Part shown: positions 1-64,000 of the stretch, one piece after another
Numbering within the stretch: the first letter of the stretch is position 1
Layout of the letters: every line of letters starts with the position of its first letter
From: an uncultured Thermodesulfobacteriota bacterium
Lineage (GTDB): Bacteria > Desulfobacterota > DSWW01
Assembly: GCA_964479535.1 (NCBI GenBank)
Contig: CAYZMM010000004.1
Coordinates: 70,459-134,458 of the forward strand
Direction: 5' to 3'
Length of the DNA: 64,000 bases
Made by a program: the position numbers and the translations under genes
Notes under the pieces: generated by a model
The model's database searches: none
Seen by the model: only the letters and a program-made list of their open reading frames with translations
Told to the model about the DNA's origin: nothing

Positions 1-383
1 ACTACTTCTCCCGGTTCGGCTGCGACATCCCCCTCGGGGTGCGGTTCTCCGAGCCGTCGACCTATGACCGGAACCTCGACGGGATTCCGGACGAGAACCT
101 CTTCCCCTTTGCAGGCCGGATCACGAACGACTACGACTGGGATTCGGACGGGATTCCGGATGTGGAAGACAGCCTTCCCACCGTGCACGGCCGCTGCAGC
201 ACGAACAAGGTGAAGGGGGTGCCCGATTCGGATGGGGACGGGCGGTGCGACCCGGCTTCCTTCCGATTCGTGGCCGGAGGCTCCCGCCTGCTCGAGGGGG
301 ATCTTCTGATCGCCATGGAGGAGGATGTCGAGGCGGATGCCTGCCCCTACGTCTACGGGAAGAACGAAACGGGTTGCCCCTGA
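1..383 (+). CDS. Ca-binding repeat protein, C-terminal fragment (thrombospondin type-3-like D-x-D-x-D-G repeats); 5' end lies outside the window
   Basis: The frame is open from nt 3 with no upstream stop. It shows repeated DxDGIPD / DSDGDG acidic calcium-binding motifs. Confidence 0.5.
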   Translation, partial: YFSRFGCDIPLGVRFSEPSTYDRNLDGIPDENLFPFAGRITNDYDWDSDGIPDVEDSLPTVHGRCSTNKVKGVPDSDGDGRCDPASFRFVAGGSRLLEGDLLIAMEEDVEADACPYVYGKNETGCP

Positions 384-412
384 GCCGCATCCCGGTCGTG
401 CGCCAGCAGAGA

Positions 413-1528
413 CTATCCCGTTTCGATCGGGTATCTGCCGTACTTCTTTGCGGCCCGAACCATGGCGATGTAGTTCTCCGCCTTGACCCCCGGATGGATC
501 GTGTTCGAAGAGCTGATGATGTAGCCGCCCCCGGGTGCGGCCACCCGAATCGTCTCCGCCACGGTCTTCTCCACCTCCTCCTCGGTGCCGAAGGGGAGCA
601 GGAAGCTGCAGTCGATGTTCCCGACCAGGGCGGTCCGGCCCTGCGTGCTCTCCTTCACCTCCCCGATGTCCATGCACTGCGGCTGAATCGGGTGGAGGCC
701 GTCGAACCCCACTTCCACGAGGTCCTCCAGGATCGGCCAGAGATTGCCGTCCGAGTGCTTGACCACCTTCAGGCCCTTGCTGTGCGCAAACTCGATGATC
801 TCTGCGGTGAAGGGCTTCAAGAACCGCCGGTATTGATCCGGGCTCATCAGCGTGCTGGTGTTGAAGGCCAGGTCCCCCTGCAGGGTGATCACGTCCGCTC
901 CGCGATCGGCCGCGATGTCGATGGCGGCCCTGTTGAAATCGGTGGCGACCCTGGCGAGGTCCAGGACGAACGCCGGATTTCGGATGTAGGCCAGGAGCAG
1001 GGCGTCCATGCCGCCCATGAGCTGCCAGGAGGTGCGGAACGGCCCGGGGACGCCGAAGAAGTGGGCCACGTCCCTGCCCATCGTCTGGATCATGTACTCG
1101 AGCATGAGGAAGTCCGCCGGATCCGGCTCGATGCCGGCCACCTTGTGGAGGTCTTCCGGGCCCTGGACAGGCCCGCCCACGGGCAACGGTTCCCCCACCT
1201 CGGAGAGCATGTAGGTCGTCCCGTACTTGTCCCGGGCAAGGTCGTCGCCGGCCGGCTCCTTGCTGATGATCAGCACGGTGGAGACGCCGTCGTTGCCCAG
1301 CTCCCTGAGGATCAGCCCTAGAAGGTCCACGTACTTGACCTTGTCTTCCAGGGTCATCTTGGAAACGTGCTTCACCGGGGGGAGCTCGTCCGTGAAATGC
1401 GCTCCCAGCTTCACGATGCTCGATTCGTTGATGGCCAGCTCGAAGACCGGAACCCGGTCCGGTTCCCGGCATTCGAGGGCCGTGAGAATTCGCTCCTTAC
1501 CTGTCATGGCCGGTTCCCTCCCCGCCAT
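413..1528 (-). CDS. uroporphyrinogen decarboxylase (URO-D) family protein, MtaA/CmuA-like methyltransferase type
   Basis: A 371 aa ORF whose length and motif pattern fit the URO-D/methylcobamide methyltransferase family. It ends on a TAG stop. Confidence 0.65.
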   Translation of the reverse strand: MAGREPAMTGKERILTALECREPDRVPVFELAINESSIVKLGAHFTDELPPVKHVSKMTLEDKVKYVDLLGLILRELGNDGVSTVLIISKEPAGDDLARDKYGTTYMLSEVGEPLPVGGPVQGPEDLHKVAGIEPDPADFLMLEYMIQTMGRDVAHFFGVPGPFRTSWQLMGGMDALLLAYIRNPAFVLDLARVATDFNRAAIDIAADRGADVITLQGDLAFNTSTLMSPDQYRRFLKPFTAEIIEFAHSKGLKVVKHSDGNLWPILEDLVEVGFDGLHPIQPQCMDIGEVKESTQGRTALVGNIDCSFLLPFGTEEEVEKTVAETIRVAAPGGGYIISSSNTIHPGVKAENYIAMVRAAKKYGRYPIETG

Positions 1529-1577
1529 TGCGTTTCGCCTTTCGGAGATCGGTGCCTGTCCCCGAACTCCGCGAGGC

Positions 1578-2867
1578 TCACTCGTTGAGCAACACGATCT
1601 GTTCCACCCTTGCCAGATCTCTTTCGTACCATCGGGATCCGATGAGAAGCAACCCGGATGCGATCGCCCCGAAGACGGGCAGGGCGAAGAGGGCCTTGTC
1701 CAGACCCAAGCGGTCCGACAGGGCGCCGATGAGCATGGGTGACCAGGCCCCCCCGAGGAGGTGCTGGCAGATCACGCAGAGGCCGTAGGAGAGGGCGCGC
1801 ATTCCCGGGTGGACCACCTCCTGGGTGACCGCAGCCGAAGGGGCCACGTAGCAGACGGTGATGATGCCGAAGCAGATCAGCAGCGGGGCAAAGAAAACGG
1901 AGCCGGTGAACAGGAAGGCGGTGGCCAGGAGCAGCGCCGAAAGGAGAGAGGTGAGGCCCGAGAAGACCATCCGGGCGTTCACCCGTCTTCGTATCCAGCG
2001 ATCCGCCAGAAACCCGCCCAGGGGCGCGCCCACCATGACGAGAAGCATGAGCCCGGCCGCCATGTTGCCCGCCGTCTGCTTATCCATCCCGTGGAACCGG
2101 TGAAAATAAGCGGGCAGCCACGTCAGGAGCGCATTCGTGATCGCCGTGTTCATGGCGAAGGCCAGATACACGAACCAGATCGTGGGAATGCGAAACAGCC
2201 CGAACACGGAGCCCCTGAAGCCGCCCGGCGCCTCCGGTCCTGCGCCGACTCTCTGGTCGAGAGCGACGCTTCGATAGTCCCGGGTGAACCAGAACAGCAC
2301 CGCCAGGATGAGGCCGGGAAGGGAGACGAGCCCGAAGGCATGCCGCCACCCGTAGCGCTGGCCGATGTACCCGCCGACCATGAACCCGACGGCGGCCCCG
2401 ATCGGGATGAAGGCGTTCCACACGCCCATGGCACGGGCCCGCACCTCCCGGGGGTAAGCGGCCGCAAGCGAGGCGGTGCCTGCCGGCGCATAGCCCGCCT
2501 CCCCCAGCCCCACGAAGGCGCGTGCCACGAGAAGCTGCCCGTAGTTGCGCGTGAACGCGCAGGCGAGCGTCGCCATGCTCCATACGAAGACCATCAGGGA
2601 AATCATCTTCCGGCGGCTCCACCGGTCCACCAGCACGGACAGGGGGAGCACGAAGACCGCGATGGTCAGGTAGATCACGCTCGTCAGGGAGCCGAGGGCC
2701 TGGTCCGACAGGCCCCAGTCCTGCTTGATGAAGGGGATGAGGGCCCCCACGATCATGCGATCCGCATAGTCGAAGAGCATGGTGAGGCAGAGCAGGATCA
2801 GGGTGACCGCCGCGCCGCGCCGGCCCGGCCGGTAGATCTCGTTCTGCCCGGTCATCGGTGGTTTCAT
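1578..2867 (-). CDS. MFS transporter
   Basis: 429 aa with about 12 predicted TM segments and an MFS-type D-R-x-G-R-R/K loop (LVDRWSRRK). Confidence 0.75.
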   Translation of the reverse strand: MKPPMTGQNEIYRPGRRGAAVTLILLCLTMLFDYADRMIVGALIPFIKQDWGLSDQALGSLTSVIYLTIAVFVLPLSVLVDRWSRRKMISLMVFVWSMATLACAFTRNYGQLLVARAFVGLGEAGYAPAGTASLAAAYPREVRARAMGVWNAFIPIGAAVGFMVGGYIGQRYGWRHAFGLVSLPGLILAVLFWFTRDYRSVALDQRVGAGPEAPGGFRGSVFGLFRIPTIWFVYLAFAMNTAITNALLTWLPAYFHRFHGMDKQTAGNMAAGLMLLVMVGAPLGGFLADRWIRRRVNARMVFSGLTSLLSALLLATAFLFTGSVFFAPLLICFGIITVCYVAPSAAVTQEVVHPGMRALSYGLCVICQHLLGGAWSPMLIGALSDRLGLDKALFALPVFGAIASGLLLIGSRWYERDLARVEQIVLLNE

Positions 2868-3048
2868 CAGGGATCGCTTGCGCTGTCGTGAAGGAGGACG
2901 GGCGGATTATACATGCACATCTCCCGGCGCGTCCATTCCCGGCAAGTGACCCGGCATTCGCGGCTCGATCCCGCTCCCCGCGGAATTGATTTGTACCCGG
3001 GTCCTGTGCGACTGTAGGCGCAAAGACCGAGCCGAGGGGGGACTTCCT

Positions 3049-4545
3049 ATGGACCCGGAGCGCCTTCCCGTGATCGTGGGCGTGGGCCAGACCGTGAACA
3101 GGCCGAAGACCATGGAGGAGATCCGGGAGCCGGTGGATCTGATCGAAGCGTCCGCCCGAAGGGCTGAAGAGGACAGCGGGGCGGAGGGGACGCTTTCCGG
3201 CCTCGAGCTGCTCGGCGTGGTCAACATCCTCTCCTGGTCCTATGAAGATCCTCCGGCCACGGTGGCGGAAAGGCTCGGCGCGAAGCCGGCCGTCCGATGG
3301 TACACCGGGGTGGGGGCCTGCGGGCCCCAGTGGCTGCTCGCGGAAGGGGCGGACAAGATCGCCCAGGGGGAGGTGAAGGTCGCTCTCGTCTGCGGGGCCG
3401 AATCGTATGCGTCGAGGTCCACGGCGCGCAAGTGCGGAGAGAGGCCTCCCTGGAAGCGGGAGCCGGGCACCCTGAATCTGGTGGGGGACCTGCGCCACGC
3501 GACCACGCCCACCGAGGAGCGGCACGGCCTCATCGTGCCGTCCGACATCTACGCCCTGTTCGAGAATGCCCGACGTTACGAAAAGGGCCAGACGCTCGAG
3601 GAGCACACGCGGGAGATCGCCGACCTGTGCGCGGAACTGGGGCGGGTCGCCGCGAAGAACCCGTATGCCTGGTTCCGGCAGGAACGGAGCGCCGATGATT
3701 TCCGCACGGTTTCCGAGCGAAACCGAATGGTGGCCGTTCCCTACACCAAGCTGATGTGCTCCATGATCTTCACGGACCAGGCTTGTGCGGTCCTGATGAT
3801 GAGCCTGGCCGAGGCGAGGCGGAGAAGGATCCCGGAAGAGAAGTACGTCTTCCCCGTCGGATTCGGGGAAGCGTCCGACCTCTGGTACGTCACGCACCGC
3901 AAGGATCTCCACGACTCCCCCTGCGCAAAGACGGCGGCGGACATGGCCCTGGCCCAGGCGGGCAGCTCCCTGGAGGAGGTGGACTGCCTCGACCTCTACA
4001 GCTGCTTCCCGTGCGTCCCCCGAATCGTACGGGACGCCCTCGGGATCGAGCCCGCCGACCCCAGGCACCTGACCGTGACAGGGGGCATGTCGAACTTCGG
4101 GGGCCCGGGGAACAACTACAGCCTGCACGCCGTCTGCCGGATGACGGAAATCCTGCGCGAACAGCCCGGCAAACAGGGCCTCGTCCATTCCGTGAGCTGG
4201 TTCCTTAGCAAGAATGCGGTCGGCGTCTACCGGAGCGGGCCCTGCCCGGAGGCGTGGAAACGCCCGGACAAGGGGCCGTTTCTCCGGGAGCTCGAGGCGC
4301 TCGAGGCACCGGAGATCGTCGAATCCCCGGAAGGCGATGCCACCATCGAGACGTACACAGCCGGCTATCAGGGAGGAGAGCCGGGCTACGGCTTCGTGAT
4401 CGGAAGAACCCCGGAAGGCGCGAGGTTTCTCGCCCGGGTGGAGGACGACCCCGACACCCTGGCGGCCATGGCTTCCGAGGAGGTCATCGGCCGAAAGGGC
4501 ACGGTCCGCCCATCCCCGGCCGGCACGAACCTGTTCGGCCTCTAG
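3049..4545 (+). CDS. thiolase-like (SCP-x / acetyl-CoA C-acyltransferase family) protein with a C-terminal DUF35-type OB-fold domain
   Basis: The thiolase N-domain carries an active-site Cys region (VGVGQT...GACG). A roughly 110 aa C-terminal extension resembles the OB-fold partner proteins of SCP-x thiolases. The ATG at 3049 is preferred over the 2986 start. Confidence 0.6.
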   Translation: MDPERLPVIVGVGQTVNRPKTMEEIREPVDLIEASARRAEEDSGAEGTLSGLELLGVVNILSWSYEDPPATVAERLGAKPAVRWYTGVGACGPQWLLAEGADKIAQGEVKVALVCGAESYASRSTARKCGERPPWKREPGTLNLVGDLRHATTPTEERHGLIVPSDIYALFENARRYEKGQTLEEHTREIADLCAELGRVAAKNPYAWFRQERSADDFRTVSERNRMVAVPYTKLMCSMIFTDQACAVLMMSLAEARRRRIPEEKYVFPVGFGEASDLWYVTHRKDLHDSPCAKTAADMALAQAGSSLEEVDCLDLYSCFPCVPRIVRDALGIEPADPRHLTVTGGMSNFGGPGNNYSLHAVCRMTEILREQPGKQGLVHSVSWFLSKNAVGVYRSGPCPEAWKRPDKGPFLRELEALEAPEIVESPEGDATIETYTAGYQGGEPGYGFVIGRTPEGARFLARVEDDPDTLAAMASEEVIGRKGTVRPSPAGTNLFGL

Positions 4546-4666
4546 GAAGGCCGCGGCACACGGGGGTTGCCACGTCGGCTGCGCCTCCTCGCAATATCCC
4601 AGGCTCACGGATACCGGGCCTTTCCCCTTTGACCTTCAACAGCCTGTCCCCGCATCCGGCACTGCT

Positions 4667-4695
4667 TTGCCTTCGCCGGAAGATCCTATTATAAT
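4667..4695 (+). promoter_or_regulatory. putative sigma70 promoter (TTGCCT-17 nt-TATAAT) for the pdaD-ior-paaK operon
   Basis: A perfect -10 TATAAT sits at 4690-4695 with TTGCCT exactly 17 nt upstream. Both are rare by chance in 65% GC DNA. Confidence 0.4.
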
Positions 4696-4765
4696 GCAAG
4701 GTTCACTCGATCGTCTTCTGATCGAAGTTCCTGTATTTCCCTCTCCGACCATTGGGCCCGATAAA

Positions 4766-5314
4766 ATGTACGTCCCGCGAATGATGTTCCTGACCAAAGG
4801 GGTCGGCCGGCACAAGGAGAAGCTCGCCAGCCTGGAGCTCGCACTCCGGACGGCGGGCATTGCCCCGTTCAATCTCATCAAGGTGTCGAGCATCTATCCC
4901 CCTTCGTGCAAGATCGTCTCCCGGGCGAAGGCGTTGAAGGTTCTGAAGCCGGGACAGGTGGTGCACACGGTCATGAGCGAGGCCGCCACCAAAGAGCCGC
5001 ATCGGTTGATTTCCGCCTCCATCGGCATCGCCATCCCGAAGGACCCGGAGCAGTACGGCTACCTTTCGGAGCACCACGCCTACGGCCAGACCGGGGAGGT
5101 TGCGGGCGAATATGCAGAAGACCTCGCCGCCTGGATGCTGGCGACCATCCTGGGCGCGGAGGATTTCGATCCGGATCAGGATTACGACGAGAAGAGGGAC
5201 TTCTGGCGCATCAGCGACAAGATCATTCGAACGCGCAACATCACGCAGTCGGCGGTCGGCCACAAGGCGGGGTTCTGGACGACCTGTCTGGCCGCCGCGG
5301 TCCTGATCCCCTGA
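4766..5314 (+). CDS. pdaD: pyruvoyl-dependent arginine decarboxylase (PdaD family)
   Basis: The FLTKGVG...NLIKVSSIYPP region matches the PdaD Ser-Ser self-cleavage site (compare the archaeal NLIRISSIMPP). The start at 4766 (MYVPRMMF) gives a typical 182 aa length. An alternative TTG at 4667 would overlap the putative promoter. Confidence 0.6.
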   Translation: MYVPRMMFLTKGVGRHKEKLASLELALRTAGIAPFNLIKVSSIYPPSCKIVSRAKALKVLKPGQVVHTVMSEAATKEPHRLISASIGIAIPKDPEQYGYLSEHHAYGQTGEVAGEYAEDLAAWMLATILGAEDFDPDQDYDEKRDFWRISDKIIRTRNITQSAVGHKAGFWTTCLAAAVLIP

Positions 5315-5326
5315 GGCACCACGATC

Positions 5327-6175
5327 ATGAAGAAGCCGGTCAGTGCAATCGACCTCTACAAGGCAACGCCGAGGACCAACTGCAAAGAGTGCGGGTTTCC
5401 GACCTGCCTGGCATTCGCAACCTGTGTCATCGTGGAGAAGAAGCCCCTGGAAAGCTGCCCCTACCTGCCGGAGGGGGTGAGGGAGGAACTGGGCGGAAGG
5501 ATCCACGAACAGCAGACCGAAGGCGTGTACGTGAAGCGGGACCTCTACAAGATCACCGCGGATCACATCCGGGAGCGGATCGCGGACCATGACTTCTCCG
5601 CCATCGCCGAGGGCCTGGGCGCCGAGTACACCGAAGAAGACGGCCAACCCCATCTGCGCCTCTCCTACATGAACCGTGACTGCCGGGTCTCCAGGCAGGA
5701 GATCCGGATCGAAGGAAGCCCGGCCGGGAATCACTGGGACAACATCCTGCTCTACAACTACGTCCATTTCTCGGGCAGCGAACCGGTCCGCGGCGAATGG
5801 ATCCCCATCGACAACATACCGGGGCACATCCCGAAGAAGCCGGAGCTCGAGCACGGCTGCGAGCAGAAGATCGCGGCCCATTTCGAGGGGAAGCCGGAGA
5901 GGCTGGAAGGAGCTGCGGGTGCCCTCGGAGGGAGGCAGGCGGAGAACGAATCCGGCGCGGACGCGGCCCTGACCTTTCTCCCCCTGCCGAAGGTCCCCTT
6001 CTTCCTCCTCTTCTGGGACGCGGTTCCCGAGGAGGGGTTCGAGTCGAGGGCCAAGCTTCTCTTCGATCGGTCCGTTACGGACTATCTGGACATCGAGTCC
6101 CTGGTCTTCCTTGCCGAGAGATTCGCCGACACCCTGATCGAGGAAGACGAACGAACCTCTAACACGAGAGTCTGA
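5327..6175 (+). CDS. Fe-S cluster-binding protein with an N-terminal CFeSP-like 4Fe-4S motif (CxxCGFPTCLAFA...CP) and a DUF3786-like body
   Basis: The N-terminal Cys motif is identical in pattern to the N-terminus of the corrinoid iron-sulfur protein large subunit. Confidence 0.5.
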   Translation: MKKPVSAIDLYKATPRTNCKECGFPTCLAFATCVIVEKKPLESCPYLPEGVREELGGRIHEQQTEGVYVKRDLYKITADHIRERIADHDFSAIAEGLGAEYTEEDGQPHLRLSYMNRDCRVSRQEIRIEGSPAGNHWDNILLYNYVHFSGSEPVRGEWIPIDNIPGHIPKKPELEHGCEQKIAAHFEGKPERLEGAAGALGGRQAENESGADAALTFLPLPKVPFFLLFWDAVPEEGFESRAKLLFDRSVTDYLDIESLVFLAERFADTLIEEDERTSNTRV

Positions 6176-6179
6176 CACC

Positions 6180-7937
6180 ATGGAATCGACGAATACGAAA
6201 CTGCTGTCCGGAAACGAGGCGATCGCATGGGGGGCCTATGATTACGGCGTCAAGGTGGCTTCGGCCTATCCGGGCACGCCCAGCACCGAAATCCTCGAAA
6301 ACATCGCCCGCTTCGACGACGTGTACGCGGAATGGGCCCCCAACGAGAAGGTCGCCCTGGAGGTGGCCATCGGAGCCTGTCTAGGGGGCGTACGAACCCT
6401 GGCCAGCATGAAGCACGTGGGCCTGAACGTGGCGGCGGACCCCTTCTTCACCGCCTCCTACATCGGCGTCAACGGCGGCCTCGTGATCATCAGCGCGGAC
6501 GACCCGGGCATGCACAGCTCCCAGAACGAGCAGGACAACCGCCACTACGCTCTGGCCGCCAAGGTGCCCATGCTGGAGCCTGCGGATTCCCAGGAAGCGT
6601 ACGAATTCATCGGAGAGGCCCTCGAGATCAGCGAGAAGTACGACACGCCCGTGCTCTTCCGGGTCACCACCAGGATCTCCCATTCGAAAGGCGTGGTCCG
6701 GAGAAGGGCGAACCGGGTGCAACACCTCAGAGAGCCGGGCTTCGTCAAGGACCCGCCCAAGTATGTGATGGTACCCAATTTCGCCCGCCAGAGGCACGAT
6801 GTGGTGGAGCAGCGTGTCGTCCGGCTCCAAGAGCTTTCGGAAACGACCCCGCTCAACCGAATCGAGTGGGGCCGCCGGGAAGTGGGCATCATCACCAGCA
6901 GCGTAGCGTACCAGTATGCCAGGGAAGCCCGCCCCCGGGCCTCCTTCCTGAAGCTGGGTCTGAGCTATCCCCTGCCCGAGAGCCGGGTGAGGGAATTCGC
7001 CGAGGGCGTGAACAAGGTCTTCGTGGTGGAGGAACTGGATCCCTATCTGGAAGACCAGATCAGGGCCCTCGGGATCCCGGCCATCGGAAAGGAGCGCTTC
7101 CCGATCTGCGGCGAGCTCTCGCCCGAGATCGTGAAACAGGGCATGAGCGGAAGGAGGCGGAAGAAAGTCCCCGCTGCCGCAGCGATCCCGCCGAGGCCTC
7201 CCGCCCTCTGCCCCGGATGCCCTCACTCGGCCACCTTCTACACGATCAAGAAGCTCAAGCTGAACGTGATGGGCGACATCGGGTGTTACACGCTGAGCGT
7301 GGCCCCTCCCCTGGAAACGATGGACTCCACGCTCTGCATGGGGGCGAGCATCGGCATGGCCCACGGCATGGACAAGGCCCTCGGTGCGGACCCTGATTCG
7401 CGCTGCGTTGCCGTCCTCGGGGACAGCACGTTTCTGCACAGCGGCATCGCCCCGCTCCTGAACATCGCCTACAACCGGGGGAACTCGACCACGGTCATCC
7501 TGGACAACCGTACCACGGCCATGACCGGTTTCCAGGAGCACGCGGCCACCGGCAAGACCCTTCAGGGAGAGGAAGCCCCCGAGGTCGATTTCGAGGGCCT
7601 GGGCAAGGCGCTCGGGATCGAGTCGGTCCGTACGGTCGACCCGTACGAGATGAAGGGCCTCGAACGGGCCCTGAAAGAGGAGGTGGAGGCGCCCCGCTCC
7701 TCCCTGATCATCGCCCGGAGGGACTGCCTCCTCAAGAAGCGAGGCGAGCGGAAGACGCCCAAGACCGTGGCCCCGGAAAAATGCGTGGGATGCAACATGT
7801 GCCTGCTCACGGGGTGCCCGGCCCTCAGCCAGACAGCGCACGGAAAGGCGCAGATCGACAGCGTCCTCTGCAACGGATGCCCGATCTGTGAACAGATATG
7901 CAAGCTGGACGCGATCCACGACCTCTCGTACGACTAG
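6180..7937 (+). CDS. iorA: indolepyruvate ferredoxin oxidoreductase, alpha subunit (TPP-binding, two C-terminal 4Fe-4S ferredoxin motifs)
   Basis: 585 aa. The N-terminus is a 2-oxoacid:ferredoxin oxidoreductase with a TPP-binding fold. The C-terminus carries CxxCxxCxxxCP twice. Confidence 0.85.
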   Translation: MESTNTKLLSGNEAIAWGAYDYGVKVASAYPGTPSTEILENIARFDDVYAEWAPNEKVALEVAIGACLGGVRTLASMKHVGLNVAADPFFTASYIGVNGGLVIISADDPGMHSSQNEQDNRHYALAAKVPMLEPADSQEAYEFIGEALEISEKYDTPVLFRVTTRISHSKGVVRRRANRVQHLREPGFVKDPPKYVMVPNFARQRHDVVEQRVVRLQELSETTPLNRIEWGRREVGIITSSVAYQYAREARPRASFLKLGLSYPLPESRVREFAEGVNKVFVVEELDPYLEDQIRALGIPAIGKERFPICGELSPEIVKQGMSGRRRKKVPAAAAIPPRPPALCPGCPHSATFYTIKKLKLNVMGDIGCYTLSVAPPLETMDSTLCMGASIGMAHGMDKALGADPDSRCVAVLGDSTFLHSGIAPLLNIAYNRGNSTTVILDNRTTAMTGFQEHAATGKTLQGEEAPEVDFEGLGKALGIESVRTVDPYEMKGLERALKEEVEAPRSSLIIARRDCLLKKRGERKTPKTVAPEKCVGCNMCLLTGCPALSQTAHGKAQIDSVLCNGCPICEQICKLDAIHDLSYD

Positions 7938-7950
7938 GAGACTCCGAGCA

Positions 7951-8523
7951 TTGAAGAACCACGACATCTTTCTCGCCGGCGTTGGCGGACAAGGCATCCT
8001 ACTGGCAGGAGAGATCCTCTGCCTGGTGTTCATGGAGGCGGGGCTGGACGTGAAGAAGAGTGAAGTCCACGGCATGGCGCAACGGGGCGGGTCGGTCACC
8101 AGCCATGTCCGGTGCGGCCGCAAGGTCTTCTCCCCTCTGATTCCGAAAGGCCAGGCGGACATCCTCATGGGATTCGAGGCCCTCGAGGCCCTTCGGTGGG
8201 CCGATTTTCTGAAAGAGGACGGGGTCCTCCTGGTCAACCGGCAGAAGATCAACCCGACCACGGTCACCTCGGGCCGCATGGATTACCCGAGCCGCATCTA
8301 CGATCTCCTGAAGAAGAAGCGGCCCACCACCCGGATCGTCGACGGCCTGAAGCTCGCCCGAAAGGCGGGCGATGTTCGCACCGTGAACAGCGTGCTCGTG
8401 GGGGCCATCTCCCGGGAGCTGGACTTCCCGGAAGAGATGTGGACGAAGGCGATCTCCCAGAGGCTTCCGGAGAAGTTCGTGCCCATGAACCTGCACGCCT
8501 TCGAACTCGGCAGGGGTCGTTGA
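7951..8523 (+). CDS. iorB: indolepyruvate oxidoreductase, beta subunit
   Basis: A TTG start at 7951 lies just after the iorA stop. The GVGGQGILLAG motif is typical of OFOR gamma/IorB subunits. The protein is 190 aa. Confidence 0.8.
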   Translation: MKNHDIFLAGVGGQGILLAGEILCLVFMEAGLDVKKSEVHGMAQRGGSVTSHVRCGRKVFSPLIPKGQADILMGFEALEALRWADFLKEDGVLLVNRQKINPTTVTSGRMDYPSRIYDLLKKKRPTTRIVDGLKLARKAGDVRTVNSVLVGAISRELDFPEEMWTKAISQRLPEKFVPMNLHAFELGRGR

Positions 8524-8541
8524 GGCGGGAAAGGAGCCGCG

Positions 8542-9840
8542 TTGTACTGGAACGAAGCGTGCGAATGCTGCGGCCGGGAAGACCTGGAGAGGCTTCAGCT
8601 GGAGAGGTTGCAGCGTCTGGTCGACAGGGTCTACCGGCAGGTGCCCTTCTACCGGAACAGGCTCGAGGGAGCGGGCATCGGGCCCGCGGACATCCGCAGC
8701 CTCGAGGATCTCGAGAAGATCCCCTTCACTACAAAGGCCGACCTTCGCGACAACTATCCCTTCGGCCTCTTCGCCGTGCCCATGGATGAAATCATCCGGC
8801 TACACGCCTCGACCGGCACCACGGGAAAGCCCACGGTGGTCGGGTACACGCGAAAAGACATCGACACATGGGCAGAGGTCATGGCCCGGACGCTGGTTTC
8901 GGCGGGCGCGCACCAGGGGGACATCATCCAGGTCGCCTACGGCTACGGCCTGTTCACCGGAGGGCTGGGCGCCCATTACGGCGCCGAGAAGATCGGAGCG
9001 GCGGTCGTGCCGGTCTCGACCGGGAACACGAAGCGACAGATCACGCTGCTCGAGGACTTCGGAACCACGGTTCTCTGCTCGACCCCCTCCTACGCGCTGT
9101 ACCTGGCAGAGGCGGCGGAGGAGCGAGGCGTCTCCACGTGCGCCCTTCCGCTGCGGGTGGGCGTGTTCGGAGCCGAGCCCTGGACCGACAGTCTGCGGAA
9201 GGAGATCGAGAGGAAGCTCCACGTATCCGCCATCGACATCTACGGCTTGAGCGAGATCATCGGCCCCGGCGTGGCGTCCGAGTGTGAGGCGAAGGACGGA
9301 CTGCACATCATGGAGGATCATTTCCTGCCCGAGATCATCGACCCGGACACGGGGGAGCCGCTGGAGGAAGGCGCGGCCGGTGAGCTCGTGATCACGACAC
9401 TGACCAAGGAGGGAATCCCCCTCCTGAGGTATCGGGTGCGGGACATCACGCGACTGACCCGGGAGCCGTGCCCCTGCGGCAGGACCACGGCCCGCATGGA
9501 GCGTGTCACCGGGCGATCGGACGACATGCTGATCATCCGGGGGGTCAACGTGTTTCCGTCCCAGATCGAGAGCGTTCTGCTGGGAATTCCGGAGGCGGCT
9601 CCGCACTACATGATCTACGTGGACCGGGAGAAGACCCTCGACACCCTCGAGATCCATGTGGAGGTCTCGGAGGAGATGTTCTCGGACGAGGTCAGAGAAA
9701 TGGCGGGAATCGAGAAGCGGATCCGTGGGGAAGTGGAAAGCATCCTGGGGATCGGCGTGAAGATCAAGCTCGTGGAGCCCAGATCGATCACCCGGAGCGA
9801 GGGCAAGGCGGTACGCGTGATCGATCGAAGAAGGACGTAG
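8542..9840 (+). CDS. paaK: phenylacetate-CoA ligase (PaaK-type adenylate-forming enzyme)
   Basis: A TTG start is preceded by an AAGGAG RBS. The [10 protein letters not shown]-loop and the overall length match PaaK. Confidence 0.8.
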
Positions 9841-9940
9841 GATTCAGGTGGCGGCCGGCAAGCATCCTCGAGTGAGGGACCTTGCGAGGAGGCGCAGCCG
9901 ACGCGGCAATCCCCCGCATCCTACACGGAGGAGATGTGGC

Positions 9941-10372
9941 ATGGTTGTGAAGCAGGTTTCCGTTTTTCTGGAGAATCGGGCGGGACGGCTGGCCGAGGTG
10001 ACCGGGATTCTCGCCGATCAGAACATCAACATCCGGGCCCTCTCCCTTGCCGACTCGGTGGACTTCGGGATCCTGCGCCTGATCGTGGACGATGTGGAAC
10101 GGGCCAAGTCGATCCTGAAGGAGGAAGGGCTGACCGTCCGGGAGACGGATGTGGTTGCGGTGGAGGTCCCGGACAAGCCGGGCGGGCTTGCCCACCTTCT
10201 CCAGCTGCTCCGGGGGGAGAAGCTCAACGTAGAGTACATGTATGCCTTCGTAAAGGCCCCTTCCGAAAGCGCGGTCATGATCTTCCGCTTCCACGACCTG
10301 CCGAAAGCCCTGCAGGTCCTCCAGCGCAAGGAGATTCGGACCCTCCCGGGGGACCAGCTGTACAATATGTGA
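9941..10372 (+). CDS. ACT domain-containing protein (the small regulatory subunit commonly paired with IorAB/PaaK)
   Basis: It has two ACT-like beta-alpha-beta-beta-alpha-beta halves. The ATG at 9941 is preceded by a GGAGGAG RBS. Confidence 0.65.
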   Translation: MVVKQVSVFLENRAGRLAEVTGILADQNINIRALSLADSVDFGILRLIVDDVERAKSILKEEGLTVRETDVVAVEVPDKPGGLAHLLQLLRGEKLNVEYMYAFVKAPSESAVMIFRFHDLPKALQVLQRKEIRTLPGDQLYNM

Positions 10373-10455
10373 GAAGGGTCGGGGATCAGGGCTCAGGGGT
10401 CAGGCCCCGCCGCGCAAAGCCGGCTGAGAGAAACTCGAGGGTCGATGGAGACCCG

Positions 10456-11670
10456 TCACCGCCGACCGAACCTTTCCCGGTAGGCTTTCTCGAGCTTCTC
10501 GCCCGCCCCAGCGAGGACCTCGTCGGTCTTGCAGAAGCAGAACCGAACCAGGTTGCGCGCCAGTCCTTTGTGCGCTTCCGAATAGAAAGCGCTGGGGGGT
10601 ATGGCCCCGACGCCCACCTCCACGGTGAGGGTTCGGCAGAGGTCCACGTCGTCTTCAAAGCCCCAGGAAGAACAATCCGCCAGGATGAAGTAGGTTCCCT
10701 CCGGCACGTAAGGACGAAAACCGCTGCGTTCCAGGGCCTGCACCAGGAAATCCCGCTTCTTCTGGTACATGGCCCGAAGCCCTGAATAGTAGTCCCGCGG
10801 GCCCGCCTCCTCGAGGGCACGGGCCACAGCCTCCTGGAGGGGCGTGGTGACTGCGTAGGGAACCCACTGGTGCACCTTGCGAAGGGCGTCCGAGAGGGCG
10901 GTCGATGCCACGGCCCAACCGATCTTCCAGCCCGTGACCGAGAACGTCTTGCCGGCGCTGCCCAGGGTGACCGTCCGATCCCACATGCCCGGCAGGGAGG
11001 CGATGCGAACGTGCTCGAGCCCGTCGAAGACCATGCGGTCGTAGACCTCGTCGCTCACGACGAGCGCATCGTGACGAATGCTCAGCTCCGCGATCTGCTC
11101 GAGCTCCGCACGCGAGAAGACCTTGCCGGTCGGGTTCTGCGGAGAGTTGAGGAATACGAGCTTGGTCCGGTCCGTAAATGCCCGCTCCATCTCCGCCGGA
11201 TCGAACACCCACTTCCCGCCCGGGTCCGGTCTGAGGGGAACGTGCACACAGCTCGCCCCGCAGAGGGCGCTGTCCGCGGGGTAGGCGTCGTAGAAGGGCT
11301 CGATCAGCACGACCTCGTCTCCCGGCTCCAGAAACGCCTGGGCAGCGATGAACAGCCCTTCGGTGGCCCCTGTCGTGACCGTGATCTCGGAGAGCGGGGC
11401 CAGGTCCCTGGCGAACTCCGGGGACAGCTCTCTCGCCAGGACCTCGACCAGGTGCAGCGTCCCGGCGCTCCGGGCGTACTGGTTCTGATCCTCGTCGATG
11501 GCCCTTTTGGCAGCCTCTTTCAGGAAACCGGGGCACGGAAAATCCGGGAACCCCTGGCCCAGGTTGACCGCCCCGTGGGCCACGGCGAGTTCGGTCATCT
11601 CGGCAAAGATCGTGGTCCCGAACCCCCGGATCCTCCCGGCCCAGTGTCTGCTTGCATCGTCTTCCGTCAT
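10456..11670 (-). CDS. class I/II PLP-dependent aminotransferase (KAT/MalY-like)
   Basis: It shows an NPTG motif, and SAGK shows the PLP lysine. The start at 11670 is preferred. The alternative start is at 11703. Confidence 0.75.
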   Translation of the reverse strand: MTEDDASRHWAGRIRGFGTTIFAEMTELAVAHGAVNLGQGFPDFPCPGFLKEAAKRAIDEDQNQYARSAGTLHLVEVLARELSPEFARDLAPLSEITVTTGATEGLFIAAQAFLEPGDEVVLIEPFYDAYPADSALCGASCVHVPLRPDPGGKWVFDPAEMERAFTDRTKLVFLNSPQNPTGKVFSRAELEQIAELSIRHDALVVSDEVYDRMVFDGLEHVRIASLPGMWDRTVTLGSAGKTFSVTGWKIGWAVASTALSDALRKVHQWVPYAVTTPLQEAVARALEEAGPRDYYSGLRAMYQKKRDFLVQALERSGFRPYVPEGTYFILADCSSWGFEDDVDLCRTLTVEVGVGAIPPSAFYSEAHKGLARNLVRFCFCKTDEVLAGAGEKLEKAYRERFGRR

Positions 11671-11813
11671 TTCCCGGCCTCTCCCCCGGTCCTCTCGGGT
11701 CACGAGACGGAGATCCTAGCAGACTCGGGCGACTTGCCACAAATCTGAGCCTTGGGTTAATCTAATCGTTTCATTCGATCGATAAGAAACGGTGAGGAAG
11801 GGGAGAGACGAGA

Positions 11814-12017
11814 ATGAGCACAGCCAAGGATTTCCGTGGCCTCATCCAGTTCGCCATCTGTGAAGAGAAGAAGGCGCAGGAGATGTACAGAGAGCTGGCC
11901 GAACAGGCCGGCGACGACTACGCAAAGGCCATTCTGGAAGGACTCCGGGAACAGGAGTTCAAGCACGAGGAGAAGCTCCAGGCCCTCCTCGACTCGATTG
12001 ACCCATCCAGGGCCTGA
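11814..12017 (+). CDS. small ferritin/rubrerythrin-like helical protein (67 aa)
   Basis: A compact ORF with an EEKKAQEMY...EQEFKHEE pattern. Confidence 0.3.
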   Translation: MSTAKDFRGLIQFAICEEKKAQEMYRELAEQAGDDYAKAILEGLREQEFKHEEKLQALLDSIDPSRA

Positions 12018-12092
12018 CCCGACCCCTGTGAGGGTTCCGGTCCGGCCCTGCCGTGTGGATGAATCTTTGGTTCAGGAGACCCGAACGGGATC

Positions 12093-12740
12093 ATGCCGAA
12101 CACAGAAGACCGCCGCGACCCCTGTGAACGAGTGAAGAGGGCCATGCAAGCTGTCGGCAGCGACCTGCGTGAATCGATGAAGCAGATCCTCGAGGCCCTG
12201 GAACAGCGGAACGGAGCCGAGGCCGGGGAGATCCCCACCCGGCTCGAGGACGTTCGTGAAAAGGAGGACACGCTGAAGGAGCTCTGCCTTCAGATCCTCG
12301 GGGAAGCGAGTGGAAGCACCCCCGAACTCCGATGGACGGGCTGCGCACACAACATCCTGACCCTGATGTCCAAGGTCTCCAGGGAGATCGGAATCCTTGT
12401 TCAACAGATAGGCAGGATCCACCAGGGGCCTGAACTGCCGATCGGTGAAGACCTGCCCGACATGGCCAGACTGGCCGCCTGGATGCTCGACCAGAGCATC
12501 CGGACCGCCCTCGACCCCGACGCAGAGAGCGCACGCAGGGTGATGGAGGAGGACTCTTCCCTGGACCAGCGCAAGGAGGATTTCGCAAGGCGCGCGATCC
12601 TTCTCGTCAACGAGTATCCGGAGAGCTCGCAGCCCGTGGTTCCCTACGTCCTCGTATCCCGCCACCTGGAGAGAATCGGGGACCACGCCAGCCACATCGC
12701 CGAAGAGGTAGCGTACTACCTCGAGGACGCCGCTGCATAG
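12093..12740 (+). CDS. PhoU-domain phosphate-uptake regulator homolog
   Basis: The C-terminal RIGDHASHIAEEVAYY motif is diagnostic of PhoU, and two PhoU repeats are present. Confidence 0.75.
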   Translation: MPNTEDRRDPCERVKRAMQAVGSDLRESMKQILEALEQRNGAEAGEIPTRLEDVREKEDTLKELCLQILGEASGSTPELRWTGCAHNILTLMSKVSREIGILVQQIGRIHQGPELPIGEDLPDMARLAAWMLDQSIRTALDPDAESARRVMEEDSSLDQRKEDFARRAILLVNEYPESSQPVVPYVLVSRHLERIGDHASHIAEEVAYYLEDAAA

Positions 12741-12777
12741 AGAAAAGAAGGAAACAACGTCCCCTGTTCGAGCCGAG

Positions 12778-13467
12778 TCATGCGAGCAGGGCCTGGAGGG
12801 CGTCGGCTGCGAGGGAGACGGCGATGCCGATCATGAGCATGCCGGAGAGCAGATCCGAGGTCTGCCGGTAGCGGCGGACGAATCCGGAGGCGCCCGTGCC
12901 GAGCAGGAACAGGCCGGGCACGGTTCCCAGGCCGAAACAGAGAAGCAGAAGGCCCCCCTCGAGGAACCCGCCGCAGGCCAGTGCCCGGGCAAAGCCTGCA
13001 TAGGAAAGCCCGCAGGGCAGAAGCCCCATCATCAGGCCGAACAGGAAGACCGATGTCGGATTCCCCCTTCCGGTGACGCCGTCCCTCACCCGGCGGAAGC
13101 CGGGAATCCTGGACGGAGACGCAACGGCCATCTGGTCCGGCTCTACGAGAATTCCAAGGCGAAAGAGCCCGAGGAAGAGAAGCAGGGCCGAGGCCACCAG
13201 GGAGAAGGCGACCTGGACCCGCGCGATCCAGATCATGGGATCCCCCCCGGCCAACCCGGCCAGTGCGGACAGCACCACGCCCGCCCCCCCCATGACCGCG
13301 CCCACGGCCGCGTACGTCGTGATCCGGCCCAGATGGTAGAAGACGTGCGCCGAGATCCTGCCGGCCTGCGCGGGAATCGCCAGCACAAGGGGCCCGCACA
13401 TCCCGATGCAGTGGCCGGTGCCCAGAAACCCGAGAAGGAAGAGGGCATAGAGATCGGCTTCGCTCAT
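12778..13467 (-). CDS. DsbD_2 / TauE-SafE-family (UreH-like) membrane protein with HCxxMCGP and LPCG motifs
   Basis: 230 aa and six TM segments. A GHCIGMCGP motif lies in TM1 and a second Cys motif in TM4. The start is placed at 13467 (MSEADLY). Confidence 0.6.
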   Translation of the reverse strand: MSEADLYALFLLGFLGTGHCIGMCGPLVLAIPAQAGRISAHVFYHLGRITTYAAVGAVMGGAGVVLSALAGLAGGDPMIWIARVQVAFSLVASALLLFLGLFRLGILVEPDQMAVASPSRIPGFRRVRDGVTGRGNPTSVFLFGLMMGLLPCGLSYAGFARALACGGFLEGGLLLLCFGLGTVPGLFLLGTGASGFVRRYRQTSDLLSGMLMIGIAVSLAADALQALLA

Positions 13468-13606
13468 GGGCTTCCAGCATACCCGCGATCTTTCGGTTTT
13501 CACAAGCCCTTCGATCCGGTATGATGTCGACCGCACGGCATGAATTCCTCCCGGTATCCGCTGCCGCCGCTTTCCGCGCTCAACCCGATTCGATGAAAGG
13601 AAGCCT

Positions 13607-14182
13607 ATGCCGATTCGTTCCCCTCGTTCCCGCATCCTTCCCGTGATCTTCCTGTTGATTCTGTTCCCCGCCGGATGCCAGAAGACCGAAAGGGCCGACA
13701 AGATCGATCCCGGAAGGGGCCCAACCCCCGCCCTGCGGGGGATCGATGCAGAAGGCACACTTCAGGTGAGCGAGGGCGACCGTTGCCCTGTGTGCGCCAT
13801 GCAGGTGAAGAACCACCCGAAGTTCGCTTGCGGCATCGAACTGAGCCACGGCCGGACCTTCTACTTCTGCGGCACCGGCTGCATGATCCGGTCCTGGCTC
13901 CATCCGGAGCACTTCCTGGGCGTCGAGAAGAGCGCTCTCCGCCGCTGTGTGGTCCAGGACTATTTTGACGGACGGCACGTGGACGGCCTCGCGGTGACGT
14001 GGGTGGCCGGCTCCGACGTGGTCGGACCGATGGGGCCGGCCCTCGTCCCGGTGAAGGACCCGAGCGCGCTCGAGGCCTTCCTGAAGCGCCACGGCGGCAA
14101 GACCACCTTCCGCCTGGCAGATCTGGACGACCGGAAATGGGAAGAGATCACAGGCAGGAAGGCGGTCCCCCGGGACCCGTGA
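13607..14182 (+). CDS. nosL: NosL-family copper-binding lipoprotein
   Basis: A signal peptide with a lipobox (FPAGC) precedes the CPVCAM...FCGTGC motifs typical of NosL. Confidence 0.65.
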   Translation: MPIRSPRSRILPVIFLLILFPAGCQKTERADKIDPGRGPTPALRGIDAEGTLQVSEGDRCPVCAMQVKNHPKFACGIELSHGRTFYFCGTGCMIRSWLHPEHFLGVEKSALRRCVVQDYFDGRHVDGLAVTWVAGSDVVGPMGPALVPVKDPSALEAFLKRHGGKTTFRLADLDDRKWEEITGRKAVPRDP

Positions 14183-14192
14183 CGGAAGAAAG

Positions 14193-14525
14193 ATGAGCCA
14201 CAGAAAGCACCCCGACGATCGACTGGGGCTCGCCAGGAACCTGCTGCTCGCCTCCTGGCTCGCAACGGCCTCGGCGCTGGGCCTCATGGTTCTCGACGCC
14301 TCCCTGCGATCTTCCCCCGGGGAGGCGCCGCTGCACGGGCTGGCCGAAGGCCTGTCGCTTTCGAACCTGTCGGTCGTGCCGGCCGGCCGGCCCCTTCGGC
14401 ATCCGGAGACCCTTCACCCTGCAATCGATCTTCGCTTCTCTCCCCTGCTGCCGAAGGCAGACACCGCCCCGGCCGGCCTGCTGCTTCGCCGAGCCGGTTC
14501 GCCGGCGCACGGGTACGCCCCATGA
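14193..14525 (+). CDS. hypothetical small protein with one TM helix, translationally coupled (ATGA overlap) to the downstream permease
   Basis: The only support is the gap-filling position and the stop/start overlap at 14522-14525. Confidence 0.3.
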   Translation: MSHRKHPDDRLGLARNLLLASWLATASALGLMVLDASLRSSPGEAPLHGLAEGLSLSNLSVVPAGRPLRHPETLHPAIDLRFSPLLPKADTAPAGLLLRRAGSPAHGYAP

Positions 14526-15682
14526 GGAAGCCCTTTCCTTCCACCATGCTCGTCTGGTCGGTTCGGGAAGCGATGCGCCGACCCGGAGAAACCCTGCTGC
14601 TGGCCGCGGCCCTGTTCGCCCTCGTCGCATGGATCGGTACGGTTCTTCTGCTGACCCACGCCCTGGAGAACACCGCAGCCTCCATCCTTGCGAAGGGCCC
14701 TTCCCTGGTGGTGCGGCGCATCTCCCCGGGTGGGTGGGCTCCCATCCCTGCGAGAACGTCGGCCGACATCGCCCGGGCCCTTCCCGGCGTCACGCACGCC
14801 AGGCCCAGGATCTGGGGCCTCGTCGCGAGCCCGAGCGGTCCCTTGACCGTTGTGGCGGCGGACGAGGAGACGCGGATGGGGGGAGAGGCTGCCGCCGTCT
14901 CGGCCCCGGCAAGAGGCGAAGCGGTTCTGGGTCCCGGCGCAGCCCCGGAAACGAACGGACCGTCCTTGACCCTTCGAGGCGCGCGGACCATGACGTTCAA
15001 GGTGGCGGGCAGGCTCCCGCCCGCATCCGGCCTCCTGGCACACGATATCGTCGTCCTCTGTGCGGAAGACGCCCGCCGACTGCTCGGCCTTCCCGAGGGT
15101 CACGCAAGCGACCTGGCCCTTCGCGTGTTCCACGAAGAGGAAGAAGAGGCGATCCTGCCCGATCTTTCCACGGCCTTCCCCTGGCCGGTCCGGATCGCCA
15201 CCCGCTCGGAGACGGTCGGCCTGTACGCAGGGGGGACCGCGCGCAGGGGAGGAATCGCCCTGGTGCTCACGGTCCCGGCGATCCTGGCCGCTGTGCTCCT
15301 CGTAGCCGGGTCGGCCCGGGACCGCATCGGCCGGCAGCGGGAGGTGGGGCTGCTCAAGGCCATGGGCTGGACCACCGGGGACCTGGTCCGCCTGCATCTG
15401 CTTCGTTCGGCAGCGGTGGGACTTCCCGCAACGGCCCTCGGAATGCTCTTCGCCTATGGGCTCGTCCTCTGGCCCGGCGTGCGCTGGCCCGGGGCCCTTC
15501 TCTTCGGATGGCAGGGACCGGCCCCGCTCCTGATCCTGACCCCGGCGGGCGCGTTCCTGACCCTGCTCGAGGTCGGGGCCCTGGTCTTCGTTCCGTGGCT
15601 GGCGGCGAACCTCTGGGCCGCCGCAAAAGGGGCATCCGCAGATCCCCAGGACCTGATCCAGGGAGGCGAGTTGCTCGCATGA
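14522..15682 (+). CDS. ABC transporter permease, FtsX/MacB-like (4-TM)
   Basis: An N-terminal TM segment is followed by a periplasmic domain and three C-terminal TM segments. Confidence 0.7.
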   Translation: MRKPFPSTMLVWSVREAMRRPGETLLLAAALFALVAWIGTVLLLTHALENTAASILAKGPSLVVRRISPGGWAPIPARTSADIARALPGVTHARPRIWGLVASPSGPLTVVAADEETRMGGEAAAVSAPARGEAVLGPGAAPETNGPSLTLRGARTMTFKVAGRLPPASGLLAHDIVVLCAEDARRLLGLPEGHASDLALRVFHEEEEEAILPDLSTAFPWPVRIATRSETVGLYAGGTARRGGIALVLTVPAILAAVLLVAGSARDRIGRQREVGLLKAMGWTTGDLVRLHLLRSAAVGLPATALGMLFAYGLVLWPGVRWPGALLFGWQGPAPLLILTPAGAFLTLLEVGALVFVPWLAANLWAAAKGASADPQDLIQGGELLA

Positions 15683-16365
15683 AGGATGCCGGAATCGAAT
15701 GCCGCGAGGTCACCTTTGCGCCCCGGGACCGGCCCGAGGGCAACCGGCCGATCCTGGACGGGGTGAATGCGAAGTTCGAACCGGCCCGGCCCGCCCTGAT
15801 CACGGGCCCCATGGGGGCAGGCAAGACCACCCTGCTCCACGTCCTTGCCGGCCTGCTGAGACCCACCCGGGGCGAGGTGCTCGCAGGGGGCCGGCCCGTC
15901 TCCCGCTGGACGGCCGCCCACCGCGATCTGTGGCGACGGGAAGTGGGGATCGTGTTTCAGGCCTCCAGCCTGTGGCCGGAGCTGACGGCCCTCGAGAACG
16001 TCCTCCTGCCCGTGATCCCCCGGGGCCGACGAACGGCAGCGATCCGTGCACAGGCCCTCGAGGCCCTGAAGGCGGTCGGGGTTTCCGACCTGGCCGGCCG
16101 GAGCGCACGCCTGCTTTCGGGAGGAGAGCGTCAGCGGGTGGCCGTTGCAAGAGCCCTTGTCTCGCGGCCCGCCTTTCTCTTCGTCGATGAACCCACGGCG
16201 CATCAGGACGACCACGGTGTCCGCCACGTTCTCGACGCGGTCTCCTCCGCCACCGCACGCGGCGCTCTGCTGGTGGTCGCTTCCCACGATCCCCGGGTGG
16301 CGGAAGACCACCGGCTCACGGATCGCTGGCACTTGAAGGCCGGACGGCTGGAGCGGATCCGATGA
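15679..16365 (+). CDS. ABC transporter ATP-binding protein
   Basis: It carries Walker A GPMGAGKTT, an LSGGERQRVAVARAL signature and a Walker B FVDEPT motif. The start at 15679 overlaps the permease stop. The long N-terminal extension of ORF 14629 is rejected as spurious. Confidence 0.85.
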   Translation: MKDAGIECREVTFAPRDRPEGNRPILDGVNAKFEPARPALITGPMGAGKTTLLHVLAGLLRPTRGEVLAGGRPVSRWTAAHRDLWRREVGIVFQASSLWPELTALENVLLPVIPRGRRTAAIRAQALEALKAVGVSDLAGRSARLLSGGERQRVAVARALVSRPAFLFVDEPTAHQDDHGVRHVLDAVSSATARGALLVVASHDPRVAEDHRLTDRWHLKAGRLERIR

Positions 16366-17393
16366 TCTGGCATCCACTGCTCCTCTCCGTGCTGACCCTG
16401 GACGTCCTCGCGCTCTTCTTCCTCCTCGCCGGACTGCTCTCGGCCCTGCAGATCGCCGCCCGCTGGTCGCCCGCGTCGGTGGAGAAAGAACAACTCGCTC
16501 TCGAAAGGAGAGCCGAGAGCGCTTCCATCCAGGGCCGCACCTGCGCCGTCCTTCTTCTCACCTCCACCCTGATCCTCATCATCGCAATCAGCGGGGTCCT
16601 GCCGGATCTCGTCCCCGGGGCCATGTGCGGAACAGGGGTGCTTCAGGCCACGCAGGGCGCAGGGGGGCGGGCACTCGCCCTGCGGGCACTCGCCCTGGGC
16701 CTGGTCGCCGCATGGCACCTCGTGGACCGGCTCAACCGGGCACGGCCCGGATCCCCCCTCGCTCTCACCGCATCCCGGGCCCTCCTGCTCGCCGGCCCGG
16801 TGGTGTTCCTGGCGGTGTACGACACGTTCCGGGCCGTCCTCCGGCTGGACGTGCACCGCCCCGTGGACTGCTGTTCGGTGGTCTACGATCAGATCCGACC
16901 CGCGGGTGAGGCAGTGGGAACATTCGGTCTGCCGGAGGCGTACGGGGTGTGGGGGCTCGCTCTGGGGGGAATCGTGATCCTGTTTCTGGGCGTGCGCCTC
17001 CGGCGCTCCCGCCGGCAGCAGGAACCCCGGAGAACAGCGCCCCTCGCTCTCGTCACCTTGTGCTGGGTTCCTTTGGCCGCAAGCGCGCTCGTCCGATCCC
17101 TTGCCGCGTATCACTACGGCGTGCTGCAGCACCGATGTCCCTGGTGTCTCTTCCTCCCGGAACACAAGCTGGTCGGCTACCTGCTGTTCGGCGCCCTGAC
17201 CCTGACCGCCGTGGAAGCAGGCGCCGCCTTCCTCTGCTCGAAGATCGCCGCCACCCTTCCCGCACTCGAACCGGACACCCTGAAACGGTCCCGTGCAGCC
17301 GGGCTGCGCATCACCGCAGCAACCGCCCTCTTCCTCGCCCTGTCAGGCCTGCCTCCGCTCCTGTGGCGCCTTCGGTTCGGCGTGTGGATGTGA
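16362..17393 (+). CDS. polytopic membrane protein (about 8 TM) with CC and C-P-W-C motifs; possible membrane thiol-disulfide oxidoreductase
   Basis: The start overlaps the ATPase stop. It has conserved-looking Cys pairs (DCCSVVYD, HRCPWC). Confidence 0.45.
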   Translation: MIWHPLLLSVLTLDVLALFFLLAGLLSALQIAARWSPASVEKEQLALERRAESASIQGRTCAVLLLTSTLILIIAISGVLPDLVPGAMCGTGVLQATQGAGGRALALRALALGLVAAWHLVDRLNRARPGSPLALTASRALLLAGPVVFLAVYDTFRAVLRLDVHRPVDCCSVVYDQIRPAGEAVGTFGLPEAYGVWGLALGGIVILFLGVRLRRSRRQQEPRRTAPLALVTLCWVPLAASALVRSLAAYHYGVLQHRCPWCLFLPEHKLVGYLLFGALTLTAVEAGAAFLCSKIAATLPALEPDTLKRSRAAGLRITAATALFLALSGLPPLLWRLRFGVWM

Positions 17394-17458
17394 TGCAGCA
17401 CCCGGCCTGAAGGAGCGTTCCCGGGCAGGTTCTTGATGCGTTCGATCCCTCTGTTGTT

Positions 17459-17893
17459 CTACGGGATCGTCACCCTGGCCTTGGCGACAGCCACCTTCTC
17501 TCCTTCCTGATTCTCAGCCCAGAGGTCCACGACAACGAAACTCTTCGACTTCCGCCTGGGGTGCTTCTCGCTGACGATGCCTCGGCACGTTATGGCGTCT
17601 CCCGGCCGCACAGGGTGAATGAATTTGCTCTCCAGTCGCGTTATGAACCCACCGCTTTCATAGCACCAGTCGGTGACCACCGAGGTCATGAAGGAAAACG
17701 TGCACATGCCGTGCGCGATGGTGGTTCCCTTCCCCAGCAGGTTGATCCGTTTCGCCCAGGCAGGGTCAACGTGGATGGGGTTGTAGTCCAGGGATGCGGT
17801 GGCATTTCTTGTGATCACTTTCTGGTCTACGTACTTGACCTGCGTCGGAAGTTCCATATCCGGGGGAATGCTCTCAAAGGTACCCGTCGCCAT
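17459..17893 (-). CDS. MaoC-like (R)-specific enoyl-CoA hydratase/dehydratase, hotdog fold
   Basis: 144 aa. An LDYNPIHVDPAWAK motif is present. Confidence 0.75.
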   Translation of the reverse strand: MATGTFESIPPDMELPTQVKYVDQKVITRNATASLDYNPIHVDPAWAKRINLLGKGTTIAHGMCTFSFMTSVVTDWCYESGGFITRLESKFIHPVRPGDAITCRGIVSEKHPRRKSKSFVVVDLWAENQEGEKVAVAKARVTIP

Positions 17894-17931
17894 TTGTCAC
17901 CTCCTGCGTTTGTACGGGAATCTGCCTGAAT

Positions 17932-18483
17932 TCAAAACGTGTGCGATTCTTCCCCATGGGACCTCGGCAAAATCAACGTAATCCACCACTTCGCAACCGG
18001 TTGGTCGTTCTGGTTGAAGAATTCGGTCTCATACGTGAGGTATCGCTTTCCACGCTTTACCCATTTGTCAAAGAACCTCGACTTGGCCCGGATGGTGTCT
18101 CCGAGGCGTATCGGTTCGTAGAATTCAATGACTTGGCCGGGGTTGATCGCTCCCGGTGTACGGACCCAGCTTCCCGGCCCGCTGTCGCCCGTCAGCCAGA
18201 AGCCCACAGGGGTCAAGAACAGCGGATGAGCAATGAGACCGCCGAAGGGGCCTTGTTCGGCGGCCTTCTTGTCGTTGAAGAGCGGGTTGTCGTCGAGGAT
18301 TCCTTCCGAATAGGCCAGGATGTCCTCTTCCTCGACTTCGAAGGTGCGCTCGATCTCGTACACGCCATCGAAATCGACGTCCTCCCATTTCTCGTACTCC
18401 TCGGCTTTCTTGAAGAAGTCGACTTCAAAAGCCTTCTGCTTCTTCGTCGTGAGAAAGTCCTCAATGCGAACGTCATCGTCCAT
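17932..18483 (-). CDS. hotdog-fold dehydratase, N-terminal-type partner subunit (FAS1 DH-N/HadA-like)
   Basis: 183 aa. It is adjacent to and co-oriented with the MaoC-like gene. Confidence 0.55.
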   Translation of the reverse strand: MDDDVRIEDFLTTKKQKAFEVDFFKKAEEYEKWEDVDFDGVYEIERTFEVEEEDILAYSEGILDDNPLFNDKKAAEQGPFGGLIAHPLFLTPVGFWLTGDSGPGSWVRTPGAINPGQVIEFYEPIRLGDTIRAKSRFFDKWVKRGKRYLTYETEFFNQNDQPVAKWWITLILPRSHGEESHTF

Positions 18484-18572
18484 GGTCTCTGCCCCCCATC
18501 GTTTTAGGGTTTACGGTTCTGCCATATAGAGGAGAGTTTCCCGGCCATTGTCCCGGCTCCTTTCTAGAATCT

Positions 18573-19212
18573 TTACTTGCCCTCGCCGATGTTCTCGTAG
18601 ATTTCTTTGGTTAGCGCCGTGAATTCCGACTCGCCGGGGAGAAGCACGTAGAGGGGATCGCGTATCCTTTCTCTATCAAAGCCTTCCCTCTTCAACGGCC
18701 CCTTTATGACTTTCATCGTGCCGGTCGTTGGCAGTTCCGACGAAATCCTCAGGAACTTGGGCACTGCAAAATCTGCAAGGTTGTCCCTTAGAATCGCGGT
18801 GAATCCACCCAGATCGTTTCTTGAACGCCTTCCATATTTCGGGGCGAAGGCCGTTGCCGACGATGGCTTCCACAGGGTTGGCAGCGTCATCCGGCTTCTC
18901 GGGTTGGTTCATGAGGTATTGGCACATCTCCCCGATGTAACCGAACTTCCTGGCGTGGAATTTCCTTATGTCGCTCCAGAACCGGGAAGCACTGAACTTC
19001 CTTCTTATCGCTATGGCTGCCCCCCTGTACATCACCGGCGCCCAGGATACGCCTAATGCATGGTTATGATAGAACGGCAGAGGAACGTAGAGCGTATCGT
19101 TCGGCTGCAAATCCAGCAGCTCGGAGAAGGCGTAGCCACCCGACAGTACAGCGGCGTGAACCCTGATCTGACTTGGGCCGCTCAGGGACCAGAGCAGAAA
19201 CACTGCATCTTC
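18573..19212 (-). pseudogene. fatty-acyl-CoA synthetase (FadD/FATP-like AMP-binding enzyme): 3' two-thirds only, and frameshifted
   Basis: Two overlapping ORFs encode the AMP-binding middle and C-terminal motifs (YVPLPFYHNHALG; PTTGTMKVIKGPLKREG). The whole N-terminal third is absent and the break abuts cyclase copy 1. Confidence 0.65.
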
Positions 19213-19289
19213 ACCTTTTTTTGGACATCTACCGTATGTCGTGCGGCATCCCCCTTTCGGTCGTAATTGCGACCAATGCCTGACGGGGT

Positions 19290-22121
19290 TTACACCAGCT
19301 CCTCGAGAAGGGCCTTCGCCTCCTTCAGGTCGCGGGCCTCTTGCTTGCGGCCCTGCTGCTGCCACAGGCGGGCGAGGCCCGTCGCCGCACGAAGCTCATA
19401 GGATTTCGCCCTCTGGCGCCGCGCTACCTCGAGCGCATCGCGGAAGGACGCCTCCGCCCCTGCCGGGTCGGCAGCGGTACGAGCGAGGAGCAGCTCGGCC
19501 TTCGTGCGGTGCAACTCCGCCTCCGCATAGCGTTCGCCGGTCTTGGTCGCGAATTCCAATCCCTCCGCTACGACGGCGAGGCCTTCCTCCACTTGCCCTG
19601 CCTTCCCGTGTGCCACGGCCAGAGTAGCAAGAAACCACGAGAATGCGGCCAACGCGCCCCTAGCCCGCAGACCCTCGAGAATGGAGCGCATTCCCGTGAT
19701 TCCTTTCTCCAGCTCTCTCCGCTCTGTAAGTGCCGCGAAGCGACACATGGTTCCGAATGCTAGCCAGTATGGAAAACCATGCTCTTCCGACAGAACGATC
19801 AGTGCTTCGGTCACCTTCAGGGACGCCTCCGAGTCTCGGCGCAGCAAGTGAACGATGCCAAGACCATTAAGGGCTGTTGCCTCACTGAAGGTATGAGACA
19901 GCTCCCGCGCCAGGGCGAGTGCCTCCCGGGCTCTTGTCAGGGCCTGTTCCGGATAGCCGAGCCAGAAAAGCGTCCAGCTCGAGTAGAACAGCGCAAGTAC
20001 GCCAACATTCGAAGAGGCCGAGAGGTAATCATGGCCCCGGTGTTTTTTGGGGTCGTAGAGGCCCAGCAGTTCTTCGAGATGTTCTCGGGCCTCGCAATGC
20101 TCCCCCCGCAAGAAGGATGTCGCGCCCATGGCGACCAGCGCGCAAAGGATTTGTCCCGGATCACCTGTCTGGCGGGCCACACGCAGCAGTTCCTCTGCTA
20201 GCAGGCGCGACTTGTCATGCTCAGCACGCATTTGTTGGCCCGCCCGCAGTCCATTCAAGGCTTCGAACAAATGAGAAGCATCCCCAAGGCGCCGAGCGAG
20301 ATCTCTGGCGCGCGCATACGCCTGCTCCGTCTCCACAGACGCGAAGCCCTCGGTCACGTGCAAGGCCTGGCCGAGTGTGCACTGCAGGACCAGATCCAGT
20401 TCGTCGCGCTCCCGGGTCTCGGGCAGAGTCTTCTGCTGTTCGAGAGCCTGCCTGAGGCGATCGATCGCCTCCCCGTAGGCCGAGCGCTCGATGGCCTGCT
20501 CTCCGGCCAGCCGGAGGTACTCGACCGCCTTCGGCGTGTTCGCGCTCCGGCCGTAGTGATGGGCCAGTTCCTCGTAGTGGGCGTCGAGTCCCTGAGGGTT
20601 GAGGGCCTCGATGGCCTGGCCGGTGCGCTCGTGCAGCACGCGCCGACGCTCCCTGAGAAGGGAGCCGTACGCCACCTCCTGCGTGAGGGCGTGCTTGAAG
20701 GTGTACTCCGGGTCCGGAAAGGCCGGCCGCTCGTAGATGAACTCCGCTACCTGCAGATGCGAGAGCCCGCGGGAGAGCTCCTCCAGGAAGAAGGGGTTTC
20801 CCTGGGTCTTGGAAAGGATGAGCCGGTCCAGGGCCTCCCGCTCTTCTCCCGCCCCTTCGCCCAGAAGGGCACCGAGCAGCTCCCTTGACTCCTCGGCTCC
20901 GAAAGGATCCAGCCTGAGCTGCGTGTAGCAGGTCCTGCTCCCCCAGCCGTGCCCGTACTCGGGCCGGTAGTTGACCAGCAAGAGGAGCCTCGCCGTGGCC
21001 ACACTGTCGACGAGCACGTCCAGGAAGGCCTGCGTCTCGGAGTCGATCCAGTGGAGATCCTCGAAGAGGAGAACACAGGGCTGGTTGAGGGTCTCCCGCA
21101 CCAGCACGCGTTTCACCGCCTCCAGGGCCCGCTGCCGCCGGATCTGCGGGTCCATCTGCTCGAGGGAGCCCGTCCTGTCTCCGATGCCGAGGAGGGTGAA
21201 GAGATACGGCAGGGTGTCCTCGAGCGTGCGGTCCAGGGCGAGCACGGTCCCGGTGACCTTCTCCCGCCTCCGGCGCTCGTCGTCTTCCACTCGGATTCGG
21301 AAATAGCCCTTCAGAAGCTCGAGCAACGGCAGGTAGGCGGATGCCTTGCCGTGGGAGACCGAGAAACCCTCGAGCACGCGGCAGCCGCTCCCGACGAGCC
21401 CCTTGAACTCGTGGAGCAGGCGCGACTTGCCCACACCCGCCTCGCCCAGCACCGCCAAAATCTGCCCACGTCCCGCTTGGGCTGCCTCCCACGCCCGCTC
21501 GAGCTCTCCCATCTCCCGCTCTCGGCCTACGAAGCGAACCAGCCCCCGCCTTGCCGAGACCTCCAGGGGGCTTCTCAGCGGACCCACGCCCTGCAACTCA
21601 TAGACACGCAGTGGCTCCGAGGTTCCGGCGATTTTGGACTCCCCCAGGTCCAGGAGTTGGAAAAAACCCTCCACGAGCCGCGCCGTGTGCTGGCTCAGGT
21701 AGGCGTGGCCCGGCTCTGCGAGCTGCTCGACTCGCTGCGCTAAACCCACCGTGTGCCGCTGAGCCGTGTAGTCCATGCGCAGGTCATCTCCGATCTTCCC
21801 GACCACCACCTCCCCGGAATTCAGGCCGAGACGGACCGAGAAGTTCAAGCTCCGATCCATGCGAAGCTCTTGCGCGTACTTCCTGAGTTGCTCGCAGAGA
21901 GCCAGCGCCGCGCAGCAAGCCCTCTGGGCGTGATCCTCGTGCGCGATCGGCGCACCGAACAGCGCCATGATGCCGTCGCCCGTGTACTGGTTCACCGTTC
22001 CCTCGAAGCGGTGCACGCCGTCTGCGAGATTCTGGAAGAACCGGTCGAGGATGCGGTGCCACTCCTCCGGGTCGACCTGCTCGGCCAGCTCCATCGACCC
22101 CTTCACGTCGGCGAAGAGCAC
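19290..22121 (-). CDS. class III nucleotidyl cyclase (CHD) - AAA/STAND NTPase - TPR protein, paralog 1 (N-terminally truncated; no Zn-ribbon; GTG start)
   Basis: The FADVKGS...GDGIMALFG metal-binding Asps, Walker A GEAGVGKSRL and C-terminal TPR-like helices are all present. Homology to the other copies continues upstream of the only start codon. Confidence 0.8.
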   Translation of the reverse strand: MLFADVKGSMELAEQVDPEEWHRILDRFFQNLADGVHRFEGTVNQYTGDGIMALFGAPIAHEDHAQRACCAALALCEQLRKYAQELRMDRSLNFSVRLGLNSGEVVVGKIGDDLRMDYTAQRHTVGLAQRVEQLAEPGHAYLSQHTARLVEGFFQLLDLGESKIAGTSEPLRVYELQGVGPLRSPLEVSARRGLVRFVGREREMGELERAWEAAQAGRGQILAVLGEAGVGKSRLLHEFKGLVGSGCRVLEGFSVSHGKASAYLPLLELLKGYFRIRVEDDERRRREKVTGTVLALDRTLEDTLPYLFTLLGIGDRTGSLEQMDPQIRRQRALEAVKRVLVRETLNQPCVLLFEDLHWIDSETQAFLDVLVDSVATARLLLLVNYRPEYGHGWGSRTCYTQLRLDPFGAEESRELLGALLGEGAGEEREALDRLILSKTQGNPFFLEELSRGLSHLQVAEFIYERPAFPDPEYTFKHALTQEVAYGSLLRERRRVLHERTGQAIEALNPQGLDAHYEELAHHYGRSANTPKAVEYLRLAGEQAIERSAYGEAIDRLRQALEQQKTLPETRERDELDLVLQCTLGQALHVTEGFASVETEQAYARARDLARRLGDASHLFEALNGLRAGQQMRAEHDKSRLLAEELLRVARQTGDPGQILCALVAMGATSFLRGEHCEAREHLEELLGLYDPKKHRGHDYLSASSNVGVLALFYSSWTLFWLGYPEQALTRAREALALARELSHTFSEATALNGLGIVHLLRRDSEASLKVTEALIVLSEEHGFPYWLAFGTMCRFAALTERRELEKGITGMRSILEGLRARGALAAFSWFLATLAVAHGKAGQVEEGLAVVAEGLEFATKTGERYAEAELHRTKAELLLARTAADPAGAEASFRDALEVARRQRAKSYELRAATGLARLWQQQGRKQEARDLKEAKALLEELV

Positions 22122-22448
22122 CGTGACCTGCTTGCGCTCGCCCTCCAGTGCGGGCCTGGACTGCAGGATCCTGTCGGCCAGGTGCTTGGGGGTGTAGGAC
22201 TGAGGCCGGGAATAGTCGATGGGCGCAGCCGTTCTACACTTTAGAAATACGGAGTGGACCCTGTCAAGAGAATCCTTGAGGTCATGAAACGAGGAAAAGC
22301 CTATACGAGTCCGGAAGGAAACCGAGGGGCAGGGGAAATCCGAATCTCCTCTGTGTCAAGTCATCTGAGGACCAAAGGGGATTAACGGCCACTTCCCGAC
22401 GAGAGTCGGCATGCTCCCGATTGACAGCACCCCTCAGGAAGCCTTGAA

Positions 22449-22676
22449 TCACGTCTTCTTCAGGACCGATGCAGGGAGTTCTGCTTGATCGAGGATTGAC
22501 TTGATGGTTTTGGGAGCGAGAGTTTCCTTGGCATGAACCGGAACCGTAACGTGGAGTCTACCGTCTTCGCTCTCGAAATGGTGGTGACTGCCTCTCACGT
22601 GACTCAGAGAGAATCCATGTTTCATCAGGATCCTGCAGAGTTGCTTTCCTGTTACTCTTCCGAGTTTCCGAGTCAA
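22449..22676 (-). CDS. hicA: HicA toxin (mRNA interferase)
   Basis: 75 aa with the RGSHHHF...VTVPVH HicA signature. It has a 4-nt overlap with hicB. Confidence 0.8.
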   Translation of the reverse strand: MTRKLGRVTGKQLCRILMKHGFSLSHVRGSHHHFESEDGRLHVTVPVHAKETLAPKTIKSILDQAELPASVLKKT

Positions 22677-22906
22677 GCCGCGACCTCTATTCTGATTCTC
22701 GCATCCGGCTCAAACTCTCTGGGAACAGGCTTCTTCGCCTTCCTGAGACCCTCGATGTGACAGAGGATAGCCTCTCTCGCCCTGTCTATGCATTGCTCGA
22801 TGTCCTTCCCTTGCGTAACGCAGCCCGGAAGGACAGGAACCGTCACCGTAAACATCTTAGCCTCTTTGTCGTAATACAACTCGATGTTGTAAGTCAGTTT
22901 TCTCAT
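22673..22906 (-). CDS. hicB: HicB antitoxin (UPF0150 / RNase-H-like fold)
   Basis: YNIELYYDKEAKMFTVTVPVLPGCVTQG is typical of HicB. The start is at 22906, with 22924 possible. Confidence 0.75.
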   Translation of the reverse strand: MRKLTYNIELYYDKEAKMFTVTVPVLPGCVTQGKDIEQCIDRAREAILCHIEGLRKAKKPVPREFEPDARIRIEVAA

Positions 22907-22995
22907 ATCAAAATCCTCCAGCATCGAGTAATCTGGATGAGGCTCCGGTAGGCAGCAGCCCTTCACGACACCGAAGCCTGACCAGCAACAACCAA

Positions 22996-23024
22996 ATACT
23001 ACAGAAGGTCCGAAGAAATGACAA
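22996..23024 (-). promoter_or_regulatory. putative sigma70 promoter for hicBA (TTGTCA-17-TAGTAT on the minus strand)
   Basis: It sits roughly 70-90 nt upstream of the hicB start in locally AT-rich sequence. Confidence 0.3.
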
Positions 23025-23099
23025 TTGCGAACCGGTCCCTATCTCGCTTGCGCATTGAAATGATTCAAGATAAGGGTCGTGTGTTCTCCCTGGGGCGCC

Positions 23100-23330
23100 C
23101 ATGCCGGACAGACCTGCTTCCGTCCGTTGCCGGCAACTCCGCCAGCTCGTTCCTCACCTTGGCCGGCTCGGTCAGGTGTCCCAGTCGCTCGAAGATCACC
23201 AGGGCATCTGTCAGGTATTTTCGTGCCTCCTGCACGTTCCCCTGCTGCTTGTGGTACCGGCCCATGCCGGAGTAGTCAAGGGCCAGTTCGTTTTCGGCCT
23301 TGATCTCTCTGTTGATGGATACGCTCTCCC
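23100..23330 (-). pseudogene. orphan C-terminal TPR fragment of a further cyclase-STAND-TPR paralog (remnant)
   Basis: ENELALDYSGMGRYHKQQGNVQEARKYL...VRNELAELP closely parallels the extreme C-terminus of copy 4 (ENELALAYASMGRFYKMQGNMEKTREYL...VRKELADLP). Confidence 0.5.
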
Positions 23331-23601
23331 CAAGCTGAGACGATGATTGCGAGTTTGACCCTCTTACCGTCTTTCCTGCCCGTTCTACTCGGTGGACTTT
23401 AAAGCCCCCGTAAGGCAAAATCGTAAAAAGGAGGACAAACTTGCTTGAACGACCATAATCCTGTCTTCCTAACGCGGCTTGCACCTCAGAGGGAACGTCA
23501 GGATGATCAAGCCCGCCACAAGATGGTCTTGTCGACTTCTCCCTCTCGCTACGAATGTCTACTTCCTGTCGCTCTTGATGGTGCCCAGTGTCTGACGAGG
23601 T

Positions 23602-26600
23602 TCATGCCAGCTCGTCGAGAAGGGCCTTCGCCTCCTTCAGGTCGCGGGTATCGAGGCCCTCGGTGAACCAGTCGTAGACAGGTGCGAGTAGATCGCGGGC
23701 CTCTTGCCTGCGGCCCTGCTTCCGCCACAGGCGGGCGAGGCCCGTCGCGGCACGAAGCTCATAGGATTTCGCGCTCTGGCGCCGCGCTACCTCGAGCGCA
23801 TCGCGGAAGGACGCCTCCGCCCCTTCCGGGTCGGCAGGCGTACGAGCGAGAACCAACTCGGCCTTTACGCGATGCAATTCCGCCTCGCCCCAGTGTTCGC
23901 CGGTCTTCCTCACGAATTCCAGTTCCTCCGCGGCGGCGGCAAGCCCTTCCTCCACTTGCCCTGCCTTCCTGTGTGCTCCGGCCAAGAGGGCAAGATACCA
24001 CGACGATCCCACCACTGCCCCCCTGGCCCGCATACCCTCGATAACAGAGCGCATTCCGGCGATTCCCTCCTGCAGATCGCCCTGCTCAGCGAGAGCCGCG
24101 CCGCGAAAGCCGGCTCCGAATGCCAGATACGAAGGAAACCCCTGCTCGCTCGATAGGGCGATCAGCGTTTCTGCTGTCTCAAGGGAGGCCTTCGACTCGC
24201 GACGAAACATGTGGACGATACCGAGACCGAGGAGGGCAGTTCCCTCACTGAAGGCATGGGAGAGTTCCCGGGCAAGGGCGAGGCCCTGCCGGGCTCTTGT
24301 CAGGGCCTGATCCGCGTACCCGAACGGGAACAGCGTCCAGCTGAAGAAAAGGAGCCCCCATATGCCAACATTGGCTGTGGGCTTGAGGTATTCGTGGCCC
24401 CGGTGCTTCTTGGGGTCGTAGAGGCGGAGGAGCTCTTCGAGATGTTCCCGGGCCTCGTAAAACTCTCCCCGATAGAAGGATGCCACGCCCATGCCGAAGA
24501 GCGCACGCAGGAGTTGTCCCGGGTCGTGTGACTCGCGGGCCACACCGAGCAGTTCCTCGGCGAGCAATTGCGACTTGTCATGCTCAGCACGAGCGATTTG
24601 GACCGTCCGCAGTCCGTTCAACGCCGCAAACAACTGAGAAGCGTCCCCCAGGCACCGGGCGAGATCTCGGGCGCGCACATACGCCTGCTCCGCTTCCGCG
24701 GACGCCAAGCCCTCGATCACGAGCAAAGCCTGGCCGAGTGCGGACTGCACGACCAGCTCCAGCTCGTCCCGCTCCCGGGTGTCGGACAGGGTCTTCAGGA
24801 GTTCGAGAGCCTGCCTGAGCCGGGCGATAGCCTCGCCGTACGCCGAGCGCGCCACCGCCTGCTCACCGGCCAGCCGCAGGTACTCGACAGCCTTGGGCGT
24901 GTTCGCGCTCCGGCCGTAGTGATGGGCCAGTTCCTCGTAATGGGCGTCGAGCGCCTGAGGGTTGAGAGCCTCGATGGCCTGCCCGGTGCGCTCGTGCAGC
25001 ACGCCCCGGCGCTCCCGGAGTAGCGACCCGTACGCCACTTCCTACGTGAGTGCGTGCTTGAACGTGTACTCCGGGTCCGGAAAGGCCGGCCGCTCGTAGA
25101 TGAACTCCGCTGCCTGCAGATGCGAGAGCTCTCTGGAGAGATACTCCTCGGCCTCTCCGGCCACGGCGCGGATGAGGCCCAGGGAGAACTCCTTGCCGAT
25201 CACGGCCAGGGTCTGCAGCAGGTCCTTCTCCCGGGAAGGCAGCCGGTCGATGCGTGCCCCGATCACCCCCTGAACCGTGGCCGGGATGTGGAGTTCTGTC
25301 GGGGATCTCTTCAGACGGTAATGACCCGGCTCCCCTGCGAGCACCCCTTCCTCGACGAGCGTCTGCACCAGCTCCTCCAGGAAGAAGGGGTTTCCCTGGG
25401 TCTTGGAAAGGATGAGCCGGTCCAGGGCCTCCCGCTCTTCTCCCGCCCCTTCGCCCAGAAGGGCACCGAGCAGCTCCCTTGACTCCTCGGCTCCGAAAGG
25501 ATCCAGCCTGAGCTGCGTGTAGCAGGTCCTGCTCCCCCAGCCGTGCCCGTACTCGGGCCGGTAGTTGACCAGCAAGAGGAGCCTCGCCGTGGCCACACTG
25601 TCGACGAGCACGTCCAGGAAGGCCTGCGTCTCGGAGTCGATCCAGTGGAGATCCTCGAAGAGGAGAACACAGGGCTGGTTGAGGGTCTCCCGCACCAGCA
25701 CGCGTTTCACCGCCTCCAGGGCCCGCTGCCGCCGGATCTGCGGGTCCATCTGCTCGAGGGAGCCCGTCCTGTCTCCGATGCCGAGGAGGGTGAAGAGATA
25801 CGGCAGGGTGTCCTCGAGCGTGCGGTCCAGGGCGAGCACGGTCCCGGTGACCTTCTCCTGCCTCCGGCGCTCGTCGTCTTCGATCCGGATTCGGAAATAG
25901 CCCTTCAGAAGTTCGAGCAACGGCAGGTAGGCGTATGCCTTGCCGTGGGAGACCGAGAAGCCCTCGAGCACGCGGCAGCCGCTCGTAAGCTGCTCTTTGA
26001 ACTCGTAGAGGAGGCGCGACTTGCCCACACCCGCCTCGCCCAGCACTGCCACGATCTGCCCGCGGCCCGCCCGGGCTGCCTCCCAGGCGCGCTCAAGCTC
26101 TCCCATCTCCCGCCGCCGGCCCACGAAGCGCACAAGCCCTCGCCTCGCGGCTACCTCCATTTTCGTTCGCAGGGGGCCCACGCCCTGCAGCTCGAAGACA
26201 CGCAGCGGTTCCTGCACGCCCTGCACGTTGAAGCGGCCCAGATCGCTGAGGCGGAGCGCCGCGTAGCACGCCCGCTGCGCATGGTCCTCGTGGGCAATGG
26301 GCGCACCGAACAGCGCCATGATCCCGTCGCCCGTGTACTGGTTCACGGTTCCTTCGAAGCGGTGGACCCCATCGGCCAGGATCTGGAAGAAACGGTCGAG
26401 GATGCGGTGCCACTCCTCCGGGTCCACCTGCTCGGCCAGCTCCATGGACCCCTTCACGTCGGCGAAGAGGACGGTCACCTGCTTCCGCTCCCCATCCAGT
26501 GCGGACCCGGACTGCAGAATCCTGTCGGCCAGGTGTTTGGGCGTGTAAGACTGAGGCTGCAAGTGGTCTATCGTGGCGGCTTCAACAGGCTTTCTCAGGT

Positions 26601-26742
26601 CGTGGCCGCATCTATCACAGAACCTGCTTTCCGGTGTATTCAGGTTTGCGCATTGAGGGCAGGAGAGTTCCAGTTTGCTCCCGCACGCCTTGCAGAAGGT
26701 GGCCCCCTCTCTGTTTTCGGCGTGGCAAGTGGGGCACTTCAT
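23602..26742 (-). pseudogene. Zn-ribbon - cyclase - AAA/STAND - TPR paralog 2, disrupted by an in-frame TAG at 25039-25041 and an in-frame deletion of about 243 bp in the cyclase domain
   Basis: The two ORFs 25042..26742 and 23602..25038 share a frame and are separated only by TAG, where copy 1 has CAG. The cyclase domain lacks roughly 81 aa present in copies 1, 3 and 4. Confidence 0.75.
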
Positions 26743-26778
26743 CCAGGTCCTCCAAGCCGATTCAGGCGAATCGATGCC

Positions 26779-27183
26779 CTATAGCAATTTCACCTGTCTC
26801 AGGGCCTTGACCTTCCTGTGAAGCTTCTTGTCTGACGTGACGAGATCACACGCAAGCCGCCTTGCCAGCTCGACATATGCGGCATCGTAGAGGGTGATTC
26901 CATAGCGTCTGGACAATCGGATGGCGCTCGAGAACTCCTCGAATCCAAGGTCAAAGACCTGGAGGTCAAAATTCCACAGCATGGAGAACACCTCGGAGAC
27001 CGCCCCTGCATCCAGCCTTGTCCGCGTTAGGAGCACGTTGGCCGCTTCATAGAAGAACAGGTCCGGCACGGCGATCGGCTCTTCTCCGGAAACGTGCACG
27101 TCCCTGTAACGAAGGGCTCGATCACTGCCTTCCTCGTTCTCAAAGATCCACTTGAGGACGACCGATGCATCCAATACGATCAT
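26779..27183 (-). CDS. vapC: VapC PIN-domain toxin
   Basis: MIVLDASVV...YEAANVL...YDAAYVELA...TSD gives the PIN acidic residues. A 4-nt overlap with phd is present. Confidence 0.8.
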   Translation of the reverse strand: MIVLDASVVLKWIFENEEGSDRALRYRDVHVSGEEPIAVPDLFFYEAANVLLTRTRLDAGAVSEVFSMLWNFDLQVFDLGFEEFSSAIRLSRRYGITLYDAAYVELARRLACDLVTSDKKLHRKVKALRQVKLL

Positions 27184-27458
27184 CTGCTGTCTCTCATCTC
27201 GCGGATTGCCCCCGTCACATCCGTTCGGCTGGTCTCTTTCCCATGTCGCTCTTTCCACTTCTCCATGCCTGCACAGATCTCCTGAAGTTTCCGGCCCCTC
27301 TCCTTTTTCAGTATCCTCTCCTCATACTCATCTACGGAAATGATGACCGCGAGGGGCTTGTTTGCCCTTGACACGATGAAGCGCTCCTTTCGGTCGTGAA
27401 CCTCGTTCAGAATGCTTCCGAGCTTCTTCCTTAGGTCCAGCGCAGTCAGTCTCTTCAT
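27180..27458 (-). CDS. phd: Phd/YefM-family antitoxin
   Basis: 93 aa. FIVSRANKPLAVIISVDEYE is classic for Phd/YefM. Confidence 0.75.
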   Translation of the reverse strand: MKRLTALDLRKKLGSILNEVHDRKERFIVSRANKPLAVIISVDEYEERILKKERGRKLQEICAGMEKWKERHGKETSRTDVTGAIREMRDSR

Positions 27459-27480
27459 TGTCTTCTCCCTTCTGGGTTCA

Positions 27481-27510
27481 ACTATACTATGAGCTATCAT
27501 AGTCACTATG
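27481..27510 (-). promoter_or_regulatory. putative phd-vapC operator: inverted repeat CTATGA-N4-TCATAG plus ACTAT direct repeats immediately upstream of phd
   Basis: The palindrome at 27487-27502 lies 30-50 nt upstream of the phd start codon. Confidence 0.35.
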
Positions 27511-27732
27511 TCAATGAGATCTGGCCTGGGCTCCCTCCGAATGCGCCCTAAGACGTGATGCACGCGAGGGCCTCCCGGGCGCGGGTGAGCCAGTAGCTCC
27601 AGGGGGCGTTCATTTCCAGGCATACGGCTTCCGCTTTTTTCAGGTTACCCACGGCTTCTTCTCTTCTCTCCGGATCGGCGAACAGCCCCCCGAAGCGGTA
27701 GGGTGGATGAAGCGAAGCGAATCCGCCACAGT

Positions 27733-30700
27733 TCACGTAAGCTCCTCGAGAAGGGCCTTCGCCTCCTTCAGGTCGCGGGTGTCGAAGCCTTCCGTGAACC
27801 AGTGGTAGACCGGTGCGAGCAGCTCGCGGGCCTTTTGCTTGCATCCCTGCTGCTGCCATAGGCGGGCGAGGCCCGTCGCCGCTCGAAGCTCATATGATTT
27901 CGCGCTCTGGCGCCGCGCTACCTCGAGCGCATCGCGGAAGGACGCCTCCGCCCCTACTTGGTCGGCGGGTGTATGACCGAGAAGCAACTCGCCTTTTACG
28001 CGATGCAACTCTGCCTCCATCATGCGCTCGTCGGTCTTTGTCACGAATTCCAATCCCTGCGCCACGAGAGCGACACCTTCCTCCACTTGTCCTGCCTTCC
28101 TGTGTGCCCGGGCCAAGAGGGCAAGAAACCACGAAGATCCCAGGACTGCGCCCCTGGCCCGCATACCCTGGAGAACCGACCGCATCCCGGCGATTCCCTC
28201 CTGCAGCTGTCCCTCCTCGGTGAGCGCCTCGAGGCGAAGCCAGGCTCCGAATGCCAGATAGTACGCAAACCCATGCTCGCTTGAGAGATTGATTACAGCC
28301 TCTGCTGTCTGAAGAGATGCCTTAGAGTCGCGCCGCTCCAGGTAGATACGGCTAATACAGAATAGGGCAACTGACTCACTGAAGGGATCAGAGAGCTCCC
28401 GCGCCAGGGCGAGCCCCTCCAGGGCCCTCTTGAGGGCCTGGACCGGGTAACCGAGGGAGACAAGCGTCCAGCTGAAGAAGAAGAGGCCCCATACGCCAAC
28501 ATTCGCTGAGGCTGAGAGGTAATCATGGCCCCGATGTTTCTTCGGGTCGTAAAGGCCGAGGAATTCTTCGAGATGCTCTCGGGCCTCCGAAAACTCTCCC
28601 CGATAAAAGGATGTCCCGCTCATGGCATGCAGCGCGCGCAGGAGTTGTCCCGGGTCGCGTGACTCGCGGGCCACACGGAGCAGTTCCTCGGCGAGCAGAC
28701 GAGCTTTGTCATGCTCAGCACGTACCTGTTGGCCCGCCCGCAGTCCGGTCAACGCTGCAAACACCTGAGAAGCATTCCCCAGGCACTCAGCGAGATCCCG
28801 GGCGCGCAAATACGCCTGCTCTGCTTCCACGGACGCGAAGGTCTCGGTTACGTCCAAGGCCTGGCCGAGTGCGGACTGCAGGGACAGCTCCAGTTCGTCC
28901 CGCTCCCGGGTCTCGGGCAGGGTCTTCAGGAGTTCGAGAGCCTGCCTGAGCCTGTCGATCGCCTCCCCGTAGGCCGAGCGCGCCACCGCCTGCTCACCGG
29001 CCAGCCGCAGGTACTCCGCGGCCTTGGGCGTGTTCGCACTCCGGCCGTAGTGGTGGGCCAGCTCCTGGTAGTGCTCGTCGAGTGTTTCGCTGTAGACCTT
29101 CTCGATCGCCTGACCCACCCTCTCGTGTATTGCCCCGCGCCTCTCTCGCAGCATGGACCCGTACGCCACCTCCTGCGTGCGTGCGTGCTTGAACGTGTAC
29201 TCCGGGTCCGGAAAGGCCGGCCGCTCGTAGATGAACTCCGCTGCCTGCAGATGCGAGAGCTCTCTGGAGAGATACTCCTCGGCCTCTCCGGCCACGGCGC
29301 GGATGAGGCCCAGGGAGAACTCCTTGCCGATCACGGCCAGGGTCTGCAGGAGGTCCTTCTCCCGGGAAGGCAGCCGGTCGATGCGGGCCCCGATCACCCC
29401 CTGAACCGTGGCCGGTATGTGCAGCTCCCCCGGGGATCTCTTCAGACGGTAATGACCCGGCTCCCCTGCAAGCACCCCTTCCTCGACCAGGGTCTGCACC
29501 AGTTCCTCCAGGAAGAAGGGGTTTCCCTGGGTCTTCGCCATGATGAGCCGTTCGAGCTCGGTCCGATCTGCGCTTGCCTCATCCCCCAAGAGGGCTGTTA
29601 GTAGCTCCCGAGCCTCCACATCCCCCAGTGGATCCAGCCGGAGCTGTGTGTAGCAGGTCCTGCTCCCCCAACCGTGCCCGTACTCGGGCCGGTAGTTCAC
29701 CAGGAACAGGAGCCTGGCCGTGGCCACGCTGTCGACGAGCACGTACAGGAAGGCCTGGGTCTCGGAGTCGATCCAGTGAAGATCCTCGAAGACGAGCACA
29801 CAGGGCTGGTCGAGGGTCTCCCGCACCAGCACGCGCTTCACGGCCTCCAGGGTCCGCTGCCGCCGGATCTGTGGGTCCATCTGCTCGAGCGGGCCGGTCA
29901 GGTCTCCGATGCCCAGGAGGGTGAAGAGATACGGCAGGGTGTCCTCGAGCGTGCGGTCCAGGGTCAGCACGGTCCCGGTGACCTTCTCCCGCCTCCGGCG
30001 CTCGTCGTCTTCTAGGCCGATTCGGAAATACCCCTTCAGAAGCTCGAGCAACGGCAGGTAGGCGTATGCCTTGCCGTGGGAGACCGACAAGCCCTCGAGC
30101 ACGCGGCAGCCGCTCGTAAGCTGCCCCTTGAACTCGTAGAGCAGGCGCGACTTGCCCACACCCGCTTCGCCCAACACCGCCACAATCTGGCCGCGGCCCG
30201 CCTGGGCGGCCTCCCACGCCCGCTGGAGCTGCTCCATCTCCCTCTGCCGGCCCACGAAGCGCGAAAGCCCCCGTCTTTCGGCTACCTCCATTTTCGTTCG
30301 CAGGGGGCCCACGCCCTGCAGCTCGAAGACCCGCAGCGGTTCCTGCACGCCCTGCACGTTGAAGCGGCCCAGATCGCCCAGCCGGCAGAGGCCCTCGACC
30401 ATCTTGGCCGTGTGCTCGCTGAGATAAGCCTTTCCCGGCTCCGCCAGTTGCTCCATGCGCGCCGCAAGGCCCACGGTCTGGCCCTGGGCCGTGTAGTCCA
30501 TCCGCAGGTCGTCGCCGATCTTACCGACCACCACTTCGCCCGAGTTGAGCCCCATCCTGACCGAGAACCGAAGCCCCTTCTCCCGTTTCAACTCTGCCGC
30601 GTACCGCTGCAGTCCCTCGCTCAGGCGGAGCGCCGCGTAGCAGGCCCGCTGAGCGTGATCCTCGTGAGCGATCGGCGCCCCGAAGAGCGCCATGACACCG

Positions 30701-31116
30701 TCGCCGGTGTACTGGTTCACCGTTCCCTCGAAACGGTGCACGCCGTCCGCAAGGATCTGGAAGAACCGGTCGAGGATCCGGTGCCACTCCTCCGGGTCGG
30801 TCTGTTCAGCCATTTCCATCGAGCCCTTTACGTCTGCGAAGAGGACGGTGACCACTTTCCGTTCGCCCTCGATCGAGCTGCGGGTCGTGAGGATCTTTTC
30901 GGCAAGGTAGTTCGGGGTGTAGGACCGAGGTTGGGAGTAGTCGACGGCGGGCGTTGCTACGGGCTTGGTCAGGTCATGGGCGCAATCGCCGCAGAACTTA
31001 TCGTTCGGAAGAACTTCAGCCCCGCACTGAGGGCAGGCGAGGACGAGTCTCGCCGCACATGCCCGGCAGAACTTCTTGTTATCCGGGTTGTCCGTCTGGC
31101 ACTGAGGGCATTTCAT
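27733..31116 (-). CDS. double Zn-ribbon - class III nucleotidyl cyclase (CHD) - AAA/STAND NTPase - TPR protein, paralog 3 (intact, 1127 aa)
   Basis: Two CPxC...CxxC ribbons are followed by a full CHD domain, a P-loop NTPase and long TPR-like C-terminal helices. No interruptions are seen. Confidence 0.85.
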   Translation of the reverse strand: MKCPQCQTDNPDNKKFCRACAARLVLACPQCGAEVLPNDKFCGDCAHDLTKPVATPAVDYSQPRSYTPNYLAEKILTTRSSIEGERKVVTVLFADVKGSMEMAEQTDPEEWHRILDRFFQILADGVHRFEGTVNQYTGDGVMALFGAPIAHEDHAQRACYAALRLSEGLQRYAAELKREKGLRFSVRMGLNSGEVVVGKIGDDLRMDYTAQGQTVGLAARMEQLAEPGKAYLSEHTAKMVEGLCRLGDLGRFNVQGVQEPLRVFELQGVGPLRTKMEVAERRGLSRFVGRQREMEQLQRAWEAAQAGRGQIVAVLGEAGVGKSRLLYEFKGQLTSGCRVLEGLSVSHGKAYAYLPLLELLKGYFRIGLEDDERRRREKVTGTVLTLDRTLEDTLPYLFTLLGIGDLTGPLEQMDPQIRRQRTLEAVKRVLVRETLDQPCVLVFEDLHWIDSETQAFLYVLVDSVATARLLFLVNYRPEYGHGWGSRTCYTQLRLDPLGDVEARELLTALLGDEASADRTELERLIMAKTQGNPFFLEELVQTLVEEGVLAGEPGHYRLKRSPGELHIPATVQGVIGARIDRLPSREKDLLQTLAVIGKEFSLGLIRAVAGEAEEYLSRELSHLQAAEFIYERPAFPDPEYTFKHARTQEVAYGSMLRERRGAIHERVGQAIEKVYSETLDEHYQELAHHYGRSANTPKAAEYLRLAGEQAVARSAYGEAIDRLRQALELLKTLPETRERDELELSLQSALGQALDVTETFASVEAEQAYLRARDLAECLGNASQVFAALTGLRAGQQVRAEHDKARLLAEELLRVARESRDPGQLLRALHAMSGTSFYRGEFSEAREHLEEFLGLYDPKKHRGHDYLSASANVGVWGLFFFSWTLVSLGYPVQALKRALEGLALARELSDPFSESVALFCISRIYLERRDSKASLQTAEAVINLSSEHGFAYYLAFGAWLRLEALTEEGQLQEGIAGMRSVLQGMRARGAVLGSSWFLALLARAHRKAGQVEEGVALVAQGLEFVTKTDERMMEAELHRVKGELLLGHTPADQVGAEASFRDALEVARRQSAKSYELRAATGLARLWQQQGCKQKARELLAPVYHWFTEGFDTRDLKEAKALLEELT

Positions 31117-31175
31117 CCCGGCGCGTCCCGCATGGAGGATGGGTGGGAGTGACTCGGGGTGCTCGCGCTCGGGGG

Positions 31176-31365
31176 TGTTCTAAATGCTAGAAAATAAAGA
31201 TAAAGGAGTCAATAATTGTTTTGCGTCAGGTAGGGCGGGGGCCGTCTCGATGTGAGATGATGGCAAATTTCAACCGATTTGTTTTTTCCCGTATGTTTCA
31301 AATACTTGTGTTCATCTTGATGGATTGGCACGGCCGTTGCTCTACCCTGATCCAACAACACCCTC
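31176..31365. repeat. divergent-promoter module, copy A; homologous to 38968..39236, with a degenerate third copy near 22240..22290
   Basis: GTTCTAAATGCTAGAAAATAAAGATAAAGGAGTCAATAATTG and GATGGATTGGCACGGCCGTTGCTCTACCCTGATC are conserved between the copies. Confidence 0.6.
31326..31341 (+). promoter_or_regulatory. sigma54 (RpoN) -24/-12 promoter, TGGCACG-N4-TTGCT, oriented toward the MMPL-CNB gene
   Basis: A perfect match to the sigma54 consensus with correct spacing. The identical element recurs at 39191-39206. Confidence 0.55.
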
Positions 31366-31548
31366 TTCTCGCTGAACGAGGCGATGGAGCACTCCATCCT
31401 CCTGGGATTCTGAGCATTGGAAGTTCCCCCGGGGCCTTCCGCCGATTCACCGCAGGGCGGTGGATCGCGTTGACACCGGATTCCGGACTCCCCTATACTT
31501 CACCCCAGGCGGGCACCTCTCATCTTCTCTCAAGAAGATGGAGAACGT

Positions 31549-34296
31549 ATGGACCGATTCTACGGTTGGATCGTCCGCAGGCCGAAGCTGATTCTCCTCC
31601 TCCTCGTTCTTCCCACAGCATTCCTTGCCCTTCAGGCGCGACACATCCGGTTGGACAGCTCCATCGAGAGCCTCCTGCCGAGGGAAGACCCTGAAAAGAA
31701 GTACTACGAAGAGATTCGTCAACTCTACGGCAGTGACGAGATCGTCGTGATCGGCCTCATGGCGGACAACGTCTACAGGCCGGAAACCGTTCAGAAGATC
31801 GAGCGGATCACGGAAAAGATCCGAGAGATGCCCGAGGTGAAGAGCGTTGCGAGCCTCACCAACGCGCAGGATGTGATCAAATCCGTTGCCGAGGACACCC
31901 TGCTCATCCCGGAGATTCCCACCACCGAGGAAGGATGGGAAGAGGTCAAGGGCAGGGTCGCCGAGCACCCCGTCTATCTGAAGAACCTGGTCTCCCCCGA
32001 TGGTCGCGCGGCCGCGATCAACGTCACCTTCCTGGAGAGTGTGTCGGACGAGGCGTTCCTGCGCCGCGGGATCGACGAGAGAATTCAGAAGATCCTGGAC
32101 GCGGAACAGGGGCCGGAGAAGCTCTACTACACGGGGCTTCCTCGCTTCAAGGTCCACGTGGTCCAATCCATGCGGGGAGATTTGAAGTCCTTTCTCCCCC
32201 TGGTGCTGCTCTGCATCGCTGTCGTCATGTTCGCAAGCTTCCGCTCTCTGCGTGGGGTGATCCTGCCTGCGGTTACCTCCGTCGTAGGCCTGACCTGGAC
32301 CCTCGGGATCATGGTGCTGGCCGGAAGTTCCCTGAGCCTGGGGAGCATCACACTTCCCCCTTTGCTCCTCGTCCTGGGCACGGTCTACTCCCTGCACGTG
32401 GTGGCCGAGTACTACGAATTGGCCCGGCCCGGCACGCCGGCGGGCGAGGTGGTCCTCGAGACCCTCAGAAAGACCGGAATGCCCGTCCTGATTACGGCAC
32501 TGACCACCGCCCTGGGCTTCGCGGCCCTGGCCGTGAACCGCATCGTCAGTATCCGGGAGATGGGCCTCTTCTCCGCAGCAGGCATCCTGTTCGCCTTCCT
32601 GCTCTCGGTGACCCTTGTGCCGGCGATCCTCTGCCTGTTGCCGCTGCCCAAGAGGCGGGCAGACCGGTTTTCGCCCGTGTTGACCTCGACACTTCAACGG
32701 ATAAGCCGCCTGGACATCCGATACCGCAGGCCGATCATCCTTGCGGGAATCCTCATTGCGGTCCTCGCAGCCTGGCAGATTCCCTCGATCATGGTGGACT
32801 CGAACTTCCAGTCCTTCTTCCGCAAAGACGACCCGATCCGCAAGGCCAGCGATGTCATCAACGAGCATCTTGCCGGAAGCTCTGCCTTCTACGTCACCAT
32901 CGACGGCGAGAAGACGGGCCTCGTGAAGAAATGGGACACCTTGAAGCGAATCAAAGAGCTTCAGCTCTACATCGACGCTTTGCCCGGAATCGAGAAGACG
33001 ATTTCCCTGGTGGACTACTGCGAGATCCTGGACAGAGGGATTCAGGCCGTGCCCCCCTGGGAGGAACCGCCCGAGCCGCAGGAGCCGGAGCCCCAGACGA
33101 CCTTCTGGGAGAATCCTTCCCAGCTCGACGGCGTCATGCAGCTGGTGTTCCTGAATGCGAAGAGCATATCCGGCGTTGCGAACCATCCCGTGTTCTCGCG
33201 GACGAACATCATCGTTCGCACCTCCCTCACCCACGCCAGCGATGTGGCCGCCACGGTGGAGAAGATCGAGGCGTTTGCCGCCGAGACCTTTCCCCCGGAG
33301 CTCACCGTGAGGACCACCGGCGAGTTGATCCTTCACACTCGCACGAGCGGCGACATCGTGAGGGGGCAGATTCAGAGCCTGGGGCTTGCCGCCGGGATCA
33401 TCTTCCTCGTCATGTCGACCATGTTTCTCTCCGTTCGGATCGGCCTGATCGCCATGGTTCCGAACCTCTTCCCGATCATGGTCTTCTTCGGGCTCATGGG
33501 CGCCTCAGGGGCCGTCCTCAGCCTGAGCACGAATATCATTGCCGCGATTGTCCTGGGGATCGCCGTGGACGATACCATCCACCTCATGTCACGCCTGAGT
33601 TCCCAGGTCAGGGCAACGGCCGACCGGGAAGAGGCCCTCCTTCACACCTTCTCCACCGTGGGGAAGCCCGTCTTCTACACGTCCGTGATCCTGTTCCTGG
33701 GCTTTCTCACGCTCTGCGTCTCCTCCTTTGTGCCGATCCGGGAATTCGGCATTCTGGCCGCCTTCACGATGATCGTGGCTCTTGGCGCAGATGTGGTCTT
33801 GTTGCCCGCCATCCTGTCGACCACGCGGTTCATCACCCTGTGGGATCTGCTCTATCTCAAGCTGGGCCGGGATCCGCACAAGGTCATTCCCCTCTTTGAC
33901 GGACTGAGGCCCTTGCAGGCCAAGATCGTCACCCTCATGGGCGAACTCAAGACCTTCACCCACGGCGATGCGATCGTCCGTCAGGGGGATATGGGCAATG
34001 AAATGTTCGTTCTGCTCAAAGGCACGGCGGAGATTCACATCCAGGCCGAAGGCCGGTCCAGACGCATTGCCGGGCTCGAGAGAGGGGACGTCTTTGGAGA
34101 AATGGGACTGCTTCGCCATCATGAACGCACGGCAGACGTCGTTGCTTCCGAAGATGTGGAAGTCCTGGCCGTAAACGAGCGCTTCCTCTCGCGCATCAAG
34201 CGCCGGTACCCGCGAATCGGCGCCCAGATCTTCTTCAATGTGGCAAAGATCCTCAGTGACCGCCTCGAAGAGGCAAGAAAGGTCCCCTCGGTATAG
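31549..34296 (+). CDS. RND-superfamily MMPL/HpnN-like exporter (two SSD/12-TM halves) fused to a C-terminal cyclic-nucleotide-binding (CAP-family) domain
   Basis: 915 aa with MMPL-type TM/periplasmic-loop topology. The last roughly 120 aa carry FGEMGLL...R..TADVVA, the cNMP phosphate-binding cassette. Confidence 0.75.
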   Translation: MDRFYGWIVRRPKLILLLLVLPTAFLALQARHIRLDSSIESLLPREDPEKKYYEEIRQLYGSDEIVVIGLMADNVYRPETVQKIERITEKIREMPEVKSVASLTNAQDVIKSVAEDTLLIPEIPTTEEGWEEVKGRVAEHPVYLKNLVSPDGRAAAINVTFLESVSDEAFLRRGIDERIQKILDAEQGPEKLYYTGLPRFKVHVVQSMRGDLKSFLPLVLLCIAVVMFASFRSLRGVILPAVTSVVGLTWTLGIMVLAGSSLSLGSITLPPLLLVLGTVYSLHVVAEYYELARPGTPAGEVVLETLRKTGMPVLITALTTALGFAALAVNRIVSIREMGLFSAAGILFAFLLSVTLVPAILCLLPLPKRRADRFSPVLTSTLQRISRLDIRYRRPIILAGILIAVLAAWQIPSIMVDSNFQSFFRKDDPIRKASDVINEHLAGSSAFYVTIDGEKTGLVKKWDTLKRIKELQLYIDALPGIEKTISLVDYCEILDRGIQAVPPWEEPPEPQEPEPQTTFWENPSQLDGVMQLVFLNAKSISGVANHPVFSRTNIIVRTSLTHASDVAATVEKIEAFAAETFPPELTVRTTGELILHTRTSGDIVRGQIQSLGLAAGIIFLVMSTMFLSVRIGLIAMVPNLFPIMVFFGLMGASGAVLSLSTNIIAAIVLGIAVDDTIHLMSRLSSQVRATADREEALLHTFSTVGKPVFYTSVILFLGFLTLCVSSFVPIREFGILAAFTMIVALGADVVLLPAILSTTRFITLWDLLYLKLGRDPHKVIPLFDGLRPLQAKIVTLMGELKTFTHGDAIVRQGDMGNEMFVLLKGTAEIHIQAEGRSRRIAGLERGDVFGEMGLLRHHERTADVVASEDVEVLAVNERFLSRIKRRYPRIGAQIFFNVAKILSDRLEEARKVPSV

Positions 34297-34341
34297 AGCG
34301 AGTTGCCCGAACAGCCTTGCCGGGGAACCAGGGAGGCAGAG

Positions 34342-35169
34342 ATGAAGATCACCTTCTATGGCACCCGAGGCTCCACGCCCATACCTGAACCGGATTACTT
34401 CCAGGTCGGCGGCAACACACCGTGCGTCCTGTTCACTTCCGACAACGGAAGAATCGCCATCTTCGACGCGGGCACGGGAATCCGCAAGCTGGGCAACGAA
34501 CTGCTGGCTCGCGGGCACCAGCAGTTCGACAATATCTTCATCGCCCTCTCACATACCCACTGGCATCACATTCAAGGGTTCCCCTTCTTTCTCCCCGCAT
34601 ACGATCCGGCCCGCCACTTCACCATCACCATTATTGGAAGAGAGCGAGAGACGAAGAACCTCGAGGACATCTTTTCGACGCAGATGCAGCGCGAGTTCTT
34701 CCCCGTTCCCCTGGAGAAGATGGGGGCGAAGATGACCTTTTCCACACCCGAGACAACCCGTTTTACCACGCCGATTACAGGAAACAAGGTGATTACGCTC
34801 AGGCACAACCATCCTGGTGGGGCCTACAGCTACCGCGTCGAGGGTTCCGGAAAGACCTTCGTCTACTGCACGGATGTGGAACACACGGATGGGATCGATC
34901 CGAACATCGTCGCCCTCGCCAGAGAGGCCGACCTTCTGGTCCATGATGCACAGTTCACCCCGGAGGAGCTGAAGGAGAAGAAAGGCTGGGCCCACAGCAG
35001 TTGGGAGCAGGCGGTGGAGGTGGCGGAGCAATCCGGCGCAAAGAGACTGGCGCTCTTTCATCACGATCCGGAACACAGCGACCCCTTTCTCTTCCGAATG
35101 GAGAAAGCGTGTCAGAAGCGGTTCGCAGAGGCCTTTCTTGCCCGAGAGGGAATGGAAATCGAGTTATAG
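34342..35169 (+). CDS. MBL-fold metallo-hydrolase (atypical HTHWHH motif); candidate cyclic-nucleotide phosphodiesterase by context
   Basis: SHTHWHH, a CTDVEH motif and a C-terminal HHDPEH follow the MBL pattern. A GGGAGG RBS precedes the ATG at 34342. Confidence 0.55.
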   Translation: MKITFYGTRGSTPIPEPDYFQVGGNTPCVLFTSDNGRIAIFDAGTGIRKLGNELLARGHQQFDNIFIALSHTHWHHIQGFPFFLPAYDPARHFTITIIGRERETKNLEDIFSTQMQREFFPVPLEKMGAKMTFSTPETTRFTTPITGNKVITLRHNHPGGAYSYRVEGSGKTFVYCTDVEHTDGIDPNIVALAREADLLVHDAQFTPEELKEKKGWAHSSWEQAVEVAEQSGAKRLALFHHDPEHSDPFLFRMEKACQKRFAEAFLAREGMEIEL

Positions 35170-35502
35170 ATCGTCGTTTTCCAAGCGAGGTGCACGTGTG
35201 TAAGGATGTCGTCCAAGCCCCCATGCGGCCATGAGGCAGGGTTCGATATCATTGTGGAGAGGCCACAAGAACTTGACCAGCTCCGCAATTGGAGAAGTAG
35301 CGTTTTCGGCGTGGCCCTTCGTGAAGGCAAGGTTCTCCATGAAGCGGCGTGGTGATCCTGAAGTGGCGGCCTGGCTGAAGAAGGCACAGGGTGATCTCCG
35401 TATGGCTCGTCCGGCCATCGAGACGGAAGATCCGCTTTAGGACCAAGCGTGAATTCGGCGGCATTCAGAATGGAGTCGTCGCCTGCCAACGGCCTGAATT
35501 CC

Positions 35503-37359
35503 TTATCCTTCCGAAGGTAAATCTGCCAGCTCCTTCCTAACCTTCTCCGGCTCAATCAGGGCACCCAATCGCTCGAGAATCTTCACGGCATCGGCCAGGT
35601 ATTCGCGGGTCTTTTCCATGTTTCCTTGCATCTTGTAGAAGCGGCCCATAGACGCGTAGGCTAGGGCGAGTTCATTCTCGGCCTTGTTTTCCTTTGCCAG
35701 TTCCACACTTCTCTCAAAATGGGGAAGACCTTCTTCCGAACCGGTTGCCACGGCAATTTCTCCAAGCAGTCGGTAAGCCCATGGGAGGAACACGCGCCCG
35801 TTGCGGCGGGATTGCAGTTCAAGATGTACGTCAAGCATTTCCCTCGCTTTATCGTGCTCTTGTTCCGAACAGAACACTTCTCCTAGAATGGCGGTGGAGA
35901 AGAGTTCGGCCACTACGAATCGCGAGCTTCTGAACAGAGGGATAAGAGTCTCGATCACCTCCGGTTCTTTCCCTACATTGCCCGTTCGGCAACGGGCCCA
36001 GGCCAGGCATGTTATCGCCAGAGCCATGTCTCCCGGCGTGGAAGCCTTTTGCACCGCCAACTCGCCATATGCTATCGCTTGCTGGAGATCCCATTTGAAC
36101 GTGTGCGATACGCATAGTGTGAAGTAAGACCATGAGCTGTTGCTGTTATCCGCGTAGTTCTCAGCGATCCTGCATGCCTCTTCACCCAGCTTTTCCGCCT
36201 CACTCCACCGTCCGAGAAATGCGTTCGTCCATGTTGCTGCATTCAACGCCCACACCGAAGTACGGAGGTTGAACTGTTTGTCCATCTGGGCGAAGCACTT
36301 CTCCTTCAATGAGGACACCGCCTCCAGATCGCCCAACCACATATGATCCCATTCCATAATGCAGTACGCATACCCTGCATCTTCAGCATTTCCCGCCGAC
36401 TCACACAGTTCGGCCGCTTTACTCAGTGTAGATATGCCTTGCCGTGGGAGACCGAGAAAGCTTCCAGTACCCGGCATCCCTTAGCCAGAGGTGTCTTGAA
36501 CTCATAGACAACGCAACAGGCCTCGTTTCGCCGACACCTCCAAGGGGGTCCTTATCGGCCCTACGCCCTGAAGCTCGTATACACGCAGCGCCTCCGAGGT
36601 TCCCGCGATTTTCGACTCCCCCAGGTCCAGGAGTTGGAAAACCCCCTCCACGAGCCGCGCCGTGTGTTGGCTCAGATAGGCGTGGCCCGGCTCTGCGAGT
36701 TGCTCGACTCGCTGCGCTAAACCCACCGTCTGCCCCTGAGCCGTGTAGTCCATGCGCAGGTCATCTCCGATCCTCCCCACCACCACTTCCCCGGAATTCA
36801 GGCCGAGACGGGCCGAGAAGTTCAAGCCCCGCTGCAAGCGAAGCTCTTGCGCGTACTTTCTAAGTTGCTCACAGAGTGCCAGAGCCGAGTAGCAGGCCCT
36901 CTGCGCATGGTCTTCGTGCGCGATAGGCGCACCGAAGAGCGCCATGATCCCGTCACCCGTGTACTGGTTGATGGTCCCTTCGTAACGGTGGACCCCATCG
37001 GCCAGGATCTGGAAGAAACGATCAAGGATCCGGTGCCACTCCTCGGGGTCGACCTGTTCGGCCAACTCCATGGACCCTTTCACGTCGGCAAACAGCACCG
37101 TCACCTGCTTCCGTTCGCCTTCAAGTGCCGACTTGGTCTGGAGGATCTTGTCGGCGAGATATTTGGGGGTGTAGGACTGAGGCTGAGAGTAGTCGATCGA
37201 AGGGGCCTCCGCGGGCTTTCTGAGATCATGGCCGCATTTCTTGCAGAATTTGCCATCCGCGGGCGTCTCCGACCCGCATTTGGGGCAACGGTATTCGATG
37301 GGATTCCCGCAGTCGATGCAAAACTCAGCATCGTCAGGGTTCTGTTTGACAAAGCCCGT
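35503..37359 (-). pseudogene. Zn-ribbon - cyclase - [AAA domain deleted] - TPR paralog 4; no start codon ahead of the Zn-ribbon
   Basis: Cyclase ORF 36502..37104 and TPR ORF 35503..36477 lie in different frames with no P-loop region between them. The Zn-ribbon coding sequence (37105-37359) follows the acyl-CoA ligase TAG stop in frame, without any ATG/GTG/TTG. Confidence 0.65.
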
Positions 37360-38937
37360 CTACTCTCCTGACAGGGTTTTCGCTTTGAGGGTTCTCTTGT
37401 CTACCTTTCCTGTGGGATTGATGGGCATGGAGTCAAGGAATCGGATATCCCGGGGACGCTTGTAGTCGGCCAGTTTGTCCTGGGTGAAATCGTGGAGTTC
37501 TTCGGCTGTGACCTTCTCGCCCGGCTTCAGTGCCACGAAGGCCAGTACGTCTTCGCCGAGCTCCGGATGGGGCTTTGCAACCACCGCGCACTGTCCCACA
37601 GCCGGGTGTTCGTACAAAACACTCTCCACCTCCAAGGAGTAGACGTTGAATCCCCCGCGGACGATCATGTCCTTCTTGCGGTCTGTGAAGTAGAGGTAAC
37701 CCTCGTCATCGCTCCGTCCCATGTCTCCGGTGTAAAGCCAGCCGTCTCGTAGGGTCTGCGCGGTAGCTTCCGGGTTCTTGTAGTATTCCTTCATGACGTT
37801 CGGCCCACGGAGGACGATCTCTCCCACGTCTCCAGGGTCCAGGTTGTGTCCCTGGTCGTCCACGATCCGGAATTCCTGTTCCGGTGCCCACGGATGGCCC
37901 ACCGATCCAAGCTTGGTGTGTGTTTCAGCCGCATTCAGGGTTGTCCCACCGGTCCCCGCCTCTGTCAGGGCATAGGTCGTGTATACCTTGATACCCGGCC
38001 ACGCAGCGTGCACTCTCCGGATGACTTCCTCGGGCATGGCCGCAGCGCCCGAGATGAGCGACCGAAGGGAGGAGGTGTCGAACTCTCTGAATCGAGGGTG
38101 ATTCAAGAGGAAGACAAACATGGCGGGTGCACCGCCGTAGCTCGTGGGCCGTTCCTTCTCGATGGTCTCAAAGGTCTTCACCGGGTCGAAGGTTTCCTCG
38201 AGGATGAGTACCGGCGCGGAATAGAGCCACAACATCATGACCGAGCTGCAGCCGCTCGAGGTGAAAAAAGGGTAGCAATTCTGGGTGCGGGGCACTCCGT
38301 GATGAAGGCGTGACAAACCTAGGGAAGCGCCGATCAATCGGCCACAGGCAACCTTGTTCGCCTGGGTGAGTACAACCCCCTTCGGAAGGCCCGTGGTCCC
38401 GCTTGTGTACAATATGTCGGCTTCATCGTCCGGGCCGATGGAGACTGCCGGTGGAGAGCCCGAGGAAGCCATCCGCTTCGTGAACGATTCGACCCAGTCC
38501 GGCAGTTCCTGTCCCTCCTTTTCGATTCCCACATAGCCCTTGATGTTCAGCCGCTCCCGTATCTGATCGACCAGGGGAAGGAAGTCGTGCCCTCCGATCA
38601 TCCAGTCCGCGTCCGAGTGCTCCACGATGTACTCCACTTCCCGCGGGACCAGCCGGACGTTGATCGGGACGAACACGGCACCCAGCTTGTGGATCGCGAG
38701 GTACGTGTAGTAGCACTCGACGCTGTTGGTGAGCATGAACGCGACCTTCTCACCCTTCTTCACACCCAGGTCTGAAAGTCCGGCCGCGAGCCGTGTCGAC
38801 TGCTCGTCCATCTCCCCCCAGGTGTGACGAAGCCACTCCCTGGTCCGGTACGAGAAGGAAACAAAGGCCTCCCGGTCCGGGAAGTCGTCCACGTTTCGCT
38901 CCAGCAATTCGCGAATGGTCTCCGGTGCTCGCCACAT
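37360..38937 (-). CDS. acyl-CoA synthetase (AMP-binding enzyme, medium-chain/aryl type)
   Basis: 525 aa with the YTSGTTGLPKG adenylation motif. It ends on a TAG stop. Confidence 0.8.
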   Translation of the reverse strand: MWRAPETIRELLERNVDDFPDREAFVSFSYRTREWLRHTWGEMDEQSTRLAAGLSDLGVKKGEKVAFMLTNSVECYYTYLAIHKLGAVFVPINVRLVPREVEYIVEHSDADWMIGGHDFLPLVDQIRERLNIKGYVGIEKEGQELPDWVESFTKRMASSGSPPAVSIGPDDEADILYTSGTTGLPKGVVLTQANKVACGRLIGASLGLSRLHHGVPRTQNCYPFFTSSGCSSVMMLWLYSAPVLILEETFDPVKTFETIEKERPTSYGGAPAMFVFLLNHPRFREFDTSSLRSLISGAAAMPEEVIRRVHAAWPGIKVYTTYALTEAGTGGTTLNAAETHTKLGSVGHPWAPEQEFRIVDDQGHNLDPGDVGEIVLRGPNVMKEYYKNPEATAQTLRDGWLYTGDMGRSDDEGYLYFTDRKKDMIVRGGFNVYSLEVESVLYEHPAVGQCAVVAKPHPELGEDVLAFVALKPGEKVTAEELHDFTQDKLADYKRPRDIRFLDSMPINPTGKVDKRTLKAKTLSGE

Positions 38938-38967
38938 AGTGCTCCCCCATTTCTCGGTGATGAAACC

Positions 38968-39236
38968 GTTCTAAAACATAGAAAATAGAGATAAGAGTGT
39001 CAATGATTTCTTTGTGTTCGGAAAGGTGTGGGCGCCGTGAAGGGGGATGGCAGCACATGTCAATCGAGTGGGCTTTTGGATAGTTCCTTTTTGCTCGTAA
39101 AGAAAATATACGAACCGTCGGCAGTTGCAGGCTCCTCCGCATTCTTCTAAAAGCTATACACTTTGGGGGTTTATGTTTGGCCTGATGGGATGGCACGTCC
39201 GTTGCTCTACCCTCTGATCAAACAAGAAACCCAAAC
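38968..39236. repeat. divergent-promoter module, copy B (homolog of 31176..31365)
   Basis: On the minus strand it gives TTGACA-17-TATGTT upstream of the acyl-CoA synthetase. On the plus strand it gives the sigma54 element. Confidence 0.6.
39191..39206 (+). promoter_or_regulatory. sigma54 -24/-12 promoter, TGGCACG-N4-TTGCT, oriented toward the small ORF and the PAS kinase
   Basis: The core is identical to the element at 31326-31341. Confidence 0.5.
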
Positions 39237-39271
39237 ACGGAGGACAGCATGAGAGAAGGGAGGGTGTCACA

Positions 39272-39478
39272 ATGAAAGCGAGTAGAAACACCATCCGACT
39301 CCGAGGGCCGGCTGATGTTTCGTCGCCCTGGGAAGAGGTGAAGGAGTGGGCGAGAAGGAACGTCACGAACGATAGGGTTGCTGAGGTCAGCCTGTCACTG
39401 GCGGCCGCTGCTTCGCTATGCTATCTGGGAGCCAGGATCTTCGTGGGTGTGCAGAACTACGTGATGTATGCCTATTAG
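39272..39478 (+). CDS. hypothetical small protein (68 aa) with a C-terminal hydrophobic segment
   Basis: A GGGAGGG RBS sits 8 nt before the ATG. It lies about 55 nt downstream of the sigma54 element. Confidence 0.35.
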   Translation: MKASRNTIRLRGPADVSSPWEEVKEWARRNVTNDRVAEVSLSLAAAASLCYLGARIFVGVQNYVMYAY

Positions 39479-39501
39479 GCGGGTTACGTCTGAGCTGAGG
39501 G

Positions 39502-39521
39502 ATTCCCGCCTACGCGGGAAT
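39502..39521 (+). terminator. stem-loop ATTCCCGC-ctac-GCGGGAAT downstream of the small ORF
   Basis: An 8-bp perfect stem with no T-tract, so a classic intrinsic terminator is doubtful. Confidence 0.2.
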
Positions 39522-39736
39522 GACTGAGAAGTGAGCGAATGAACCGCACCTCCAAGCCACCCCTGGATTCCGGCGAGTGCGGTAATGGCGGGTCCTGCTA
39601 TGATGTGCAAGAATAGACGGCCCCTCAAAACCGAAGGCTTCACGCTCACTCCTTCACTTCGGCTCTCCCCCAAAAAGCTTCTCCCAAATGTAGAATCCAT
39701 TGTTCTCCCCCCTGCAATTGCAGAAAATCTATTTCC

Positions 39737-39764
39737 TTGACAAGATAATTTTAATTTATATAAA
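39737..39764 (+). promoter_or_regulatory. sigma70-like promoter (TTGACA-16-TATAAA) with a 12-bp perfect palindrome CTGCAATTGCAG at 39712-39723 just upstream
   Basis: An AT-rich tract sits ahead of the kinase gene. Confidence 0.35.
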
Positions 39765-39883
39765 GTTTATTTGCCGCAGAGGTCCTGTGCCCCCAAGGAC
39801 TACTCGCCCTTACGTTGCTCTCTCTGGTGCTCATCCTGCCCCGGAGGGGGACACTGTTTCGCCTTTTGGAGCGAGAAGCTGAC

Positions 39884-42649
39884 ATGAAAGAAACGGACTG
39901 GACGAGAGAACAGCTCATGGAAGAATTGCATCGTCTCCGGAACCGTGTTTCAGAGTTAGAGCAGATTGGAATCCAATCAAAACGAGATCAAGAAGATCTT
40001 CGCGAGAGCGAAGAGCGATTTCGTGCGATTTTTGAGGGTTCCCTCGACTCGATACTCCTTGCGGATCCTGAAACGGGTGAAATCCTTGATGCAAATCCAG
40101 CATCAGAACAGCTGCTCATGATGTCCCGAGAAGAAATCATCGGCCTTCACCAGACTCAGGTACACCCAATTCGTTTGAGAGAGACTGCAAAAGCTGCTTT
40201 CTTGCGAATTGCCTACGAAGCGGATCATCAGGTTCCAGCTGAGACCGTCTTACAGCGTTCGGACGGTAAAGAGCAGTCCGTCGAAATCCTGTCACAGGTG
40301 ATTCAAGTAGACGGTAAGCCTGTCATGTACGGCGTCTTTCGTGACATCAGTGCCCGGAAGCGAGATGAACGGGTCATAGCTGAGTCACGGGAACTACTTA
40401 GAAAGGTATTCATAAGCCAGTTGGATGCCATTTTCGTGCTCAATTCAGACAATCCCCCGAAAATCCTGGACTGCAATCCAGCAGCTACAAAGATCTTTGG
40501 ATATAGCCGTGAGGAAATGCTGGGGCGCACTGCAGACTTCGTTCACGTTACGGAAGGAACCCTTAGAGAATTCCAACACCTTGTGCACCTCGCAATATCG
40601 GAAAAGGGTTTCTTACATCTGCCTGAATTCAAAATGAGGAGAAAGGATGGAACGATCTTTATCAGTGAGCACAGCTTGGTTCCCCTGCTGGACGGACAAA
40701 ACGACCGGATTGGCTGGGTCAGCCATGTACGGGATATCACCGAAAGGAAGCAAAGTGAGGAGGCGCTGCGACGTAGTCAGCAGAGGTTTCGCGCAATCTT
40801 CGACCAAACGTATGAACTCATCGGACTGATGAGCACGGATGGGATTCTCATCGAGGCAAACAGAACGGCCCTCGACTTTGCAGGACTCCACGAATCAGAC
40901 GTAGTGGGAAAACCCTTTTGGGAGACCGCGTGGTGGACCCACTCGGCTGAATTACAGCAACGACTGCAAGACGCCGTGTCGAAAGCCGCCGCAGGACAGT
41001 TCGTTCGCTTTGAAGCGTGTCATCCAGACCGGAATGGTGAGATTCATTTGGTTGATTTTTCCCTAAAGCCAGTGAAGGATCGAGAGGGAAATGTCATCCT
41101 TCTGATTCCCGAAGGTCGAGACATAACGGATCGTGTACGAGCCGAGGAAGCCCTGCGGCATTCCGAGAGACGGTATAGAACCGTCGTTGAACATGCGCGG
41201 GACTTGATCTATACAGTTTCTACGGACACCCGGATTACCTCCTTGAGCCCTGCATTCCAGACTGCTACCGGTTGGCACATGCGTGAATGGATTGGTAAGT
41301 CCATAAAAGAGATCGTTCATCCAGATGACTGGCCATTGGCCCTCGAGATGGGAATGCGTTCCTTGAATGGGGAGAAACCGCCGATCCATGAGCTGCGCAT
41401 AAGGACAAAATCTTCCGAATACATTACGATGGAATTCAGTATCGCAGGTCATATGGAGCATGAAGGGTTGAGTGGTATCATCGGTATCGGACGGGATATT
41501 ACGGAACGGAAGCTCATGCAACAAGAGCTCCAGAAAGCACAGAGGCTCGAGTCACTGGGGACTCTTGCAGGCGGTATCGCTCATGATTTCAACAACATTC
41601 TGACACCCATTCTTGCAAACATATCGATTGCGAAGACCTTCGGAAACCTGGATGACGATATTGCAGAAGCCCTGGCAGATGCAGAAAAGGGTTGCCTTCG
41701 GGCGCAGGGCTTGACGCAGCAGTTACTTGCGTTCTCAAAAGGCGGCCTCCCGATAAAGGAATTGGCCTCAATTTCTCGTCTGTTGATCGAAGAAGCCCGA
41801 TTTGCTTCGAGTGGCTCGAATGTAAGATGGGAGTACTCCATACCGGCAGATCTTTGGCAGGTGGAAATAGACCCGGCCCAGATAGGACAGGTTATTCGGA
41901 ATCTCATCATAAATGCAGATCAATCGATGCCCGAAGGAGGAACGGCCAGAATCGAAGCCGCAAATGTAACGTTGGGGTCGGATACAAACATATCCCTGGA
42001 GGAAGAGAAGTTCGTGAGGATCGTTATTTCGGATAATGGAGTGGGTATACCACCAGATCATTTGCCAAAAATATTCGATCCATTCTATTCGACGAAAGAC
42101 AAGGGGAGCGGCCTCGGGCTCTCGATCTCGCATATGATTATAGAACGACATCACGGATCGATTGATGTTCAATCTGAAATGGGAAAAGGGACCACTTTTA
42201 GCATCTACTTGCCTGCATCGGAAAAGGATGCAGCTGCAGATGATGAAAAACGTACCGAGACGTTGAAGGGTAAAGGTCGCATACTCGTGATAGATGATGA
42301 CAGAGCAGTTCGAAGATCCGTTGAGGAGATGTTGAGACGTTTGGGATATGATGTCGAGTCTGCAAAAGACGAGCACGAAGGATTGAGACTCTATCGAGGT
42401 GCCAGGGAATCGGGCCGGCCTTTTTCCACCGTCATCATCGATTTGACTATTCCGGGGGGGATGGGAACACGGGAAGCAATTAACAGACTGAAGGAGGTGG
42501 AACCTGGGGCGAGGCTAATTGTCTCCAGCGGCTATTCTGATGATCCGGTAATGGCTGAGTTCAGACAGCACGGTTTCGAGGCTGCCCTGAAGAAACCCTA
42601 TTCCATTCAAGAACTTGCCGAGATCGTCTACAAGGTTGTGATGAGATAG
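39884..42649 (+). CDS. multi-PAS hybrid sensor histidine kinase (PAS x about 5, HisKA, HATPase_c, C-terminal receiver)
   Basis: It shows an H-box (IAHDFNNILTPI), N/G1/G2 boxes and a receiver domain with D at IIDLTIPGGMG. Its GC content is visibly lower than in neighbouring genes. The alternative start is at 39815. Confidence 0.85.
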   Translation: MKETDWTREQLMEELHRLRNRVSELEQIGIQSKRDQEDLRESEERFRAIFEGSLDSILLADPETGEILDANPASEQLLMMSREEIIGLHQTQVHPIRLRETAKAAFLRIAYEADHQVPAETVLQRSDGKEQSVEILSQVIQVDGKPVMYGVFRDISARKRDERVIAESRELLRKVFISQLDAIFVLNSDNPPKILDCNPAATKIFGYSREEMLGRTADFVHVTEGTLREFQHLVHLAISEKGFLHLPEFKMRRKDGTIFISEHSLVPLLDGQNDRIGWVSHVRDITERKQSEEALRRSQQRFRAIFDQTYELIGLMSTDGILIEANRTALDFAGLHESDVVGKPFWETAWWTHSAELQQRLQDAVSKAAAGQFVRFEACHPDRNGEIHLVDFSLKPVKDREGNVILLIPEGRDITDRVRAEEALRHSERRYRTVVEHARDLIYTVSTDTRITSLSPAFQTATGWHMREWIGKSIKEIVHPDDWPLALEMGMRSLNGEKPPIHELRIRTKSSEYITMEFSIAGHMEHEGLSGIIGIGRDITERKLMQQELQKAQRLESLGTLAGGIAHDFNNILTPILANISIAKTFGNLDDDIAEALADAEKGCLRAQGLTQQLLAFSKGGLPIKELASISRLLIEEARFASSGSNVRWEYSIPADLWQVEIDPAQIGQVIRNLIINADQSMPEGGTARIEAANVTLGSDTNISLEEEKFVRIVISDNGVGIPPDHLPKIFDPFYSTKDKGSGLGLSISHMIIERHHGSIDVQSEMGKGTTFSIYLPASEKDAAADDEKRTETLKGKGRILVIDDDRAVRRSVEEMLRRLGYDVESAKDEHEGLRLYRGARESGRPFSTVIIDLTIPGGMGTREAINRLKEVEPGARLIVSSGYSDDPVMAEFRQHGFEAALKKPYSIQELAEIVYKVVMR

Positions 42650-42834
42650 GATAACCGACTTATCCCTGGACTCGGCGGTTGAGAAATCTCGTTGCCGCAC
42701 CCCCGGTGCAACTTCGTGAAATGGCTCCTTCCCTTCCTGTTTCTCTTTCCGGGCTCAATGGGGTGCCGGGTGGATCGGTTGCATTCGGCGGCTTCGGTCC
42801 TCTTGCCTGGCCGATGATGGGCGCGGGGCGCTGC

Positions 42835-43548
42835 TCAGGAGGATCTTCCGGCCGACGACTGTGAGATCTCCAGGCCCACCAGCCGTGCGACGAGCACCAC
42901 GAGATAGATCTGGCCGATGATCGCTTCCAGGACGGAAAGGTTCTTCGCGACCGCCGTCCCTCCTGTGAGGTCACCGTACCCGAGGGTGGTCAGGGTGGTG
43001 AAGCTGAAGTAGAGGGCCTGGCCGGCGCCGGTTCCGTAGAAGGCCCTCGGGTCTCCCTCCGGGATGACCTCGCCGCCCGCGAGGAATGCCCCCGGATCGA
43101 GGAACTCCAGCAGGGAATAGAGGGTCGCGAAGATCACCCCGAGAAGGAGGTACGAACAGAGGGCGGCGCAGATCGTGTCGAAGGTCACCCGCTTCGCCTT
43201 GAGCACGTAGGAGAGGATGGTGCCTCCGATGTAGAGGAAGAAGAGGATGGCAAGGATGTGTCGCGCCTCGGCATAGGAGGCGGCCGGGTCGAAGTGGTCG
43301 AGCCAGATCAAGGCCACCGCAGGCACCAGGAGCGCAAGTGCGGTCAAGAGAGAGGACAGCTTCCCGCTCCCCGAGTAAGCGCCCACGATCAACATGGCGG
43401 TGGCCAGAAGATCATAGAGGGTGAAGCCCCGATCATCCGATCCCAGGAAGGGGCCCAAGAAGATGAAGACCATCAGGAAGACCAACAGAAAGAAGAAGCG
43501 CCTTTCTCTCGAAAACACCCAGTTCTTCACGATCGATCCGAACGGCAT
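42835..43548 (-). CDS. potassium channel family protein (pore-loop TTLGYGD)
   Basis: It contains the selectivity-filter sequence TLGYGD, flanked by TM helices. Confidence 0.7.
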   Translation of the reverse strand: MPFGSIVKNWVFSRERRFFFLLVFLMVFIFLGPFLGSDDRGFTLYDLLATAMLIVGAYSGSGKLSSLLTALALLVPAVALIWLDHFDPAASYAEARHILAILFFLYIGGTILSYVLKAKRVTFDTICAALCSYLLLGVIFATLYSLLEFLDPGAFLAGGEVIPEGDPRAFYGTGAGQALYFSFTTLTTLGYGDLTGGTAVAKNLSVLEAIIGQIYLVVLVARLVGLEISQSSAGRSS

Positions 43549-43700
43549 GGGTCGCCCCCGGGGAAGTTTCGTACAGAACTGTTAGCGAAACCGGCCGGAA
43601 ATGGCAAGTCCTTTCCGGTTCGGAATCGGTTTGACCCTGCAAGCCCCGGGTTTCTATACTCGTCCCGTGGTCGCGCGAGGCAGTACCGCAGGATCCTTCC

Positions 43701-44597
43701 GTGGAAGGCACAGCTGTCCGGATTGACGACGATCCGCTTTCGGTCGCAGGGGAAATGAAACGCACAGAAGGCAACCCACGCATCGGGATACCGGCCTACT
43801 TCACCTCTCACGCCTGGGTGGAGGCACGATTCGAAAAAGCGGGCCTTTTCGATACGAGAAAGGGCCGGTTCCTGTTCAGGGCCCTGGGGCCGTTCTTCCG
43901 CGGCCTCGGATTTCTGGGCCCTGCGGTCCGGTTTCACAACGAGTACCTGTTCGTCCGTCACTACGCTGTGGAGGCGAGGCTGCGGGCGATTCGGCCTACC
44001 AGCATCGTCGAGATCGGGTCCGGACTTTCACCCCGGGGGGTCGCCTTCGCCTCGGCGGATCCGGATCTCCGGTACATCGAGGTGGACCTTCCAAACATGG
44101 TGGCGGCCAAGAGGAAGGCGCTGCATGGCTTACAGTGTCCCCGGAACTACTTCCTCGGCGCGGCGGACCTCTTGGCCGAGGATTTCCTGGAAGCCCTGCC
44201 CGAGGCACCCAGGCCGGGGGACCGCCTGGCCGTCGTCACCGAAGGGGTCACCGACTATTTCAACATGCCGGAGAAGCGCAAAGCCTTCCGGAACATCCGC
44301 TCCCTGCTGGAAGCACACGGGGGCGGCCGCTATCTCCTGGACATCTATGCCCGCGAGCACTTCCCTCGTCCCGCCTGGCTCACGAACGCGTTTGTCCTTA
44401 CCTTGGGTCGCCTGGTGGGTCGCTCCTTTGACGATCAGCTCTTCGACCGGGTGGACGATGCCTGCCGGTTTCTGACCGGCTGCGGCTTCGACGAGGCCGG
44501 CGAACTGGACCTCGCGGAGCTGAACACCTCGGCCTACCAGCCGCCCCTCGCGGACTGCACCTGCCGGATCGTGGAGGCGACGGTCCCTCACTTGTAG
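43701..44597 (+). CDS. class I SAM-dependent methyltransferase (LCM/TcmP-like)
   Basis: A VEIGSGLSPRG motif I is present. The start is uncertain, either 43701 or 43755. Confidence 0.55.
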   Translation: MEGTAVRIDDDPLSVAGEMKRTEGNPRIGIPAYFTSHAWVEARFEKAGLFDTRKGRFLFRALGPFFRGLGFLGPAVRFHNEYLFVRHYAVEARLRAIRPTSIVEIGSGLSPRGVAFASADPDLRYIEVDLPNMVAAKRKALHGLQCPRNYFLGAADLLAEDFLEALPEAPRPGDRLAVVTEGVTDYFNMPEKRKAFRNIRSLLEAHGGGRYLLDIYAREHFPRPAWLTNAFVLTLGRLVGRSFDDQLFDRVDDACRFLTGCGFDEAGELDLAELNTSAYQPPLADCTCRIVEATVPHL

Positions 44598-46708
44598 ACC
44601 TTGCACAGGAACCCTTTCCAGGGCTCGGAGCCCCAGACGGCGTCCGCGGGCTGCGGGTCGAGGAGCAGGCTTGCGCTCGATTCCTTCCAGCCGTATTCCG
44701 GCGGCTCGCGTTCCGGAAACCACCAAGCGTGCTGAATCGACACCACGCGAGGGGCGATGCCGGGGGTCAGCCTGGCGCGCTGGCGGATTCTTCCCCGGGG
44801 GGACTCGATCCAGACCCAGTCGCCTTCGGCGATCGACAGCCTCGCGGCCGTCTCCGGGTGCAACTCCACGAGCGGGTCCGGGTTCCTCTTCCTCTGGGAC
44901 GGGAGCTGTCGCAGCTCGGTGTGGAAGAATGGCTCGATCTTGGCACCTGTAATGGCGATCAGCGGGTACCTCTCGGCCAGGTCGGGTGTGCTGTAGGGGC
45001 TCTCCGGGGGCTCGAAGTAGTTCGGGAGCGCGTCGTGTCCCATCGCCTCGAGGGCCGAGCAGGCGATCTCGAACTTTCCGGACGCGGTCGGGAACCCGTC
45101 TGTCTCGTGCTTCCTGTACTGCATCTCCCCCCGGAGCAGGCCGATCTCCTTGAAGGCCTCGAAGTCGAGTCCCGACCCTTCGAGCACGTAGTCACACCAC
45201 TGACGCACGTCCTTCCAGGGAAAGAACGCCTCGAGACCGACCCTCCTGGCCAGCTCGATGAGGATCTTCTTGTCGTCCCAGCACTCCCCCACCTCCGCCA
45301 CCTTCTGGCGCGCGGCCACGCACCAGATGAAATGGAGGTCCGCCACATCGTCCTGCTCGAGCCAGCTCGCAGCGGGCAGCACGATGTCGGCCAGCTGCGC
45401 GGTGGGCGTCATGAAGAGGTCGACACAGCAGGAGAAGTCGAGTCGCTTCAGGGCCTCCTCTCCCCTCAGGGGGGCGCTGCTCGTGAGCAGCGGGTTCGTG
45501 CCCATGATGAGAAGGGCCTTGACCGGGTAGGGCTTCTGATCGAGCACCGCATCCCAGAAGACGGGGTGACGGACCCCGGGGTTCAGAGGAATGGACTCGC
45601 CGTAGCCCAGCTTCCTCGCGGCCGCCTCCGGTGTCATCCTCCCGAGCAGGGTGTTCTCCGGCTCCACGAAAGGGGAGGTCTGAAAGACCTTCTCGGGAGG
45701 AACCCAGAAGACGTCCCCTCCCGGCACGTCGATGTTCCCGGTCACGGCGCGCAGGATCATGAGGGCGCGGGCCGTCTGGAAACAGTTCGGGCTCTGATCC
45801 AGGCCGTTTCCCCAGAGCAGGCAGGCGGGCTTGGTCGTGGCGTACAGACGGGCCGCCTCCCGGATCGTCTCCTCCGGGACCCAGGTGATCGCTTCCCCCC
45901 GGGAGGGCGGGTATGCCCTTACGCGGTCCGCCAGCCGGTCGAAGCCGACCGTGTACGTCTCCACGAATTCCCTGTCGTAGAGCCCCCCCTCGATGATCAC
46001 GTGGAGCATGGAGAGTGCAAGGGCCGCGTCCGTGCCCGGACGAACCTGGAGCCACAGGTCGGCCCTGTCCGCGGGGGGCGTTCTTCTCGGGTCCACCACG
46101 ATGGAGCGTGCGCCTTTTCGAATCACGCGCGTCGCCATGGGGCCGCACATGCCGTCCGCCGCACCCGTCTCCTGGATGTTGCACCCCCAGACGAGAACGA
46201 GGGCCGGCTCGACGCCCCCGAACCCGTAGAAGTCGCAGACCGGCAGGTGCATGCCGCAGGTCACGGCCGCCGCCATCACCCTCGGCAGGTAGCAGGCGTG
46301 GGCATAGCTGACCACGTTCGGCGTGCCGAAGGCGTTCGCGAACCGGAGGCTCATGAACATGTAGGGCCGGCCCGTTCCCAGGGCGAGGGCCACCGACTCG
46401 GGGCCGTGCTCGTCCTTGAAATGCAGGAGCCGCTCGGCGGTCGTGTCCAGCGCCTCGTCCCAGCTGATGCGCTCCCACTTGTTCTCTCCCTTGCCCCCGG
46501 CCCGTTTCAGGGGGTGGAGCAGCCGGTCCGGGTGGTAGAGCAGTTCCGGCGAGGCCCTCCCCTTGGAGCAGATGTACCCCCTGCTCATCGGGTGGTCCGG
46601 GTCGCCGGTCACCTTGACCACCCGGCCCGCTTCCAGGTGCACCTTCACGCCGCACACGCCGTGGCACATGCGGCAGATCGATTTCACCACGGTCCCGGAG
46701 GCGCCCAT
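44588..46708 (-). CDS. molybdopterin-dependent oxidoreductase (MopB superfamily, cytoplasmic; no Tat signal)
   Basis: An N-terminal CxxCxxxC...C 4Fe-4S motif is followed by about 700 aa of MopB domains. Confidence 0.75.
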   Translation of the reverse strand: MGASGTVVKSICRMCHGVCGVKVHLEAGRVVKVTGDPDHPMSRGYICSKGRASPELLYHPDRLLHPLKRAGGKGENKWERISWDEALDTTAERLLHFKDEHGPESVALALGTGRPYMFMSLRFANAFGTPNVVSYAHACYLPRVMAAAVTCGMHLPVCDFYGFGGVEPALVLVWGCNIQETGAADGMCGPMATRVIRKGARSIVVDPRRTPPADRADLWLQVRPGTDAALALSMLHVIIEGGLYDREFVETYTVGFDRLADRVRAYPPSRGEAITWVPEETIREAARLYATTKPACLLWGNGLDQSPNCFQTARALMILRAVTGNIDVPGGDVFWVPPEKVFQTSPFVEPENTLLGRMTPEAAARKLGYGESIPLNPGVRHPVFWDAVLDQKPYPVKALLIMGTNPLLTSSAPLRGEEALKRLDFSCCVDLFMTPTAQLADIVLPAASWLEQDDVADLHFIWCVAARQKVAEVGECWDDKKILIELARRVGLEAFFPWKDVRQWCDYVLEGSGLDFEAFKEIGLLRGEMQYRKHETDGFPTASGKFEIACSALEAMGHDALPNYFEPPESPYSTPDLAERYPLIAITGAKIEPFFHTELRQLPSQRKRNPDPLVELHPETAARLSIAEGDWVWIESPRGRIRQRARLTPGIAPRVVSIQHAWWFPEREPPEYGWKESSASLLLDPQPADAVWGSEPWKGFLCKVYK

Positions 46709-46712
46709 TCCG

Positions 46713-47585
46713 TCAACCCTCTGCAGCGGCGATGGATGTGTTCATGACCACGGCAATCACGCGATCCTCCAGGCCCCGGTCGATCACGTCCACCCGCGTC
46801 AGGGACGTGTTGCCCGTTCTGCGGATCATCCGCGTTCTGGTCCGGAAGGGCCCTTTCTTCCCCTGGGAAAGATACTGGATCGCCAGATCCTTGGTGATCA
46901 TGCCCTTTCCCAGAGCGGCGCCGGCCGCAAGCTCCCCGGCCGTGTCCGCCAGGACGCCGATCATCCCTCCCTGCAGGACCCGGAGGCTGTTGCGAACGTA
47001 CGCTTTCAACTCGAGTTCCACGACGCCAGCCCCCGGGTCGAGGACACGGATCCCTGCCGCGTCACGGTACGGCCGCTTCAGCCCGGACCCGTCGATTCCG
47101 AAGTCGACCGTCTCGTTCGCCTCGAGGGCCGGCTCGAACACGGGGGTGTCGTCCCTTCGGGGGAGCCGAGAGAAGGTGGTCATGCCGGTCCCGATCGATG
47201 GGGCCGATCCGTCCGCGCCGCTGCCCTCTTCCCGGATGTCCACGTCGATGATCGCCATCGTGCGGCCCGACCGGATCACCTCACCCGCGGCCACGAGCGT
47301 TTCGCAGACGGGCCTGCGGGCAAGATGGACCGAAAGGCTGGCCGTGGCGATCCAGTCGGGATAGACGGCCCGGAAGGTCAACGCTCCGGCAAGCACATCG
47401 ATCATGGTGGCTACGGCCCCCACCTGGACGGATCCGTCCGGGGCACGGATTTCCGGCACCACCGGGGCACGGACGACCGCCTTCCCCTCGCCCTGAAAGG
47501 TCAGGCAGACGCGAAGGTCCCGCAGGATGTGGTTGTGGGGTGGGTACTGGCCGTTGTCGCCGCTTTCTTCTCTGTTCTCCCCCAT
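46713..47585 (-). CDS. tandem hotdog-fold (PaaI-like) thioesterase protein
   Basis: Two hotdog-like halves. The start is placed at 47585 to avoid overlap with the upstream gene. Confidence 0.45.
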   Translation of the reverse strand: MGENREESGDNGQYPPHNHILRDLRVCLTFQGEGKAVVRAPVVPEIRAPDGSVQVGAVATMIDVLAGALTFRAVYPDWIATASLSVHLARRPVCETLVAAGEVIRSGRTMAIIDVDIREEGSGADGSAPSIGTGMTTFSRLPRRDDTPVFEPALEANETVDFGIDGSGLKRPYRDAAGIRVLDPGAGVVELELKAYVRNSLRVLQGGMIGVLADTAGELAAGAALGKGMITKDLAIQYLSQGKKGPFRTRTRMIRRTGNTSLTRVDVIDRGLEDRVIAVVMNTSIAAAEG

Positions 47586-47592
47586 GCCTCGT

Positions 47593-48906
47593 TCACCCGT
47601 CGCAGAATTCTCCCTCTGTGAGGTAATCCGGCTTCGCGCCGCAATCTTCACAGAACACGTGGGGAAGCCCGGCGAGCCCGGTCTCGACCATCTGGTTCAG
47701 CCACTCCGCCACGGTGTACCCGCTCGTCACTTCCTCGTAGAACATGGGGTTGCCCAGGATCGTGTGATTGCATCCCGGGCTGACGTAGTACCGGATGTTG
47801 TCTTCCTGGTTCAGGGCGATCGCCTCGTCGATGATCGCGTACATCTTCGGATTCCACGCTTCGGCCGTTTCGTTCACAAACCGCCAGTAGTCGACGCCCT
47901 GCAGCAGCAGGGAGGCGTAGTCCATGTTCAGCATGGCCCAGTAGAAGAAGATCTGGTTGTGGTCCCACGCCGCCGTGTAGGGCGCGATGATGCTGTCCGG
48001 GTAATCCTTCGCGATCTCGGCGTACATCTCGCCGGTGCTGAAATCGGTGAAGTCGGTCGTGCCCTCGATGAAGGCCTCGACCTGCCACGGAAGCTGAAGG
48101 TCCCACTGCCTCTGGGCCAACGCCTTGAAGACCGCGTCGTTGTCCGGCATGATGCCGTTCCCCGCGTCCGGAAAGCAGTAGGCCGAGGAGGTCGGGAACG
48201 CGTCCCTCACATCCGGGAAGTTCAGGATCGCCCCGTAGGCGCCCGCGCTGCTGCCCGCCACGAAGACCTTGTCCGGCGAGACGGTGAAGGTGTCCTGGAT
48301 CCACTGCAGCACGACCCGGAAGTTCACCTTCCCCCGGTGCCGGATCCTCCAGTAGTTGAATTCCGGGATCAGATGGAACCCCAGGTCGTCCGGGTAGTCG
48401 TAGTCGTTCGCCCCGGCGTGCACATCGCCGGTGCAGTAAGGAATGTAGATGAAGTTCCATTCCCGGAAGGGGTTGTCCGGGTTCTCCACATCCCCGATCC
48501 CAGCGTTCTCTCCGAGGGTGTCCACACGCGCGCTCACGCCGGTGTTCGTCGTGGAGTAGTAGATGCAGTTGATCGTGTGCCAGCAGGCGCCTCCTCCTTC
48601 GAAGTAGACGACCAGGTTGTTGACGGTTCCTCCCCGGGCGAAGAAGTAGAACTGGGACTCGCACTCGTCCATGGGGCAATGGGTGCAGCTCGGTGAAAGG
48701 CCTCGGTAGGTGAAGTCGGGATAGGAATCCCGCCAGTCCACCTTGTTCCATCCTTCCGGGATCGGACTCGTGTACGTTTCGGCGGCCGGATCGCTCGAGC
48801 CGCCCGGTGCTCCGCCGGCGCCTGCAGGATCTTCACTGCTGCATCCTGTCCACCCCACCGAAAGGAGCAGCAGGGCAACGAGCAAACCGCATCGTTCTGG
48901 TTTCAT
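47593..48906 (-). CDS. pectin-acetylesterase (PAE/Notum) family lipoprotein
   Basis: A lipobox (GWTGC) with VVYFEGGGACW and AGSSAGAYG motifs. Confidence 0.55.
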   Translation of the reverse strand: MKPERCGLLVALLLLSVGWTGCSSEDPAGAGGAPGGSSDPAAETYTSPIPEGWNKVDWRDSYPDFTYRGLSPSCTHCPMDECESQFYFFARGGTVNNLVVYFEGGGACWHTINCIYYSTTNTGVSARVDTLGENAGIGDVENPDNPFREWNFIYIPYCTGDVHAGANDYDYPDDLGFHLIPEFNYWRIRHRGKVNFRVVLQWIQDTFTVSPDKVFVAGSSAGAYGAILNFPDVRDAFPTSSAYCFPDAGNGIMPDNDAVFKALAQRQWDLQLPWQVEAFIEGTTDFTDFSTGEMYAEIAKDYPDSIIAPYTAAWDHNQIFFYWAMLNMDYASLLLQGVDYWRFVNETAEAWNPKMYAIIDEAIALNQEDNIRYYVSPGCNHTILGNPMFYEEVTSGYTVAEWLNQMVETGLAGLPHVFCEDCGAKPDYLTEGEFCDG

Positions 48907-49166
48907 CCGGATTCCTCCTCTGTTGTGCCTCGTCCGACCCTGGCCAGCCCACGGGACAGCGATGATGTCTGTGTACCACAGACATCACGGCGATAGCAAA
49001 GCATCATGGAAGAAAGAACCGTTCGATTCGCCCGGTTTGACACGCCCCTTTCACCTGTCTATAGATCAACCTGATCCGAGGCAACATCCAAGGCAGGTAG
49101 AATCCCTTTCCTGGAAACACGAACGGTGCTCAGCACCGATGGCTGCAGCACATCAAGGGCGATGAA

Positions 49167-51737
49167 ATGACACCCTCGAACCTGGACCGAAACATCTTTT
49201 CCACGCTGCGCCCTGCGTCCCGGCTGGCTCTGTCTCTGTTGCAGGTGAGCGTACTTGCACTTGCCGCATGCGGCGGCGACGACCGCGCCCCGGCCAACGG
49301 AACCGCCTCGGGAAGACTGATCGTTCCTCCCGGCCAGGTCCTGGAGGAGGAACCGAACCAGACGATCGACCGGGCACAGAGGGTGGAGGACACCTGGCTG
49401 GTCACGGGAAGCGCCTCGAGCGACGATCCGGGCTTCTCGCCGCCCGGATTCCCGGACGTGGAAGTGGAGGACCTGTACCGGGTGAGCTCGAGCGGACGGA
49501 TCCAGGTGATTCTCACCATTGCGGAGGACGATCTCCTTGCAAACGACCTGGACCTGCTCCTGCTGGATCTCGCGGGCAACCCTCTGGACGGATCGGAAGG
49601 GGTGGCCTCCACCGAGATGATCGACACCACGGGACCCGGGGAATTCCTGATCGGCGTCCGCGGCTTCCAGGGCGAGAGCGCCTACTCGCTTTCGTTCACC
49701 CCGCTCGAGGCCCTCCCTGCGGGGGACCGCGGGATCCTTCCGCCGGGTGCGGATTTCGTGCCCGGCGAAATCCTGGTCCGGTTCCGGTCGGAAGCGCCGG
49801 GCGCAGCCCGAAGCGACCGGGCCGTCCTCTCGCGCCTAGGGCTCGCCGCGAAACGGTCTTTGCCCCGCGGCGTGCAGATGCTCGCCGTATCCCTGCCGGA
49901 CCGGCTCCGTCAGGACGCTTCCGGCGTACGGAAGATCTTTCAGCACCGGAGCGACGTCGCTCTTCTCAAGGCGCTGACACTGGACCGGATCCGCGATCTG
50001 CGAAGGGACCCGCAGGTCGCGTATGCGGAGCCGAACTTTATTCGCAAGCCTTGTCTCGCACCGAACGATCCGGGCTTCGAACTCCAGTGGCACTACCGGC
50101 TGATCAACCTCCCGGAGGCGTGGGACATCAGCACCGGGTCGGAGGAGATCACCGTCGCCGTGCTCGACAGCGGGGTCCTGTCGAATCACCCGGACCTGAC
50201 GGGCCGGCTGACAGAGGGCTACGATTTCGTGAGCCGGATCGACAACGCGAACGACGGGGACGGAAGGGACCCGGACCCGGAGGACCCGGGGGACGATCCG
50301 GAAGGAGAAAACAGCTCCTTTCACGGAACCCATGTGACCGGGACCGTGGGGGCCGCTACGAACAACGGGAACGGTGTGGCCGGCGTGACCTGGAACACGA
50401 GAATCATGCCCCTTCGTGTGCTGGGCGTGGAGGGAGGGGCGGATTCGGACATCCTGGAGGCGATCCGCTATGCGGCCGGCCTGAGCAACAGCACGGGAAC
50501 CGTACCGGACAGGCCGGCCAGGGTGCTGAACATGAGCTTCGGCGGTCCCGGCTTCAGCCAGACGGTGCAGGATGCCGTCCTGGACGCAAGGGCGGAGGGC
50601 GCGATCCTGGTGGCTGCGGCAGGGAACGGCAGCACCCGGAGGGCGTCCTATCCGGCATCCTTCGACGGGGTGGTCTCGGTTTCGGCGGTGGACCTCAACC
50701 TGCAGTTGGCCCCCTACTCCAATTTCGGCTCCGGCATCGATGTGGCCGCACCCGGCGGCGACACCGGCGTGGACCTGAACGGGGACAGCTTCGGGGACGG
50801 GGTTCTGAGCACCCTGGGAGATGAGCAGGGCGACTTCTTCTATCGCTTCTTTCAGGGCACGTCCATGGCGGCGCCCCATGCAGCCGGGACCTTTGCCCTG
50901 ATGCTCGCGGTCAACCCGAACCTGACCCCCGCGGACATCGACGATCTGCTGACCGGGACCCATCCGGACACGACGGTTCGGATCACGCAGGACCTCGGGC
51001 AGGCGGGCCGGGACGACCTGTACGGACACGGAATGGTTGACGCAGCGCAGGCCGTCCTGGCCGCCCAGTCCATTCCCGGAGGCGGAGGCACACCGCCGAC
51101 GGGTTCGATTCTCGCCGTGTCCACGAACCTGCTCAACTTCGAGAACTTCCTCGAGCAGCTCACCTTCAAGATCACGAACGCGGGCATCGGTACGTTGCAG
51201 GTCACGAGCATCACGGACAACGCCCCATGGCTCACCCTGTCCCCCGCATCCGGCGGTGCGCCTCTTGCCGTGAAGGCAACCGTGAACCGTTCCGGCCTTT
51301 CGGACGGCGAGCGCTCCGCAACGATCCAGGTGTCTTCGAACGCGACCCAGGGAAACCGGATCGCCACCCTCCAGGTCGAGATGCGGGTCGGCGGCAAGAC
51401 CATGGGCGACGTGGGCGAGGTCTTCGTCATCGTGCTGGAACCCACCTCGTCGGACCCGGTGGCGCAGGCGGAAACGGACGCGTCCCAGGGCTACGCCTTC
51501 ACGACGCCAGGACTGGCGCCCGGCAGCTACTCGTTGATCGCCGGAACCGATCTGGATGACGACGGCTTCATCTGCGACATCGAAGACGCATGCGGCTTCA
51601 GTCAGGGGCTGGTGACCATCAACGCCGGACAGAACACCCCCGGCATCGATTTCGTGCTGGGCACGATCGTCTCGCCCCAGAGTGTTCCCCTCGGAGCCAC
51701 GGACCTCCGGGAGAGACGGCACCCCGGAATTCGCTGA
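49167..51737 (+). CDS. secreted S8 (subtilisin-family) serine peptidase with C-terminal extra domains
   Basis: D (AVLDSGV), H (HGTHVTGT) and S (GTSMAAPH) catalytic motifs are all present. A signal peptide is present. Confidence 0.85.
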   Translation: MTPSNLDRNIFSTLRPASRLALSLLQVSVLALAACGGDDRAPANGTASGRLIVPPGQVLEEEPNQTIDRAQRVEDTWLVTGSASSDDPGFSPPGFPDVEVEDLYRVSSSGRIQVILTIAEDDLLANDLDLLLLDLAGNPLDGSEGVASTEMIDTTGPGEFLIGVRGFQGESAYSLSFTPLEALPAGDRGILPPGADFVPGEILVRFRSEAPGAARSDRAVLSRLGLAAKRSLPRGVQMLAVSLPDRLRQDASGVRKIFQHRSDVALLKALTLDRIRDLRRDPQVAYAEPNFIRKPCLAPNDPGFELQWHYRLINLPEAWDISTGSEEITVAVLDSGVLSNHPDLTGRLTEGYDFVSRIDNANDGDGRDPDPEDPGDDPEGENSSFHGTHVTGTVGAATNNGNGVAGVTWNTRIMPLRVLGVEGGADSDILEAIRYAAGLSNSTGTVPDRPARVLNMSFGGPGFSQTVQDAVLDARAEGAILVAAAGNGSTRRASYPASFDGVVSVSAVDLNLQLAPYSNFGSGIDVAAPGGDTGVDLNGDSFGDGVLSTLGDEQGDFFYRFFQGTSMAAPHAAGTFALMLAVNPNLTPADIDDLLTGTHPDTTVRITQDLGQAGRDDLYGHGMVDAAQAVLAAQSIPGGGGTPPTGSILAVSTNLLNFENFLEQLTFKITNAGIGTLQVTSITDNAPWLTLSPASGGAPLAVKATVNRSGLSDGERSATIQVSSNATQGNRIATLQVEMRVGGKTMGDVGEVFVIVLEPTSSDPVAQAETDASQGYAFTTPGLAPGSYSLIAGTDLDDDGFICDIEDACGFSQGLVTINAGQNTPGIDFVLGTIVSPQSVPLGATDLRERRHPGIR

Positions 51738-51788
51738 GACTCGGTTCAGCGAGAGGCAAGCAGGTTCAAACCGATCGATCCAGGGAGG

Positions 51789-52877
51789 ATGAACATGAAA
51801 GCTCTGCTGAGTGTAATGGGCTGTCTGCTGACCGTCCTTTTGTGTGCAGGCCTCGTTCAGGGGCAGGAGCAAGGAACGTCCGAAAGAAAGTGGGTGGTCG
51901 GCACGAAGCATGCCCCCCCCTTTGCCATCAAGAACGAAGACGGGTCCTGGAGCGGCATCAGCATCGACCTTTGGGGCCGGATCGCGAGGGAGCACGACGT
52001 GGATTATGAACTCAAGGAGTTCGATCTGGAAGGCTTGTTGCAGGCCGTCGCGTCCGGCTCCGTGGATCTGGCCGTGGGGGCGCTCACCATGACCCCGGAG
52101 AGGGAGAAGCTCTTCGACTTCACCCACCCGTTCTACACGACCGGGCTGAGCATTGCGGTCTCTTCGCAGGGGAAGAAGAACTGGCAGAAGGCCCTGGAGC
52201 GTGTCTTCTCCCCACGGTTTCTCCGCGCCGTCGGCGGGCTGGCCCTCCTTCTGCTGGCCATCGGCGTCCTGGCATGGCTCGCCGAACGCAAGCGAAATCC
52301 GGATCACTTCGGTGGAAGCGCCCTGCGCGGAATCGGGTCCGGGTTCTGGTGGTCCGCAGTCACCATGACCACCGTCGGTTACGGGGACAAGGCTCCGGCC
52401 ACCTTTCTGGGCCGCCTCCTGGGAATGGTCTGGATGTTCGCAGGCATCATCATGATCTCCGGTTTCACGGCGGCCATGACGTCGGCCCTCACCCTCACGC
52501 AGCTCGAGTCAAAGGTGAGCGGCCCCGAAGATCTCCCCAAGGTATCGGTGGGGTCGGTCCCCGGATCCACGAGCGCCTCCTATCTCGGTCGAGCCGGCCT
52601 CTCCTTCAGGGAGTACGACTCCCTGGAAGAGGGCCTGGGCGCCATTGCCGCAGGAGACCTGGACGCCGTGGTCTACGACGCCCCGATTCTTCGCTACCTG
52701 GCGACCAAGGATTTCAGAGCGTCCGTGCGGGTCCTGGAGACGACCTTCACACGCCAGGACTATGCCTTCGCCCTGCCTCGCAAGAGCCCTCATCGCGAAA
52801 CCCTGAACCTGGCCATGCTCGAGGTGATCAAGACCGACGCGTGGGAGGACCTTCTCCGCACCTATCTGGGGGAATGA
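51789..52877 (+). CDS. GluR0-like prokaryotic ionotropic glutamate-receptor homolog (SBP_bac_3 ligand-binding domain interrupted by an M1-P-M2 K+ pore, TTVGYGD)
   Basis: A signal peptide is followed by lobe 1 of the binding domain. Two TM segments flank a TVGYGD pore loop. Lobe 2 follows. Confidence 0.7.
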   Translation: MNMKALLSVMGCLLTVLLCAGLVQGQEQGTSERKWVVGTKHAPPFAIKNEDGSWSGISIDLWGRIAREHDVDYELKEFDLEGLLQAVASGSVDLAVGALTMTPEREKLFDFTHPFYTTGLSIAVSSQGKKNWQKALERVFSPRFLRAVGGLALLLLAIGVLAWLAERKRNPDHFGGSALRGIGSGFWWSAVTMTTVGYGDKAPATFLGRLLGMVWMFAGIIMISGFTAAMTSALTLTQLESKVSGPEDLPKVSVGSVPGSTSASYLGRAGLSFREYDSLEEGLGAIAAGDLDAVVYDAPILRYLATKDFRASVRVLETTFTRQDYAFALPRKSPHRETLNLAMLEVIKTDAWEDLLRTYLGE

Positions 52878-53178
52878 CCCCTGCACGGGCGGAGGCCCTG
52901 GCGCCTTCCCGTGCGATGCCCGGGGATTGCCGCGTCGCCTTCGGCCCCGCGCAATCTCCCGCACCGAGTTCGGGGACAGCCGCCGAACTGCCAATATTTG
53001 TTCACAGTTCCGAGTTCGGTGGCTGTCCCCGAACTCCCCCCCGAACTCCCCCGAACTCCGCATTTCTATTTTTTCCGCTATGCTTCCTGCTCTTGCCTTT
53101 GCCCTGTCAACGTTGACCTTTCGCAAAGTGTGATTACTTTATCTTCAGTTTACCTTTGTGAGAGGGTTCGCAGCAGAG

Positions 53179-54174
53179 ATGAAGAGCACAGACTATTACA
53201 AGGACCTGGGCGTATCCAAAAACGCCACCCAGGACGAAATCAAGAAGGCTTACAAGCGCCTCGCCAAGAAGTACCACCCGGATCGAAATCCAGGGGACAA
53301 GGAGGCGGAGAACCGGTTCAAGCAGATCTCCGAGGCGTACCGCTGTCTGTCCGAGCCTGAGAAGCGAAAGCAGTACGACATGTTCGGTCAGACCGGCTTT
53401 CAGGCCGATCCGGGCTTCTGGGGAAGGGCTCCGGGCAACGCGTCGGGAGGCACCTACACATGGTCCTCCGACGCCGGATACAGCGGATTCGACCTGAAAG
53501 ACCTCTTCGGCCAGATCTTCGGCGGAGGCGGCAGGAGCCGAGGCCGATCCGAGGGCTTTGCCGGCGGCAACCCCTTCGGGGCCGGAACGGGTTCTTACGA
53601 TTTCGGTTTCGGGTTCGACCCGGGCCCTGCACCGGCCCGCGACCTGGAAGCGGATGTAACGATCGGTTTCGAGGAAGCGATCCGGGGCGGAACGCACCGC
53701 ATCTCCCTGCAGAGAAACGCGGGGGCCGGAACGGAAAGCCTGAACGTGAAGATCCCGGCCGGTGTGGCCGACGGCGGCAGGCTGCGAATCCCCGGAAAGG
53801 GGGCCGCCGGGCCGGAAGGCAGGAACGGGGATCTCCTCCTTCGCATTCACGTGATCCCCCACAAGGTGTTCCGAAGGGAAGGAAAGGACCTCCACATGGA
53901 CCTTCCCGTGACGGTAAGCGAGGCCGCACTGGGGGCGAAAGTCGAGGTGCCGACCCTCAACGGGAAAGCAACCGTGACGATTCCGGCCGGAACGCAAAGC
54001 GGGGCCAAACTCCGCTTGAAGGGAAAGGGTGCACCGGACCCGAAAGGAGGAACCCCGGGTGACATGTACGTGCACACGCGGATCGTTGTGCCGAAGAGCA
54101 CCGATGCAAAGGAGAAGAAGATCTTCGAGACCTTGAAGGAACTGGAAAGCGATCCGCGGGCGGGGATGTTCTAA
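53179..54174 (+). CDS. DnaJ-class co-chaperone without zinc finger (CbpA-type)
   Basis: A J-domain with HPD (KKYHPDRN), a G/F-rich linker and C-terminal CTD I/II. No CxxCxGxG repeats are present. Confidence 0.8.
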
Positions 54175-54186
54175 AGGAGACCGAGC

Positions 54187-54888
54187 ATGCGTATTCCGAT
54201 CACCATAACCGGCCCTGAAGACCGTTCGAGCCGCAAAGAGCCGGGTCAACCGTTGCGGCGTCATCCGCGATATCGCGATTCGCACGGAAACCTCGTGGAC
54301 GACGAAGGCATAGGTCTCACCGGCCCTGTCGTGCGGGGTCCGACGAACCTGGCCGTGGAACAGGAGCCCGAGAGGGAACGTGAAGTCAACGCGCCCTACG
54401 ATGAGCCGCCCGTAGAGAGCGAGCCCGCCCCGGAGCCGACGAGGCACGTGAAGCCGGATCAGGAACCGAAGGAAGACTGGAAGGAGCGCTACCTTCGGCT
54501 GCGCGCTGATTTCGACAACTACAAGCGACATGCCGAAGCAGAGCGGGACCGGCTCTCAGGAATGGGCCGGGAAAAGGTTCTGGAGGATATCTTCCCCGTG
54601 GTGGAGCACATGGAGAGGGCGATACGGGCGGCAAAGGACGCACGCGACCGGACCGGCATCCTGGAAGGCATCGAGCTGGTCTACCAGGAGTTGCTCAAGG
54701 TGCTGGAGAAGAACGGTGTGGAAAGGATCCGGACGGTGGGAACCGCCTTCGACCCGGAGTTCCACGATGCGCTCGCGGTGTCCGATCACGCCGACTACCC
54801 GGCCGGTACGGTGGTGGAAGAGGTCCGGGCGGGATTCAGGAAGGACGGCAAGCTGCTCAGGCCGGCGTCGGTGATCGTTGCCCGTTAG
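54187..54888 (+). CDS. grpE: GrpE nucleotide-exchange factor
   Basis: The LRLRADFDNYKRH motif and C-terminal beta-domain are present. The N-terminal roughly 90 aa are proline/acidic-rich. Confidence 0.75.
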   Translation: MRIPITITGPEDRSSRKEPGQPLRRHPRYRDSHGNLVDDEGIGLTGPVVRGPTNLAVEQEPEREREVNAPYDEPPVESEPAPEPTRHVKPDQEPKEDWKERYLRLRADFDNYKRHAEAERDRLSGMGREKVLEDIFPVVEHMERAIRAAKDARDRTGILEGIELVYQELLKVLEKNGVERIRTVGTAFDPEFHDALAVSDHADYPAGTVVEEVRAGFRKDGKLLRPASVIVAR

Positions 54889-54923
54889 CCTGCGCCCGTT
54901 GACGATCCTGTCCCAACCACCTG

Positions 54924-55142
54924 TCACTTGTATTTCTTCAAGAGGTCCTTCTTCGCCCTTTCGTACTCCCTCTGGGTGATGACGCCCTGCTCATAGGCCT
55001 CCTGCAGGTCGGTGAGTTCCTGACCCAGGGTTGCATTCGACTGCTTGACCTGGGCACCCCCTCCTCCACAGCCCGCGAAAACACCGCCCGCGAGTATCGT
55101 GAAGACCAGAACACCCACAACCACTAACTTGCTGAGACGCAT
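54924..55142 (-). CDS. small lipoprotein with a SHOCT-like C-terminal motif
   Basis: A lipobox (FAGC) with GVITQREYERAKKDLL. Confidence 0.45.
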   Translation of the reverse strand: MRLSKLVVVGVLVFTILAGGVFAGCGGGGAQVKQSNATLGQELTDLQEAYEQGVITQREYERAKKDLLKKYK

Positions 55143-55199
55143 ACCCCTCTCCTTGTCTGATTGTTTGACGATTCAGATGCCGCCAACCGGATATCTGTT

Positions 55200-57842
55200 T
55201 CAACCCTCCCCTCCTTCGCCCTCTCCGGGTTCCGCCTCGATCTCCCCTTGTTCTTCGGGCACCAGACCGGCCGCCTCGACCTTCTTCGCCGCCTCCTCCA
55301 TCCTGGCGAGTGCCTCGGCATGCCGCCGCGCCGCCCTGTCGGCAAGCTCCATCACATCCAGGGAGGCCGACTCGATGTCCGAGCCTTCCTCGTGGTCCGC
55401 ACCGGCATCGCCCGCTTCCTTCCACTCCCTCAATTTCTCCTCTGCGTACCCACGGGCCTCGGCCGCTTCCTCTTCCGCCTTCCGGACCTCCCGCTTCGCC
55501 CTGGCAAAGGCATCGAGCGCCGCGGCGATCTCGGCGGACTTCCCCTCCTCCGGTTCTGCATCCAGGGGGATGTCTTCTGCGGCCAGCCCGATGGCGGTCA
55601 CCGGCAGGGGAGCGAGAAGATCTTCGATCCGCCCGCCAAAGGGTCCGACCAGGCGGTTTCCGCTCAGACGGAAGGGCAGGAAGACGAGGGCGGCATTTCC
55701 CGAATGCTCCGCCACGGCCTCCAGGGTCGTGCCGACCACGACCTCCGGTTCCGCCGTGATCCTGAACTCCTCGAGGGTCTTGCGCAGATCCTCGACCGTG
55801 GATTCATATTGCGCGTCCGTCTCCACGGACCCCTCCCCAGCCCCATCGGTTTCGGCACCCTCCTCGGCACCCGATTCGGCAGCCAGGACACGGAGCCTTG
55901 CACCGCTCCATTCCGGACACTTCGTCATGAGATAGGCAAGAAGGAGCATCAGCCGGGAGGTCCGGTCTTTCCACCACCACACATCGATCCGTCGCTTGTC
56001 CGGGGGGAGTTCCGCCAGGGATGCCCAGGCGTCTTCCTTTGCGTTCAGGATGAGAATGTTGCAGCCCAGCCGGAAGAGGGCCCGCAGGTTGCGTCCATAG
56101 ATCTCCGTGCTCTGGGGCTGCGCCTCTCCGGGAAGCTGCTCGAGCCAGTTGAGAAGGATCGTATTCGCACGAATCGGACCGATCCCGTAAGCTTGAACCA
56201 GCGTACTCGCCCCCACGCTCAGATTCGGAGCGGCCACGGCAAGCGAAAAGGCGCCGGGATGAAATCGTGCCAGGTCCTTGCGAAGCTCCGCCTCCACCTC
56301 CTGCCGGCGCTTCATCATCTTCACCCCCTCTCCCTCCAGGATCTTGACCAGTGTGGTCAGCCCGCTCGGGCCTTCGAGCCAGGAGGCGAACCGAAGAAGG
56401 GGCGCCCGCCGTTCCGGATTCTCCGAAAAGACGAGCAGCTCCGGACGCCAGTCCCTCGGATGCTCCTGCTCCCTGGCCGCGCCGAGGAGGTGCTCCCGAA
56501 CCCGCTGAAGATGGTACGACCGTCGGCTGTCGGCCCAGCGTGCAGGTCCTGCCGTGCGCTTGAGGTACTGGTAGATGGAGAAGAGGACGGCGATGGCGAC
56601 CAGCCCCGCCGCCACGTCGATGGCGAGCATGGCCCCGAGGCAGGCGACCCCGCCCAGGAGGCTGAGCCTCGCGTCGAACCAGCGGAATCGGGGGCGAAAG
56701 GAGGGGCTCGCCGCCCTGGCCTCGTAGAAGGTCGCGTAGTTGAGGAGACCGTAGGAGATGAGGAAGAACATGGAGACCACGGGCGCGATCAGGTTCAGCT
56801 TCCCGAGGGCGATCGTTGCGAAGGCGATCCCGCAGGAGAGCAGCACCCCCCGCCGCGGGTTTCCCGCGGCTCCGGCCCCCTTGGCAAAGGGCAGCAGGAA
56901 GGGAAAGATGCGATCCTGCGCGAGGGACTGGAGGATTCGCGGCGCGCCCAGGAAAGAGGCCATGCCGGAGGACAAGGTCGCTGCGATCACCCCCGCGTCG
57001 ATAACGAAACCGATGCTCGCCAACCGCTTCATGGCCGTGTAGTCCCGGCTGAGCACCTCCCGGGGCAGCCCCCCGGCGAAGAGGAGGGCGACGATGAGAT
57101 AGACGAGGGCCGAAAGCCCGACCGCGAGAAAGGTGCCGAGGGGCAGGCTCTTGCCCGGGTCTTTCAGGTCGCCGGACATGCTGACGCCCTGCGTGAATCC
57201 CGTAACGGCGGGGAAGAAGATGGCGAAGAGCACCCAGAAGGGAGGCCCGGACTCGGGCGCGCTCCAGTTGCTCACCAGCAGGCCGGAGTCCCAGCGGGTG
57301 AAACCACCGACGAAAACGGAGACGAGGGCAAGCACCAGGATCGTCATGACCGCGTACTGAAACCTCGTGGCCCAGTCCGCGCCCAGCCACGCAAAGACGA
57401 AGAGCAGGGAGGCGGCGAGAGCCGCAATGATTTGAGGAACGTACCTGCCCGAGAAGGGAAGTACGTCGGTCAGGGCCTCGCCGAAACCGATGCAGTAGAA
57501 GGCGATCGACACCGATTGGGCCAGAAAGAGCACGATACCGATGGCCCCTCCGAACTCGAGCCCCAGGGTGCGGGAGATGAGGTAGTAATCTCCCCCCCCC
57601 TTGACCTTCAGGTTCGTGGTGATGGCCGAAAGGGAAACGCTGGTCAGGACCGAAATCGCATTCGCCAGGCCGATCATGATCAAGGCGCGGCCCAGGCCCG
57701 CGTTGCCCACCACGTACCCGAGCCGGAGGAACAGGATGATCCCGAGGATCGTCAGGATGCTCGGCGTGAAGACCCCGGCGAAGGTCCCCAGCTTGCCCTC
57801 CTGCGACCCGGACCCCGCCTTCTGGCTCGTACCTTCCACCAT
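55200..57842 (-). CDS. cation-chloride cotransporter (SLC12/CCC, APC superfamily) with a large cytoplasmic C-terminal domain
   Basis: GTFAGVFTPSILTILGIILFLRLGYVVG...GGDYYLISRTLGLEFGGAIG is near-identical in pattern to NKCC/KCC TM1-TM3. The protein is 880 aa. Confidence 0.7.
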   Translation of the reverse strand: MVEGTSQKAGSGSQEGKLGTFAGVFTPSILTILGIILFLRLGYVVGNAGLGRALIMIGLANAISVLTSVSLSAITTNLKVKGGGDYYLISRTLGLEFGGAIGIVLFLAQSVSIAFYCIGFGEALTDVLPFSGRYVPQIIAALAASLLFVFAWLGADWATRFQYAVMTILVLALVSVFVGGFTRWDSGLLVSNWSAPESGPPFWVLFAIFFPAVTGFTQGVSMSGDLKDPGKSLPLGTFLAVGLSALVYLIVALLFAGGLPREVLSRDYTAMKRLASIGFVIDAGVIAATLSSGMASFLGAPRILQSLAQDRIFPFLLPFAKGAGAAGNPRRGVLLSCGIAFATIALGKLNLIAPVVSMFFLISYGLLNYATFYEARAASPSFRPRFRWFDARLSLLGGVACLGAMLAIDVAAGLVAIAVLFSIYQYLKRTAGPARWADSRRSYHLQRVREHLLGAAREQEHPRDWRPELLVFSENPERRAPLLRFASWLEGPSGLTTLVKILEGEGVKMMKRRQEVEAELRKDLARFHPGAFSLAVAAPNLSVGASTLVQAYGIGPIRANTILLNWLEQLPGEAQPQSTEIYGRNLRALFRLGCNILILNAKEDAWASLAELPPDKRRIDVWWWKDRTSRLMLLLAYLMTKCPEWSGARLRVLAAESGAEEGAETDGAGEGSVETDAQYESTVEDLRKTLEEFRITAEPEVVVGTTLEAVAEHSGNAALVFLPFRLSGNRLVGPFGGRIEDLLAPLPVTAIGLAAEDIPLDAEPEEGKSAEIAAALDAFARAKREVRKAEEEAAEARGYAEEKLREWKEAGDAGADHEEGSDIESASLDVMELADRAARRHAEALARMEEAAKKVEAAGLVPEEQGEIEAEPGEGEGGEG

Positions 57843-57852
57843 CCCTCTTTCC

Positions 57853-59142
57853 TCACTGCATGTAGAAACGCAACTCGATGAAGAAGGTGAACGGGTAGGT
57901 CCCGTATTCGCTGTTCAACCGAAAATCCGACAGGGCGAGCCCTCCCGGCGCGAGAACGAAGGTGGGCGCTTCCCCCACGGGGATCGTGCATCCGGCCGTG
58001 GCCACGGCGTTGTCCGCGACCGAGTATTCGAGAACCGGGTTCAGGGTTGCGGACGGGTCGGTCAGGTTCACGAGCACGTTGAGCATCCCCATCAGGATCG
58101 GGAAGATCTCGTAGCTTGCCCCAAGGCCCAGGTTGTGGCGGCCGAGCAAGAGGGTCCCCCGCGAAAGAAGCCGGTCGTCGATCAGGGACTGGTTCAGGTC
58201 TTCCACATTCACGGCGCCCGCACCGTAGTAATAATACTCTCCCAGCAGGTAGGGGCCCTTGCCCGGAAAACGGTAGTCCAACCCGACGAGGACATCCACA
58301 TAGTCGGAGCTGTCCTTCACGTGGTTGAACAGGATCTCGCCGTGAATCCCGATCCCTGAACGCCCGAGATCTCCGGCAAAGTCGCCGCCTCCGACGATGT
58401 CGGTCTGCACCCAGCCACCGAGGACGGAGATGTCGTAGTCCTCGAACAGGGTCTTGAACTTCCCGACCCCGGCGGACCGGTCCGGGTCCGCATCCGGCCC
58501 GAAGGCCCACACGAACTCCGCCTGCGTGAAGGCGCCCAGTGCGAAAAGGAGCCGTGCCGCGTCGTTTCCCGCCTTGAACTCCCGGTCCACCTGAAGCGGA
58601 CCGAAGGGGCTGAACAGGTCGACGGGCTGCCAGAACCGGCCGGTGCCCCACGTGATCGCCTGGCGGCCGAAGACGAAGTCGAGTCCCCACAGGGAAAAGG
58701 TGGCGGCGAGCCGGTCGAACGCGTGGGCCCACAGGAAGTCCTCGGTCTCTTCGATGTCCCAGGAGAGCGAAGTGTATCGGTAGAGGCTCCCGGTGTCGGT
58801 CACCGTGACGAACCCGGTCAGGCCCAGGGCCGTTTCCGGCGGGTTGATGAAGGCGAAGTGCTGATAGTGGACCTCGAGGGCAAGTCTTTCGTAGAGGCCC
58901 AGGTCCAGCATCATCCGGCCGCGGGCGAAGTTCGCGGCCTGGGTGCGATCCTCCACGAAGGGAATCTCATAGTAGCGGTTGCCCAGGAAGAGGTTCTTGA
59001 AGGTGGCTCCGAGATCCAGGAAGAGGGTGTCCGATTCGTAGAGCTGCCTGGCTTCGGACTCGGGGGGCAAGAGGAGAGCAAGGCTCCCGAGAAAGATCAG
59101 GAGCGGGAAGCGACCCCGGCTGAATCGGAAGACCCGCCTCAC
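57853..59142 (-). CDS. putative outer-membrane beta-barrel protein (signal peptide; C-terminal aromatic-rich strand)
   Basis: A signal peptide, alternating hydrophobic beta-strand pattern and C-terminal ...FIELRFYMQ. Confidence 0.4.
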   Translation of the reverse strand: MRRVFRFSRGRFPLLIFLGSLALLLPPESEARQLYESDTLFLDLGATFKNLFLGNRYYEIPFVEDRTQAANFARGRMMLDLGLYERLALEVHYQHFAFINPPETALGLTGFVTVTDTGSLYRYTSLSWDIEETEDFLWAHAFDRLAATFSLWGLDFVFGRQAITWGTGRFWQPVDLFSPFGPLQVDREFKAGNDAARLLFALGAFTQAEFVWAFGPDADPDRSAGVGKFKTLFEDYDISVLGGWVQTDIVGGGDFAGDLGRSGIGIHGEILFNHVKDSSDYVDVLVGLDYRFPGKGPYLLGEYYYYGAGAVNVEDLNQSLIDDRLLSRGTLLLGRHNLGLGASYEIFPILMGMLNVLVNLTDPSATLNPVLEYSVADNAVATAGCTIPVGEAPTFVLAPGGLALSDFRLNSEYGTYPFTFFIELRFYMQ

Positions 59143-59870
59143 GGTGCCCCCTCTCTTCTCTCCTCTTCCTTCTCCCCCGAGACGGCTGAGGCCGTGTCCT
59201 CCAGGACTTCGCCGTCCCGAAGCCGGATCGTCCTCGTGGCGCGCTCCATGACCAGAGTATCGTGGGTCGAGAAGAGGAAGGTGGTCCCCTCCTGTCGGTT
59301 CAGCTCCCGCATGAGGTCGAGCAGGGATGCGGCCGTCCTGGAGTCCAGGTTCGCGGTCGGCTCGTCGGCCAGGACGATCCTCGGCCCCGAGGCGATCGCC
59401 CTTGCCACGGCCACCCGCTGCTGCTGTCCGCCGCTCAGCTCGTACGGCCTTCGGTGTTCCATTCCCTCCAGGCCGACATCCTTGAGAAGCCGCAGAACGC
59501 GGGTCCTTCGCTCCTTCTCGTCGACGCCCTGGAGGAGAAGAATGAACTCGGTATTTTCATAAGCGGACAAAACGGGAATCAGGTTGTATGCCTGGAACAC
59601 GAATCCGATGTGATGGAGCCTGAAGCGGCTCAGCTCCCCCGGCCCGAGGCCGCTCACTTCGGTCCCGTCGAGCCAGATGCTGCCGCGGTCCGGGCTGTCC
59701 AGTCCGCCCAGCAGGTTGAGCAGGGTCGTCTTCCCCGAACCGGAGGGACCCACCAGGGCGGTGAACTCCCCCTGCTCGATGGCGAGCGATACGCCTTTCA
59801 GGGCCTCCACCGCGACTGCGCCTTGCTGATAGATCCTCCAGACGCCTTCCGTACGGATGATGGTTTCCAT
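59139..59870 (-). CDS. ABC transporter ATP-binding protein (LolD/MacB-type)
   Basis: GPSGSGKTT, LSGGQQQRVAVARA and a Walker B LADEPT motif. A 4-nt overlap with the upstream gene is present. Confidence 0.85.
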   Translation of the reverse strand: METIIRTEGVWRIYQQGAVAVEALKGVSLAIEQGEFTALVGPSGSGKTTLLNLLGGLDSPDRGSIWLDGTEVSGLGPGELSRFRLHHIGFVFQAYNLIPVLSAYENTEFILLLQGVDEKERRTRVLRLLKDVGLEGMEHRRPYELSGGQQQRVAVARAIASGPRIVLADEPTANLDSRTAASLLDLMRELNRQEGTTFLFSTHDTLVMERATRTIRLRDGEVLEDTASAVSGEKEEERREGAP

Positions 59871-59897
59871 GGGGCCTCTCCTGCTCGTTGATCCGCC

Positions 59898-61128
59898 CTA
59901 CTGGAACTTCGTGATGGCACGCACCGGATCCACCCTCGCCGCGCGAACCGCCGGGTAGATCCCCACGGCCAGGGTCACGCTGAAAACGATTCCCACCAGG
60001 ACCAGAACCCGGTCGGGCGCCAGCTCCGAATAGAGCACGGAGTCGAAGACCGCGCCGGCCGCGCTCAACTGCCGGTCGCTGCCGAAGCCCATGTCGAAGC
60101 CGTGCTCGGCGAAATAGAGGTGGGCGCCCAGCCCGAGGACGGCACCGACCCCGAGGGAGACGAGAGACAGGAACATCGTCTCCAGCACGACCAGTACCAG
60201 CAGCCGGCCGGGTGCCATGCCGAGGGCGACCATGAGCCCGAACTCACGGGTCCGCTCCAGCACACTCATCAGGATCGTGTTCAGAATGCCGAGGGCCACC
60301 ACGACCATGATGATGCCCATGAAGATGTAGGTGCCCGCGTTGTCCATCTGCACGAAGAGAACCAGGTCGGGCATGACGTCCTCCCAGTCGAACACGGCCG
60401 CCTTCGATGCCGAGAGCAGGGGCTCGATCTTCTGCTTGATGCAGGCCTGATCTTTCTCCTTCTCCAGGAACACCGCCAGCTGGGTGGCTCCCTCGGATAT
60501 GCCCAGCAAGGCCCGCGCCAGGGGAAGGCTCACCTGGGCGAAGTAGCCGTCCATCTCCTGGATGCCGGTCCGGAAGATCCCGCGGACCCGGACGAGTTGG
60601 CTCGAGATCTGCCCCGAGGCATCCTGGGCGGTCACCACCGCCTTGCCACCCAGCGAGGCCTCGAGCCTGCGGGCCAGGTCCTCGCCGATGAGGACTCCCC
60701 GCTCGTCCTCTTCCCGGAGGTACCGCCCCTCGGTGATCTTCGGCTCGAGGGTTCGGCGGGTCATGTCCGAAGCCGGATCCACGCCCATGATCGCCACGCC
60801 CGCCGAGTTCTCCGCCGTGTAGAGGAGCCCCCTCACGATGATCCGCTCCGAGACGTTCCGGATGCCGGGAAATCCGCGGATTCGGTCCCGCAGTGCGGAG
60901 GCGCCCTGAACGAGCTTGTCGTTCGTCGGCTCGTCCGGGTATTCCTCGTGCTCCACCGTGAGGTTGCCGGAGCCGAGGCGGACGGCGTTCCGGATCAACT
61001 GGTTGTGGAATCCGTCCGCCAGACCGAGGAAGATCAACGCCAGGGCGAAGCCGACCGCGATCATCGTCAGGGTGATGAGCGTACGCCTCCGGTTCTTCCA
61101 GAGGTTGCGCCACGCGAGCTTGAGAAGA
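59898..61128 (-). CDS. ABC transporter permease, FtsX/MacB-like; start codon unresolved (possible ATT after an AGGAGAGG RBS)
   Basis: LLKLAWRNLWKNRRRT is the canonical MacB/LolE N-terminus. No ATG/GTG/TTG lies in frame between it and the upstream stop. Confidence 0.6.
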
Positions 61129-61168
61129 ATGGCACCTCTCCTCTTTCGAGGCTGTCCCGCCAGCCTCC

Positions 61169-62383
61169 TCAGGTTCGCATCACCTCGACCGGCTTGAGCC
61201 GTGCCGCCTTGACCGAAGGGTAGAGCCCTGCCAGGGCGGAGATGATGAGCATGATTCCCATGCACTGCAGCATGCCCGCGGGCCAGAGGGCGGCTCGGAG
61301 CACGTTCTCGATGGCGAACCCCGTGTACTCGAACCCCTCTCCGAACAGACCGGTGAGATCCCACCCCTTCACCTTCAACCGCCAGCTCCAGAGCAGGCCG
61401 AGGCTCAGGCCCAGGATTTCGCTGATGCCGGCGAGCATGAGCGTTTCGAGGAGAATGAGGCGGACCAGCCGCACGGGCTTGAGGCCCACGGCGAGCATCA
61501 GGCCCAGCTCGTACATCCTCTCGAACACGGCCATGAGCATGGTGTTCAGGATGCCGAGGGAGGCAATCGAAAAGACGATCAGGAGCATGATCGTGGTCCA
61601 GGCCTTGTTCAGGGCGAGCGCCTCCCGGAGGGTCGGTGCGATCTCCTTCCAGGTCCGGACTTCGCAGCCTGCCCCCTGAAGGAGCGCGGCGACCTCCGGC
61701 TTGTAGCGTTCCACCTCCACCGCGTTCGGCGTGCGGACCGCCACCTCGTGGATCCGGCCGGGAAGGACGAGCAGTTCCGCAAAGTCCCCGAGGGACATGA
61801 TCACGGCGGTGCGGTCGGTCGTCTCGTCCAGGGTCTTCAGGACACCCACGACCCGGTACAGATCGTTCCCCAGGCTGCCGTCCGCGGCCTGGGTGATCAG
61901 GGCAAGCTCGCTGCCGGGCCGCGCGCTCAGGGTCTCGGCGATCTTCCTGCCCAGGAGGACCGTGTTTTCATCTCCCGGTCGGAGGTAGCGGCCCTTCAGC
62001 ATGTGCTTCCAGAGGTCCGTGACTTCCCGCTCCTGCTGCGGGTCGATCCCACGGATCTGCACCCCTGCGGACTGGTCCCCAAGGCTTGCCAGGCCGTACG
62101 CGTAGGCGCGCGGCGCCGCCTGATAGCGGGTCTCCTCGAACCGGTCGAGAATCGAACGAGGCAGGGTGCCGTGAAGCCCTCTGTCCCTGTAGTAACCCTC
62201 TGCATGGGCCTGCACGTGCCCGAGGGAGCGGTCGGCGGCGTAACCGACCATCTGCCGGTTCATCCCCTCGATCAGGTTCGTGGCGACGATCATCAGGGTC
62301 AGGCTGAAGGTCATGGCGCACAGGGTGATCAGGGATCTGCGCGGGTTCCGCCAGATGTTGCGCCAGGCGATGCGGACCAGCAT
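61169..62383 (-). CDS. ABC transporter permease, FtsX/MacB-like
   Basis: The MLVRIAWRNIWRNPRRS N-terminus and 4-TM topology are present. Confidence 0.75.
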   Translation of the reverse strand: MLVRIAWRNIWRNPRRSLITLCAMTFSLTLMIVATNLIEGMNRQMVGYAADRSLGHVQAHAEGYYRDRGLHGTLPRSILDRFEETRYQAAPRAYAYGLASLGDQSAGVQIRGIDPQQEREVTDLWKHMLKGRYLRPGDENTVLLGRKIAETLSARPGSELALITQAADGSLGNDLYRVVGVLKTLDETTDRTAVIMSLGDFAELLVLPGRIHEVAVRTPNAVEVERYKPEVAALLQGAGCEVRTWKEIAPTLREALALNKAWTTIMLLIVFSIASLGILNTMLMAVFERMYELGLMLAVGLKPVRLVRLILLETLMLAGISEILGLSLGLLWSWRLKVKGWDLTGLFGEGFEYTGFAIENVLRAALWPAGMLQCMGIMLIISALAGLYPSVKAARLKPVEVMRT

Positions 62384-62413
62384 CCTGTCGTATCCCCTTG
62401 CGGGTTTGCACCC

Positions 62414-63226
62414 CTAACGCGTCTTTCGCAGGGAGCGAAGACCGAACAGATCCGATTTCAGATCCACGTCGAAGTCGATGTCCAGGTACTTCACACGGGT
62501 GTATTCCTTCGGCTTGTCCAGGGGCTGCATCTTGAGGACCGTCGGAAGGGTCCGGTCGTCCATCTCACGGATCTCGCTGAAGCCGAGTTCGCGAACCGCT
62601 TCCCCGTCCTCGTCGAAATAGGTCATCTTCAGAGGGATGTAGTCCTCGGCCCGGACGATGGAGAGGATCTTGCCCCAGACCACGGGGGCCTCCGGCTTCG
62701 GCAGGAGCGTGAGTTCGATGATCTTGCGGCCCTTCCGCTCTCCCTCGAAGGTGATCCGGGTATCGTAGTCCCTGGCGAACTGGCTGTCCTTGACCAGGTC
62801 GTCGTTCGTGAAGTGGCTTCCCATCCAGGAGCCGAGCATCATGGAGGCCGGCACCTTGGTGACCCGCTTGATCTTCGGAAGGTAGTTCCAGATGTTGTCT
62901 TCCACCTTGAGGGTGGCCACGCCCTCCTCTTTGGCCGGGTAGGTGATCCGCACCAGGGAACGCTCCAAACCCTTCGTGTAGACCTTCATCCGGAGCGTAC
63001 GGCTCCAGTGCTCGGTGACCACCTCCATCTCCATCTTCCCTTCGGAAGTGGATCCGCGCCACAACCGATCCACCTTGTCGAGGATCTCCTGGACGAGCGC
63101 CTCTTCCGACTCGCCCCGGGAAGGAGCGGCTTCGTCGGTCACGGCCAGGGCCATGCCCGCCCCCAGAACGAGACAGCCCACAAGCCAGCCCTGCGTCCAG
63201 ACGGCCCTTCGAGCCCGGAACTTCAT
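62414..63226 (-). CDS. LolA-like outer-membrane lipoprotein-sorting / periplasmic carrier protein
   Basis: It has a signal peptide, is about 270 aa, and lies head of the two-permease/ATPase operon. Confidence 0.45.
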   Translation of the reverse strand: MKFRARRAVWTQGWLVGCLVLGAGMALAVTDEAAPSRGESEEALVQEILDKVDRLWRGSTSEGKMEMEVVTEHWSRTLRMKVYTKGLERSLVRITYPAKEEGVATLKVEDNIWNYLPKIKRVTKVPASMMLGSWMGSHFTNDDLVKDSQFARDYDTRITFEGERKGRKIIELTLLPKPEAPVVWGKILSIVRAEDYIPLKMTYFDEDGEAVRELGFSEIREMDDRTLPTVLKMQPLDKPKEYTRVKYLDIDFDVDLKSDLFGLRSLRKTR

Positions 63227-63390
63227 CCGTTTCTCCGTGAAAGAAACCCTCGCTCTTCTTCCGGCTCATTCCATGAAAGGGGCACCCGTTCCCGTCCTAC
63301 GGAAGGGAACTTGAAGCCATAGAACTTATCAGGCTATAATGAAATAAACAACCTTTTTATTGCCCATCCATTGCCCTGGGAGGCCCGGCC

Positions 63391-64000
63391 ATGAAAAGAT
63401 GCCTCGCGACCTTCTTCGTCTGTGCGGGAATGGCGGTGTTTTCCATCAACCCCGCAGGCGCCGTCACGATGGACGAGTACGGGGACCTCTTCGACGCCGT
63501 GCTGAACAACATGCTGGACAACTATGCGTGGGAGCTCGACGATCAGGGCAACCCGATCGTCGGGAACTGGGATGCGGACGAGATGTACGATTCCACCCTG
63601 TTCGCTCCGGACATCCTCTACCGCCTGTCCAGGGATCCGGACTACGGGGACGAGGCGGCCCGGGCGCGTGTCCGCCTCCTGGCGAATCAGACCGTGGAGT
63701 ACGAGATGGAAAAGCTCGGCCAGTATCTCCTCGGCGACGACTCGGTCATGCTGGAGGCCTTTGCCGGGGCGCCCTGCCTGATCGACGCGTACCGGGAGAC
63801 CCGGTCGAGCGGCCACAACCTGACGCTGACCGCCGCGCTCACGATCGTCGAGGGAATGATCGCAGAGGAACCGAACTTCCTGGGCGACTACATGGGCTAT
63901 GTGTGCGCCAACGGCCTCGTTGGCTTCTATGCCCTCTATTTCGCAGACGTGCAGGGCCGCATGACCGGCTATCTCGCCAAGGACATCGGGCTCCGGGTGC
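63391..64000 (+). CDS. secreted hypothetical protein, 3'-partial (runs off the window end)
   Basis: An ATG at 63391 with a signal peptide (MKRCLATFFVCAGMAVFSINPAGA). The frame is open to nt 64000. Confidence 0.45.
   Translation, partial: MKRCLATFFVCAGMAVFSINPAGAVTMDEYGDLFDAVLNNMLDNYAWELDDQGNPIVGNWDADEMYDSTLFAPDILYRLSRDPDYGDEAARARVRLLANQTVEYEMEKLGQYLLGDDSVMLEAFAGAPCLIDAYRETRSSGHNLTLTAALTIVEGMIAEEPNFLGDYMGYVCANGLVGFYALYFADVQGRMTGYLAKDIGLRV

Follow-up and report, generated by a model that had tools for sequence, protein, structure and literature searches.

A NosL-type chaperone outside nos operons is encoded in a conserved envelope module with a DsbD_2 protein, an undescribed cysteine-motif membrane protein and a predicted Type VII ABC motor

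Within its family NosL alone is well understood, and then solely for its part in N2O-reductase assembly. The 64-kb stretch of DNA analysed here (the window) encodes a NosL-family protein in what a first-pass annotation had described as a "NosL-centred" membrane cluster outside a nos operon, raising the question of which partners such a NosL might work with, and on what.

All six ORFs of the cluster were located at the coordinates which that annotation had given (Table 1). For DsbD_2, NosL, the small ORF product, the permease and the last protein, identical sequences are on an NCBI contig of 200,488 bp as products of its genes, so for these five the gene boundaries agree with an independent gene call; an alternative 326-aa reading of the DsbD_2 gene, to position 13758, is an upstream extension of the 229-aa call. 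Three 4-nt ATGA start/stop overlaps join the small ORF to the permease gene, the permease gene to the ATPase gene and the ATPase gene to the last gene, whose product we call Cys8TM, and NosL ends 10 nt before the small ORF. This bears out both the proposal of a single operon and the overlap reported between the ATPase stop and the start of the last gene. A promoter scan of the divergent intergenic region found a sigma-70-like promoter (TTTTCA-17 nt-TATGAT, 13497-13525, + strand), the core of which is kept in two relatives, at loci L004 and L006, and lies directly 5' of Cys8TM in L006. An Rfam search of this region matched no family, and inspection for an operator palindrome revealed no clear one. 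A separate LolA-like/MacB-type cluster lies at 57.8-63.2 kb of the same window.

Table 1. Features of the module, in window coordinates.
Feature	Position	Strand	Length	Description and basis
DsbD_2	12778-13467	-	229 aa	Six-helix, COG2836-type membrane protein, divergent from operon; Pfam PF13386
Divergent intergenic region	13468-13606			Sigma-70-like promoter for operon (promoter scan)
NosL	13607-14182	+	191 aa	NosL-family periplasmic metallochaperone, predicted lipoprotein; Pfam PF05573
Small ORF	14193-14525	+	110 aa	Single-pass membrane protein; no Pfam or NCBIfam family
FtsX-like permease	14522-15682	+	386 aa	Predicted Type VII (MacB/LolCE/FtsX-fold) ABC permease; Pfam FtsX, AF2 and Foldseek
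ABC ATPase	15679-16365	+	228 aa	FtsE/LolD/MacB type; Pfam ABC_tran
Cys8TM (Cys-motif protein)	16362-17393	+	343 aa	Eight long helices; family without a name

The clustering of these six genes exceeds chance and is no one-off. In a scan of 185,579 species genomes, 167 encode the Cys8TM family, nearly all of them Desulfobacterota and Myxococcota and largely Desulfobacterales; the number of homologues exceeds 452, and representative clusters number 831. The genome-context comparison that the first-pass annotation had recommended covered 58 loci at species level whose upstream sequence spans 4.3 kb or more. The ABC pair is present in 54 of these, NosL in 52 and a divergent DsbD_2 gene in 51, and the complete module, in the same order and orientation, is kept in 47 of the 58. 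The flanks of the module are unrelated and differ between genomes, and pairwise distances among five of its proteins correlate at 0.81-0.91 (50 loci). The module is an inherited unit of its own, the parts of which are co-inherited. The hosts include a cultured one, Desulfoferrobacter suflitae DRH4 (locus L005), which makes experiments feasible.

The variant loci reveal which parts belong to the core. In two Myxococcales genomes a signal peptide and NosL are fused to the N-terminus of Cys8TM; the two fusion proteins are 61% identical to each other, a divergent DsbD_2 gene adjoins each, and the ABC genes are absent. At two loci, L006 and L075, DsbD_2 and Cys8TM stand alone, and L006 comes from a close relative of the source organism: its flanking genes are 75-91% identical and it shares the promoter core. 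Some genomes thus do without NosL and the ABC part, yet in these DsbD_2 still adjoins Cys8TM. Because such fusion loci and DsbD_2/Cys8TM-only loci exist, we take the module core to be DsbD_2 and Cys8TM (plus NosL), with the ABC motor as an add-on, and the description "NosL-centred" is misleading. Two anecdotal links to copper were also seen among the variants: a CopA-type ATPase directly 3' of Cys8TM at locus L036, and one Cys8TM ORF that bears a CopA C-terminal fragment.

The NosL protein matches its Pfam profile well above threshold (E 7.9e-19; 68.7 bits against a cut-off of 24), and also matches the NosL proteins of P. stutzeri (7OSF; phmmer E 3e-8) and S. denitrificans (SdNosL; 7OG7). Residues C60, C63, M65, C88, C92, M142 and H162 are invariant across 59 orthologues. 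The ligand positions of the Zn/Cu(I) site of SdNosL are Cys59, Cys62, Met64, Cys88, Asp92 and Met145 (PMC8457098), and all six align one-to-one with positions in the module protein. The Cu(I) ligands Cys62, Met64 and Met145, reported to be strictly conserved among NosL proteins (PMC8457098), correspond to the invariant C63, M65 and M142. At the Zn-site positions C60 and C88 are present, and position 92 is an invariant Cys in place of Asp/Glu (Asp92 in SdNosL); Zn ligands are known to differ among NosL proteins (PMC8457098). The change from Asp to Cys yields a Cys4 site, so the metal preference may differ. The protein of the window carries a lipobox (FPAGC, Cys24) and is, as had been noted, a predicted lipoprotein; of the 59 orthologues, however, only 12 have a lipobox, and the others that were read begin with ordinary signal-peptide-like N-termini. 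The authors of the NosL structure suggested that homologues outside nos clusters point to a chaperone of wider use (PMC8457098), and NosL has been reported as a structural relative of MerB (PMC10114901).

Could this NosL instead be a displaced part of N2O-reductase maturation, serving a nosZ elsewhere in the genome? The family match and ligand conservation would fit, and the fusion proteins carry the NCBI name "nitrous oxide reductase accessory protein NosL". However, NosZ, NosD, NosF and NosY domains are found in none of the scanned window ORFs, Pfam-annotated related loci or recurrent flanks, the ABC partner is predicted to have a Type VII fold and not that of NosY, and inheritance of the module follows a course of its own. 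We consider this origin most improbable, and the placement of NosL outside a nos operon stands, with PF05573 above its cut-off and none of these four nos genes seen nearby.

The divergent gene encodes a clear DsbD_2 protein (E 2.8e-36; 125.7 bits against a cut-off of 24.9), and the HCxxMCGP motif of the first-pass annotation is present as GHCIGMCGP. H19, C20, M23 and C24 of this motif, H41, H45 and C152 (LPCG) are invariant in 60 orthologues and M212 is conserved in 97% of them; the invariant Cys residues lie in the first (C20/C24) and fourth (C152) TM helices. COG2836 DsbD_2 proteins have been reported in a copper-responsive CsoR regulon of gut Firmicutes (PMC4938975). A thioredoxin gene is found close to the module at a single locus, L087.

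The last gene encodes a family of about 344 aa that adjoins DsbD_2 and has the invariant pattern PGAMCG...PVDCC...CxWCLFL. The AF2 model (pLDDT 88.7, pTM 0.85) has eight long and two short helices, in line with the initial description of an 8-TM protein with CC and CPWC motifs. Five Cys residues are invariant: C89 (PGAMCG), C170/C171 (PVDCC) and C259/C262 (CPWCLFL). On the predicted N-out topology, for which the K+R distribution and the N-terminal NosL fusions form the basis, all five would lie on periplasmic loops, the same side as NosL. Cys8TM has no Pfam or NCBIfam family, two fold searches gave no significant match to any solved fold, and we conclude that it is an undescribed membrane protein family. 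Three candidate assignments were rejected. VKOR/DsbB, which had been suggested for this protein, scores 15.1 bits against a Pfam cut-off of 27.5 and came up in neither fold search. CopD (PF05425) gave no Pfam match, and a comparison with E. coli YebZ by hhalign, a weak one with a single-sequence target, gave a probability of 0.1%. Nor is Cys8TM a member of DsbD_2.

The cysteines of these two membrane proteins could also be read as a thiol-disulfide redox relay, in which a CcdA-like DsbD_2 would carry cytoplasmic reducing equivalents to Cys8TM, which with its CxxC, CC and C would act as a periplasm-facing acceptor or oxidoreductase, possibly quinone-linked. The four Cys of NosL, or another envelope protein, would then be the substrate kept reduced or oxidised, with the ABC motor assisting the client. 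The DsbD_2 superfamily includes carriers of reducing equivalents, but neither a thioredoxin-like gene nor any other thioredoxin-fold periplasmic acceptor is encoded with DsbD_2 in the module or among its recurrent neighbours, and we think such a relay unlikely.

The permease matches Pfam FtsX (PF02687; E 3.3e-6; 27.6 bits against a cut-off of 25.5) and has four TM helices, the first two of which are separated by a periplasmic domain of ~190 aa. Foldseek searches with its AF2 model (pLDDT 86.8) returned LolE and LolC as best matches at 4e-17, and also MacB, HrtB, YbbP and FtsX (range 4e-17 to 1e-5). Judged by this model, the permease folds as a Type VII ABC mechanotransducer of the LolC/LolE/MacB kind, although the MacB_PCD domain of Pfam was not detected in its sequence. 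The ATPase (Pfam ABC_tran, E 1.3e-32) has intact Walker A (GPMGAGKT), signature (LSGGE) and Walker B (FVDEPT) motifs, and its best NCBIfam similarities are to FtsE and LolD, every one below the equivalog cut-off. The initial assignment of a MacB-like, FtsX-type permease with its ATPase is upheld by these matches. The periplasmic domain of the permease has no conserved Cys, His or Met, and such a lack of metal ligands fits a mechanical role. Characterised Type VII members are described as acting with a periplasmic partner. Neither the module nor its recurrent flanks contain a membrane-fusion (HlyD/MFP, MacA) or outer-membrane duct gene, which leaves no evident route for true efflux. The product of the small ORF lacks cysteines and crosses the membrane once, with a DRL motif on the cytoplasmic side and a tail (PSGRPxRxP...IDLR) in the periplasm. 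The NCBI source record lists this ORF as a gene, and a homologous ORF fills the same slot at most loci; it is absent from ~13 loci, where NosL and the permease gene abut or overlap.

An ordinary MacB/Lol-type exporter, working in lipoprotein release or peptide/toxin efflux, with NosL as cargo or bystander and the Cys proteins as unrelated neighbours, would account for LolE and LolC as the best fold matches, for the name "lipoprotein release permease" that some sources give to the homologues and for the lipobox on NosL in the window. The rarity of that lipobox among the orthologues speaks against it, as do the co-occurrence and co-variation of the ABC genes with Cys8TM and DsbD_2, the NosL-Cys8TM fusions where the ABC genes are missing and the presence of the separate LolA-like/MacB-type cluster in the window. 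We regard an exporter of this kind as very improbable.

Starting from the gene content, conservation, co-inheritance, NosL ligands, predicted topology, fusions and fold classes described above, we infer a metal, its transfer steps, their direction and a role for ATP. With slightly less than even confidence, we hypothesize that the six genes form a self-contained envelope module in which a ligand-exchange relay handles Cu(I) on the periplasmic side of the inner membrane. The NosL-type chaperone would bind a single Cu(I) through Cys/Met ligands next to a Cys4 site, probably for Zn, and would swap it with Cys8TM by thiol/thioether ligand exchange, the receiving site being a putative cluster of the five periplasm-facing Cys with nearby Met and His. 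Cys8TM would pair with DsbD_2 (COG2836), whose membrane-embedded His, Cys and Met could form a path across the membrane. The Type VII ABC motor (permease, ATPase and small single-pass protein), added in most genomes, would carry nothing through the bilayer and would instead convert ATP into conformational work on the periplasmic side, gating or forcing hand-over to or from NosL, much as NosFY does for NosD and NosL. The preferred direction would be outward, from the cytoplasm or membrane through DsbD_2, Cys8TM and NosL to an acceptor or to disposal.

Several observations are consistent with this copper relay: NosL keeps all six positions that supply ligands in the crystallographic Zn/Cu(I) site, the five invariant Cys of Cys8TM are predicted to be on its side of the membrane, the NosL-Cys8TM fusions are of the Rosetta-stone type, DsbD_2 and Cys8TM form a minimal pair, the H/C/M residues of DsbD_2 are invariant, the permease has a predicted Type VII fold and the parts are co-inherited. 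Against it, no cupro-enzyme, CopA, CsoR or CueR gene is present in the 64-kb window or recurrent in the flanks of 80 loci, and most hosts are strict anaerobes that live in sulfidic habitats, where free copper is scarce and few copper enzymes are expected. In general, the first-pass annotation pointed to the right area in proposing copper or thiol handling. Neither outcome that it had named as refuting was seen, the NosL profile being matched and the Cys protein falling into no characterised family; its description as an export or maturation system may also apply.

A thiophilic metal other than copper is a less likely cargo. For high-affinity uptake of Ni, Co or Zn in sulfidic habitats, NosL would strip the metal off sulfide complexes and pass it to Cys8TM, the DsbD_2 protein, labelled "UreH-like" in the first-pass annotation, would import it and the ABC motor would power extraction. 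UreH of Bacillus sp. TB-90 has reportedly been proposed as a nickel permease, MerP-MerT is a precedent for import by a Cys-pair relay and the largely Desulfobacterales hosts presumably have a high Ni and Co demand; furthermore, the second site of NosL is all-Cys where that of SdNosL is Cys3Asp, a difference that would change metal preference. However, all three Cu(I) ligands of NosL are kept, an NCBIfam search of the DsbD_2 protein matched neither UreH nor NicO, and no Ni/Co enzymes or regulators are recurrent in the flanks. No Type VII ABC system is known to import. Uptake of such a metal is decidedly unlikely in our view.

The module gives a NosL outside nos defined and conserved partners, namely Cys8TM, to which it is tied by fusion, DsbD_2 and the predicted Type VII ABC motor. 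If the copper relay is correct, the idea of an ABC mechanotransducer working with a metallochaperone would reach beyond NosDFY, metal trafficking would join the short list of Type VII ABC functions, and there would be a testable route by which sulfate reducers and other anaerobic bacteria, whose cytochromes and Fe-S enzymes in the periplasm are vulnerable to Cu(I), handle copper. A bolder and doubtful reading makes Cys8TM the founding member of a new class of membrane proteins for copper relay that, with a DsbD_2-type carrier, would take Cu(I) through the inner membrane and load NosL-type chaperones in a cascade of cysteine ligand exchange. This would be the first case of a Type VII ABC motor coupled to a metallochaperone, would answer where NosL-type chaperones obtain copper and would define a copper pathway specific to anaerobic Desulfobacterota and Myxococcota.

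The module shares features with several known systems. Like the Type VII ABC systems LolCDE-LolA, MacAB-TolC, FtsEX-EnvC, YbbAP-TesA and HrtBA, it combines a permease of that predicted fold with a separate FtsE/LolD-like ATPase and, it would seem, a dedicated periplasmic partner, but here that partner would be a metallochaperone, for which we found no description in the literature searched, and MacA, TolC and a detectable MacB_PCD are absent. Its DsbD_2 protein resembles CcdA/DsbD and other COG2836 proteins in belonging clearly to PF13386 and in having Cys in TM1 and TM4; unlike them it has neither an HMA or DUF2318 domain nor a thioredoxin-like partner, is paired with Cys8TM and has extra invariant His and Met.

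The resemblance to CopC-CopD, MerP-MerT and NosL-NosDFY is by analogy only. CopC-CopD (YobA-YebZ) likewise joins a periplasmic copper binder to a polytopic protein of the inner membrane with about eight helices, and both systems have natural fusions, B. subtilis YcnJ being a CopC-CopD fusion; however, no sequence relationship with Cys8TM was found, and the chemistry of the module is Cys-based where that of CopC-CopD is His/Met-based. MerP hands a soft metal to the Cys pairs of MerT, and in the module, too, a periplasmic Cys metal binder could pass its cargo by ligand exchange to Cys pairs of a membrane protein, one of them a vicinal CC. Folds and families are not those of MerP-MerT (MerC/MerF), MerT having three helices and Cys8TM eight long ones, and the module has an ABC motor and no merA/merR context. 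In comparison with NosL-NosDFY (P. stutzeri 7OSF-7OSJ and 7ZNQ; SdNosL 7OG7), the module has no NosD, NosY-type permease, NosF orthologue or nosZ, its ABC part has the predicted Type VII (LolC/MacB) fold, Cys replaces the Zn ligand Asp92, most of its NosL orthologues have no lipobox, and Cys8TM, DsbD_2 and a small single-pass protein are added. The two systems share a homologous periplasmic NosL with the same Cu(I) ligand positions and the pairing of this chaperone with an ABC ATPase and permease. NosFY works as a periplasmic mechanotransducer and not as a transporter, and this is the role that we propose for the ABC part of the module.

The module combines a NosL-type chaperone with an ABC mechanotransducer and includes a new membrane protein family, here called Cys8TM. 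Its five plus-strand genes form one operon, from which DsbD_2 is transcribed divergently; NosL and the small ORF are spaced 10 nt apart, and three ATGA start/stop overlaps connect the last four genes. Five of the six proteins are identical to deposited NCBI gene products (the comparison covered all but the ATPase), and the gene boundaries thus match an independent gene call. The first-pass annotation had described a NosL-centred membrane cluster outside a nos operon, and its observation of the cluster was borne out in every particular, with six genes and Pfam matches to DsbD_2, NosL, FtsX and ABC_tran. Full-text literature searches returned no paper that ties NosL to FtsX, MacB or Type VII ABC systems, and no description of the module or of the Cys8TM family. 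The PhoU-domain gene and the fragment that adjoins it were not counted as members because their synteny does not extend beyond the closest relatives (loci L004 and L006).

Positions of the module genes, of other features of the window, and of genes in homologous loci of other genomes (L handles)
Feature	Sequence	Position	Strand	Details
Rubrerythrin/ferritin-like fragment	window	11814-12017	+	67 aa
PhoU-domain protein	window	12093-12740	+	convergent with DsbD_2
DsbD_2	window	12778-13467	-	229 aa; Pfam DsbD_2, E 2.8e-36
Sigma-70-like promoter	window	13497-13525		TTTTCA-17-TATGAT
NosL	window	13607-14182	+	191 aa; Pfam NosL, E 7.9e-19
Small ORF	window	14193-14525	+	110 aa; no Pfam/NCBIfam family
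FtsX-like permease	window	14522-15682	+	386 aa; Pfam FtsX, E 3.3e-6
ABC ATPase	window	15679-16365	+	228 aa; Pfam ABC_tran, E 1.3e-32
Cys8TM	window	16362-17393	+	343 aa; no Pfam/NCBIfam family
Acyl-CoA synthetase-like ORFs	window	18573-19365	-	two ORFs in different frames
Cyclase/AAA_16/TPR paralogue	window	19290-22121	-	
Cyclase/AAA_16/TPR paralogue	window	23602-26742	-	
Cyclase/AAA_16/TPR paralogue	window	27733-31116	-	
MMPL/RND-type membrane protein	window	31549-34296	+	C-terminal cyclic-nucleotide-binding domain
Cyclase/AAA_16/TPR paralogue	window	35503-37104	-	
GluR0-like protein	window	51789-52877	+	solute-binding domain with ion channel
Second Type VII ABC cluster	window	57853-63226	-	
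429-aa ORF	window	57853-59142	-	second cluster; no Pfam match
ABC ATPase	window	59139-59870	-	second cluster
FtsX+MacB_PCD permease	window	59898-61364	-	second cluster
LolA_like protein	window	62414-63226	-	second cluster
FmdE, treble-clef zinc finger, MoCF_biosynth	L015	5167-6837		
CopA-type P1B-ATPase	L036	5745-8138		
DUF5666 protein	L040	7693-7968		
UbiE/UbiA-type neighbour	L050	3464-4285		
UbiE/UbiA-type neighbour	L061	2168-3115		
NosL-Cys8TM fusion P0249	L084	8001-9482		493 aa
Cys8TM-CopA join P0252	L085	1807-3090		
NosL-Cys8TM fusion P0387	L086			537 aa
Thioredoxin plus rhodanese	L087	770-1550		

Elsewhere in the window we observed another Type VII ABC cluster, distinct from the module, as well as an MMPL/RND-type membrane protein and a GluR0-like protein. 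There is also an unusual local expansion of signalling genes: four paralogous genes or gene pairs combine an adenylate/guanylate cyclase domain with AAA_16 and TPR repeats, and two of the four have N-terminal double zinc ribbons in addition. The two acyl-CoA synthetase-like ORFs, of which the 105-aa piece has no Pfam match and where the local GC falls to 0.58, may be a frameshifted pseudogene.

Cys8TM has more than 452 homologues in a set of 5.8 billion proteins, all of them unnamed, and an exhaustive HMMER search gave 831 representative clusters at E <= 1e-3. A scan of 185,579 species, with one genome each, found it encoded in 167, nearly all Desulfobacterales or other Desulfobacterota, plus Myxococcota. 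We compared the best 80 loci and counted components in the 58 with 4.3 kb or more of DNA upstream: the ABC ATPase and permease were present in 54, NosL in 52, the divergent DsbD_2 in 51, and all four in 47. Gene order and orientation were constant throughout these 58 loci, and the flanking genes varied from genome to genome. The pairwise-distance matrices of five module proteins agreed at r = 0.81-0.91 (50 loci), which argues that the module is inherited as a unit. When the flanks were compared for neighbours that might point to a target enzyme, the sole recurrent genes were UbiE, UbiA and a PrkA/DUF444/SpoVR trio, which looks like clade synteny; for the UbiE-type methyltransferase that immediately follows DsbD_2 in 24 loci and the UbiA prenyltransferase nearby in 16 (examples in L050 and L061), this may be so, or it may hint at a quinone link. 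Thioredoxin and rhodanese genes lie beside the module in a single locus (L087).

Databases name Cys8TM 'hypothetical protein'. AlphaFold2 confidently models it (pLDDT 88.7, pTM 0.85) as eight long helices plus two short ones, and the invariant residues include C89 (PGAMCG), C170/C171 (PVDCC) and C259/C262 (CxWCLFL). The 5-6 and 7-8 loops, which carry on average 3.2 and 5.5 Lys+Arg, are predicted to be cytoplasmic, and so the three Cys-bearing loops would be periplasmic and the N-terminus outside. The best Pfam matches, DUF4381 (E 0.013) and VKOR (E 0.026), were below threshold. A VKOR/DsbB identity, raised in the first-pass annotation, did not hold up, as VKOR scored 15.1 bits, short of its 27.5-bit cut-off, and fold searches were also negative; Foldseek gave no matches to the model at E <= 1e-3. 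Homology to DsbD_2 through the common 'MCG' motif was rejected (hhalign probability 0.3%), no internal 4+4 helix duplication was detectable at the sequence level, and no homology to CopD was detected in comparison with YebZ.

Natural variants define the core of the module. In two Myxococcales genomes, a signal peptide, a NosL domain and Cys8TM are joined in a single protein. These fusions, P0249 and P0387, are 61% identical, bear the database name 'NosL' and are encoded next to a divergent DsbD_2, with the ABC genes absent; the P0249 DNA is one uninterrupted reading frame. Since other genes separate NosL from Cys8TM in the standard module, read-through of adjacent genes was ruled out as the origin of the fusion. 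The fused sequences indicate a functional link between both proteins and independently confirm the periplasm-facing N-terminus of the predicted Cys8TM topology. The MAG locus L006 shares 75-91% identity with the window across its flanking genes (PaaK, ACT, aminotransferase, a small rubrerythrin-like ORF, PhoU and DsbD_2); in it DsbD_2 is followed directly by Cys8TM with the same conserved promoter core, and NosL and the ABC genes are absent. L075 is a similar minimal pair, L069 and L070 are without NosL, and L015 and L040 have Cys8TM alone. From these fusions, minimal pairs and other variants, the core is DsbD_2 plus Cys8TM; NosL usually joins it as a partner on the periplasmic side, and the Type VII ABC unit, together with the small protein, is a frequent addition. 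Beside the two stand-alone Cys8TM genes we noted, each at a single locus, a small DUF5666 protein immediately upstream (L040) and a neighbouring protein with FmdE, treble-clef zinc finger and MoCF_biosynth matches (L015).

The divergent DsbD_2/NosL intergenic region is 139 bp long and has no Rfam match. A promoter scan located a sigma-70-like promoter within it, and a search for an operator or riboswitch gave nothing beyond this promoter-like site and a single weak palindrome. When window 13448-13626 was compared with two related genomes, L004 and L006, both proved to share the promoter-like core (GGTTTTCACAAGC...GGTATGATGTCG). In L006 it stands immediately 5' of Cys8TM, which suggests that the NosL-ABC block was gained or lost as a cassette between promoter and Cys8TM.

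The module's NosL can be aligned with the P. stutzeri protein from the NosDFY-NosL complex (7OSF, E 3e-8) and with S. denitrificans NosL (7OG7). In the NosL crystal structure, Zn(II) is bound by Cys59, Cys88 and Asp92, Cu(I) by Met64 and Met145, and Cys62 bridges the two metals (PMC8457098). The corresponding residues of the module protein, C60, C88 and C92, M65 and M142, and C63, are invariant in 59 orthologues, the sole change at the metal-site positions being Asp92 to Cys. The resulting all-Cys second site would suit uptake of Ni, Co or Zn by the module, a possible reading, but one in conflict with the conservation of the Cu ligands, and no importing Type VII system is known. The window NosL has a lipobox (FPAGC), found in just 12 of the 59 orthologues; those without it that we read have ordinary signal-peptide-like N-termini. 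Since most orthologues lack a lipobox, we rejected the reading of a Lol-like system dedicated to releasing NosL as a lipoprotein, and this same lack, with the co-variation of the module proteins, leaves a plain Lol/MacB exporter poorly supported.

Most loci have, in the slot of the small ORF, a cysteine-free single-pass protein of weak conservation, which combines an N-terminal DRL motif and one TM helix with a PSGRPxRxP...IDLR motif; in about 13 loci the slot is empty, and NosL abuts or overlaps the permease. In Foldseek the AlphaFold2 model of the permease (pLDDT 86.8) resembles LolE and LolC (E 4e-17), also MacB, HrtB, YbbP, BceB and FtsX, and indicates a Type VII ABC fold with four TM helices and a periplasmic domain, in which no Cys, His or Met is conserved. 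The ATPase is FtsE/LolD-like with intact motifs. That the module might be a displaced nos accessory set is poorly supported, given this permease fold, the inheritance of the module as a unit and the absence of nos genes wherever we examined.

Across 60 DsbD_2 orthologues, H19, C20, M23 and C24 (GHCxxMCGP), H41, H45 and C152 (LPCG) are invariant and M212 is conserved in 97%, and these potential metal ligands exceed the needs of a two-cysteine electron conduit. COG2836 DsbD_2 proteins have been reported in a copper-responsive CsoR regulon of gut Firmicutes (PMC4938975). The main alternative to metal handling is a thiol-disulfide relay from a CcdA-like DsbD_2 to Cys8TM, which would fit the DsbD_2 family membership, the CxxC motif and the UbiE and UbiA neighbours, but not the extra His/Met residues of DsbD_2, the failed VKOR/DsbB tests or our failure to find a thioredoxin-fold partner.

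We propose that the module might operate a ligand-exchange relay for a soft metal, most likely Cu(I), on the periplasmic face of the inner membrane. Such a relay is suggested by the retained Cu(I) ligands of NosL, the NosL-Cys8TM fusion and the predicted periplasmic location of the five invariant cysteines, and also by the His/Cys/Met-rich DsbD_2 and a Type VII periplasmic domain free of conserved ligands. Metal transfer to or from NosL would be gated by mechanical work powered by ATP. Outward delivery or disposal would be the favoured direction, since COG2836 proteins belong to a regulon induced by copper excess and Type VII ABC systems are, to our knowledge, not importers. A search of 83 loci for P1B-ATPase/HMA motifs found one CopA only, a Cu(I) P1B-ATPase starting about 250 nt after Cys8TM in L036. 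In the metagenomic ORF P0252, a Cys8TM continues into the last 100 residues of a CopA-like ATPase (match to solved CopA, E 3e-12), a join that may reflect rearrangement or chimeric assembly. Both single cases agree with an outward copper route. It is a weakness of the copper relay that no cupro-enzyme or copper regulator was found in the window or recurrently in the module flanks, and that free copper is scarce in the hosts' habitats. The five Cys8TM cysteines may lie close together in space, and the transfer steps, metal, direction and target are likewise putative. The anatomy of the module is clear and open to testing, and one host, Desulfoferrobacter suflitae DRH4 (L005), is in culture. Among known systems, NosL-NosDFY has a homologous chaperone, whereas its ABC is of another kind; the pairing of NosL with Cys8TM is analogous to CopC-CopD and its fusions, and the proposed relay would be analogous to the cysteine-pair hand-over of MerP-MerT.

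Follow-up and report, generated by a model that had tools for sequence, protein, structure and literature searches.

Long-chain acyl-CoA synthetases of the FATP/FadD6 type, described by the models NF006134/PRK08279 and NF038342 (FACL_FadD6), belong to the ANL superfamily, in which the P-loop-like adenylation motif [ST]SGTTGxPK is motif A3. In the stretch of DNA analysed here (the window, 64 kb in length), positions 18567-19167 of the minus strand hold the remnant of such a synthetase (NCBIfam PRK08279, E-values of 7e-44 and 3e-18), in two blocks that both align colinearly to the family models. The remnant keeps the family stretches LPFYH, RKFSAS.FW, YIGE.C.YL and GNGLRPEIW..FKKR, as well as the C-terminal AVPKF.R...PTT.T.K. 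However, its two blocks reach only 150 and 66 bits, with partial coverage, against curated cutoffs of 625 (NF006134) and 975 (FadD6), and it differs from the known enzymes in having lost the P-loop, some 235 residues at the N-terminus and some 178 in the centre (with DRxGDTFRWKGENV), in its broken frame and in its premature stop. Four of five family features were absent (a score above the cutoff, the P-loop, the central FATP block and a continuous ORF of ~600-630 codons), and only the C-terminal end was present. The remnant is a pseudogene derived from the NF006134/FadD6 family and not a member enzyme.

By sequence comparison, the homology to ligases is real and far above chance. The 229-aa ORF at 18676..19365 (minus strand) matches Pfam AMP-binding (3e-10, profile positions 184-311 of 384) and NF006134/PRK08279 (6.9e-44, 150.4 bits, model positions 230-346 of 605). 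The 105-aa ORF at 18573..18890 (minus strand), which overlaps it, matches NF006134 at model positions 521-602 (3.4e-18, 65.5 bits), and FadD6 (NF038342) ranks second among families for both. Ten full-length homologues from genome loci served to make a ligase HMM of 616 positions; its positions 236-355 map to 19167-18811 and its positions 534-616 to 18815-18567, in another frame. The same two blocks were returned by tblastn with single homologues, at 55-65% identity for block 1 and 45-58% for block 2. Block 1 (18808..19167, minus strand) is the central part of the N-terminal domain, with the stretches LPFYH, RKFSAS, YIGEMCQYL and GNGLRPEIWKAFKKR. Block 2 (18567..18815, minus strand), in a frame that differs from that of block 1, comprises the last ~83 codons of the C-terminal domain and retains the end of that domain with its A10-type Lys region (AVPKFLRISSELPTTGTMKVIK, 45-58% identical to homologue C-termini). 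Neither block has an internal stop or frameshift. Some 200 of ~616 ligase codons are left, about one third, in two pieces.

At its 5' side the ligase has lost ~235 codons. The HMM match begins at position 236, past the P-loop motif, and homology is detectable up to ~19167-19173, short of the 19212 given in the first-pass annotation. The sequence upstream of His-19158, compared with the P-loop segments of nine homologues, gave scores of 12-20, which were matched by 50 to 486 of 500 shuffles. Two candidate vestiges of the P-loop, a single tblastn alignment (L065) that reaches 19218 and the string FCSGP*AA in another frame at 19176-19199, were rejected as indistinguishable from chance.

The second loss lies between the blocks, where ~178 codons are missing (HMM positions 356-533; NF006134 positions 347-520), and with them the motifs of the central and hinge region, among them the GDTFRWKGENV block, which is invariant in all 11 aligned homologue fragments. 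This deletion causes the frame change between the blocks; it is no simple indel, so that of the earlier description of the ligase as frameshifted the two frames stand and the simple frameshift does not. At the internal junction, the block coordinates from tblastn and the HMM overlap by 8 nt (18808..18815, minus strand), which on the coding strand are GATCTGGG. Read as the end of block 1, GATCTGGG gives R-S-G (R-F-G in homologues), and read as the start of block 2 it gives D-L-G. Microhomology-mediated deletion across these 8 nt would leave such a picture and may have produced it. A further lesion was read directly from the codons near the 3' end, where TAA at 18573-18575 replaces a Tyr codon two codons ahead of the natural stop (TAG, 18564-18566). 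The C-terminus of the remnant reads GEGK-TAA-R-F-TAG; in seven of the ten full-length homologues the last three residues are YRF or YKF, and the alignments run through GK*RF where homologues show GKYRF or GEYRF.

The first-pass annotation had described a truncated FATP/FadD-like ligase without a recognisable P-loop, and this description holds. It had named an intact ligase, restored by correcting indels, as the finding that would count against it. No full-length ligase is recoverable in this way, because only 806 nt separate the neighbouring genes (from the start of the hotdog gene hot183 at 18483 to the cyclase stop at 19290) and an intact ligase needs ~1850 nt. The missing N-terminal and central parts were not found elsewhere in the 64-kb window (tblastn, E<=10; hmmsearch --max, six frames). 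The sole other match, an AMP-binding gene at 37360-38937, was considered as a missing part and rejected, as it is a separate, intact gene with 21-27% identity.

The reading that we hold to be very probable is that the feature is a non-functional, multiply damaged FATP/FadD6-type ligase pseudogene inside a decaying, recombination-prone accessory region. The ligase would once have been complete in an ancestor of the region. Loss of its 5' ~235 codons, with a break in 19168-19251, would have left ~85-120 nt between the remnant and the 3' end of cyclase copy 1. The ~178 central codons would have been deleted at 18808-18815 with a change of frame, perhaps via the 8-nt microhomology, and a Tyr codon two codons ahead of the natural stop would have turned into TAA. 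Illegitimate or microhomology-mediated deletion in the recombination-prone cyclase array may account for these lesions. The remnant would now be without function, save possibly that of carrying upstream non-coding sequence of the hotdog pair. Had a cyclase unit or the whole island been inserted into an intact ligase, the N-terminal 235 codons would be expected at the opposite edge; as no such piece exists in the rest of the 64-kb window, loss by deletion or rearrangement is the simpler account. Of the insertion or rearrangement junction proposed at first, the rearrangement is retained and the insertion dropped. We found no close orthologue of the ligase against which the breakpoints could be mapped to the nucleotide, and so infer the ancestral state, the exact positions of the breaks and the order in which they arose. 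The decay is not extreme, the blocks being free of internal stops, and this leaves formal room for a residual role of the 105-aa ORF. That ORF is a predicted protein in both the NCBI- and the Logan-derived parts of the protein collection, and at 90% identity it clusters with no other of ~15 billion proteins.

A protein search for an intact ligase orthologue returned only fragments of at most 378 aa and at most 63% identity, and no orthologue above 70% identity was found in the genome scan (best 65%) or the metagenome scan (best 66%). The closest intact ligases form a 630-aa clade, found on metagenome contigs L091-L097 and in a MAG labelled 'uncultured delta proteobacterium' (L055). Their identity to the remnant is 62-66% in block 1 and 56-59% when all 195 surviving columns are counted. 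A conserved 393-aa gene, which from its sequence we take to be putatively HMG-CoA-reductase-like, lies upstream of the ligase at all five loci of the clade examined (L055, L091, L092, L093 and L097), and the downstream neighbours vary. The loci of this clade are without the hotdog pair, and their ligases are no orthologues in conserved synteny.

The ligase was initially reported to end exactly where cyclase copy 1 ends. There is indeed a junction nearby, but the two do not abut: ~123 nt lie between the ligase remnant and the cyclase stop (19290). The first ~38 nt past that stop (19252..19289, minus strand) form a 3' flank of copy 1 that is similar to the 3' flank of copy 2 in a three-way DNA alignment of the 3' ends, and mark the end of the duplication unit; copy 3 diverges from copies 1 and 2 directly past the stop codon. 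The other 84 nt (19168..19251) resemble neither ligases nor the cyclase repeat and are not significantly repeated in the rest of the window. It is in this spacer that the ligase must have its 5' breakpoint, because ligase homology ends at ~19167 and the similarity of copies 1 and 2 ends at ~19252. These alignments place a rearrangement junction between the end of ligase homology and the end of the copy-1 repeat. The short direct repeats that had been suggested at the junction and at the other island edge were not found above chance at 19150-19300, at the internal junction or at the island ends, and a promoter and terminator scan of 17300-19500 gave nothing above shuffle expectation.

Such a junction could in principle be a chimeric join made during assembly or binning, as the region borders three to four near-identical cyclase repeats and repeats of this kind commonly mis-join assemblies. 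An independently assembled Logan contig (L001, from SRR7048227, 2071 bp) is identical to window positions 17256-19326. Besides the internal deletion, it takes in the interval of the 5' breakpoint as well as 37 nt of the cyclase gene, and it breaks off at the very start of the multi-copy repeat. Since the lesions and the junction are all covered by this contig, an artefact of assembly is unlikely; the internal deletion and the nonsense codon, moreover, lie in unique sequence, and we regard an artefact as extremely improbable.

The cyclase copy beside the ligase remnant belongs to an array at ~19.3-37.1 kb of three full-length-type cyclase/AAA_16/TPR paralogues and a partial fourth copy. Toxin-antitoxin modules are interleaved with these paralogues. 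Copy 1 (19290..22208, minus strand, with an ORF at 19290-22121), delimited by Pfam matches, repeat families and a protein alignment of copies 1-3, is without the N-terminal double zinc ribbon. Relative to copy 3 it has in-frame deletions of 77 aa and 17 aa, the latter flanked by a CCCGCGA repeat, and probably it, too, is in decay. Copy 2 is missing 81 aa of its cyclase domain and contains an in-frame stop, and a 3' remnant of a TPR gene remains at 23114-23325. These decaying neighbours (copies 1 and 2 and the TPR fragment) fit an account by deletion and rearrangement. A Pycsar system was considered for the array and rejected, since the PADLOC matches to PycC came only from the generic cyclase domain of copy 3.

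On the other side of the remnant lies a pair of co-oriented hotdog genes. The first, hot183 (17932..18483, minus strand), encodes an intact 183-aa protein (FAS1_DH_region/MaoC-like by Pfam and NCBIfam, in the HadA-like position of the pair) and starts 83 nt downstream of the natural stop of the ligase remnant. Its partner is an intact 144-aa MaoC-like hotdog dehydratase (17459..17893, minus strand; Pfam MaoC_dehydratas, 9.7e-21). The pair is laid out like mycobacterial HadA/HadB (NF040624 and NF010246), with a 183-aa and a 144-aa protein in the same order and weak matches that are HadA-like and then HadB-like; at 35-39 bits against curated cutoffs of 180-350, this is a likeness of architecture only. 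Compared with pairs of the HadA/HadB type, the genes here are intact, have relatives at up to 94% identity and are without a ligase partner at other loci. Among the 105 homologues of hot183 listed, the best is 94% identical, and its 90%-identity cluster has 16 members. Relatives of hot183 at >=90% identity (P0257, P0258, P0261, P0267 and KPK21214.1) are encoded on contigs of 5.6-16.6 kb.

Nine loci with the hotdog pair were read as DNA (74-94% amino-acid identity), and a tenth contig (P0033) is known from its gene table alone. No ligase similarity was present at any of the nine. Both genes of the pair are kept in L002-L006 and L088; the contigs L087 and L090 end with hot183 and part of a second gene behind it. 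What lies upstream of the pair varies from locus to locus: on the opposite strand in L003 and L004, an aminotransferase or a cut gene without identification; in L005, a second hotdog pair; in L006, a 32-aa ORF; in L088 and L089, a DUF3237 gene; and in L090, a 288-aa ORF without a family match here. L002 starts 100 nt upstream of hot183, which puts the upstream gene out of view. In L087, which carries the closest hotdog relative found (94% amino-acid identity), a gene with a double zinc ribbon and TPRs stands directly upstream of the pair. At the DNA level this gene matches the N-terminal part of cyclase copy 3 (31066-31154), the copy-4-type C-terminal TPR (35516-35691) and the remnant at 23114-23319. 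On the P0033 contig, the gene table places a 386-aa protein with TPR matches upstream of the hotdog gene. The matches of the L087 upstream gene indicate that the hotdog pair travels with the cyclase family.

The reverse comparison gave a similar result, as no close homologue of the hotdog pair lay beside a ligase at any of 112 ligase loci (80 genomic and 32 metagenomic, with flanks of up to 6 kb); in L011, a distant MaoC-like match (26-34%) lies ~2.2 kb upstream of the ligase match. The proposal that the hotdog pair is the rest of an original ligase-dehydratase operon loses its footing on these two counts, and a conserved operon of this kind is not supported. A former co-transcribed ligase-hotdog unit specific to this lineage is compatible with the co-orientation, the 83-nt gap and the similar GC3 (0.65-0.71 in the ligase remnant and 0.73-0.76 in the hotdog pair), with none seen elsewhere.

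Comparison with related contigs located the ends of the variable DNA. The membrane-protein gene at 16362-17393 is the last gene of an FtsX/ABC/membrane operon with orthologues on long contigs; orthologues closer than those compared here are P0137 (76%) and P0139 (73%). In L125 and L126 (66% identity), only 25 nt separate the orthologue from a convergent Ion_trans_2 gene downstream, with a 293-aa gene and a 706-aa molybdopterin oxidoreductase beyond. In L127 (68% identity), one DUF362 gene stands between the orthologue and the Ion_trans_2 side. By tblastn, these neighbours in L125-L127 are orthologues of 42835-43548 (Ion_trans_2, 65-67%), 43701-44597 (LCM-like, 73%) and 44588-46708 (Mo-oxidoreductase, 83%) in the window. 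The other side is syntenic as well, with a PaaK-like gene at 87-90%, an aminotransferase at 81%, FtsX at 69-72% and the membrane protein at 66-68%. L125-L127 had no match to the hotdog, cyclase, MMPL, MBL, AMP-binding or PAS-kinase genes of the window and no ligase gene, and seven island genes used as queries against L123-L127 gave no match.

The left boundary of the variable region can therefore be set by synteny with L125, L126 and L127 at 17394..17458, in the gap that separates the stop codons of the conserved membrane-protein gene and the 144-aa hotdog gene, where GC drops from ~0.70 to ~0.55. The right boundary lies at 42650..42834, between a PAS histidine-kinase gene (39815-42649) and the conserved Ion_trans_2 gene (42835-43548). 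As judged from this synteny, the variable region is lineage-specific and covers ~17394-42834 (~25.4 kb) between the convergent conserved genes at 16362-17393 and 42835-43548. Because the transitions from conserved to variable DNA fall at ~17394-17458 and 42650-42834, both the ligase remnant and the hotdog pair lie within the variable region, as its cargo. What lies on either side of 19290, the hotdog genes and ligase on one and the cyclases on the other, is missing from the syntenic L125-L127. The first-pass annotation had put the left boundary of the island at the ligase/copy 1 junction, and this boundary moves to ~17394-17458.

These boundaries also bear on a reading in which the ligase and the two hotdog genes were a resident core operon, into which the cyclase island was inserted or against which it was rearranged, so that the island would begin at ~19290. 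In its favour, the remnant points the same way as the hotdog pair at a distance of 83 nt, both are lower in GC than the left flank, and a real junction lies no more than ~85 nt from the end of the cyclase repeat. However, in the relatives the membrane-protein gene is only 25 nt or one gene away from the Ion_trans_2/LCM-like/Mo-oxidoreductase genes, without the hotdog pair, which makes the pair accessory too. Ligase and pair were found together neither at the nine pair loci nor at the 112 ligase loci, and L087 carries a zinc-ribbon/TPR gene of the cyclase family directly upstream of the pair. The N-terminal part of the ligase is missing from the other end of copy 1 and from that of the island, and no target-site-like repeats were found. 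Synteny contradicts a resident operon, which we judge to be quite unlikely.

Genomic islands associated with integrases and tRNA genes are defined by site-specific integration, and the region does not fit this definition, as no tRNA gene turned up and its flanks showed neither direct nor inverted repeats. There was no tRNA or tmRNA gene in the 64 kb, the best k-mer common to the island ends was 8 nt long and inverted, and no integrase or transposase was found among those island ORFs that were scanned against Pfam (a part of the total). The region resembles plasticity zones, in which the content of one and the same site differs: it holds nothing in L125 and L126, one DUF362 gene in L127 and 25 kb here. 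L123 and L124 have yet other genes at the site, those in L123 running from Omp85 to an IS21 IstB. Downstream of the membrane-protein gene there is thus a site that behaves like a variable hotspot, and the region is no classical integrated island.

The ligase might also never have been complete here, if the hotdog pair and an already truncated 3' part of the ligase had been acquired horizontally and the 5' break were the end of the acquired fragment. GC is 0.52-0.57 at 17.4-19.2 kb, compared with 0.70 in the left flank and 0.62-0.68 in the cyclases; the relatives of the hotdog pair and the nearest ligases lie on contigs of 39-55% GC, and the ligase searches found no close relative of the remnant anywhere. 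Yet the GC3 of the block (0.65-0.76) is near that of the genome (0.76-0.90), which makes the compositional evidence of recent transfer weak. The other hotdog-pair loci have no ligase or ligase fragment upstream, and neither mobility genes nor repeats were found at the flanks of the block. Such an acquisition would leave the internal deletion and the nonsense codon unexplained, and these require decay in situ in any case. Acquisition of a fragment that was already truncated is, on balance, unlikely.

For the annotation of the locus, the 105-aa ORF at 18573-18890 is to be treated as part of a pseudogene, and the accessory region is to be delimited at ~17.4-42.8 kb and not at the edge of the cyclases, with the hotdog pair as cargo. 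A doubtful further possibility is that the hotdog pair, which lies directly downstream of a gene of this family in L087 and probably on the P0033 contig, is a functional partner of the zinc-ribbon/cyclase/AAA_16/TPR genes, and that the cyclase array with its toxin-antitoxin modules is a recombination-driven, rapidly turning-over signalling or defence locus. If this were true, the ligase remnant would be the fossil of an earlier cargo configuration. The remnant is an ordinary multi-hit pseudogene among decaying genes and is mechanistically nothing new; the value here lies in a corrected annotation and in corrected limits of the island. The locus shows a paralogue array amid toxin-antitoxin modules that gathers deletions, truncations and nonsense mutations, a well-known behaviour.

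Downstream of the conserved membrane-protein gene (16362-17393), the cargo of the intergenic site differed among five relatives carrying an orthologue of that gene (contigs L123-L127). L123 and L124 harboured a segment running from an Omp85 gene to an IS21 IstB gene (L123:11039-17000), L127 a single DUF362 gene (L127:3980-5420), and L125 and L126 no cargo. As judged from comparison of these sequences, the site is a recurrent variable hotspot.

Within the variable region of the window (~17394-42834), an array of four paralogues spans 19290-37104, each related to a protein combining a double zinc ribbon, a class III nucleotidyl cyclase domain, AAA_16 and TPRs. Of these, copy 3 alone is intact (27733-31116, 1127 aa). 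In copy 1 the zinc ribbon is missing and there are in-frame deletions of 77 aa and 17 aa; copy 2 (23602-26742) has lost 81 aa of its cyclase domain and has an in-frame stop at 25042-25044; and copy 4 (35503-37104) is split, with a TPR C-terminus unlike that of the other copies. The shorter deletion in copy 1 removed 51 nt (17 codons) from the C-terminus (19340-19345 versus 23652-23702), and in copies 2 and 3 direct repeats of CCCGCGA border the corresponding segment, a pattern suggestive of deletion through slippage or microhomology.

Two spacers separating cyclase copies (22449-22966 and 26779-27623) each contain a type II toxin-antitoxin pair, and both have a GC content (0.50-0.56) below that of the cyclase genes. 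The first encodes HicA/HicB (22449-22966); the second, between copies 2 and 3, encodes a PIN-domain toxin (26779-27258) and a Phd/YefM antitoxin (within 27180-27623).

A member of the cyclase family also appears to accompany the hotdog pair (17459-17893 and 17932-18483 in the window) on contig L087, where the closest hotdog relative found (94% amino acid identity) is encoded. There the pair is preceded by a gene for a short double-zinc-ribbon and TPR protein (L087:1-486), which looks like a cyclase-family gene minus its cyclase and AAA domains. In the window, a gene of this type is represented by a surviving 3' piece (23114-23325), which lies downstream of cyclase copy 2. Separately, for the FATP-type ligase, whose pseudogene remnant lies at 18567-19167, we observed four tandem copies over ~8 kb in an archaeal contig (L033, a Promethearchaeota MAG), with tblastn matches at roughly 1373, 3347, 5459 and 7441.

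We identified two short repeats. The window contains three copies of a GC-rich element of ~45-50 nt (GGGGATTGCCGCGTCG...GCGCAA...), which are 81-82% similar, are found in both orientations and all fall outside the variable region (4562-4612, 9864-9914 and 52922-52964); they may represent an intergenic repeat of the REP-like kind. A 43-nt direct repeat with 81% identity (31306-31348 and 39171-39213) sits upstream of an MMPL-cNMP gene and of a PAS hybrid histidine kinase gene, and could be a regulatory element common to both or a chance match.

The cyclase domain of copy 3 matched PADLOC models of the Pycsar cyclase PycC (best 5e-25), over residues 76-224 only, which probably reflects generic class III cyclase homology. 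The product of the MMPL-cNMP gene (31549-34296) is an MMPL/RND-type transporter with a cyclic-nucleotide-binding domain (cNMP_binding, 1.4e-19) fused at its C-terminus. Because the gene lies immediately beside the intact copy 3, the arrangement suggests a possible cyclase-effector pair.

Follow-up and report, generated by a model that had tools for sequence, protein, structure and literature searches.

A Probably Genuine, Recently Inactivated Paralog in a Four-Gene Array of Zinc-Ribbon/Cyclase/STAND/TPR Genes

Introduction

The TOMM system kinase/cyclase fusion proteins (TIGR03903, NCBIfam) share with the genes of the array described here the succession of a class III cyclase, an AAA_16 NTPase and a long TPR region. 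The array proteins differ from them in having an N-terminal double zinc ribbon in place of the protein kinase, and copy 2 of the array, the subject of this study, in addition has only half a cyclase and is interrupted by a stop codon. A class III cyclase fused N-terminally to a STAND-type ATPase is also found in the mycobacterial proteins Rv0386, Rv1358 and Rv2488c, which, unlike the array genes, lack zinc ribbons and carry a LuxR-type helix-turn-helix at their C-terminal end. Among solved structures, the cyclase domain is most closely related to Cya2 (PDB code 2w01; E = 3e-27) and CyaB (PDB code 3r5g; E = 6e-27), with which it shares both metal-binding aspartates and the arginine. The residue that specifies the substrate is Lys or Glu in these enzymes, whereas all copies of the array have Gln at this position and Gly in place of the catalytic Asn. 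A literature search returned nothing specific to the zinc-ribbon/cyclase/STAND/TPR architecture, and the family is uncharacterised.

Ordinary bacterial pseudogenes carry nonsense mutations and deletions between short repeats, and the lesions of copy 2 are the same in kind. Clusters of NLR/STAND genes undergo birth-and-death evolution, in which gene conversion passes sequence between tandem copies and these decay one after the other, as is the case in this array.

Results and Discussion

Organization of the Array

The window, that is, the whole 64-kb stretch of DNA that was analysed, contains four neighbouring copies, all on the minus strand, whose products are predicted from sequence to combine a double zinc ribbon with a class III nucleotide cyclase, an AAA_16/STAND NTPase and a TPR region. 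Copy 3 (27733..31116; 1127 aa) is unbroken and provides the comparison for both lesions of copy 2 (23602..26742), a disrupted double zinc ribbon/class III cyclase/AAA_16 (STAND-type) NTPase/TPR gene whose domains were assigned by Pfam. The two copies are 83.5% identical across 3141 aligned nucleotides. Copy 1 (19290..22260) is decayed: it lacks the zinc-ribbon region, has no start codon ahead of GTG 22121, and shows two in-frame deletions, one of 231 bp (after 20778) and one of 51 bp (after 19337), the latter with a 7-nt CCCGCGA microhomology. The segments missing in copy 1 are present in every homolog alignment that spans them (193/193 for the 231-bp and 170/170 for the 51-bp segment). Copy 4 (36400..37365) is a remnant. 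It retains a complete cyclase domain, but its zinc-ribbon part lacks a start codon, its P-loop region has been deleted and a change of frame is present. Because copies 1 and 4 are themselves decayed, copy 3 is the sole intact paralog; the preliminary description had used all three as intact references, which is appropriate for copy 3 but not for the other two.

The TIGR03903 profile matches copy 3 over positions 276-1266 of 1267 with a score of 437 bits, under the cutoff of 705.75 bits, which places copy 3 outside this family. No TOMM genes were seen near the array. The Pycsar-type defence cyclase model of PADLOC (PycC) was likewise discarded as an assignment, since its match is confined to the cyclase domain of copy 3 (residues 76-224, E = 5e-25) and reflects generic class III homology. 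No Pycsar effector gene was seen near this 1127-aa multidomain gene, and the two-gene arrangement of Pycsar is absent there.

An Amber Codon Separates the NTPase from the TPR Region

The minus strand of copy 2 is read in a single frame of 1047 codons that is interrupted by one stop only, an in-frame amber TAG at 25044-25042 that occupies codon 567 in place of an ancestral CAG (Gln). The stop had been noticed before, although it was placed one codon away, at 25039-25041, which is the next codon, GAA. Copy 1 has CAG at the aligned codon, as described, and so does copy 3, in the context HALT-Q-EVAYGSLL; the C-to-T transition is found in copy 2 alone. Gln occupies this site in 156 of the 204 family homolog alignments (76%), and a stop codon in none of them. 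The frame continues on either side of the TAG, again as reported. The upstream ORF (25042..26742, minus strand; 566 aa), which comprises the zinc ribbons, the first half of the cyclase and the AAA_16 NTPase, abuts in the same frame the downstream ORF (23602..25038, minus strand; 478 aa), which comprises the TPR sensor part and has a GTG start two codons past the TAG. The amber site lies between the NTPase and the TPR sensor region of copy 2, and the CAG-to-TAG transition at codon 567 would sever the one from the other.

If the TAG were decoded, whether as pyrrolysine, by a suppressor tRNA or by programmed read-through, copy 2 would yield a full-length protein minus only the cyclase half, and the 478 further in-frame codons, with a coding-like GC3 of 0.76, are consistent with such decoding. 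However, TAG is a normal stop codon in this DNA, as the preliminary description had argued. It terminates about 14 of the 37 likely genes in the window, and at least six of these, the URO-D, thiolase-like, PaaK-like, AMP-ligase, FtsX and MMPL genes, stop at TAG precisely where the Pfam profiles reach their last positions. No tRNA genes were found in the 64-kb window, and the paralogs and most homologs have a plain Gln at the site, one transition away. Recoding of the TAG was rejected on the basis of this stop-codon usage and is considered extremely improbable.

A 243-bp Deletion Truncates the Cyclase Domain

Alignment with copies 1, 3 and 4 reveals that copy 2 lacks exactly 243 columns (81 codons) that the other copies possess, in agreement with the in-frame loss of about 243 bp that had been described. 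The absent segment corresponds to 30616-30374 of copy 3 (minus strand), where it is flanked by CTGAGCGA (30624-30617) and CTGGGCGA (30381-30374), as had been stated. In copy 2, the breakpoint lies within GCGA at 26243..26246 (minus strand), an exact microhomology. The flanks had been presented as 8-bp microhomologies of a textbook slippage deletion. These repeats do flank the segment, but they agree at 7 of the 8 positions and are identical over a stretch of 4 nt (GCGA), which is modestly above chance: among all 243-bp deletions that copy 3 could undergo, the probability of an exact microhomology of at least 4 nt is 0.032, and that of a match at 7 of 8 positions is 0.017. No hairpin joins the ends of the deletion, and the 243-bp segment, folded together with its flanks, is no more stable than shuffled sequence (z = -0.74), for which reason hairpin-assisted slippage was rejected. 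The deletion most likely arose through microhomology-mediated mispairing at GCGA, by either replication slippage or misaligned repair.

The deleted stretch comprises residues 167-247 of copy 3 and aligns to the GxNxGxVVxG hairpin and the VNLxxRxE helix of the solved cyclases 2w01 and 3r5g. The Pfam cyclase profile (PF00211, 183 positions) is matched over positions 7-177 by copy 3 (78 bits) and over positions 7-88 by copy 2 (29 bits), the deletion removing positions ~89-170 together with an Arg that is conserved in 175 of 177 homologs. The transition-state Asn and Arg positions both fall within the deleted 81 residues; copies 1, 3 and 4 have Gly at the former and retain the Arg. Both metal-binding aspartates are kept in copy 2 (in FADVKGS and YTGDG; conserved in 165/170 and 172/176 homologs, respectively). 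With respect to Cya2 and CyaB, copy 2 preserves only the part that runs through the end of the GDG-MALFGAP strand and the next helix, and falls short of a complete class III cyclase fold (~180 residues). By homology, the deletion eliminated the second cyclase half, including the transition-state Arg and the purine-contacting hairpin. The AAA_16 domain (PF13191) is matched by residues 205-390 of copy 2 over profile positions 1-166 of 167 (86.7 bits), with an intact Walker A motif, GEAGVGKS, whose Lys is present in 185 of 185 homologs. Any protein produced from copy 2 would be a 566-residue stump with neither a working cyclase nor a working sensor.

None of the 168 homolog alignments spanning the deleted segment misses more than 11 of its 81 residues. 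Both lesions are unique to copy 2 and both affect family-conserved features, in line with the earlier proposal of an inactivated paralog with two independent lesions. Copy 2 shows three hallmarks of a pseudogene: full-length homology to an intact paralog, a premature stop, and the loss of an invariably present segment. It most probably represents a genuine, recently inactivated paralog of the four-gene array that was disabled by two independent lesions.

Gene Conversion among the Copies

All four copies are mosaics of gene-conversion tracts. An identical tract of 487 nt in copy 2 (25372..25858, minus strand) corresponds to 21264-20778 of copy 1; runs of this length are expected at a frequency of ~1e-31 under evenly spread mismatches. 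The tract ends exactly at the 231-bp deletion of copy 1, presumably because a pre-existing deletion would halt a conversion tract. A second identical tract, of 169 nt (25050..25218, minus strand), corresponds to 29349-29181 of copy 3 and stops 6 nt short of the amber codon on its 5' side, and copy 2 further holds copy-4-like and copy-3-like patches. Dating of the 243-bp deletion by means of the copy-3-like tract that flanks it was abandoned, since a deletion already in place would itself halt the conversion tract there. The array probably evolves by duplication, frequent gene conversion between copies and piecemeal decay.

Perfect repeats of 487 and 169 nt are long enough to mislead short-read assembly, and the 566-aa ORF is known from a single contig, the only NCBI contig (200,488 bp) from which the identical protein is on record. 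One or both lesions could be artefacts or minority alleles that derive from a consensus error, from strain heterogeneity in the metagenome bin or from a wrong assembly path through the paralogs. A wrong path through repeats, however, swaps flanks and can create neither a junction with 4-nt identity nor a point substitution, and both genes would contain lesions even if the flanks of copies 1 and 2 were exchanged at the 487-nt repeat. Moreover, the frame stays unbroken over 2.8-3.4 kb in each of copies 1, 2 and 3, which speaks for an accurate consensus. An artefactual origin is thus unlikely, and a genuine inactivation of copy 2 is the favoured reading.

The same tracts could be understood in functional terms if the broken copies were silent donor cassettes, conversion from which would diversify the NTPase and the TPR sensor of the intact, expressed copy 3. 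Such an arrangement would be a bacterial counterpart of the pilS/vlsE cassettes or of pseudo-V gene conversion, with a STAND (NLR-like) sensor as the protein that is diversified. This proposal draws on the 487- and 169-nt tracts, on the patches of copy 2 and on the similar array of the closest relative, with one intact and three broken copies, and we regard it as very unlikely.

Substitution Patterns and Age of the Lesions

The copy-2-specific changes comprise 49 synonymous and 32 non-synonymous substitutions, with a pN/pS of 0.22 as compared to 0.17-0.18 in copies 1 and 3. Since these changes are mostly synonymous, the lesions appear to be young relative to the divergence of the paralogs. In this relative sense, the recent decay inferred in the preliminary description is borne out, as the signature of purifying selection persists. 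That description had relied on the otherwise highly similar sequence in which the lesions stand; the similarity is real, but it is largely the product of gene conversion, as the long identical runs indicate, and cannot by itself date the lesions.

Past the stop codon, the unique changes of copy 2 amount to 24 synonymous and 28 non-synonymous (pN/pS 0.39), and the corresponding values for the same region in copies 1 and 3 are 0.19 and 0.21 (Fisher p = 0.06). This relaxation signal is only marginal, and diversification of the sensor could yield the same signal. The region past the stop would be largely untranslated and may be starting to drift. Ahead of the stop, the unique changes are 25 synonymous and 3 non-synonymous, but the resulting pN/pS of 0.04 is confounded by gene conversion: about half of the 'unique' sites in the N-terminal part of copy 2 are common to copy 4, and point to conversion and not to lineage-specific evolution.

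The synonymous excess ahead of the stop would also be consistent with a copy 2 that is split yet used, in the form of the 566-aa stump and/or of a 478-aa TPR protein whose translation restarts at GTG 25038, either of which might act as a partner or dominant-negative regulator of copy 3, for instance in a STAND oligomer. This excess is, however, partly imported from copy 4 by conversion, and pN/pS roughly doubles past the stop. The upstream ORF retains its ATG (26742-26740), preceded at 5 nt by a strong Shine-Dalgarno site, GGAGGA (26753-26748), as well as its Walker A motif, and copy 2 may be co-transcribed from a predicted sigma-70-like promoter upstream of phd-vapC. The deletion in copy 2 and both deletions in copy 1 are in frame; that the length of each is divisible by three (chance 1/27) hints at a period in which the deleted forms underwent translation. 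Against continued use, no homolog misses the cyclase segment or has a stop at the amber site. The GTG directly after the stop could permit termination-reinitiation, but it is simply a Val codon conserved in every copy, and the sole Shine-Dalgarno-like sequence, AGGA, is 1 nt from it, too near for normal initiation. Retention of copy 2 as a split gene is judged quite unlikely, and its loss of function through the two lesions remains the preferred explanation.

Relatives and Turnover of the Family

The nearest relatives are 55-78% identical, the best matches in protein searches being 55% identical in genomes and 63% in metagenomes. An ortholog able to polarise or date the lesions was not found in the protein searches of genomes and metagenomes, and a metagenome scan with a copy-2-specific DNA pattern, in which either C or T was accepted at the amber position, found no match. 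Five database proteins (P0024, P0035, P0044, P0054 and P0071) that are 73-76% identical and begin inside the cyclase domain were considered as a conserved short architecture. They start at an internal Met on contigs of 3-4.5 kb, and were read instead as partial gene calls.

Disruption is frequent across the family. Frame changes or in-frame stops occur in 28 of 210 copies in other genomes (about one in eight), at least two copies are carried by 35 of 159 family loci, and on the contig of the closest relative four copies lie in tandem, of which three contain frameshifts. We conclude that copy 2 reflects routine birth-and-death turnover in an expanded zinc-ribbon/cyclase/STAND-ATPase/TPR family. 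Taken alone, copy 2 matters little, being one more pseudogene whose recognition mainly corrects the annotation: ORFs 25042-26742 and 23602-25038 should be merged as one disrupted gene, and copies 1 and 4 flagged too. The array as a whole offers a snapshot of turnover in a hugely expanded bacterial STAND sensor family, driven by local duplication and very recent gene conversion together with short-homology deletions and nonsense point mutations.

A gene for an MMPL transporter with a cyclic-nucleotide-binding part adjoins the intact copy 3, and suggests a testable output for the cyclase domain of the family.

An amber codon interrupts copy 2

Copy 2 (26742-23602, minus strand) constitutes a single frame of 1047 codons with one internal stop, which separates an upstream ORF of 566 aa (25042..26742, minus strand, ATG start) from a downstream ORF of 478 aa (23602..25038, minus strand, GTG start). 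The stop is a TAG at 25044-25042 (minus strand), followed by GAA GTG; the preliminary description had recognized the amber codon but placed it at 25039-25041, off by one codon. According to Pfam, the upstream ORF comprises two zinc ribbons (DZR), half of a class III cyclase (profile positions 7-88 of 183) and a full AAA_16 NTPase, and the TPR repeats are located in the downstream ORF. The TPR region, which by analogy with STAND proteins would be the sensor and autoinhibitory module, is entirely removed by the amber stop.

Copies 1, 3 and 4 were located by tblastn with the copy 2 translation and lie on the same strand. A four-way nucleotide alignment pairs the amber site with CAG in copy 1, as previously proposed, and in copy 3 as well. 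The homologs from 159 loci of other genomes and metagenomes, aligned to copy 3 as the reference, have Gln at this position in 156 of 204 alignments, His in 32 and Arg in 10, and a stop in none of the 204.

TAG serves as a normal stop in this region, as had been supposed. It terminates the URO-D, thiolase-like and PaaK-like genes and three more (AMP-ligase, FtsX and MMPL-cNMP), in all of which the last positions of the Pfam profile are reached a few residues ahead of the stop, and it is the stop of about 14 of the 37 likely genes in the window. With six Pfam-complete genes ending at TAG and no tRNA genes found within the window, recoding of the copy 2 codon is unlikely.

The cyclase domain of copy 2 lacks 81 residues

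In the alignment, exactly 243 columns that hold sequence in copies 1, 3 and 4 are empty in copy 2; a loss of about this size had been reported. The counterpart of the missing stretch in copy 3 spans 30616-30374 (minus strand), corresponding to residues 167-247. It is flanked in copy 3 by CTGAGCGA (30624-30617) and itself ends in CTGGGCGA (30381-30374); the junction in copy 2 has the sequence CGCCTCAGCGATCTGGGCC (26253-26235, minus strand). The two 8-mers agree at seven of eight positions, and the exact microhomology found on aligning copies 2 and 3 is 4 nt (GCGA). If a 243-bp deletion is placed at every possible position in copy 3, an exact microhomology of at least 4 nt arises in 3.2% of cases and a 7-of-8 match in 1.7%. 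Slipped mispairing or microhomology-mediated repair could thus account for the deletion, but its designation as "textbook" slippage between 8-bp repeats was overstated. The predicted single-strand structure of the segment and its flanks showed nothing unusual (z = -0.74).

In each of the 168 homolog alignments that span the segment, at most 11 of its 81 residues are missing. It includes an Arg that 175 of 177 homologs share, as well as the catalytic Asn position; in the solved cyclases 2w01 and 3r5g its counterparts are the GINTGEVVVG hairpin and the VNLxxRIE helix. In class III cyclases, the transition-state residues and a large share of the dimer interface belong to the second half of the fold. 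Because this half is deleted, the rest of the copy 2 domain, to judge from its sequence, cannot be a cyclase. Both lesions are confirmed by the four-way alignment; the finding is real, and the preliminary description is correct in substance and right in the essentials of its interpretation.

Three of the four copies are decayed

Copy 3 (27733-31116, minus strand; 1127 aa) is the only intact copy of the four, with the Pfam architecture DZR, Guanylate_cyc (positions 7-177 of 183), AAA_16 and TPR. Copy 1 (19290 to ~22260, minus strand), formerly taken as an intact reference, is like copy 2 decayed. It lacks the zinc-ribbon region and has no start codon ahead of a GTG at 22121, inside the first cyclase strand. 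It also carries two in-frame deletions, one of 231 bp after 20778, with a 2-nt microhomology that is not significant, and one of 51 bp after 19337, with a 7-nt microhomology (CCCGCGA; P = 0.006). The missing segments are kept in all spanning homolog alignments (193/193 and 170/170, respectively). Copy 4 (~36400-37365, minus strand) is a remnant that keeps a full cyclase domain and a zinc ribbon without a start codon, has lost the P-loop region and changes frame. It adjoins a TPR ORF of a different type (35503-36477, minus strand; 324 aa). A 66-residue remnant that shares 61% identity with the C-terminus of this ORF lies inside ORF 23065-23484 (minus strand), a further gene fragment just downstream of copy 2.

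Two toxin-antitoxin pairs are located between the paralogs on the minus strand, HicA/HicB at 22449-22966 and Phd/PIN (VapC-like) at 26779-27623. The copy 2 ATG follows the vapC stop, itself a TAG, at a distance of only 37 nt, and a sigma-70-like promoter is found at 27514-27486 (minus strand), so that co-transcription of copy 2 with the phd-vapC module is possible.

This possible co-transcription, together with an intact start codon and Shine-Dalgarno site in copy 2 and the in-frame nature of all deletions in copies 1 and 2, would suit a split gene that is still useful. That reading is nevertheless improbable, as the GTG past the stop is a conserved Val codon without usable Shine-Dalgarno spacing, and neither copy 2 lesion is seen in any homolog. 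The three internal deletions of copies 1 and 2 (243, 231 and 51 bp, near 26243, 20778 and 19337) are all multiples of three, with a chance of 1/27. The deleted forms of both copies could have been translated and tolerated for some time.

Gene conversion and the age of the lesions

Copy 2 is a mosaic, identical to copy 1 over 487 nt (25858-25372 = 21264-20778) and to copy 3 over 169 nt (25218-25050 = 29349-29181); with evenly spread mismatches, such runs are expected at ~1e-31 and ~3e-11, respectively. A copy-3-like part extends from ~26274 through the deletion junction to ~26150, and a copy-4-like patch occupies 26392-26281. These tracts show that all four copies have exchanged sequence by gene conversion very recently. 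The 487-nt tract ends exactly at the 231-bp deletion of copy 1, and a copy-3-like tract begins at the deletion of copy 2; in the simplest reading, existing deletions would block the extension of conversion tracts, so that tract ages are unable to date the deletions. The distance from the end of the 169-nt tract to the amber codon is 6 nt, a proximity to which we attach no mechanism.

An assembly or sequencing artefact is an improbable source of the two lesions. Repeat collapse would yield neither a junction of 4 nt nor a point substitution, and the long unbroken frames in all three large copies favour an accurate consensus; had the flanks been swapped at the 487-nt repeat, each gene would still carry lesions.

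Recent decay had been argued from the high similarity of the copies. That argument is confounded, because much of the similarity reflects recent conversion and not recent duplication, but the youth of the lesions relative to the paralogs finds support in pN/pS. Copy-specific changes were counted at codons that are the same in two copies and one base different in the third. Over the whole gene, synonymous and non-synonymous changes number 57 and 31 in copy 1 (pN/pS 0.18), 49 and 32 in copy 2 (0.22) and 83 and 42 in copy 3 (0.17), and most of the divergence proper to copy 2 therefore arose under purifying selection. Downstream of the stop, copy 2 has 24 and 28 (0.39), against 35 and 20 in copy 1 (0.19) and 31 and 19 in copy 3 (0.21; Fisher p = 0.06 for copy 2 versus copies 1 and 3). 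Relaxation after the stop is modest at most and statistically marginal. The upstream part of copy 2, with 25 and 3 (0.04), reflects imported sequence rather than lineage-specific history, since copy 4 shares half of the "unique" sites that lie ahead of the deletion. A lesion that is recent compared with the divergence of the paralogs fits these counts; if neutral pN/pS equals 1, we infer that its age is at most about a quarter of the copy-specific branch.

Decay in related arrays

The best NCBIfam match is TIGR03903 (TOMM kinase/cyclase fusion protein; 437 bits, below cutoff), which has a kinase where the present family has a zinc ribbon. In Binatia, Methylomirabilota and other "delta" MAGs the family has expanded hugely, and 35 of the 159 loci hold at least two copies within ~23 kb. 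A frame change or in-frame stop is present in 28 of 210 family copies, some of them in MAGs built from long reads, which may contain indel errors. The closest relative (ENA ERZ25039600 contig_6316, 5690-19305; 72-78% amino-acid identity) contains four tandem copies, one with a PIN gene upstream, and three of the four are frameshifted, where long-read indel errors are again possible. Because of these disruptions, the decay of single copies would seem routine in this family. A neighbouring zinc-ribbon, kinase and AAA_16 gene on that contig is also broken, with the same possibility of indel errors.

Copy 2 is thus probably an ordinary pseudogene in an array of paralogs that is decaying and actively recombining. 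More interesting is the array as a whole, with one intact copy, three broken ones and very recent conversion tracts, yet this too is a familiar evolutionary mode.

The intact copy 3

The substrate-specifying Lys/Glu position is Gln in copy 3 (residue 135, ~30714-30712), as in copies 1 and 4 and in 133 of 174 homologs. The catalytic Asn position is Gly (residue 216, ~30471-30469), again as in copies 1 and 4; 118 of 173 homologs have Asn. Copy 3 may be a weak or atypical cyclase. Next to it, a divergent gene (31549-34296, plus strand) encodes an MMPL/sterol-sensing-type transporter with a C-terminal cyclic-nucleotide-binding domain, a possible receiver of the cyclase domain's product.

Follow-up and report, generated by a model that had tools for sequence, protein, structure and literature searches.

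Three neighboring genes in the window, a 64,000-nucleotide stretch of DNA from an uncultured Thermodesulfobacteriota bacterium, are interpreted here as a local cyclic-nucleotide module that controls an envelope-lipid exporter, a reading that is favored but held tentatively and falls somewhat short of probable. Pfam searches confirmed the gene content proposed in a first-pass annotation of this DNA: a class III cyclase gene (27733-31116, minus strand; 1127 aa), a divergently transcribed gene for an MMPL/HAE3-type RND transporter with a C-terminal cytoplasmic cNMP-binding (CNB) domain (31549-34296, plus strand; 915 aa; assigned with Pfam and NCBIfam), and a gene for an MBL-fold hydrolase (34342-35169, plus strand; 275 aa; Lactamase_B_2, 77 bits). 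The exporter-MBL pair sits inside an array of four tandem minus-strand cyclase paralogs (P1 to P4), and the region has a patchwork character: its paralogs share stretches of up to 100% identity, and it also contains gene fragments and a VapC/Phd pair. Metabolic and signaling genes flank the locus.

The claim that the exporter ends in a cNMP-binding domain held up well. The domain (33949-34200, plus strand; aa 801-884) scores 70 bits (cut-off, 27.5), and its phosphate-binding cassette FGEMGLLRHHERTADVVA (34093-34146, plus strand; aa 849-866), which had been singled out for inspection, is intact (FGEMGL...ERTA). Of 29 family members, 21 keep the Gly-Glu...Arg-Thr-Ala residues, the window copy among them, and the best PDB sequence matches of the domain are the CNB domains of PKG, PKA-R, CRP, and SthK. 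The exporter also matches MMPL (137 bits) and a sterol-sensing/Patched family in Pfam, as well as the NCBIfam models HAE3 (252 bits) and HpnN (142 bits), both under the model cut-offs. In an AF2 model (pLDDT 82), a unit of one TM helix, a periplasmic domain, and five TM helices occurs twice, with a beta-roll following TM12; the closest folds are MmpL4/5, MmpL3, NPC1, and HpnN. The exporter thereby shares the 12-TM RND fold and the two periplasmic domains of HpnN/HAE3/MMPL transporters (MmpL3/4/5, NPC1) but differs from HpnN/MMPL in its C-terminal CNB domain, the solved MmpL/HpnN chains matching the transporter part only. Among 603 exporter homologs, PF00027 is present in all of the best 120. 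Full-text literature searches returned no paper on an RND/MMPL transporter with a CNB domain. CNB domains are attached to, or encoded beside, other membrane transport proteins, namely the MlotiK1/SthK channels, bacteriocin ABC exporters (TIGR03896 CNB proteins), and mycobacterial CNB-transporter fusions; in contrast, the partner here is an RND/MMPL transporter. Neighbors of the exporter family include LolA_like (20 of 88) and DUF1329 (10 of 88) genes, both typical partners at HAE3 loci. Taken with the HAE3/HpnN matches and the MmpL/NPC1/HpnN folds, these neighbors suggest that the exporter probably functions in lipid export.

The co-occurrence of cyclase and MMPL-CNB genes in other genomes, which the first-pass annotation had proposed as a check, proved to be recurrent and nonrandom. 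In a survey of 55 MMPL-CNB loci with flanks of +/-10 kb, for which 27 MMPL genes without a CNB domain served as the comparison, a cyclase gene lay within 2.5 kb of the exporter at nine loci, in about six arrangements. This near zone contained nine class III cyclase genes in 231 kb, while no cyclases were found in the 490 kb farther than 2.5 kb from the MMPL-CNB genes, or in the 363 kb around the 27 CNB-less MMPL genes; the probability of all nine falling near under uniform placement is ~4e-5, or ~1e-3 with the count reduced to six lineages. The cyclase is divergent and upstream of the exporter in the window and at L008, divergent with a spacer gene at L007 and L013, and downstream of the exporter at L082. 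Operon-like arrangements that include a LolA-like gene exist in distant taxa, with the order cyclase, LolA-like, MMPL-CNB in Solimonas sp. SE-A11 (gaps of 127 and 27 nt), and MMPL-CNB, DUF1329/LolA-like, cyclase at L016. These results support a writer-reader link between the cyclase and the MMPL-CNB exporter.

It is less likely that the three genes are co-located without forming a dedicated circuit, in which case the CNB domain would read a cell-wide cAMP pool, the cyclase array would be a hot spot of duplication and decay, and the MBL protein would have an unrelated role. Consistent with this account, 46 of the 55 MMPL-CNB genes have no adjoining cyclase, and the cyclase family is enormous (only one of 8000 candidates scored missed E<=1e-20) and present in several copies in many genomes, so that adjacency by chance becomes likelier; the patchwork around the window genes, with its three broken cyclase copies, VapC/Phd pair, and fragments, points in the same direction. 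However, the confinement of all nine flanking cyclases to the near zone, their absence beside CNB-less MMPL genes, the operon-like arrangements in distant taxa, and the independent association of the MBL family with cyclases and CNB proteins (discussed below) all argue against it.

The description of the circuit as self-contained did not extend to most family members. All three genes occur together in only one further lineage (loci L084 and L085, from one organism), which is also the sole other lineage with the MBL gene beside MMPL-CNB; at L084, the MMPL-CNB and MBL genes share one direction and the cyclase gene converges on them. The L084 exporter and MBL protein are 81% and 87% identical to those of the window, respectively, whereas identity between its cyclase and the window paralogs is only 39-48%, indicating that the cyclase partner is not a conserved orthologue. 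Close relatives, at 82-84% identity, have the exporter alone or the MBL gene alone, which means that the circuit is not conserved as a unit. Both observations add weight to co-location without a dedicated circuit.

The proposed writer, P3, is the only intact one of the four paralogs and has the predicted cyclase-STAND-TPR architecture. According to Pfam, it comprises a double zinc ribbon (DZR, aa 3-45), a class III cyclase domain (Guanylate_cyc, aa 87-262, nt 30331-30858, 78 bits), a STAND ATPase (AAA_16, aa 286-471, nt 29704-30261, 88 bits; Walker A GEAGVGKS), and a TPR sensor region. NCBIfam model TIGR03903 matches aa 77-1085 with 437 bits, not reaching its cut-off of 706. The succession of cyclase domain, AAA_16 STAND ATPase, and TPR is shared with Rv0386-type proteins (CHD-ATPase-TPR-HTH) and with the TIGR03903 TOMM kinase/cyclase fusions, but P3 has an N-terminal double zinc ribbon instead of the kinase domain of the latter and lacks the C-terminal HTH domain of the former. 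Its catalytic residues are D/Q/D/T/G/R, compared to the canonical D/K/D/T/N/R. The suggested examination of specificity residues thus yielded a Gln/Thr pair in place of the canonical purine-specifying Lys/Asp and left the product base uncertain. Rv0386, as Castro and colleagues reportedly found in 2005, has Gln for the adenine-specifying Lys, as does P3; in contrast, Thr at the second specificity position and Gly/His at the Asn position distinguish P3 and its relatives from the Rv0386 type and TIGR03903. The catalytic-Asn position is occupied by Gly in P3 and by His (61), Gly (36), or Asn (14) among its 120 closest relatives. Since P3 lacks both the catalytic Asn and the Lys/Asp pair, its cyclase activity and its product are uncertain.

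The other paralogs are all broken. P1 (19290-22355, minus strand; CHD-AAA_16-TPR) is without the zinc ribbon, and its first start codon, GTG 22121, falls inside the cyclase domain, with none upstream. P2 (23602-26742, minus strand), which shares 300 nt with P1 at 100% identity, is split by a stop at 25039-25041, and a deletion has reduced its cyclase domain to the first half. P4 (35503-37359, minus strand), which is convergent with the MBL gene and occupies the site of the intact cyclase in L084, has a zinc ribbon and cyclase domain in frame (36505-37359) without a start codon and followed by a stop, a deleted ATPase region, and its TPR in a separate ORF (35503-36477); the zinc-ribbon/cyclase frame directly adjoins the stop of the acyl-CoA ligase gene.

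The MBL gene begins 45 nt past the exporter stop codon with its own ribosome-binding site, and no terminator-like site was found between the two genes, so that co-transcription is likely. Although the mechanical ORF starts at TTG 34303, the start at ATG 34342 is right, because it is preceded by a GGGAGG ribosome-binding site and agrees with the N-termini of 32 homologs. As had been supposed, the fold includes phosphodiesterases (PDEs), the protein and its large family belonging to the PDE branch together with RNase Z, YhfI, PhnP, yeast PDE1, and Apyc1. The family motif SHTHWDH conforms to [T/S]HxHxDH, the signature of the atypical class II PDEs (PMC9293780), a group that includes Rv1339, B. 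subtilis YhfI, and C. glutamicum CpdA (PMC9293780; PMC9117128). The MBL protein also shares with this group the PF12706 fold, a length of about 250-275 aa, and a full-length alignment to NF041851 (the NCBIfam Rv1339-type PDE model), whose score of 49 bits, far below the cut-off of 400, indicates a separate family. It differs in its identity of about 20% to YhfI and in the HxHxHH of the window copy, as opposed to the family HxHxDH: in the metal-binding motif HTHWHH (34552-34569, plus strand), CAT at 34564-34566 encodes His75, which is Asp in 32 of 32 aligned relatives (HTHWDH).

Signaling genes are typical neighbors of the MBL family. The 545 kb of DNA surrounding 80 family members encode eight cyclases and four CNB proteins; five of these cyclases have canonical adenylate-cyclase residues, including three of the CHASE2 type. 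Domains overrepresented among the immediate neighbors are Response_reg (16 of 93), Hpt, histidine kinase, and GAF. One member, 82% identical to that of the window, lies 2.7 kb from a CHD-TPR cyclase, and another (L164) is an MBL-REC-CNB-GGDEF fusion. The MBL protein is therefore a plausible, putative cNMP eraser; the PDE clade and the signaling neighbors speak for this earlier suggestion, and His in place of an invariant Asp and the occurrence in a single other MMPL-CNB lineage speak against it.

Alternatively, though with lower likelihood, the cyclase-exporter link is real and the MBL protein is no cNMP eraser, being instead an RNase Z/ElaC-like enzyme (an RNA 3'-end nuclease), a 2',3'-cyclic/PhnP-type PDE, or a cyclic-dinucleotide hydrolase. 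By fold as well as by sequence, it matches RNase Z/ZiPD best, with YhfI and its orthologue 1zkp also among the top folds, and the JGI label for its family is 'phosphoribosyl 1,2-cyclic phosphodiesterase'. The family is strongly conserved, with a mean column identity of 77%, as for a housekeeping enzyme; the L164 fusion includes GGDEF; and a window-type MBL gene was found in none of 83 MMPL-family loci of other genomes, of which 53 had a CNB domain that could be scored. In contrast, the NCBIfam RNase_Z model matches the C-terminal half only, scoring 84 bits where the cut-off is 293, the tRNA-binding-arm region is about 40 residues shorter than in RNase Z, and the genomic company consists of signaling rather than RNA-processing genes, with cyclases and CNB proteins recurring nearby. 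Moreover, YhfI, a close structural relative, is a phosphodiesterase that prefers cAMP/cGMP (PMC9117128).

The earlier comparison to Pycsar-type defense reduced to a likeness at the level of domains. Pycsar, reportedly described by Tal and colleagues in 2021, pairs the PycC cyclase with a CNB-fused effector; here, likewise, a class III-type cyclase adjoins a membrane protein with a cNMP-binding domain, and the MBL protein is a distant relative of the anti-Pycsar nuclease Apyc1 (weak Pfam Apyc1 match). An anti-phage system, in which a phage-sensing STAND cyclase would make a (pyrimidine) cyclic nucleotide that renders the membrane protein lethal, is nevertheless highly improbable. In PADLOC, the cyclase domain is matched by PycC models (86 bits) and the CNB domain by models of Pycsar effectors (58 bits), but these matches reflect generic domain homology, and the MBL protein has no PADLOC match. 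The STAND-TPR architecture and rapid paralog turnover are like those of immune sensors, the cyclase active site is noncanonical, and a toxin-antitoxin pair lies inside the cyclase array. However, this cyclase is a 1127-aa zinc-ribbon/STAND/TPR sensor transcribed divergently from its effector, which is a full 12-TM RND transporter of a conserved family found in hundreds of genomes, usually with a LolA-like partner; the flanks are metabolic and signaling genes without defense-island context, and Pycsar systems do not include a host-encoded eraser that shares a transcript with the effector. The LolA-like partner and metabolic surroundings point to envelope physiology rather than abortive infection, and, judging from the genome comparison, the target of cyclic-nucleotide control would be the exporter and not phage defense.

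In the favored reading, that of a local module controlling an envelope-lipid exporter, the STAND/TPR cyclase would be kept inactive until a ligand occupies its TPR/ATPase sensor part, and would then make a 3',5'-cyclic nucleotide, probably cAMP by analogy with Rv0386, or possibly one with another base, given the Gln/Thr specificity residues. This nucleotide would bind the cytoplasmic CNB domain of the transporter and change, in one direction or the other, the proton-driven export of a presumed hydrophobic envelope component, which in other genomes would be passed to the LolA-like periplasmic carrier. The MBL protein, co-transcribed with the transporter, would act as a phosphodiesterase of the RNase Z/atypical class II PDE clade, hydrolyzing the nucleotide and resetting the system. 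Because of the Asp-to-His change in the MBL protein and the three broken cyclase copies, the module in this genome may be partly eroded.

The divergent intergenic region between the cyclase and exporter genes (31117-31548) contains candidate promoter elements for both. Upstream of the exporter are a sigma-54-type -24/-12 element, TGGCACGGCCGTTGCT (31326-31341, plus strand), whose pattern has two matches in the window compared to 0.04 expected, and a sigma-70-like TTGACA-18-TATACT site (31470-31499, plus strand), while a weaker sigma-70-like site (31212-31184, minus strand) faces the cyclase.

The three genes that the first-pass annotation had placed side by side were all recovered by ORF listing and Pfam searches. 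At about 64% G+C, the window has the character of chromosomal DNA. The cyclase (27733-31116, minus strand) encodes 1127 residues comprising a double zinc ribbon, a class III cyclase domain (CHD; aa 87-262), an AAA_16 STAND ATPase (aa 286-471) and TPR repeats. The exporter (31549-34296, plus strand) encodes 915 residues with MMPL/sterol-sensing RND modules followed by a C-terminal cNMP_binding (CNB) domain (aa 801-884), and the MBL-fold hydrolase (34342-35169, plus strand) is a 275-residue Lactamase_B_2 protein. Its ATG start at 34342, which lies 45 nt past the exporter stop and is preceded by GGGAGG, agrees with the N-termini of its homologs. Because no terminator-like site was found between them, the exporter and the MBL gene are probably co-transcribed. 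The exporter is preceded, at a distance of 50 nt, by a sigma-70-like element (TTGACA-18-TATACT). Perfect sigma-54-type -24/-12 elements (TGGCACG-N4-TTGCT) occur only twice in the window, at 31326-31341(+) and 39191-39206(+), where 0.04 are expected; each lies within a 43-nt direct repeat (31306-31348 and 39171-39213, 81% identical), the first preceding the exporter-MBL pair and the second a PAS hybrid histidine kinase (39815-42649), suggesting that the pair and the kinase may be under shared RpoN-dependent control. A search of 50 other loci found no sigma-54 element ahead of the exporter gene; it is a trait of the window genome and not of the exporter family. A riboswitch was ruled out as an account of the long leader, as no RNA family reached the Rfam gathering score over 18-44 kb.

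The claim that the exporter ends in a cyclic-nucleotide-binding domain stands: PF00027 scores 70.2 bits (cut-off 27.5) over profile positions 2-86 of 89. For domains of the CAP/PKA-R type, the phosphate-binding cassette is expected to read Gly-Glu ... Arg-(Ser/Thr)-Ala; in the exporter, this segment, FGEMGLLRHHERTADVVA (aa 849-866), keeps Gly, Glu, Arg and Thr-Ala, as in cNMP-binding sites. Among 29 aligned MMPL proteins with a CNB domain (MMPL-CNB), the Arg is kept in 28, and 21 have the Glu and share the cassette. In the remaining eight the segment (exporter aa 845-866) is altered to FGVTSL...ER(V/I)S and the ribose-binding Glu is absent; these eight may recognize another ligand, or none at all. 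By these sequence criteria, the assignment of the exporter's CNB domain as the putative reader of a cyclic nucleotide signal is sound.

An AlphaFold2 model of the exporter (pLDDT 82) has 12 transmembrane helices arranged as two repeats, with one large periplasmic domain per repeat, followed by a beta-roll; its closest solved folds by Foldseek are MmpL4/5, MmpL3, NPC1 and HpnN (E 1e-26 to 1e-19). The protein scores 252 bits against TIGR00921 (HAE3; cut-off 352) and 142 bits against HpnN (cut-off 752), which by profile score makes it a relative of HAE3 and HpnN outside those curated subfamilies. The exporter family has 603 matches, PF00027 is present in all of the best 120 of these 603, and its members, from Binatia, Deltaproteobacteria and Methylomirabilota MAGs, are labelled merely 'MMPL family transporter' by their sources. 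Their commonest immediate neighbors encode LolA_like (20 of 88) and DUF1329 (10 of 88) proteins, which points to a hydrophobic cargo handed over to a partner in the periplasm. Literature searches found neither a description of an RND, MMPL or HAE3 transporter bearing a cNMP-binding domain nor a report of post-translational second-messenger control of RND/MMPL lipid transporters. In the window, the exporter is without the LolA-like neighbor typical of its family, and a LolA_like gene (62414-63226) lies 28 kb away with two MacB/FtsX-type permease genes (59898-63226, minus strand).

Whether the cyclase and the exporter are neighbors by chance or by function was addressed in 80 loci from a scan of species-representative genomes, together with close relatives obtained by look-up, using six-frame ORFs and iterated HMMs. 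The 2.5-kb flanks of 55 MMPL-CNB-type genes (231 kb) contain nine cyclase genes, while none occurs further out from the same 55 genes (490 kb) or around 27 MMPL genes without a CNB domain (363 kb). Under uniform placement, the chance of all nine falling near is about 4e-5, or about 1e-3 when only six lineages are counted. The arrangement differs from locus to locus: the cyclase is divergent and adjacent in the window and in L008, divergent with a spacer gene in L007 and L013, and directly downstream of the exporter, as a CHD-TPR protein, in L082. In L016 the order is MMPL-CNB, DUF1329/LolA-like, CHD-AAA_16-TPR, and in the cultured Solimonas sp. SE-A11 (contig NZ_JAUASX010000017) an operon-like series runs from a zinc-ribbon-CHD-AAA_16 gene through LolA_like to MMPL-CNB with gaps of 127 and 27 nt. 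Varying arrangement of neighboring genes is the usual signature of functional coupling, and the variation seen here argues for such coupling between cyclase and exporter. Against a strict circuit stand the 46 of 55 MMPL-CNB loci without an adjacent cyclase, the vast size of the cyclase family, and the divergence of the cyclase in L084, which is 39-48% identical to the window copies in a locus whose exporter is 81% identical. The proposed link between writer and reader has comparative support through the recurrent adjacency.

In the cyclase itself, the class III domain scores 78 bits (Pfam cut-off 21.9), and both metal-binding Asp residues, in FADVKG and TGDGV, align with those of CyaC, CyaB and Cya2. 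The same alignment places a Gln at the position of the specificity Lys and a Thr at the second specificity position; the transition-state Arg is kept and the Asn is replaced by Gly, as in all three window copies that retain the region. Class III cyclases specify their purine by Lys with Asp or Thr for ATP and by Glu with Cys or Gly for GTP. The cyclase therefore carries neither purine-specifying pair, having Gln and Thr instead, nor the full transition-state pair of Asn and Arg, the Asn being missing. Among its 120 closest homologs (P0241-P0360), the metal-binding Asp residues are invariant, 110 have the Gln and 92 the Thr, and the residues at the Asn position are His (61), Gly (36) and Asn (14). 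Since this non-canonical active site is shared by the closest relatives, the alignment identifies the deviation as a family trait, not decay. Rv0386, with the same overall architecture and a Gln at the specificity position, makes cAMP with some cGMP. With the conserved Gln, Thr and His or Gly, the messenger could be other than cAMP or cGMP.

The STAND assignment of the cyclase is borne out by an AAA_16 score of 88 bits, by a Walker A motif (GEAGVGKS) and VLVFEDLHW found by reading the sequence, and by TPR_12 matches that follow. The zinc-ribbon/cyclase/AAA_16 family is very large, since of 8000 candidates scored a single one failed to reach E<=1e-20, and ranges over Binatia, Myxococcota, Methylomirabilia, Terriglobia and Dehalococcoidia. 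A dedicated exporter-associated cyclase subfamily, considered for the 62-70% identity between Solimonas and window domains, was dropped, as the whole family with double zinc ribbon (DZR), CHD and AAA_16 is 54-60% identical across phyla.

The MBL protein was proposed to be the eraser, and an alternative is an RNA-processing enzyme of the RNase Z type. Atypical class II phosphodiesterases (Rv1339, YhfI and CpdA) are defined by PF12706 and the motif [T/S]HxHxDH and are kin of RNase Z (Thomson et al., PMC9293780), and YhfI prefers cAMP and cGMP (Hobbs et al., PMC9117128). The MBL protein has the PF12706 fold (77 bits). Against RNase_Z (TIGR02651) it scores 84 bits (cut-off 293), with its C-terminal half alone matched; against NF041851 (Rv1339-type phosphodiesterase) it scores 49 bits (cut-off 400) in a full-length alignment (residues 14-258), so that neither curated model claims it. 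A PDB sequence search gave weak RNase Z and YhfI matches alone, and fold searches place the protein in the phosphodiesterase clade. Its family is very conserved (>4000 matches at 64-90% identity, 274-275 aa, in Thermodesulfobacteriota/Deltaproteobacteria), is named 'phosphoribosyl 1,2-cyclic phosphodiesterase' by JGI, and shows a weak precomputed match to the Pfam family Apyc1.

Genome context of the MBL family was drawn from a metagenome scan with its alignment, which yielded 80 loci; across their 545 kb there are eight genes for cyclases and four for CNB proteins. A cyclase is the next gene to MBL in L101 and L141, the order in L090 is MBL, CNB protein, cyclase, and a CRP-type regulator lies upstream of MBL in L107. 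A single ORF (L164:321-2636, plus strand) reads MBL (of the same family)-REC-CNB-GGDEF, a fusion that by its domain content links the family to both cyclic mononucleotide and c-di-GMP signaling. Five of the eight cyclases have the canonical Lys, Thr/Ser, Asn and Arg, three of these five being of CHASE2 type. Among the domains encoded directly beside members of the MBL family, Response_reg (16 of 93), Hpt, histidine kinase and GAF prevail; one MBL gene at 82% identity has a CHD-TPR cyclase 2.7 kb away, and another of equal identity has no cyclase neighbor. With this genomic context, an RNA-processing enzyme is less likely than a signaling phosphodiesterase. Of 33 sequences, the window copy is the single one with SHTHWHH (His75; codon CAT, 34564-34566) in place of the family motif SHTHWDH. 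The eraser role is plausible by fold and neighborhood, while the HxHxHH motif of the window copy and scores below both curated cut-offs weigh against it, and the putative eraser is possibly impaired in the window genome.

The first-pass annotation had asked whether the three genes co-occur elsewhere. They recur together in L084/L085, which represent one organism, in the order MMPL-CNB, MBL and a convergent, intact DZR-CHD-AAA_16-TPR cyclase that occupies the position of a broken window copy (35503-37359), in flanks otherwise unrelated. Of nine contigs that belong to close relatives, five combine any two of the three components. By tblastn and iterated HMM, no MBL relative was detected in 83 MMPL-family loci (53 with a scorable CNB domain), and a conserved three-gene unit was therefore rejected.

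The likeness to Pycsar-type defense proved superficial. PADLOC matched generic PycC and CNB domains and gave no match for the MBL. Pycsar is a two-gene operon in which a PycC cyclase accompanies a CNB domain fused to a small transmembrane or TIR module, whereas in the window the genes are divergent and the effector would be a 915-aa RND transporter. The conservation of the effector family, its LolA-like partner and the metabolic surroundings likewise argue against such a system; the rest of the window holds metabolic, transport and two-component genes and not defense genes. The gene-level observation was confirmed, and its interpretation as writer, reader, eraser and Pycsar-like logic was supported in part.

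An account in terms of envelope-lipid traffic can be outlined. In a subset of MMPL-CNB loci, the NLR-like (STAND/TPR) cyclase beside the exporter would be its sensor; the cyclic nucleotide made locally would switch outer-membrane lipid trafficking via LolA-like carriers; and the conserved MBL family would form a new branch of bacterial cNMP phosphodiesterases. Taken jointly, MMPL-CNB proteins would be widespread, undescribed second-messenger-gated RND lipid exporters, a subset with its own adjacent cyclase sensor, and the MBL family a new phosphodiesterase branch, a combined reading that we advance tentatively and consider rather unlikely to hold in full. RND/MMPL lipid transporters are builders of bacterial envelopes and drug targets. 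If confirmed, the CNB-fused transporter with cyclases recurrently beside it would mean that a cyclic nucleotide can gate the export of envelope lipids, would give a concrete output to the very large, functionally obscure zinc-ribbon/cyclase/STAND/TPR family, and would extend the short list of bacterial cNMP phosphodiesterases by a conserved MBL family. The idea is open to genetics, since cultured Solimonas sp. SE-A11 has the cyclase, LolA-like and MMPL-CNB genes in series.

Four cyclase paralogs, each encoded on the minus strand, form an array that encloses the exporter-MBL pair; of the four, the 27733-31116 gene is the only intact one. The copy at 19290-22355 is without the zinc ribbon and without any start codon upstream of its cyclase domain; that at 23602-26742 is split and has lost half of the domain. 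The copy at 35503-37359, convergent with MBL, is without a start codon, has a stop after the cyclase domain, has lost its ATPase region and abuts the stop of a complete acyl-CoA ligase gene (37360-38937). Segments of the tandem paralogs (19290-31116 and 35503-37359) are 79-100% identical in DNA, with 20776-21075 and 25370-25669 identical across 300 nt. Such identity points to copies that were recently duplicated or converted and have decayed, or possibly to misassembly of the repeat array. A VapC (PIN) toxin gene (26779-27258, minus strand) and a Phd/YefM antitoxin gene (27180-27623, minus strand) are wedged between two of the paralogs, an AMP-binding (acyl-CoA ligase) fragment (18676-19365, minus strand) lies beside the first copy, and a stray TPR fragment (23065-23484, minus strand) separates the first two. 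Further along, G+C falls to 0.51-0.57 over 38000-44000, against ~0.64 elsewhere, in a segment that spans the PAS hybrid kinase and an ion-channel gene (42835-43548) and may be acquired DNA.
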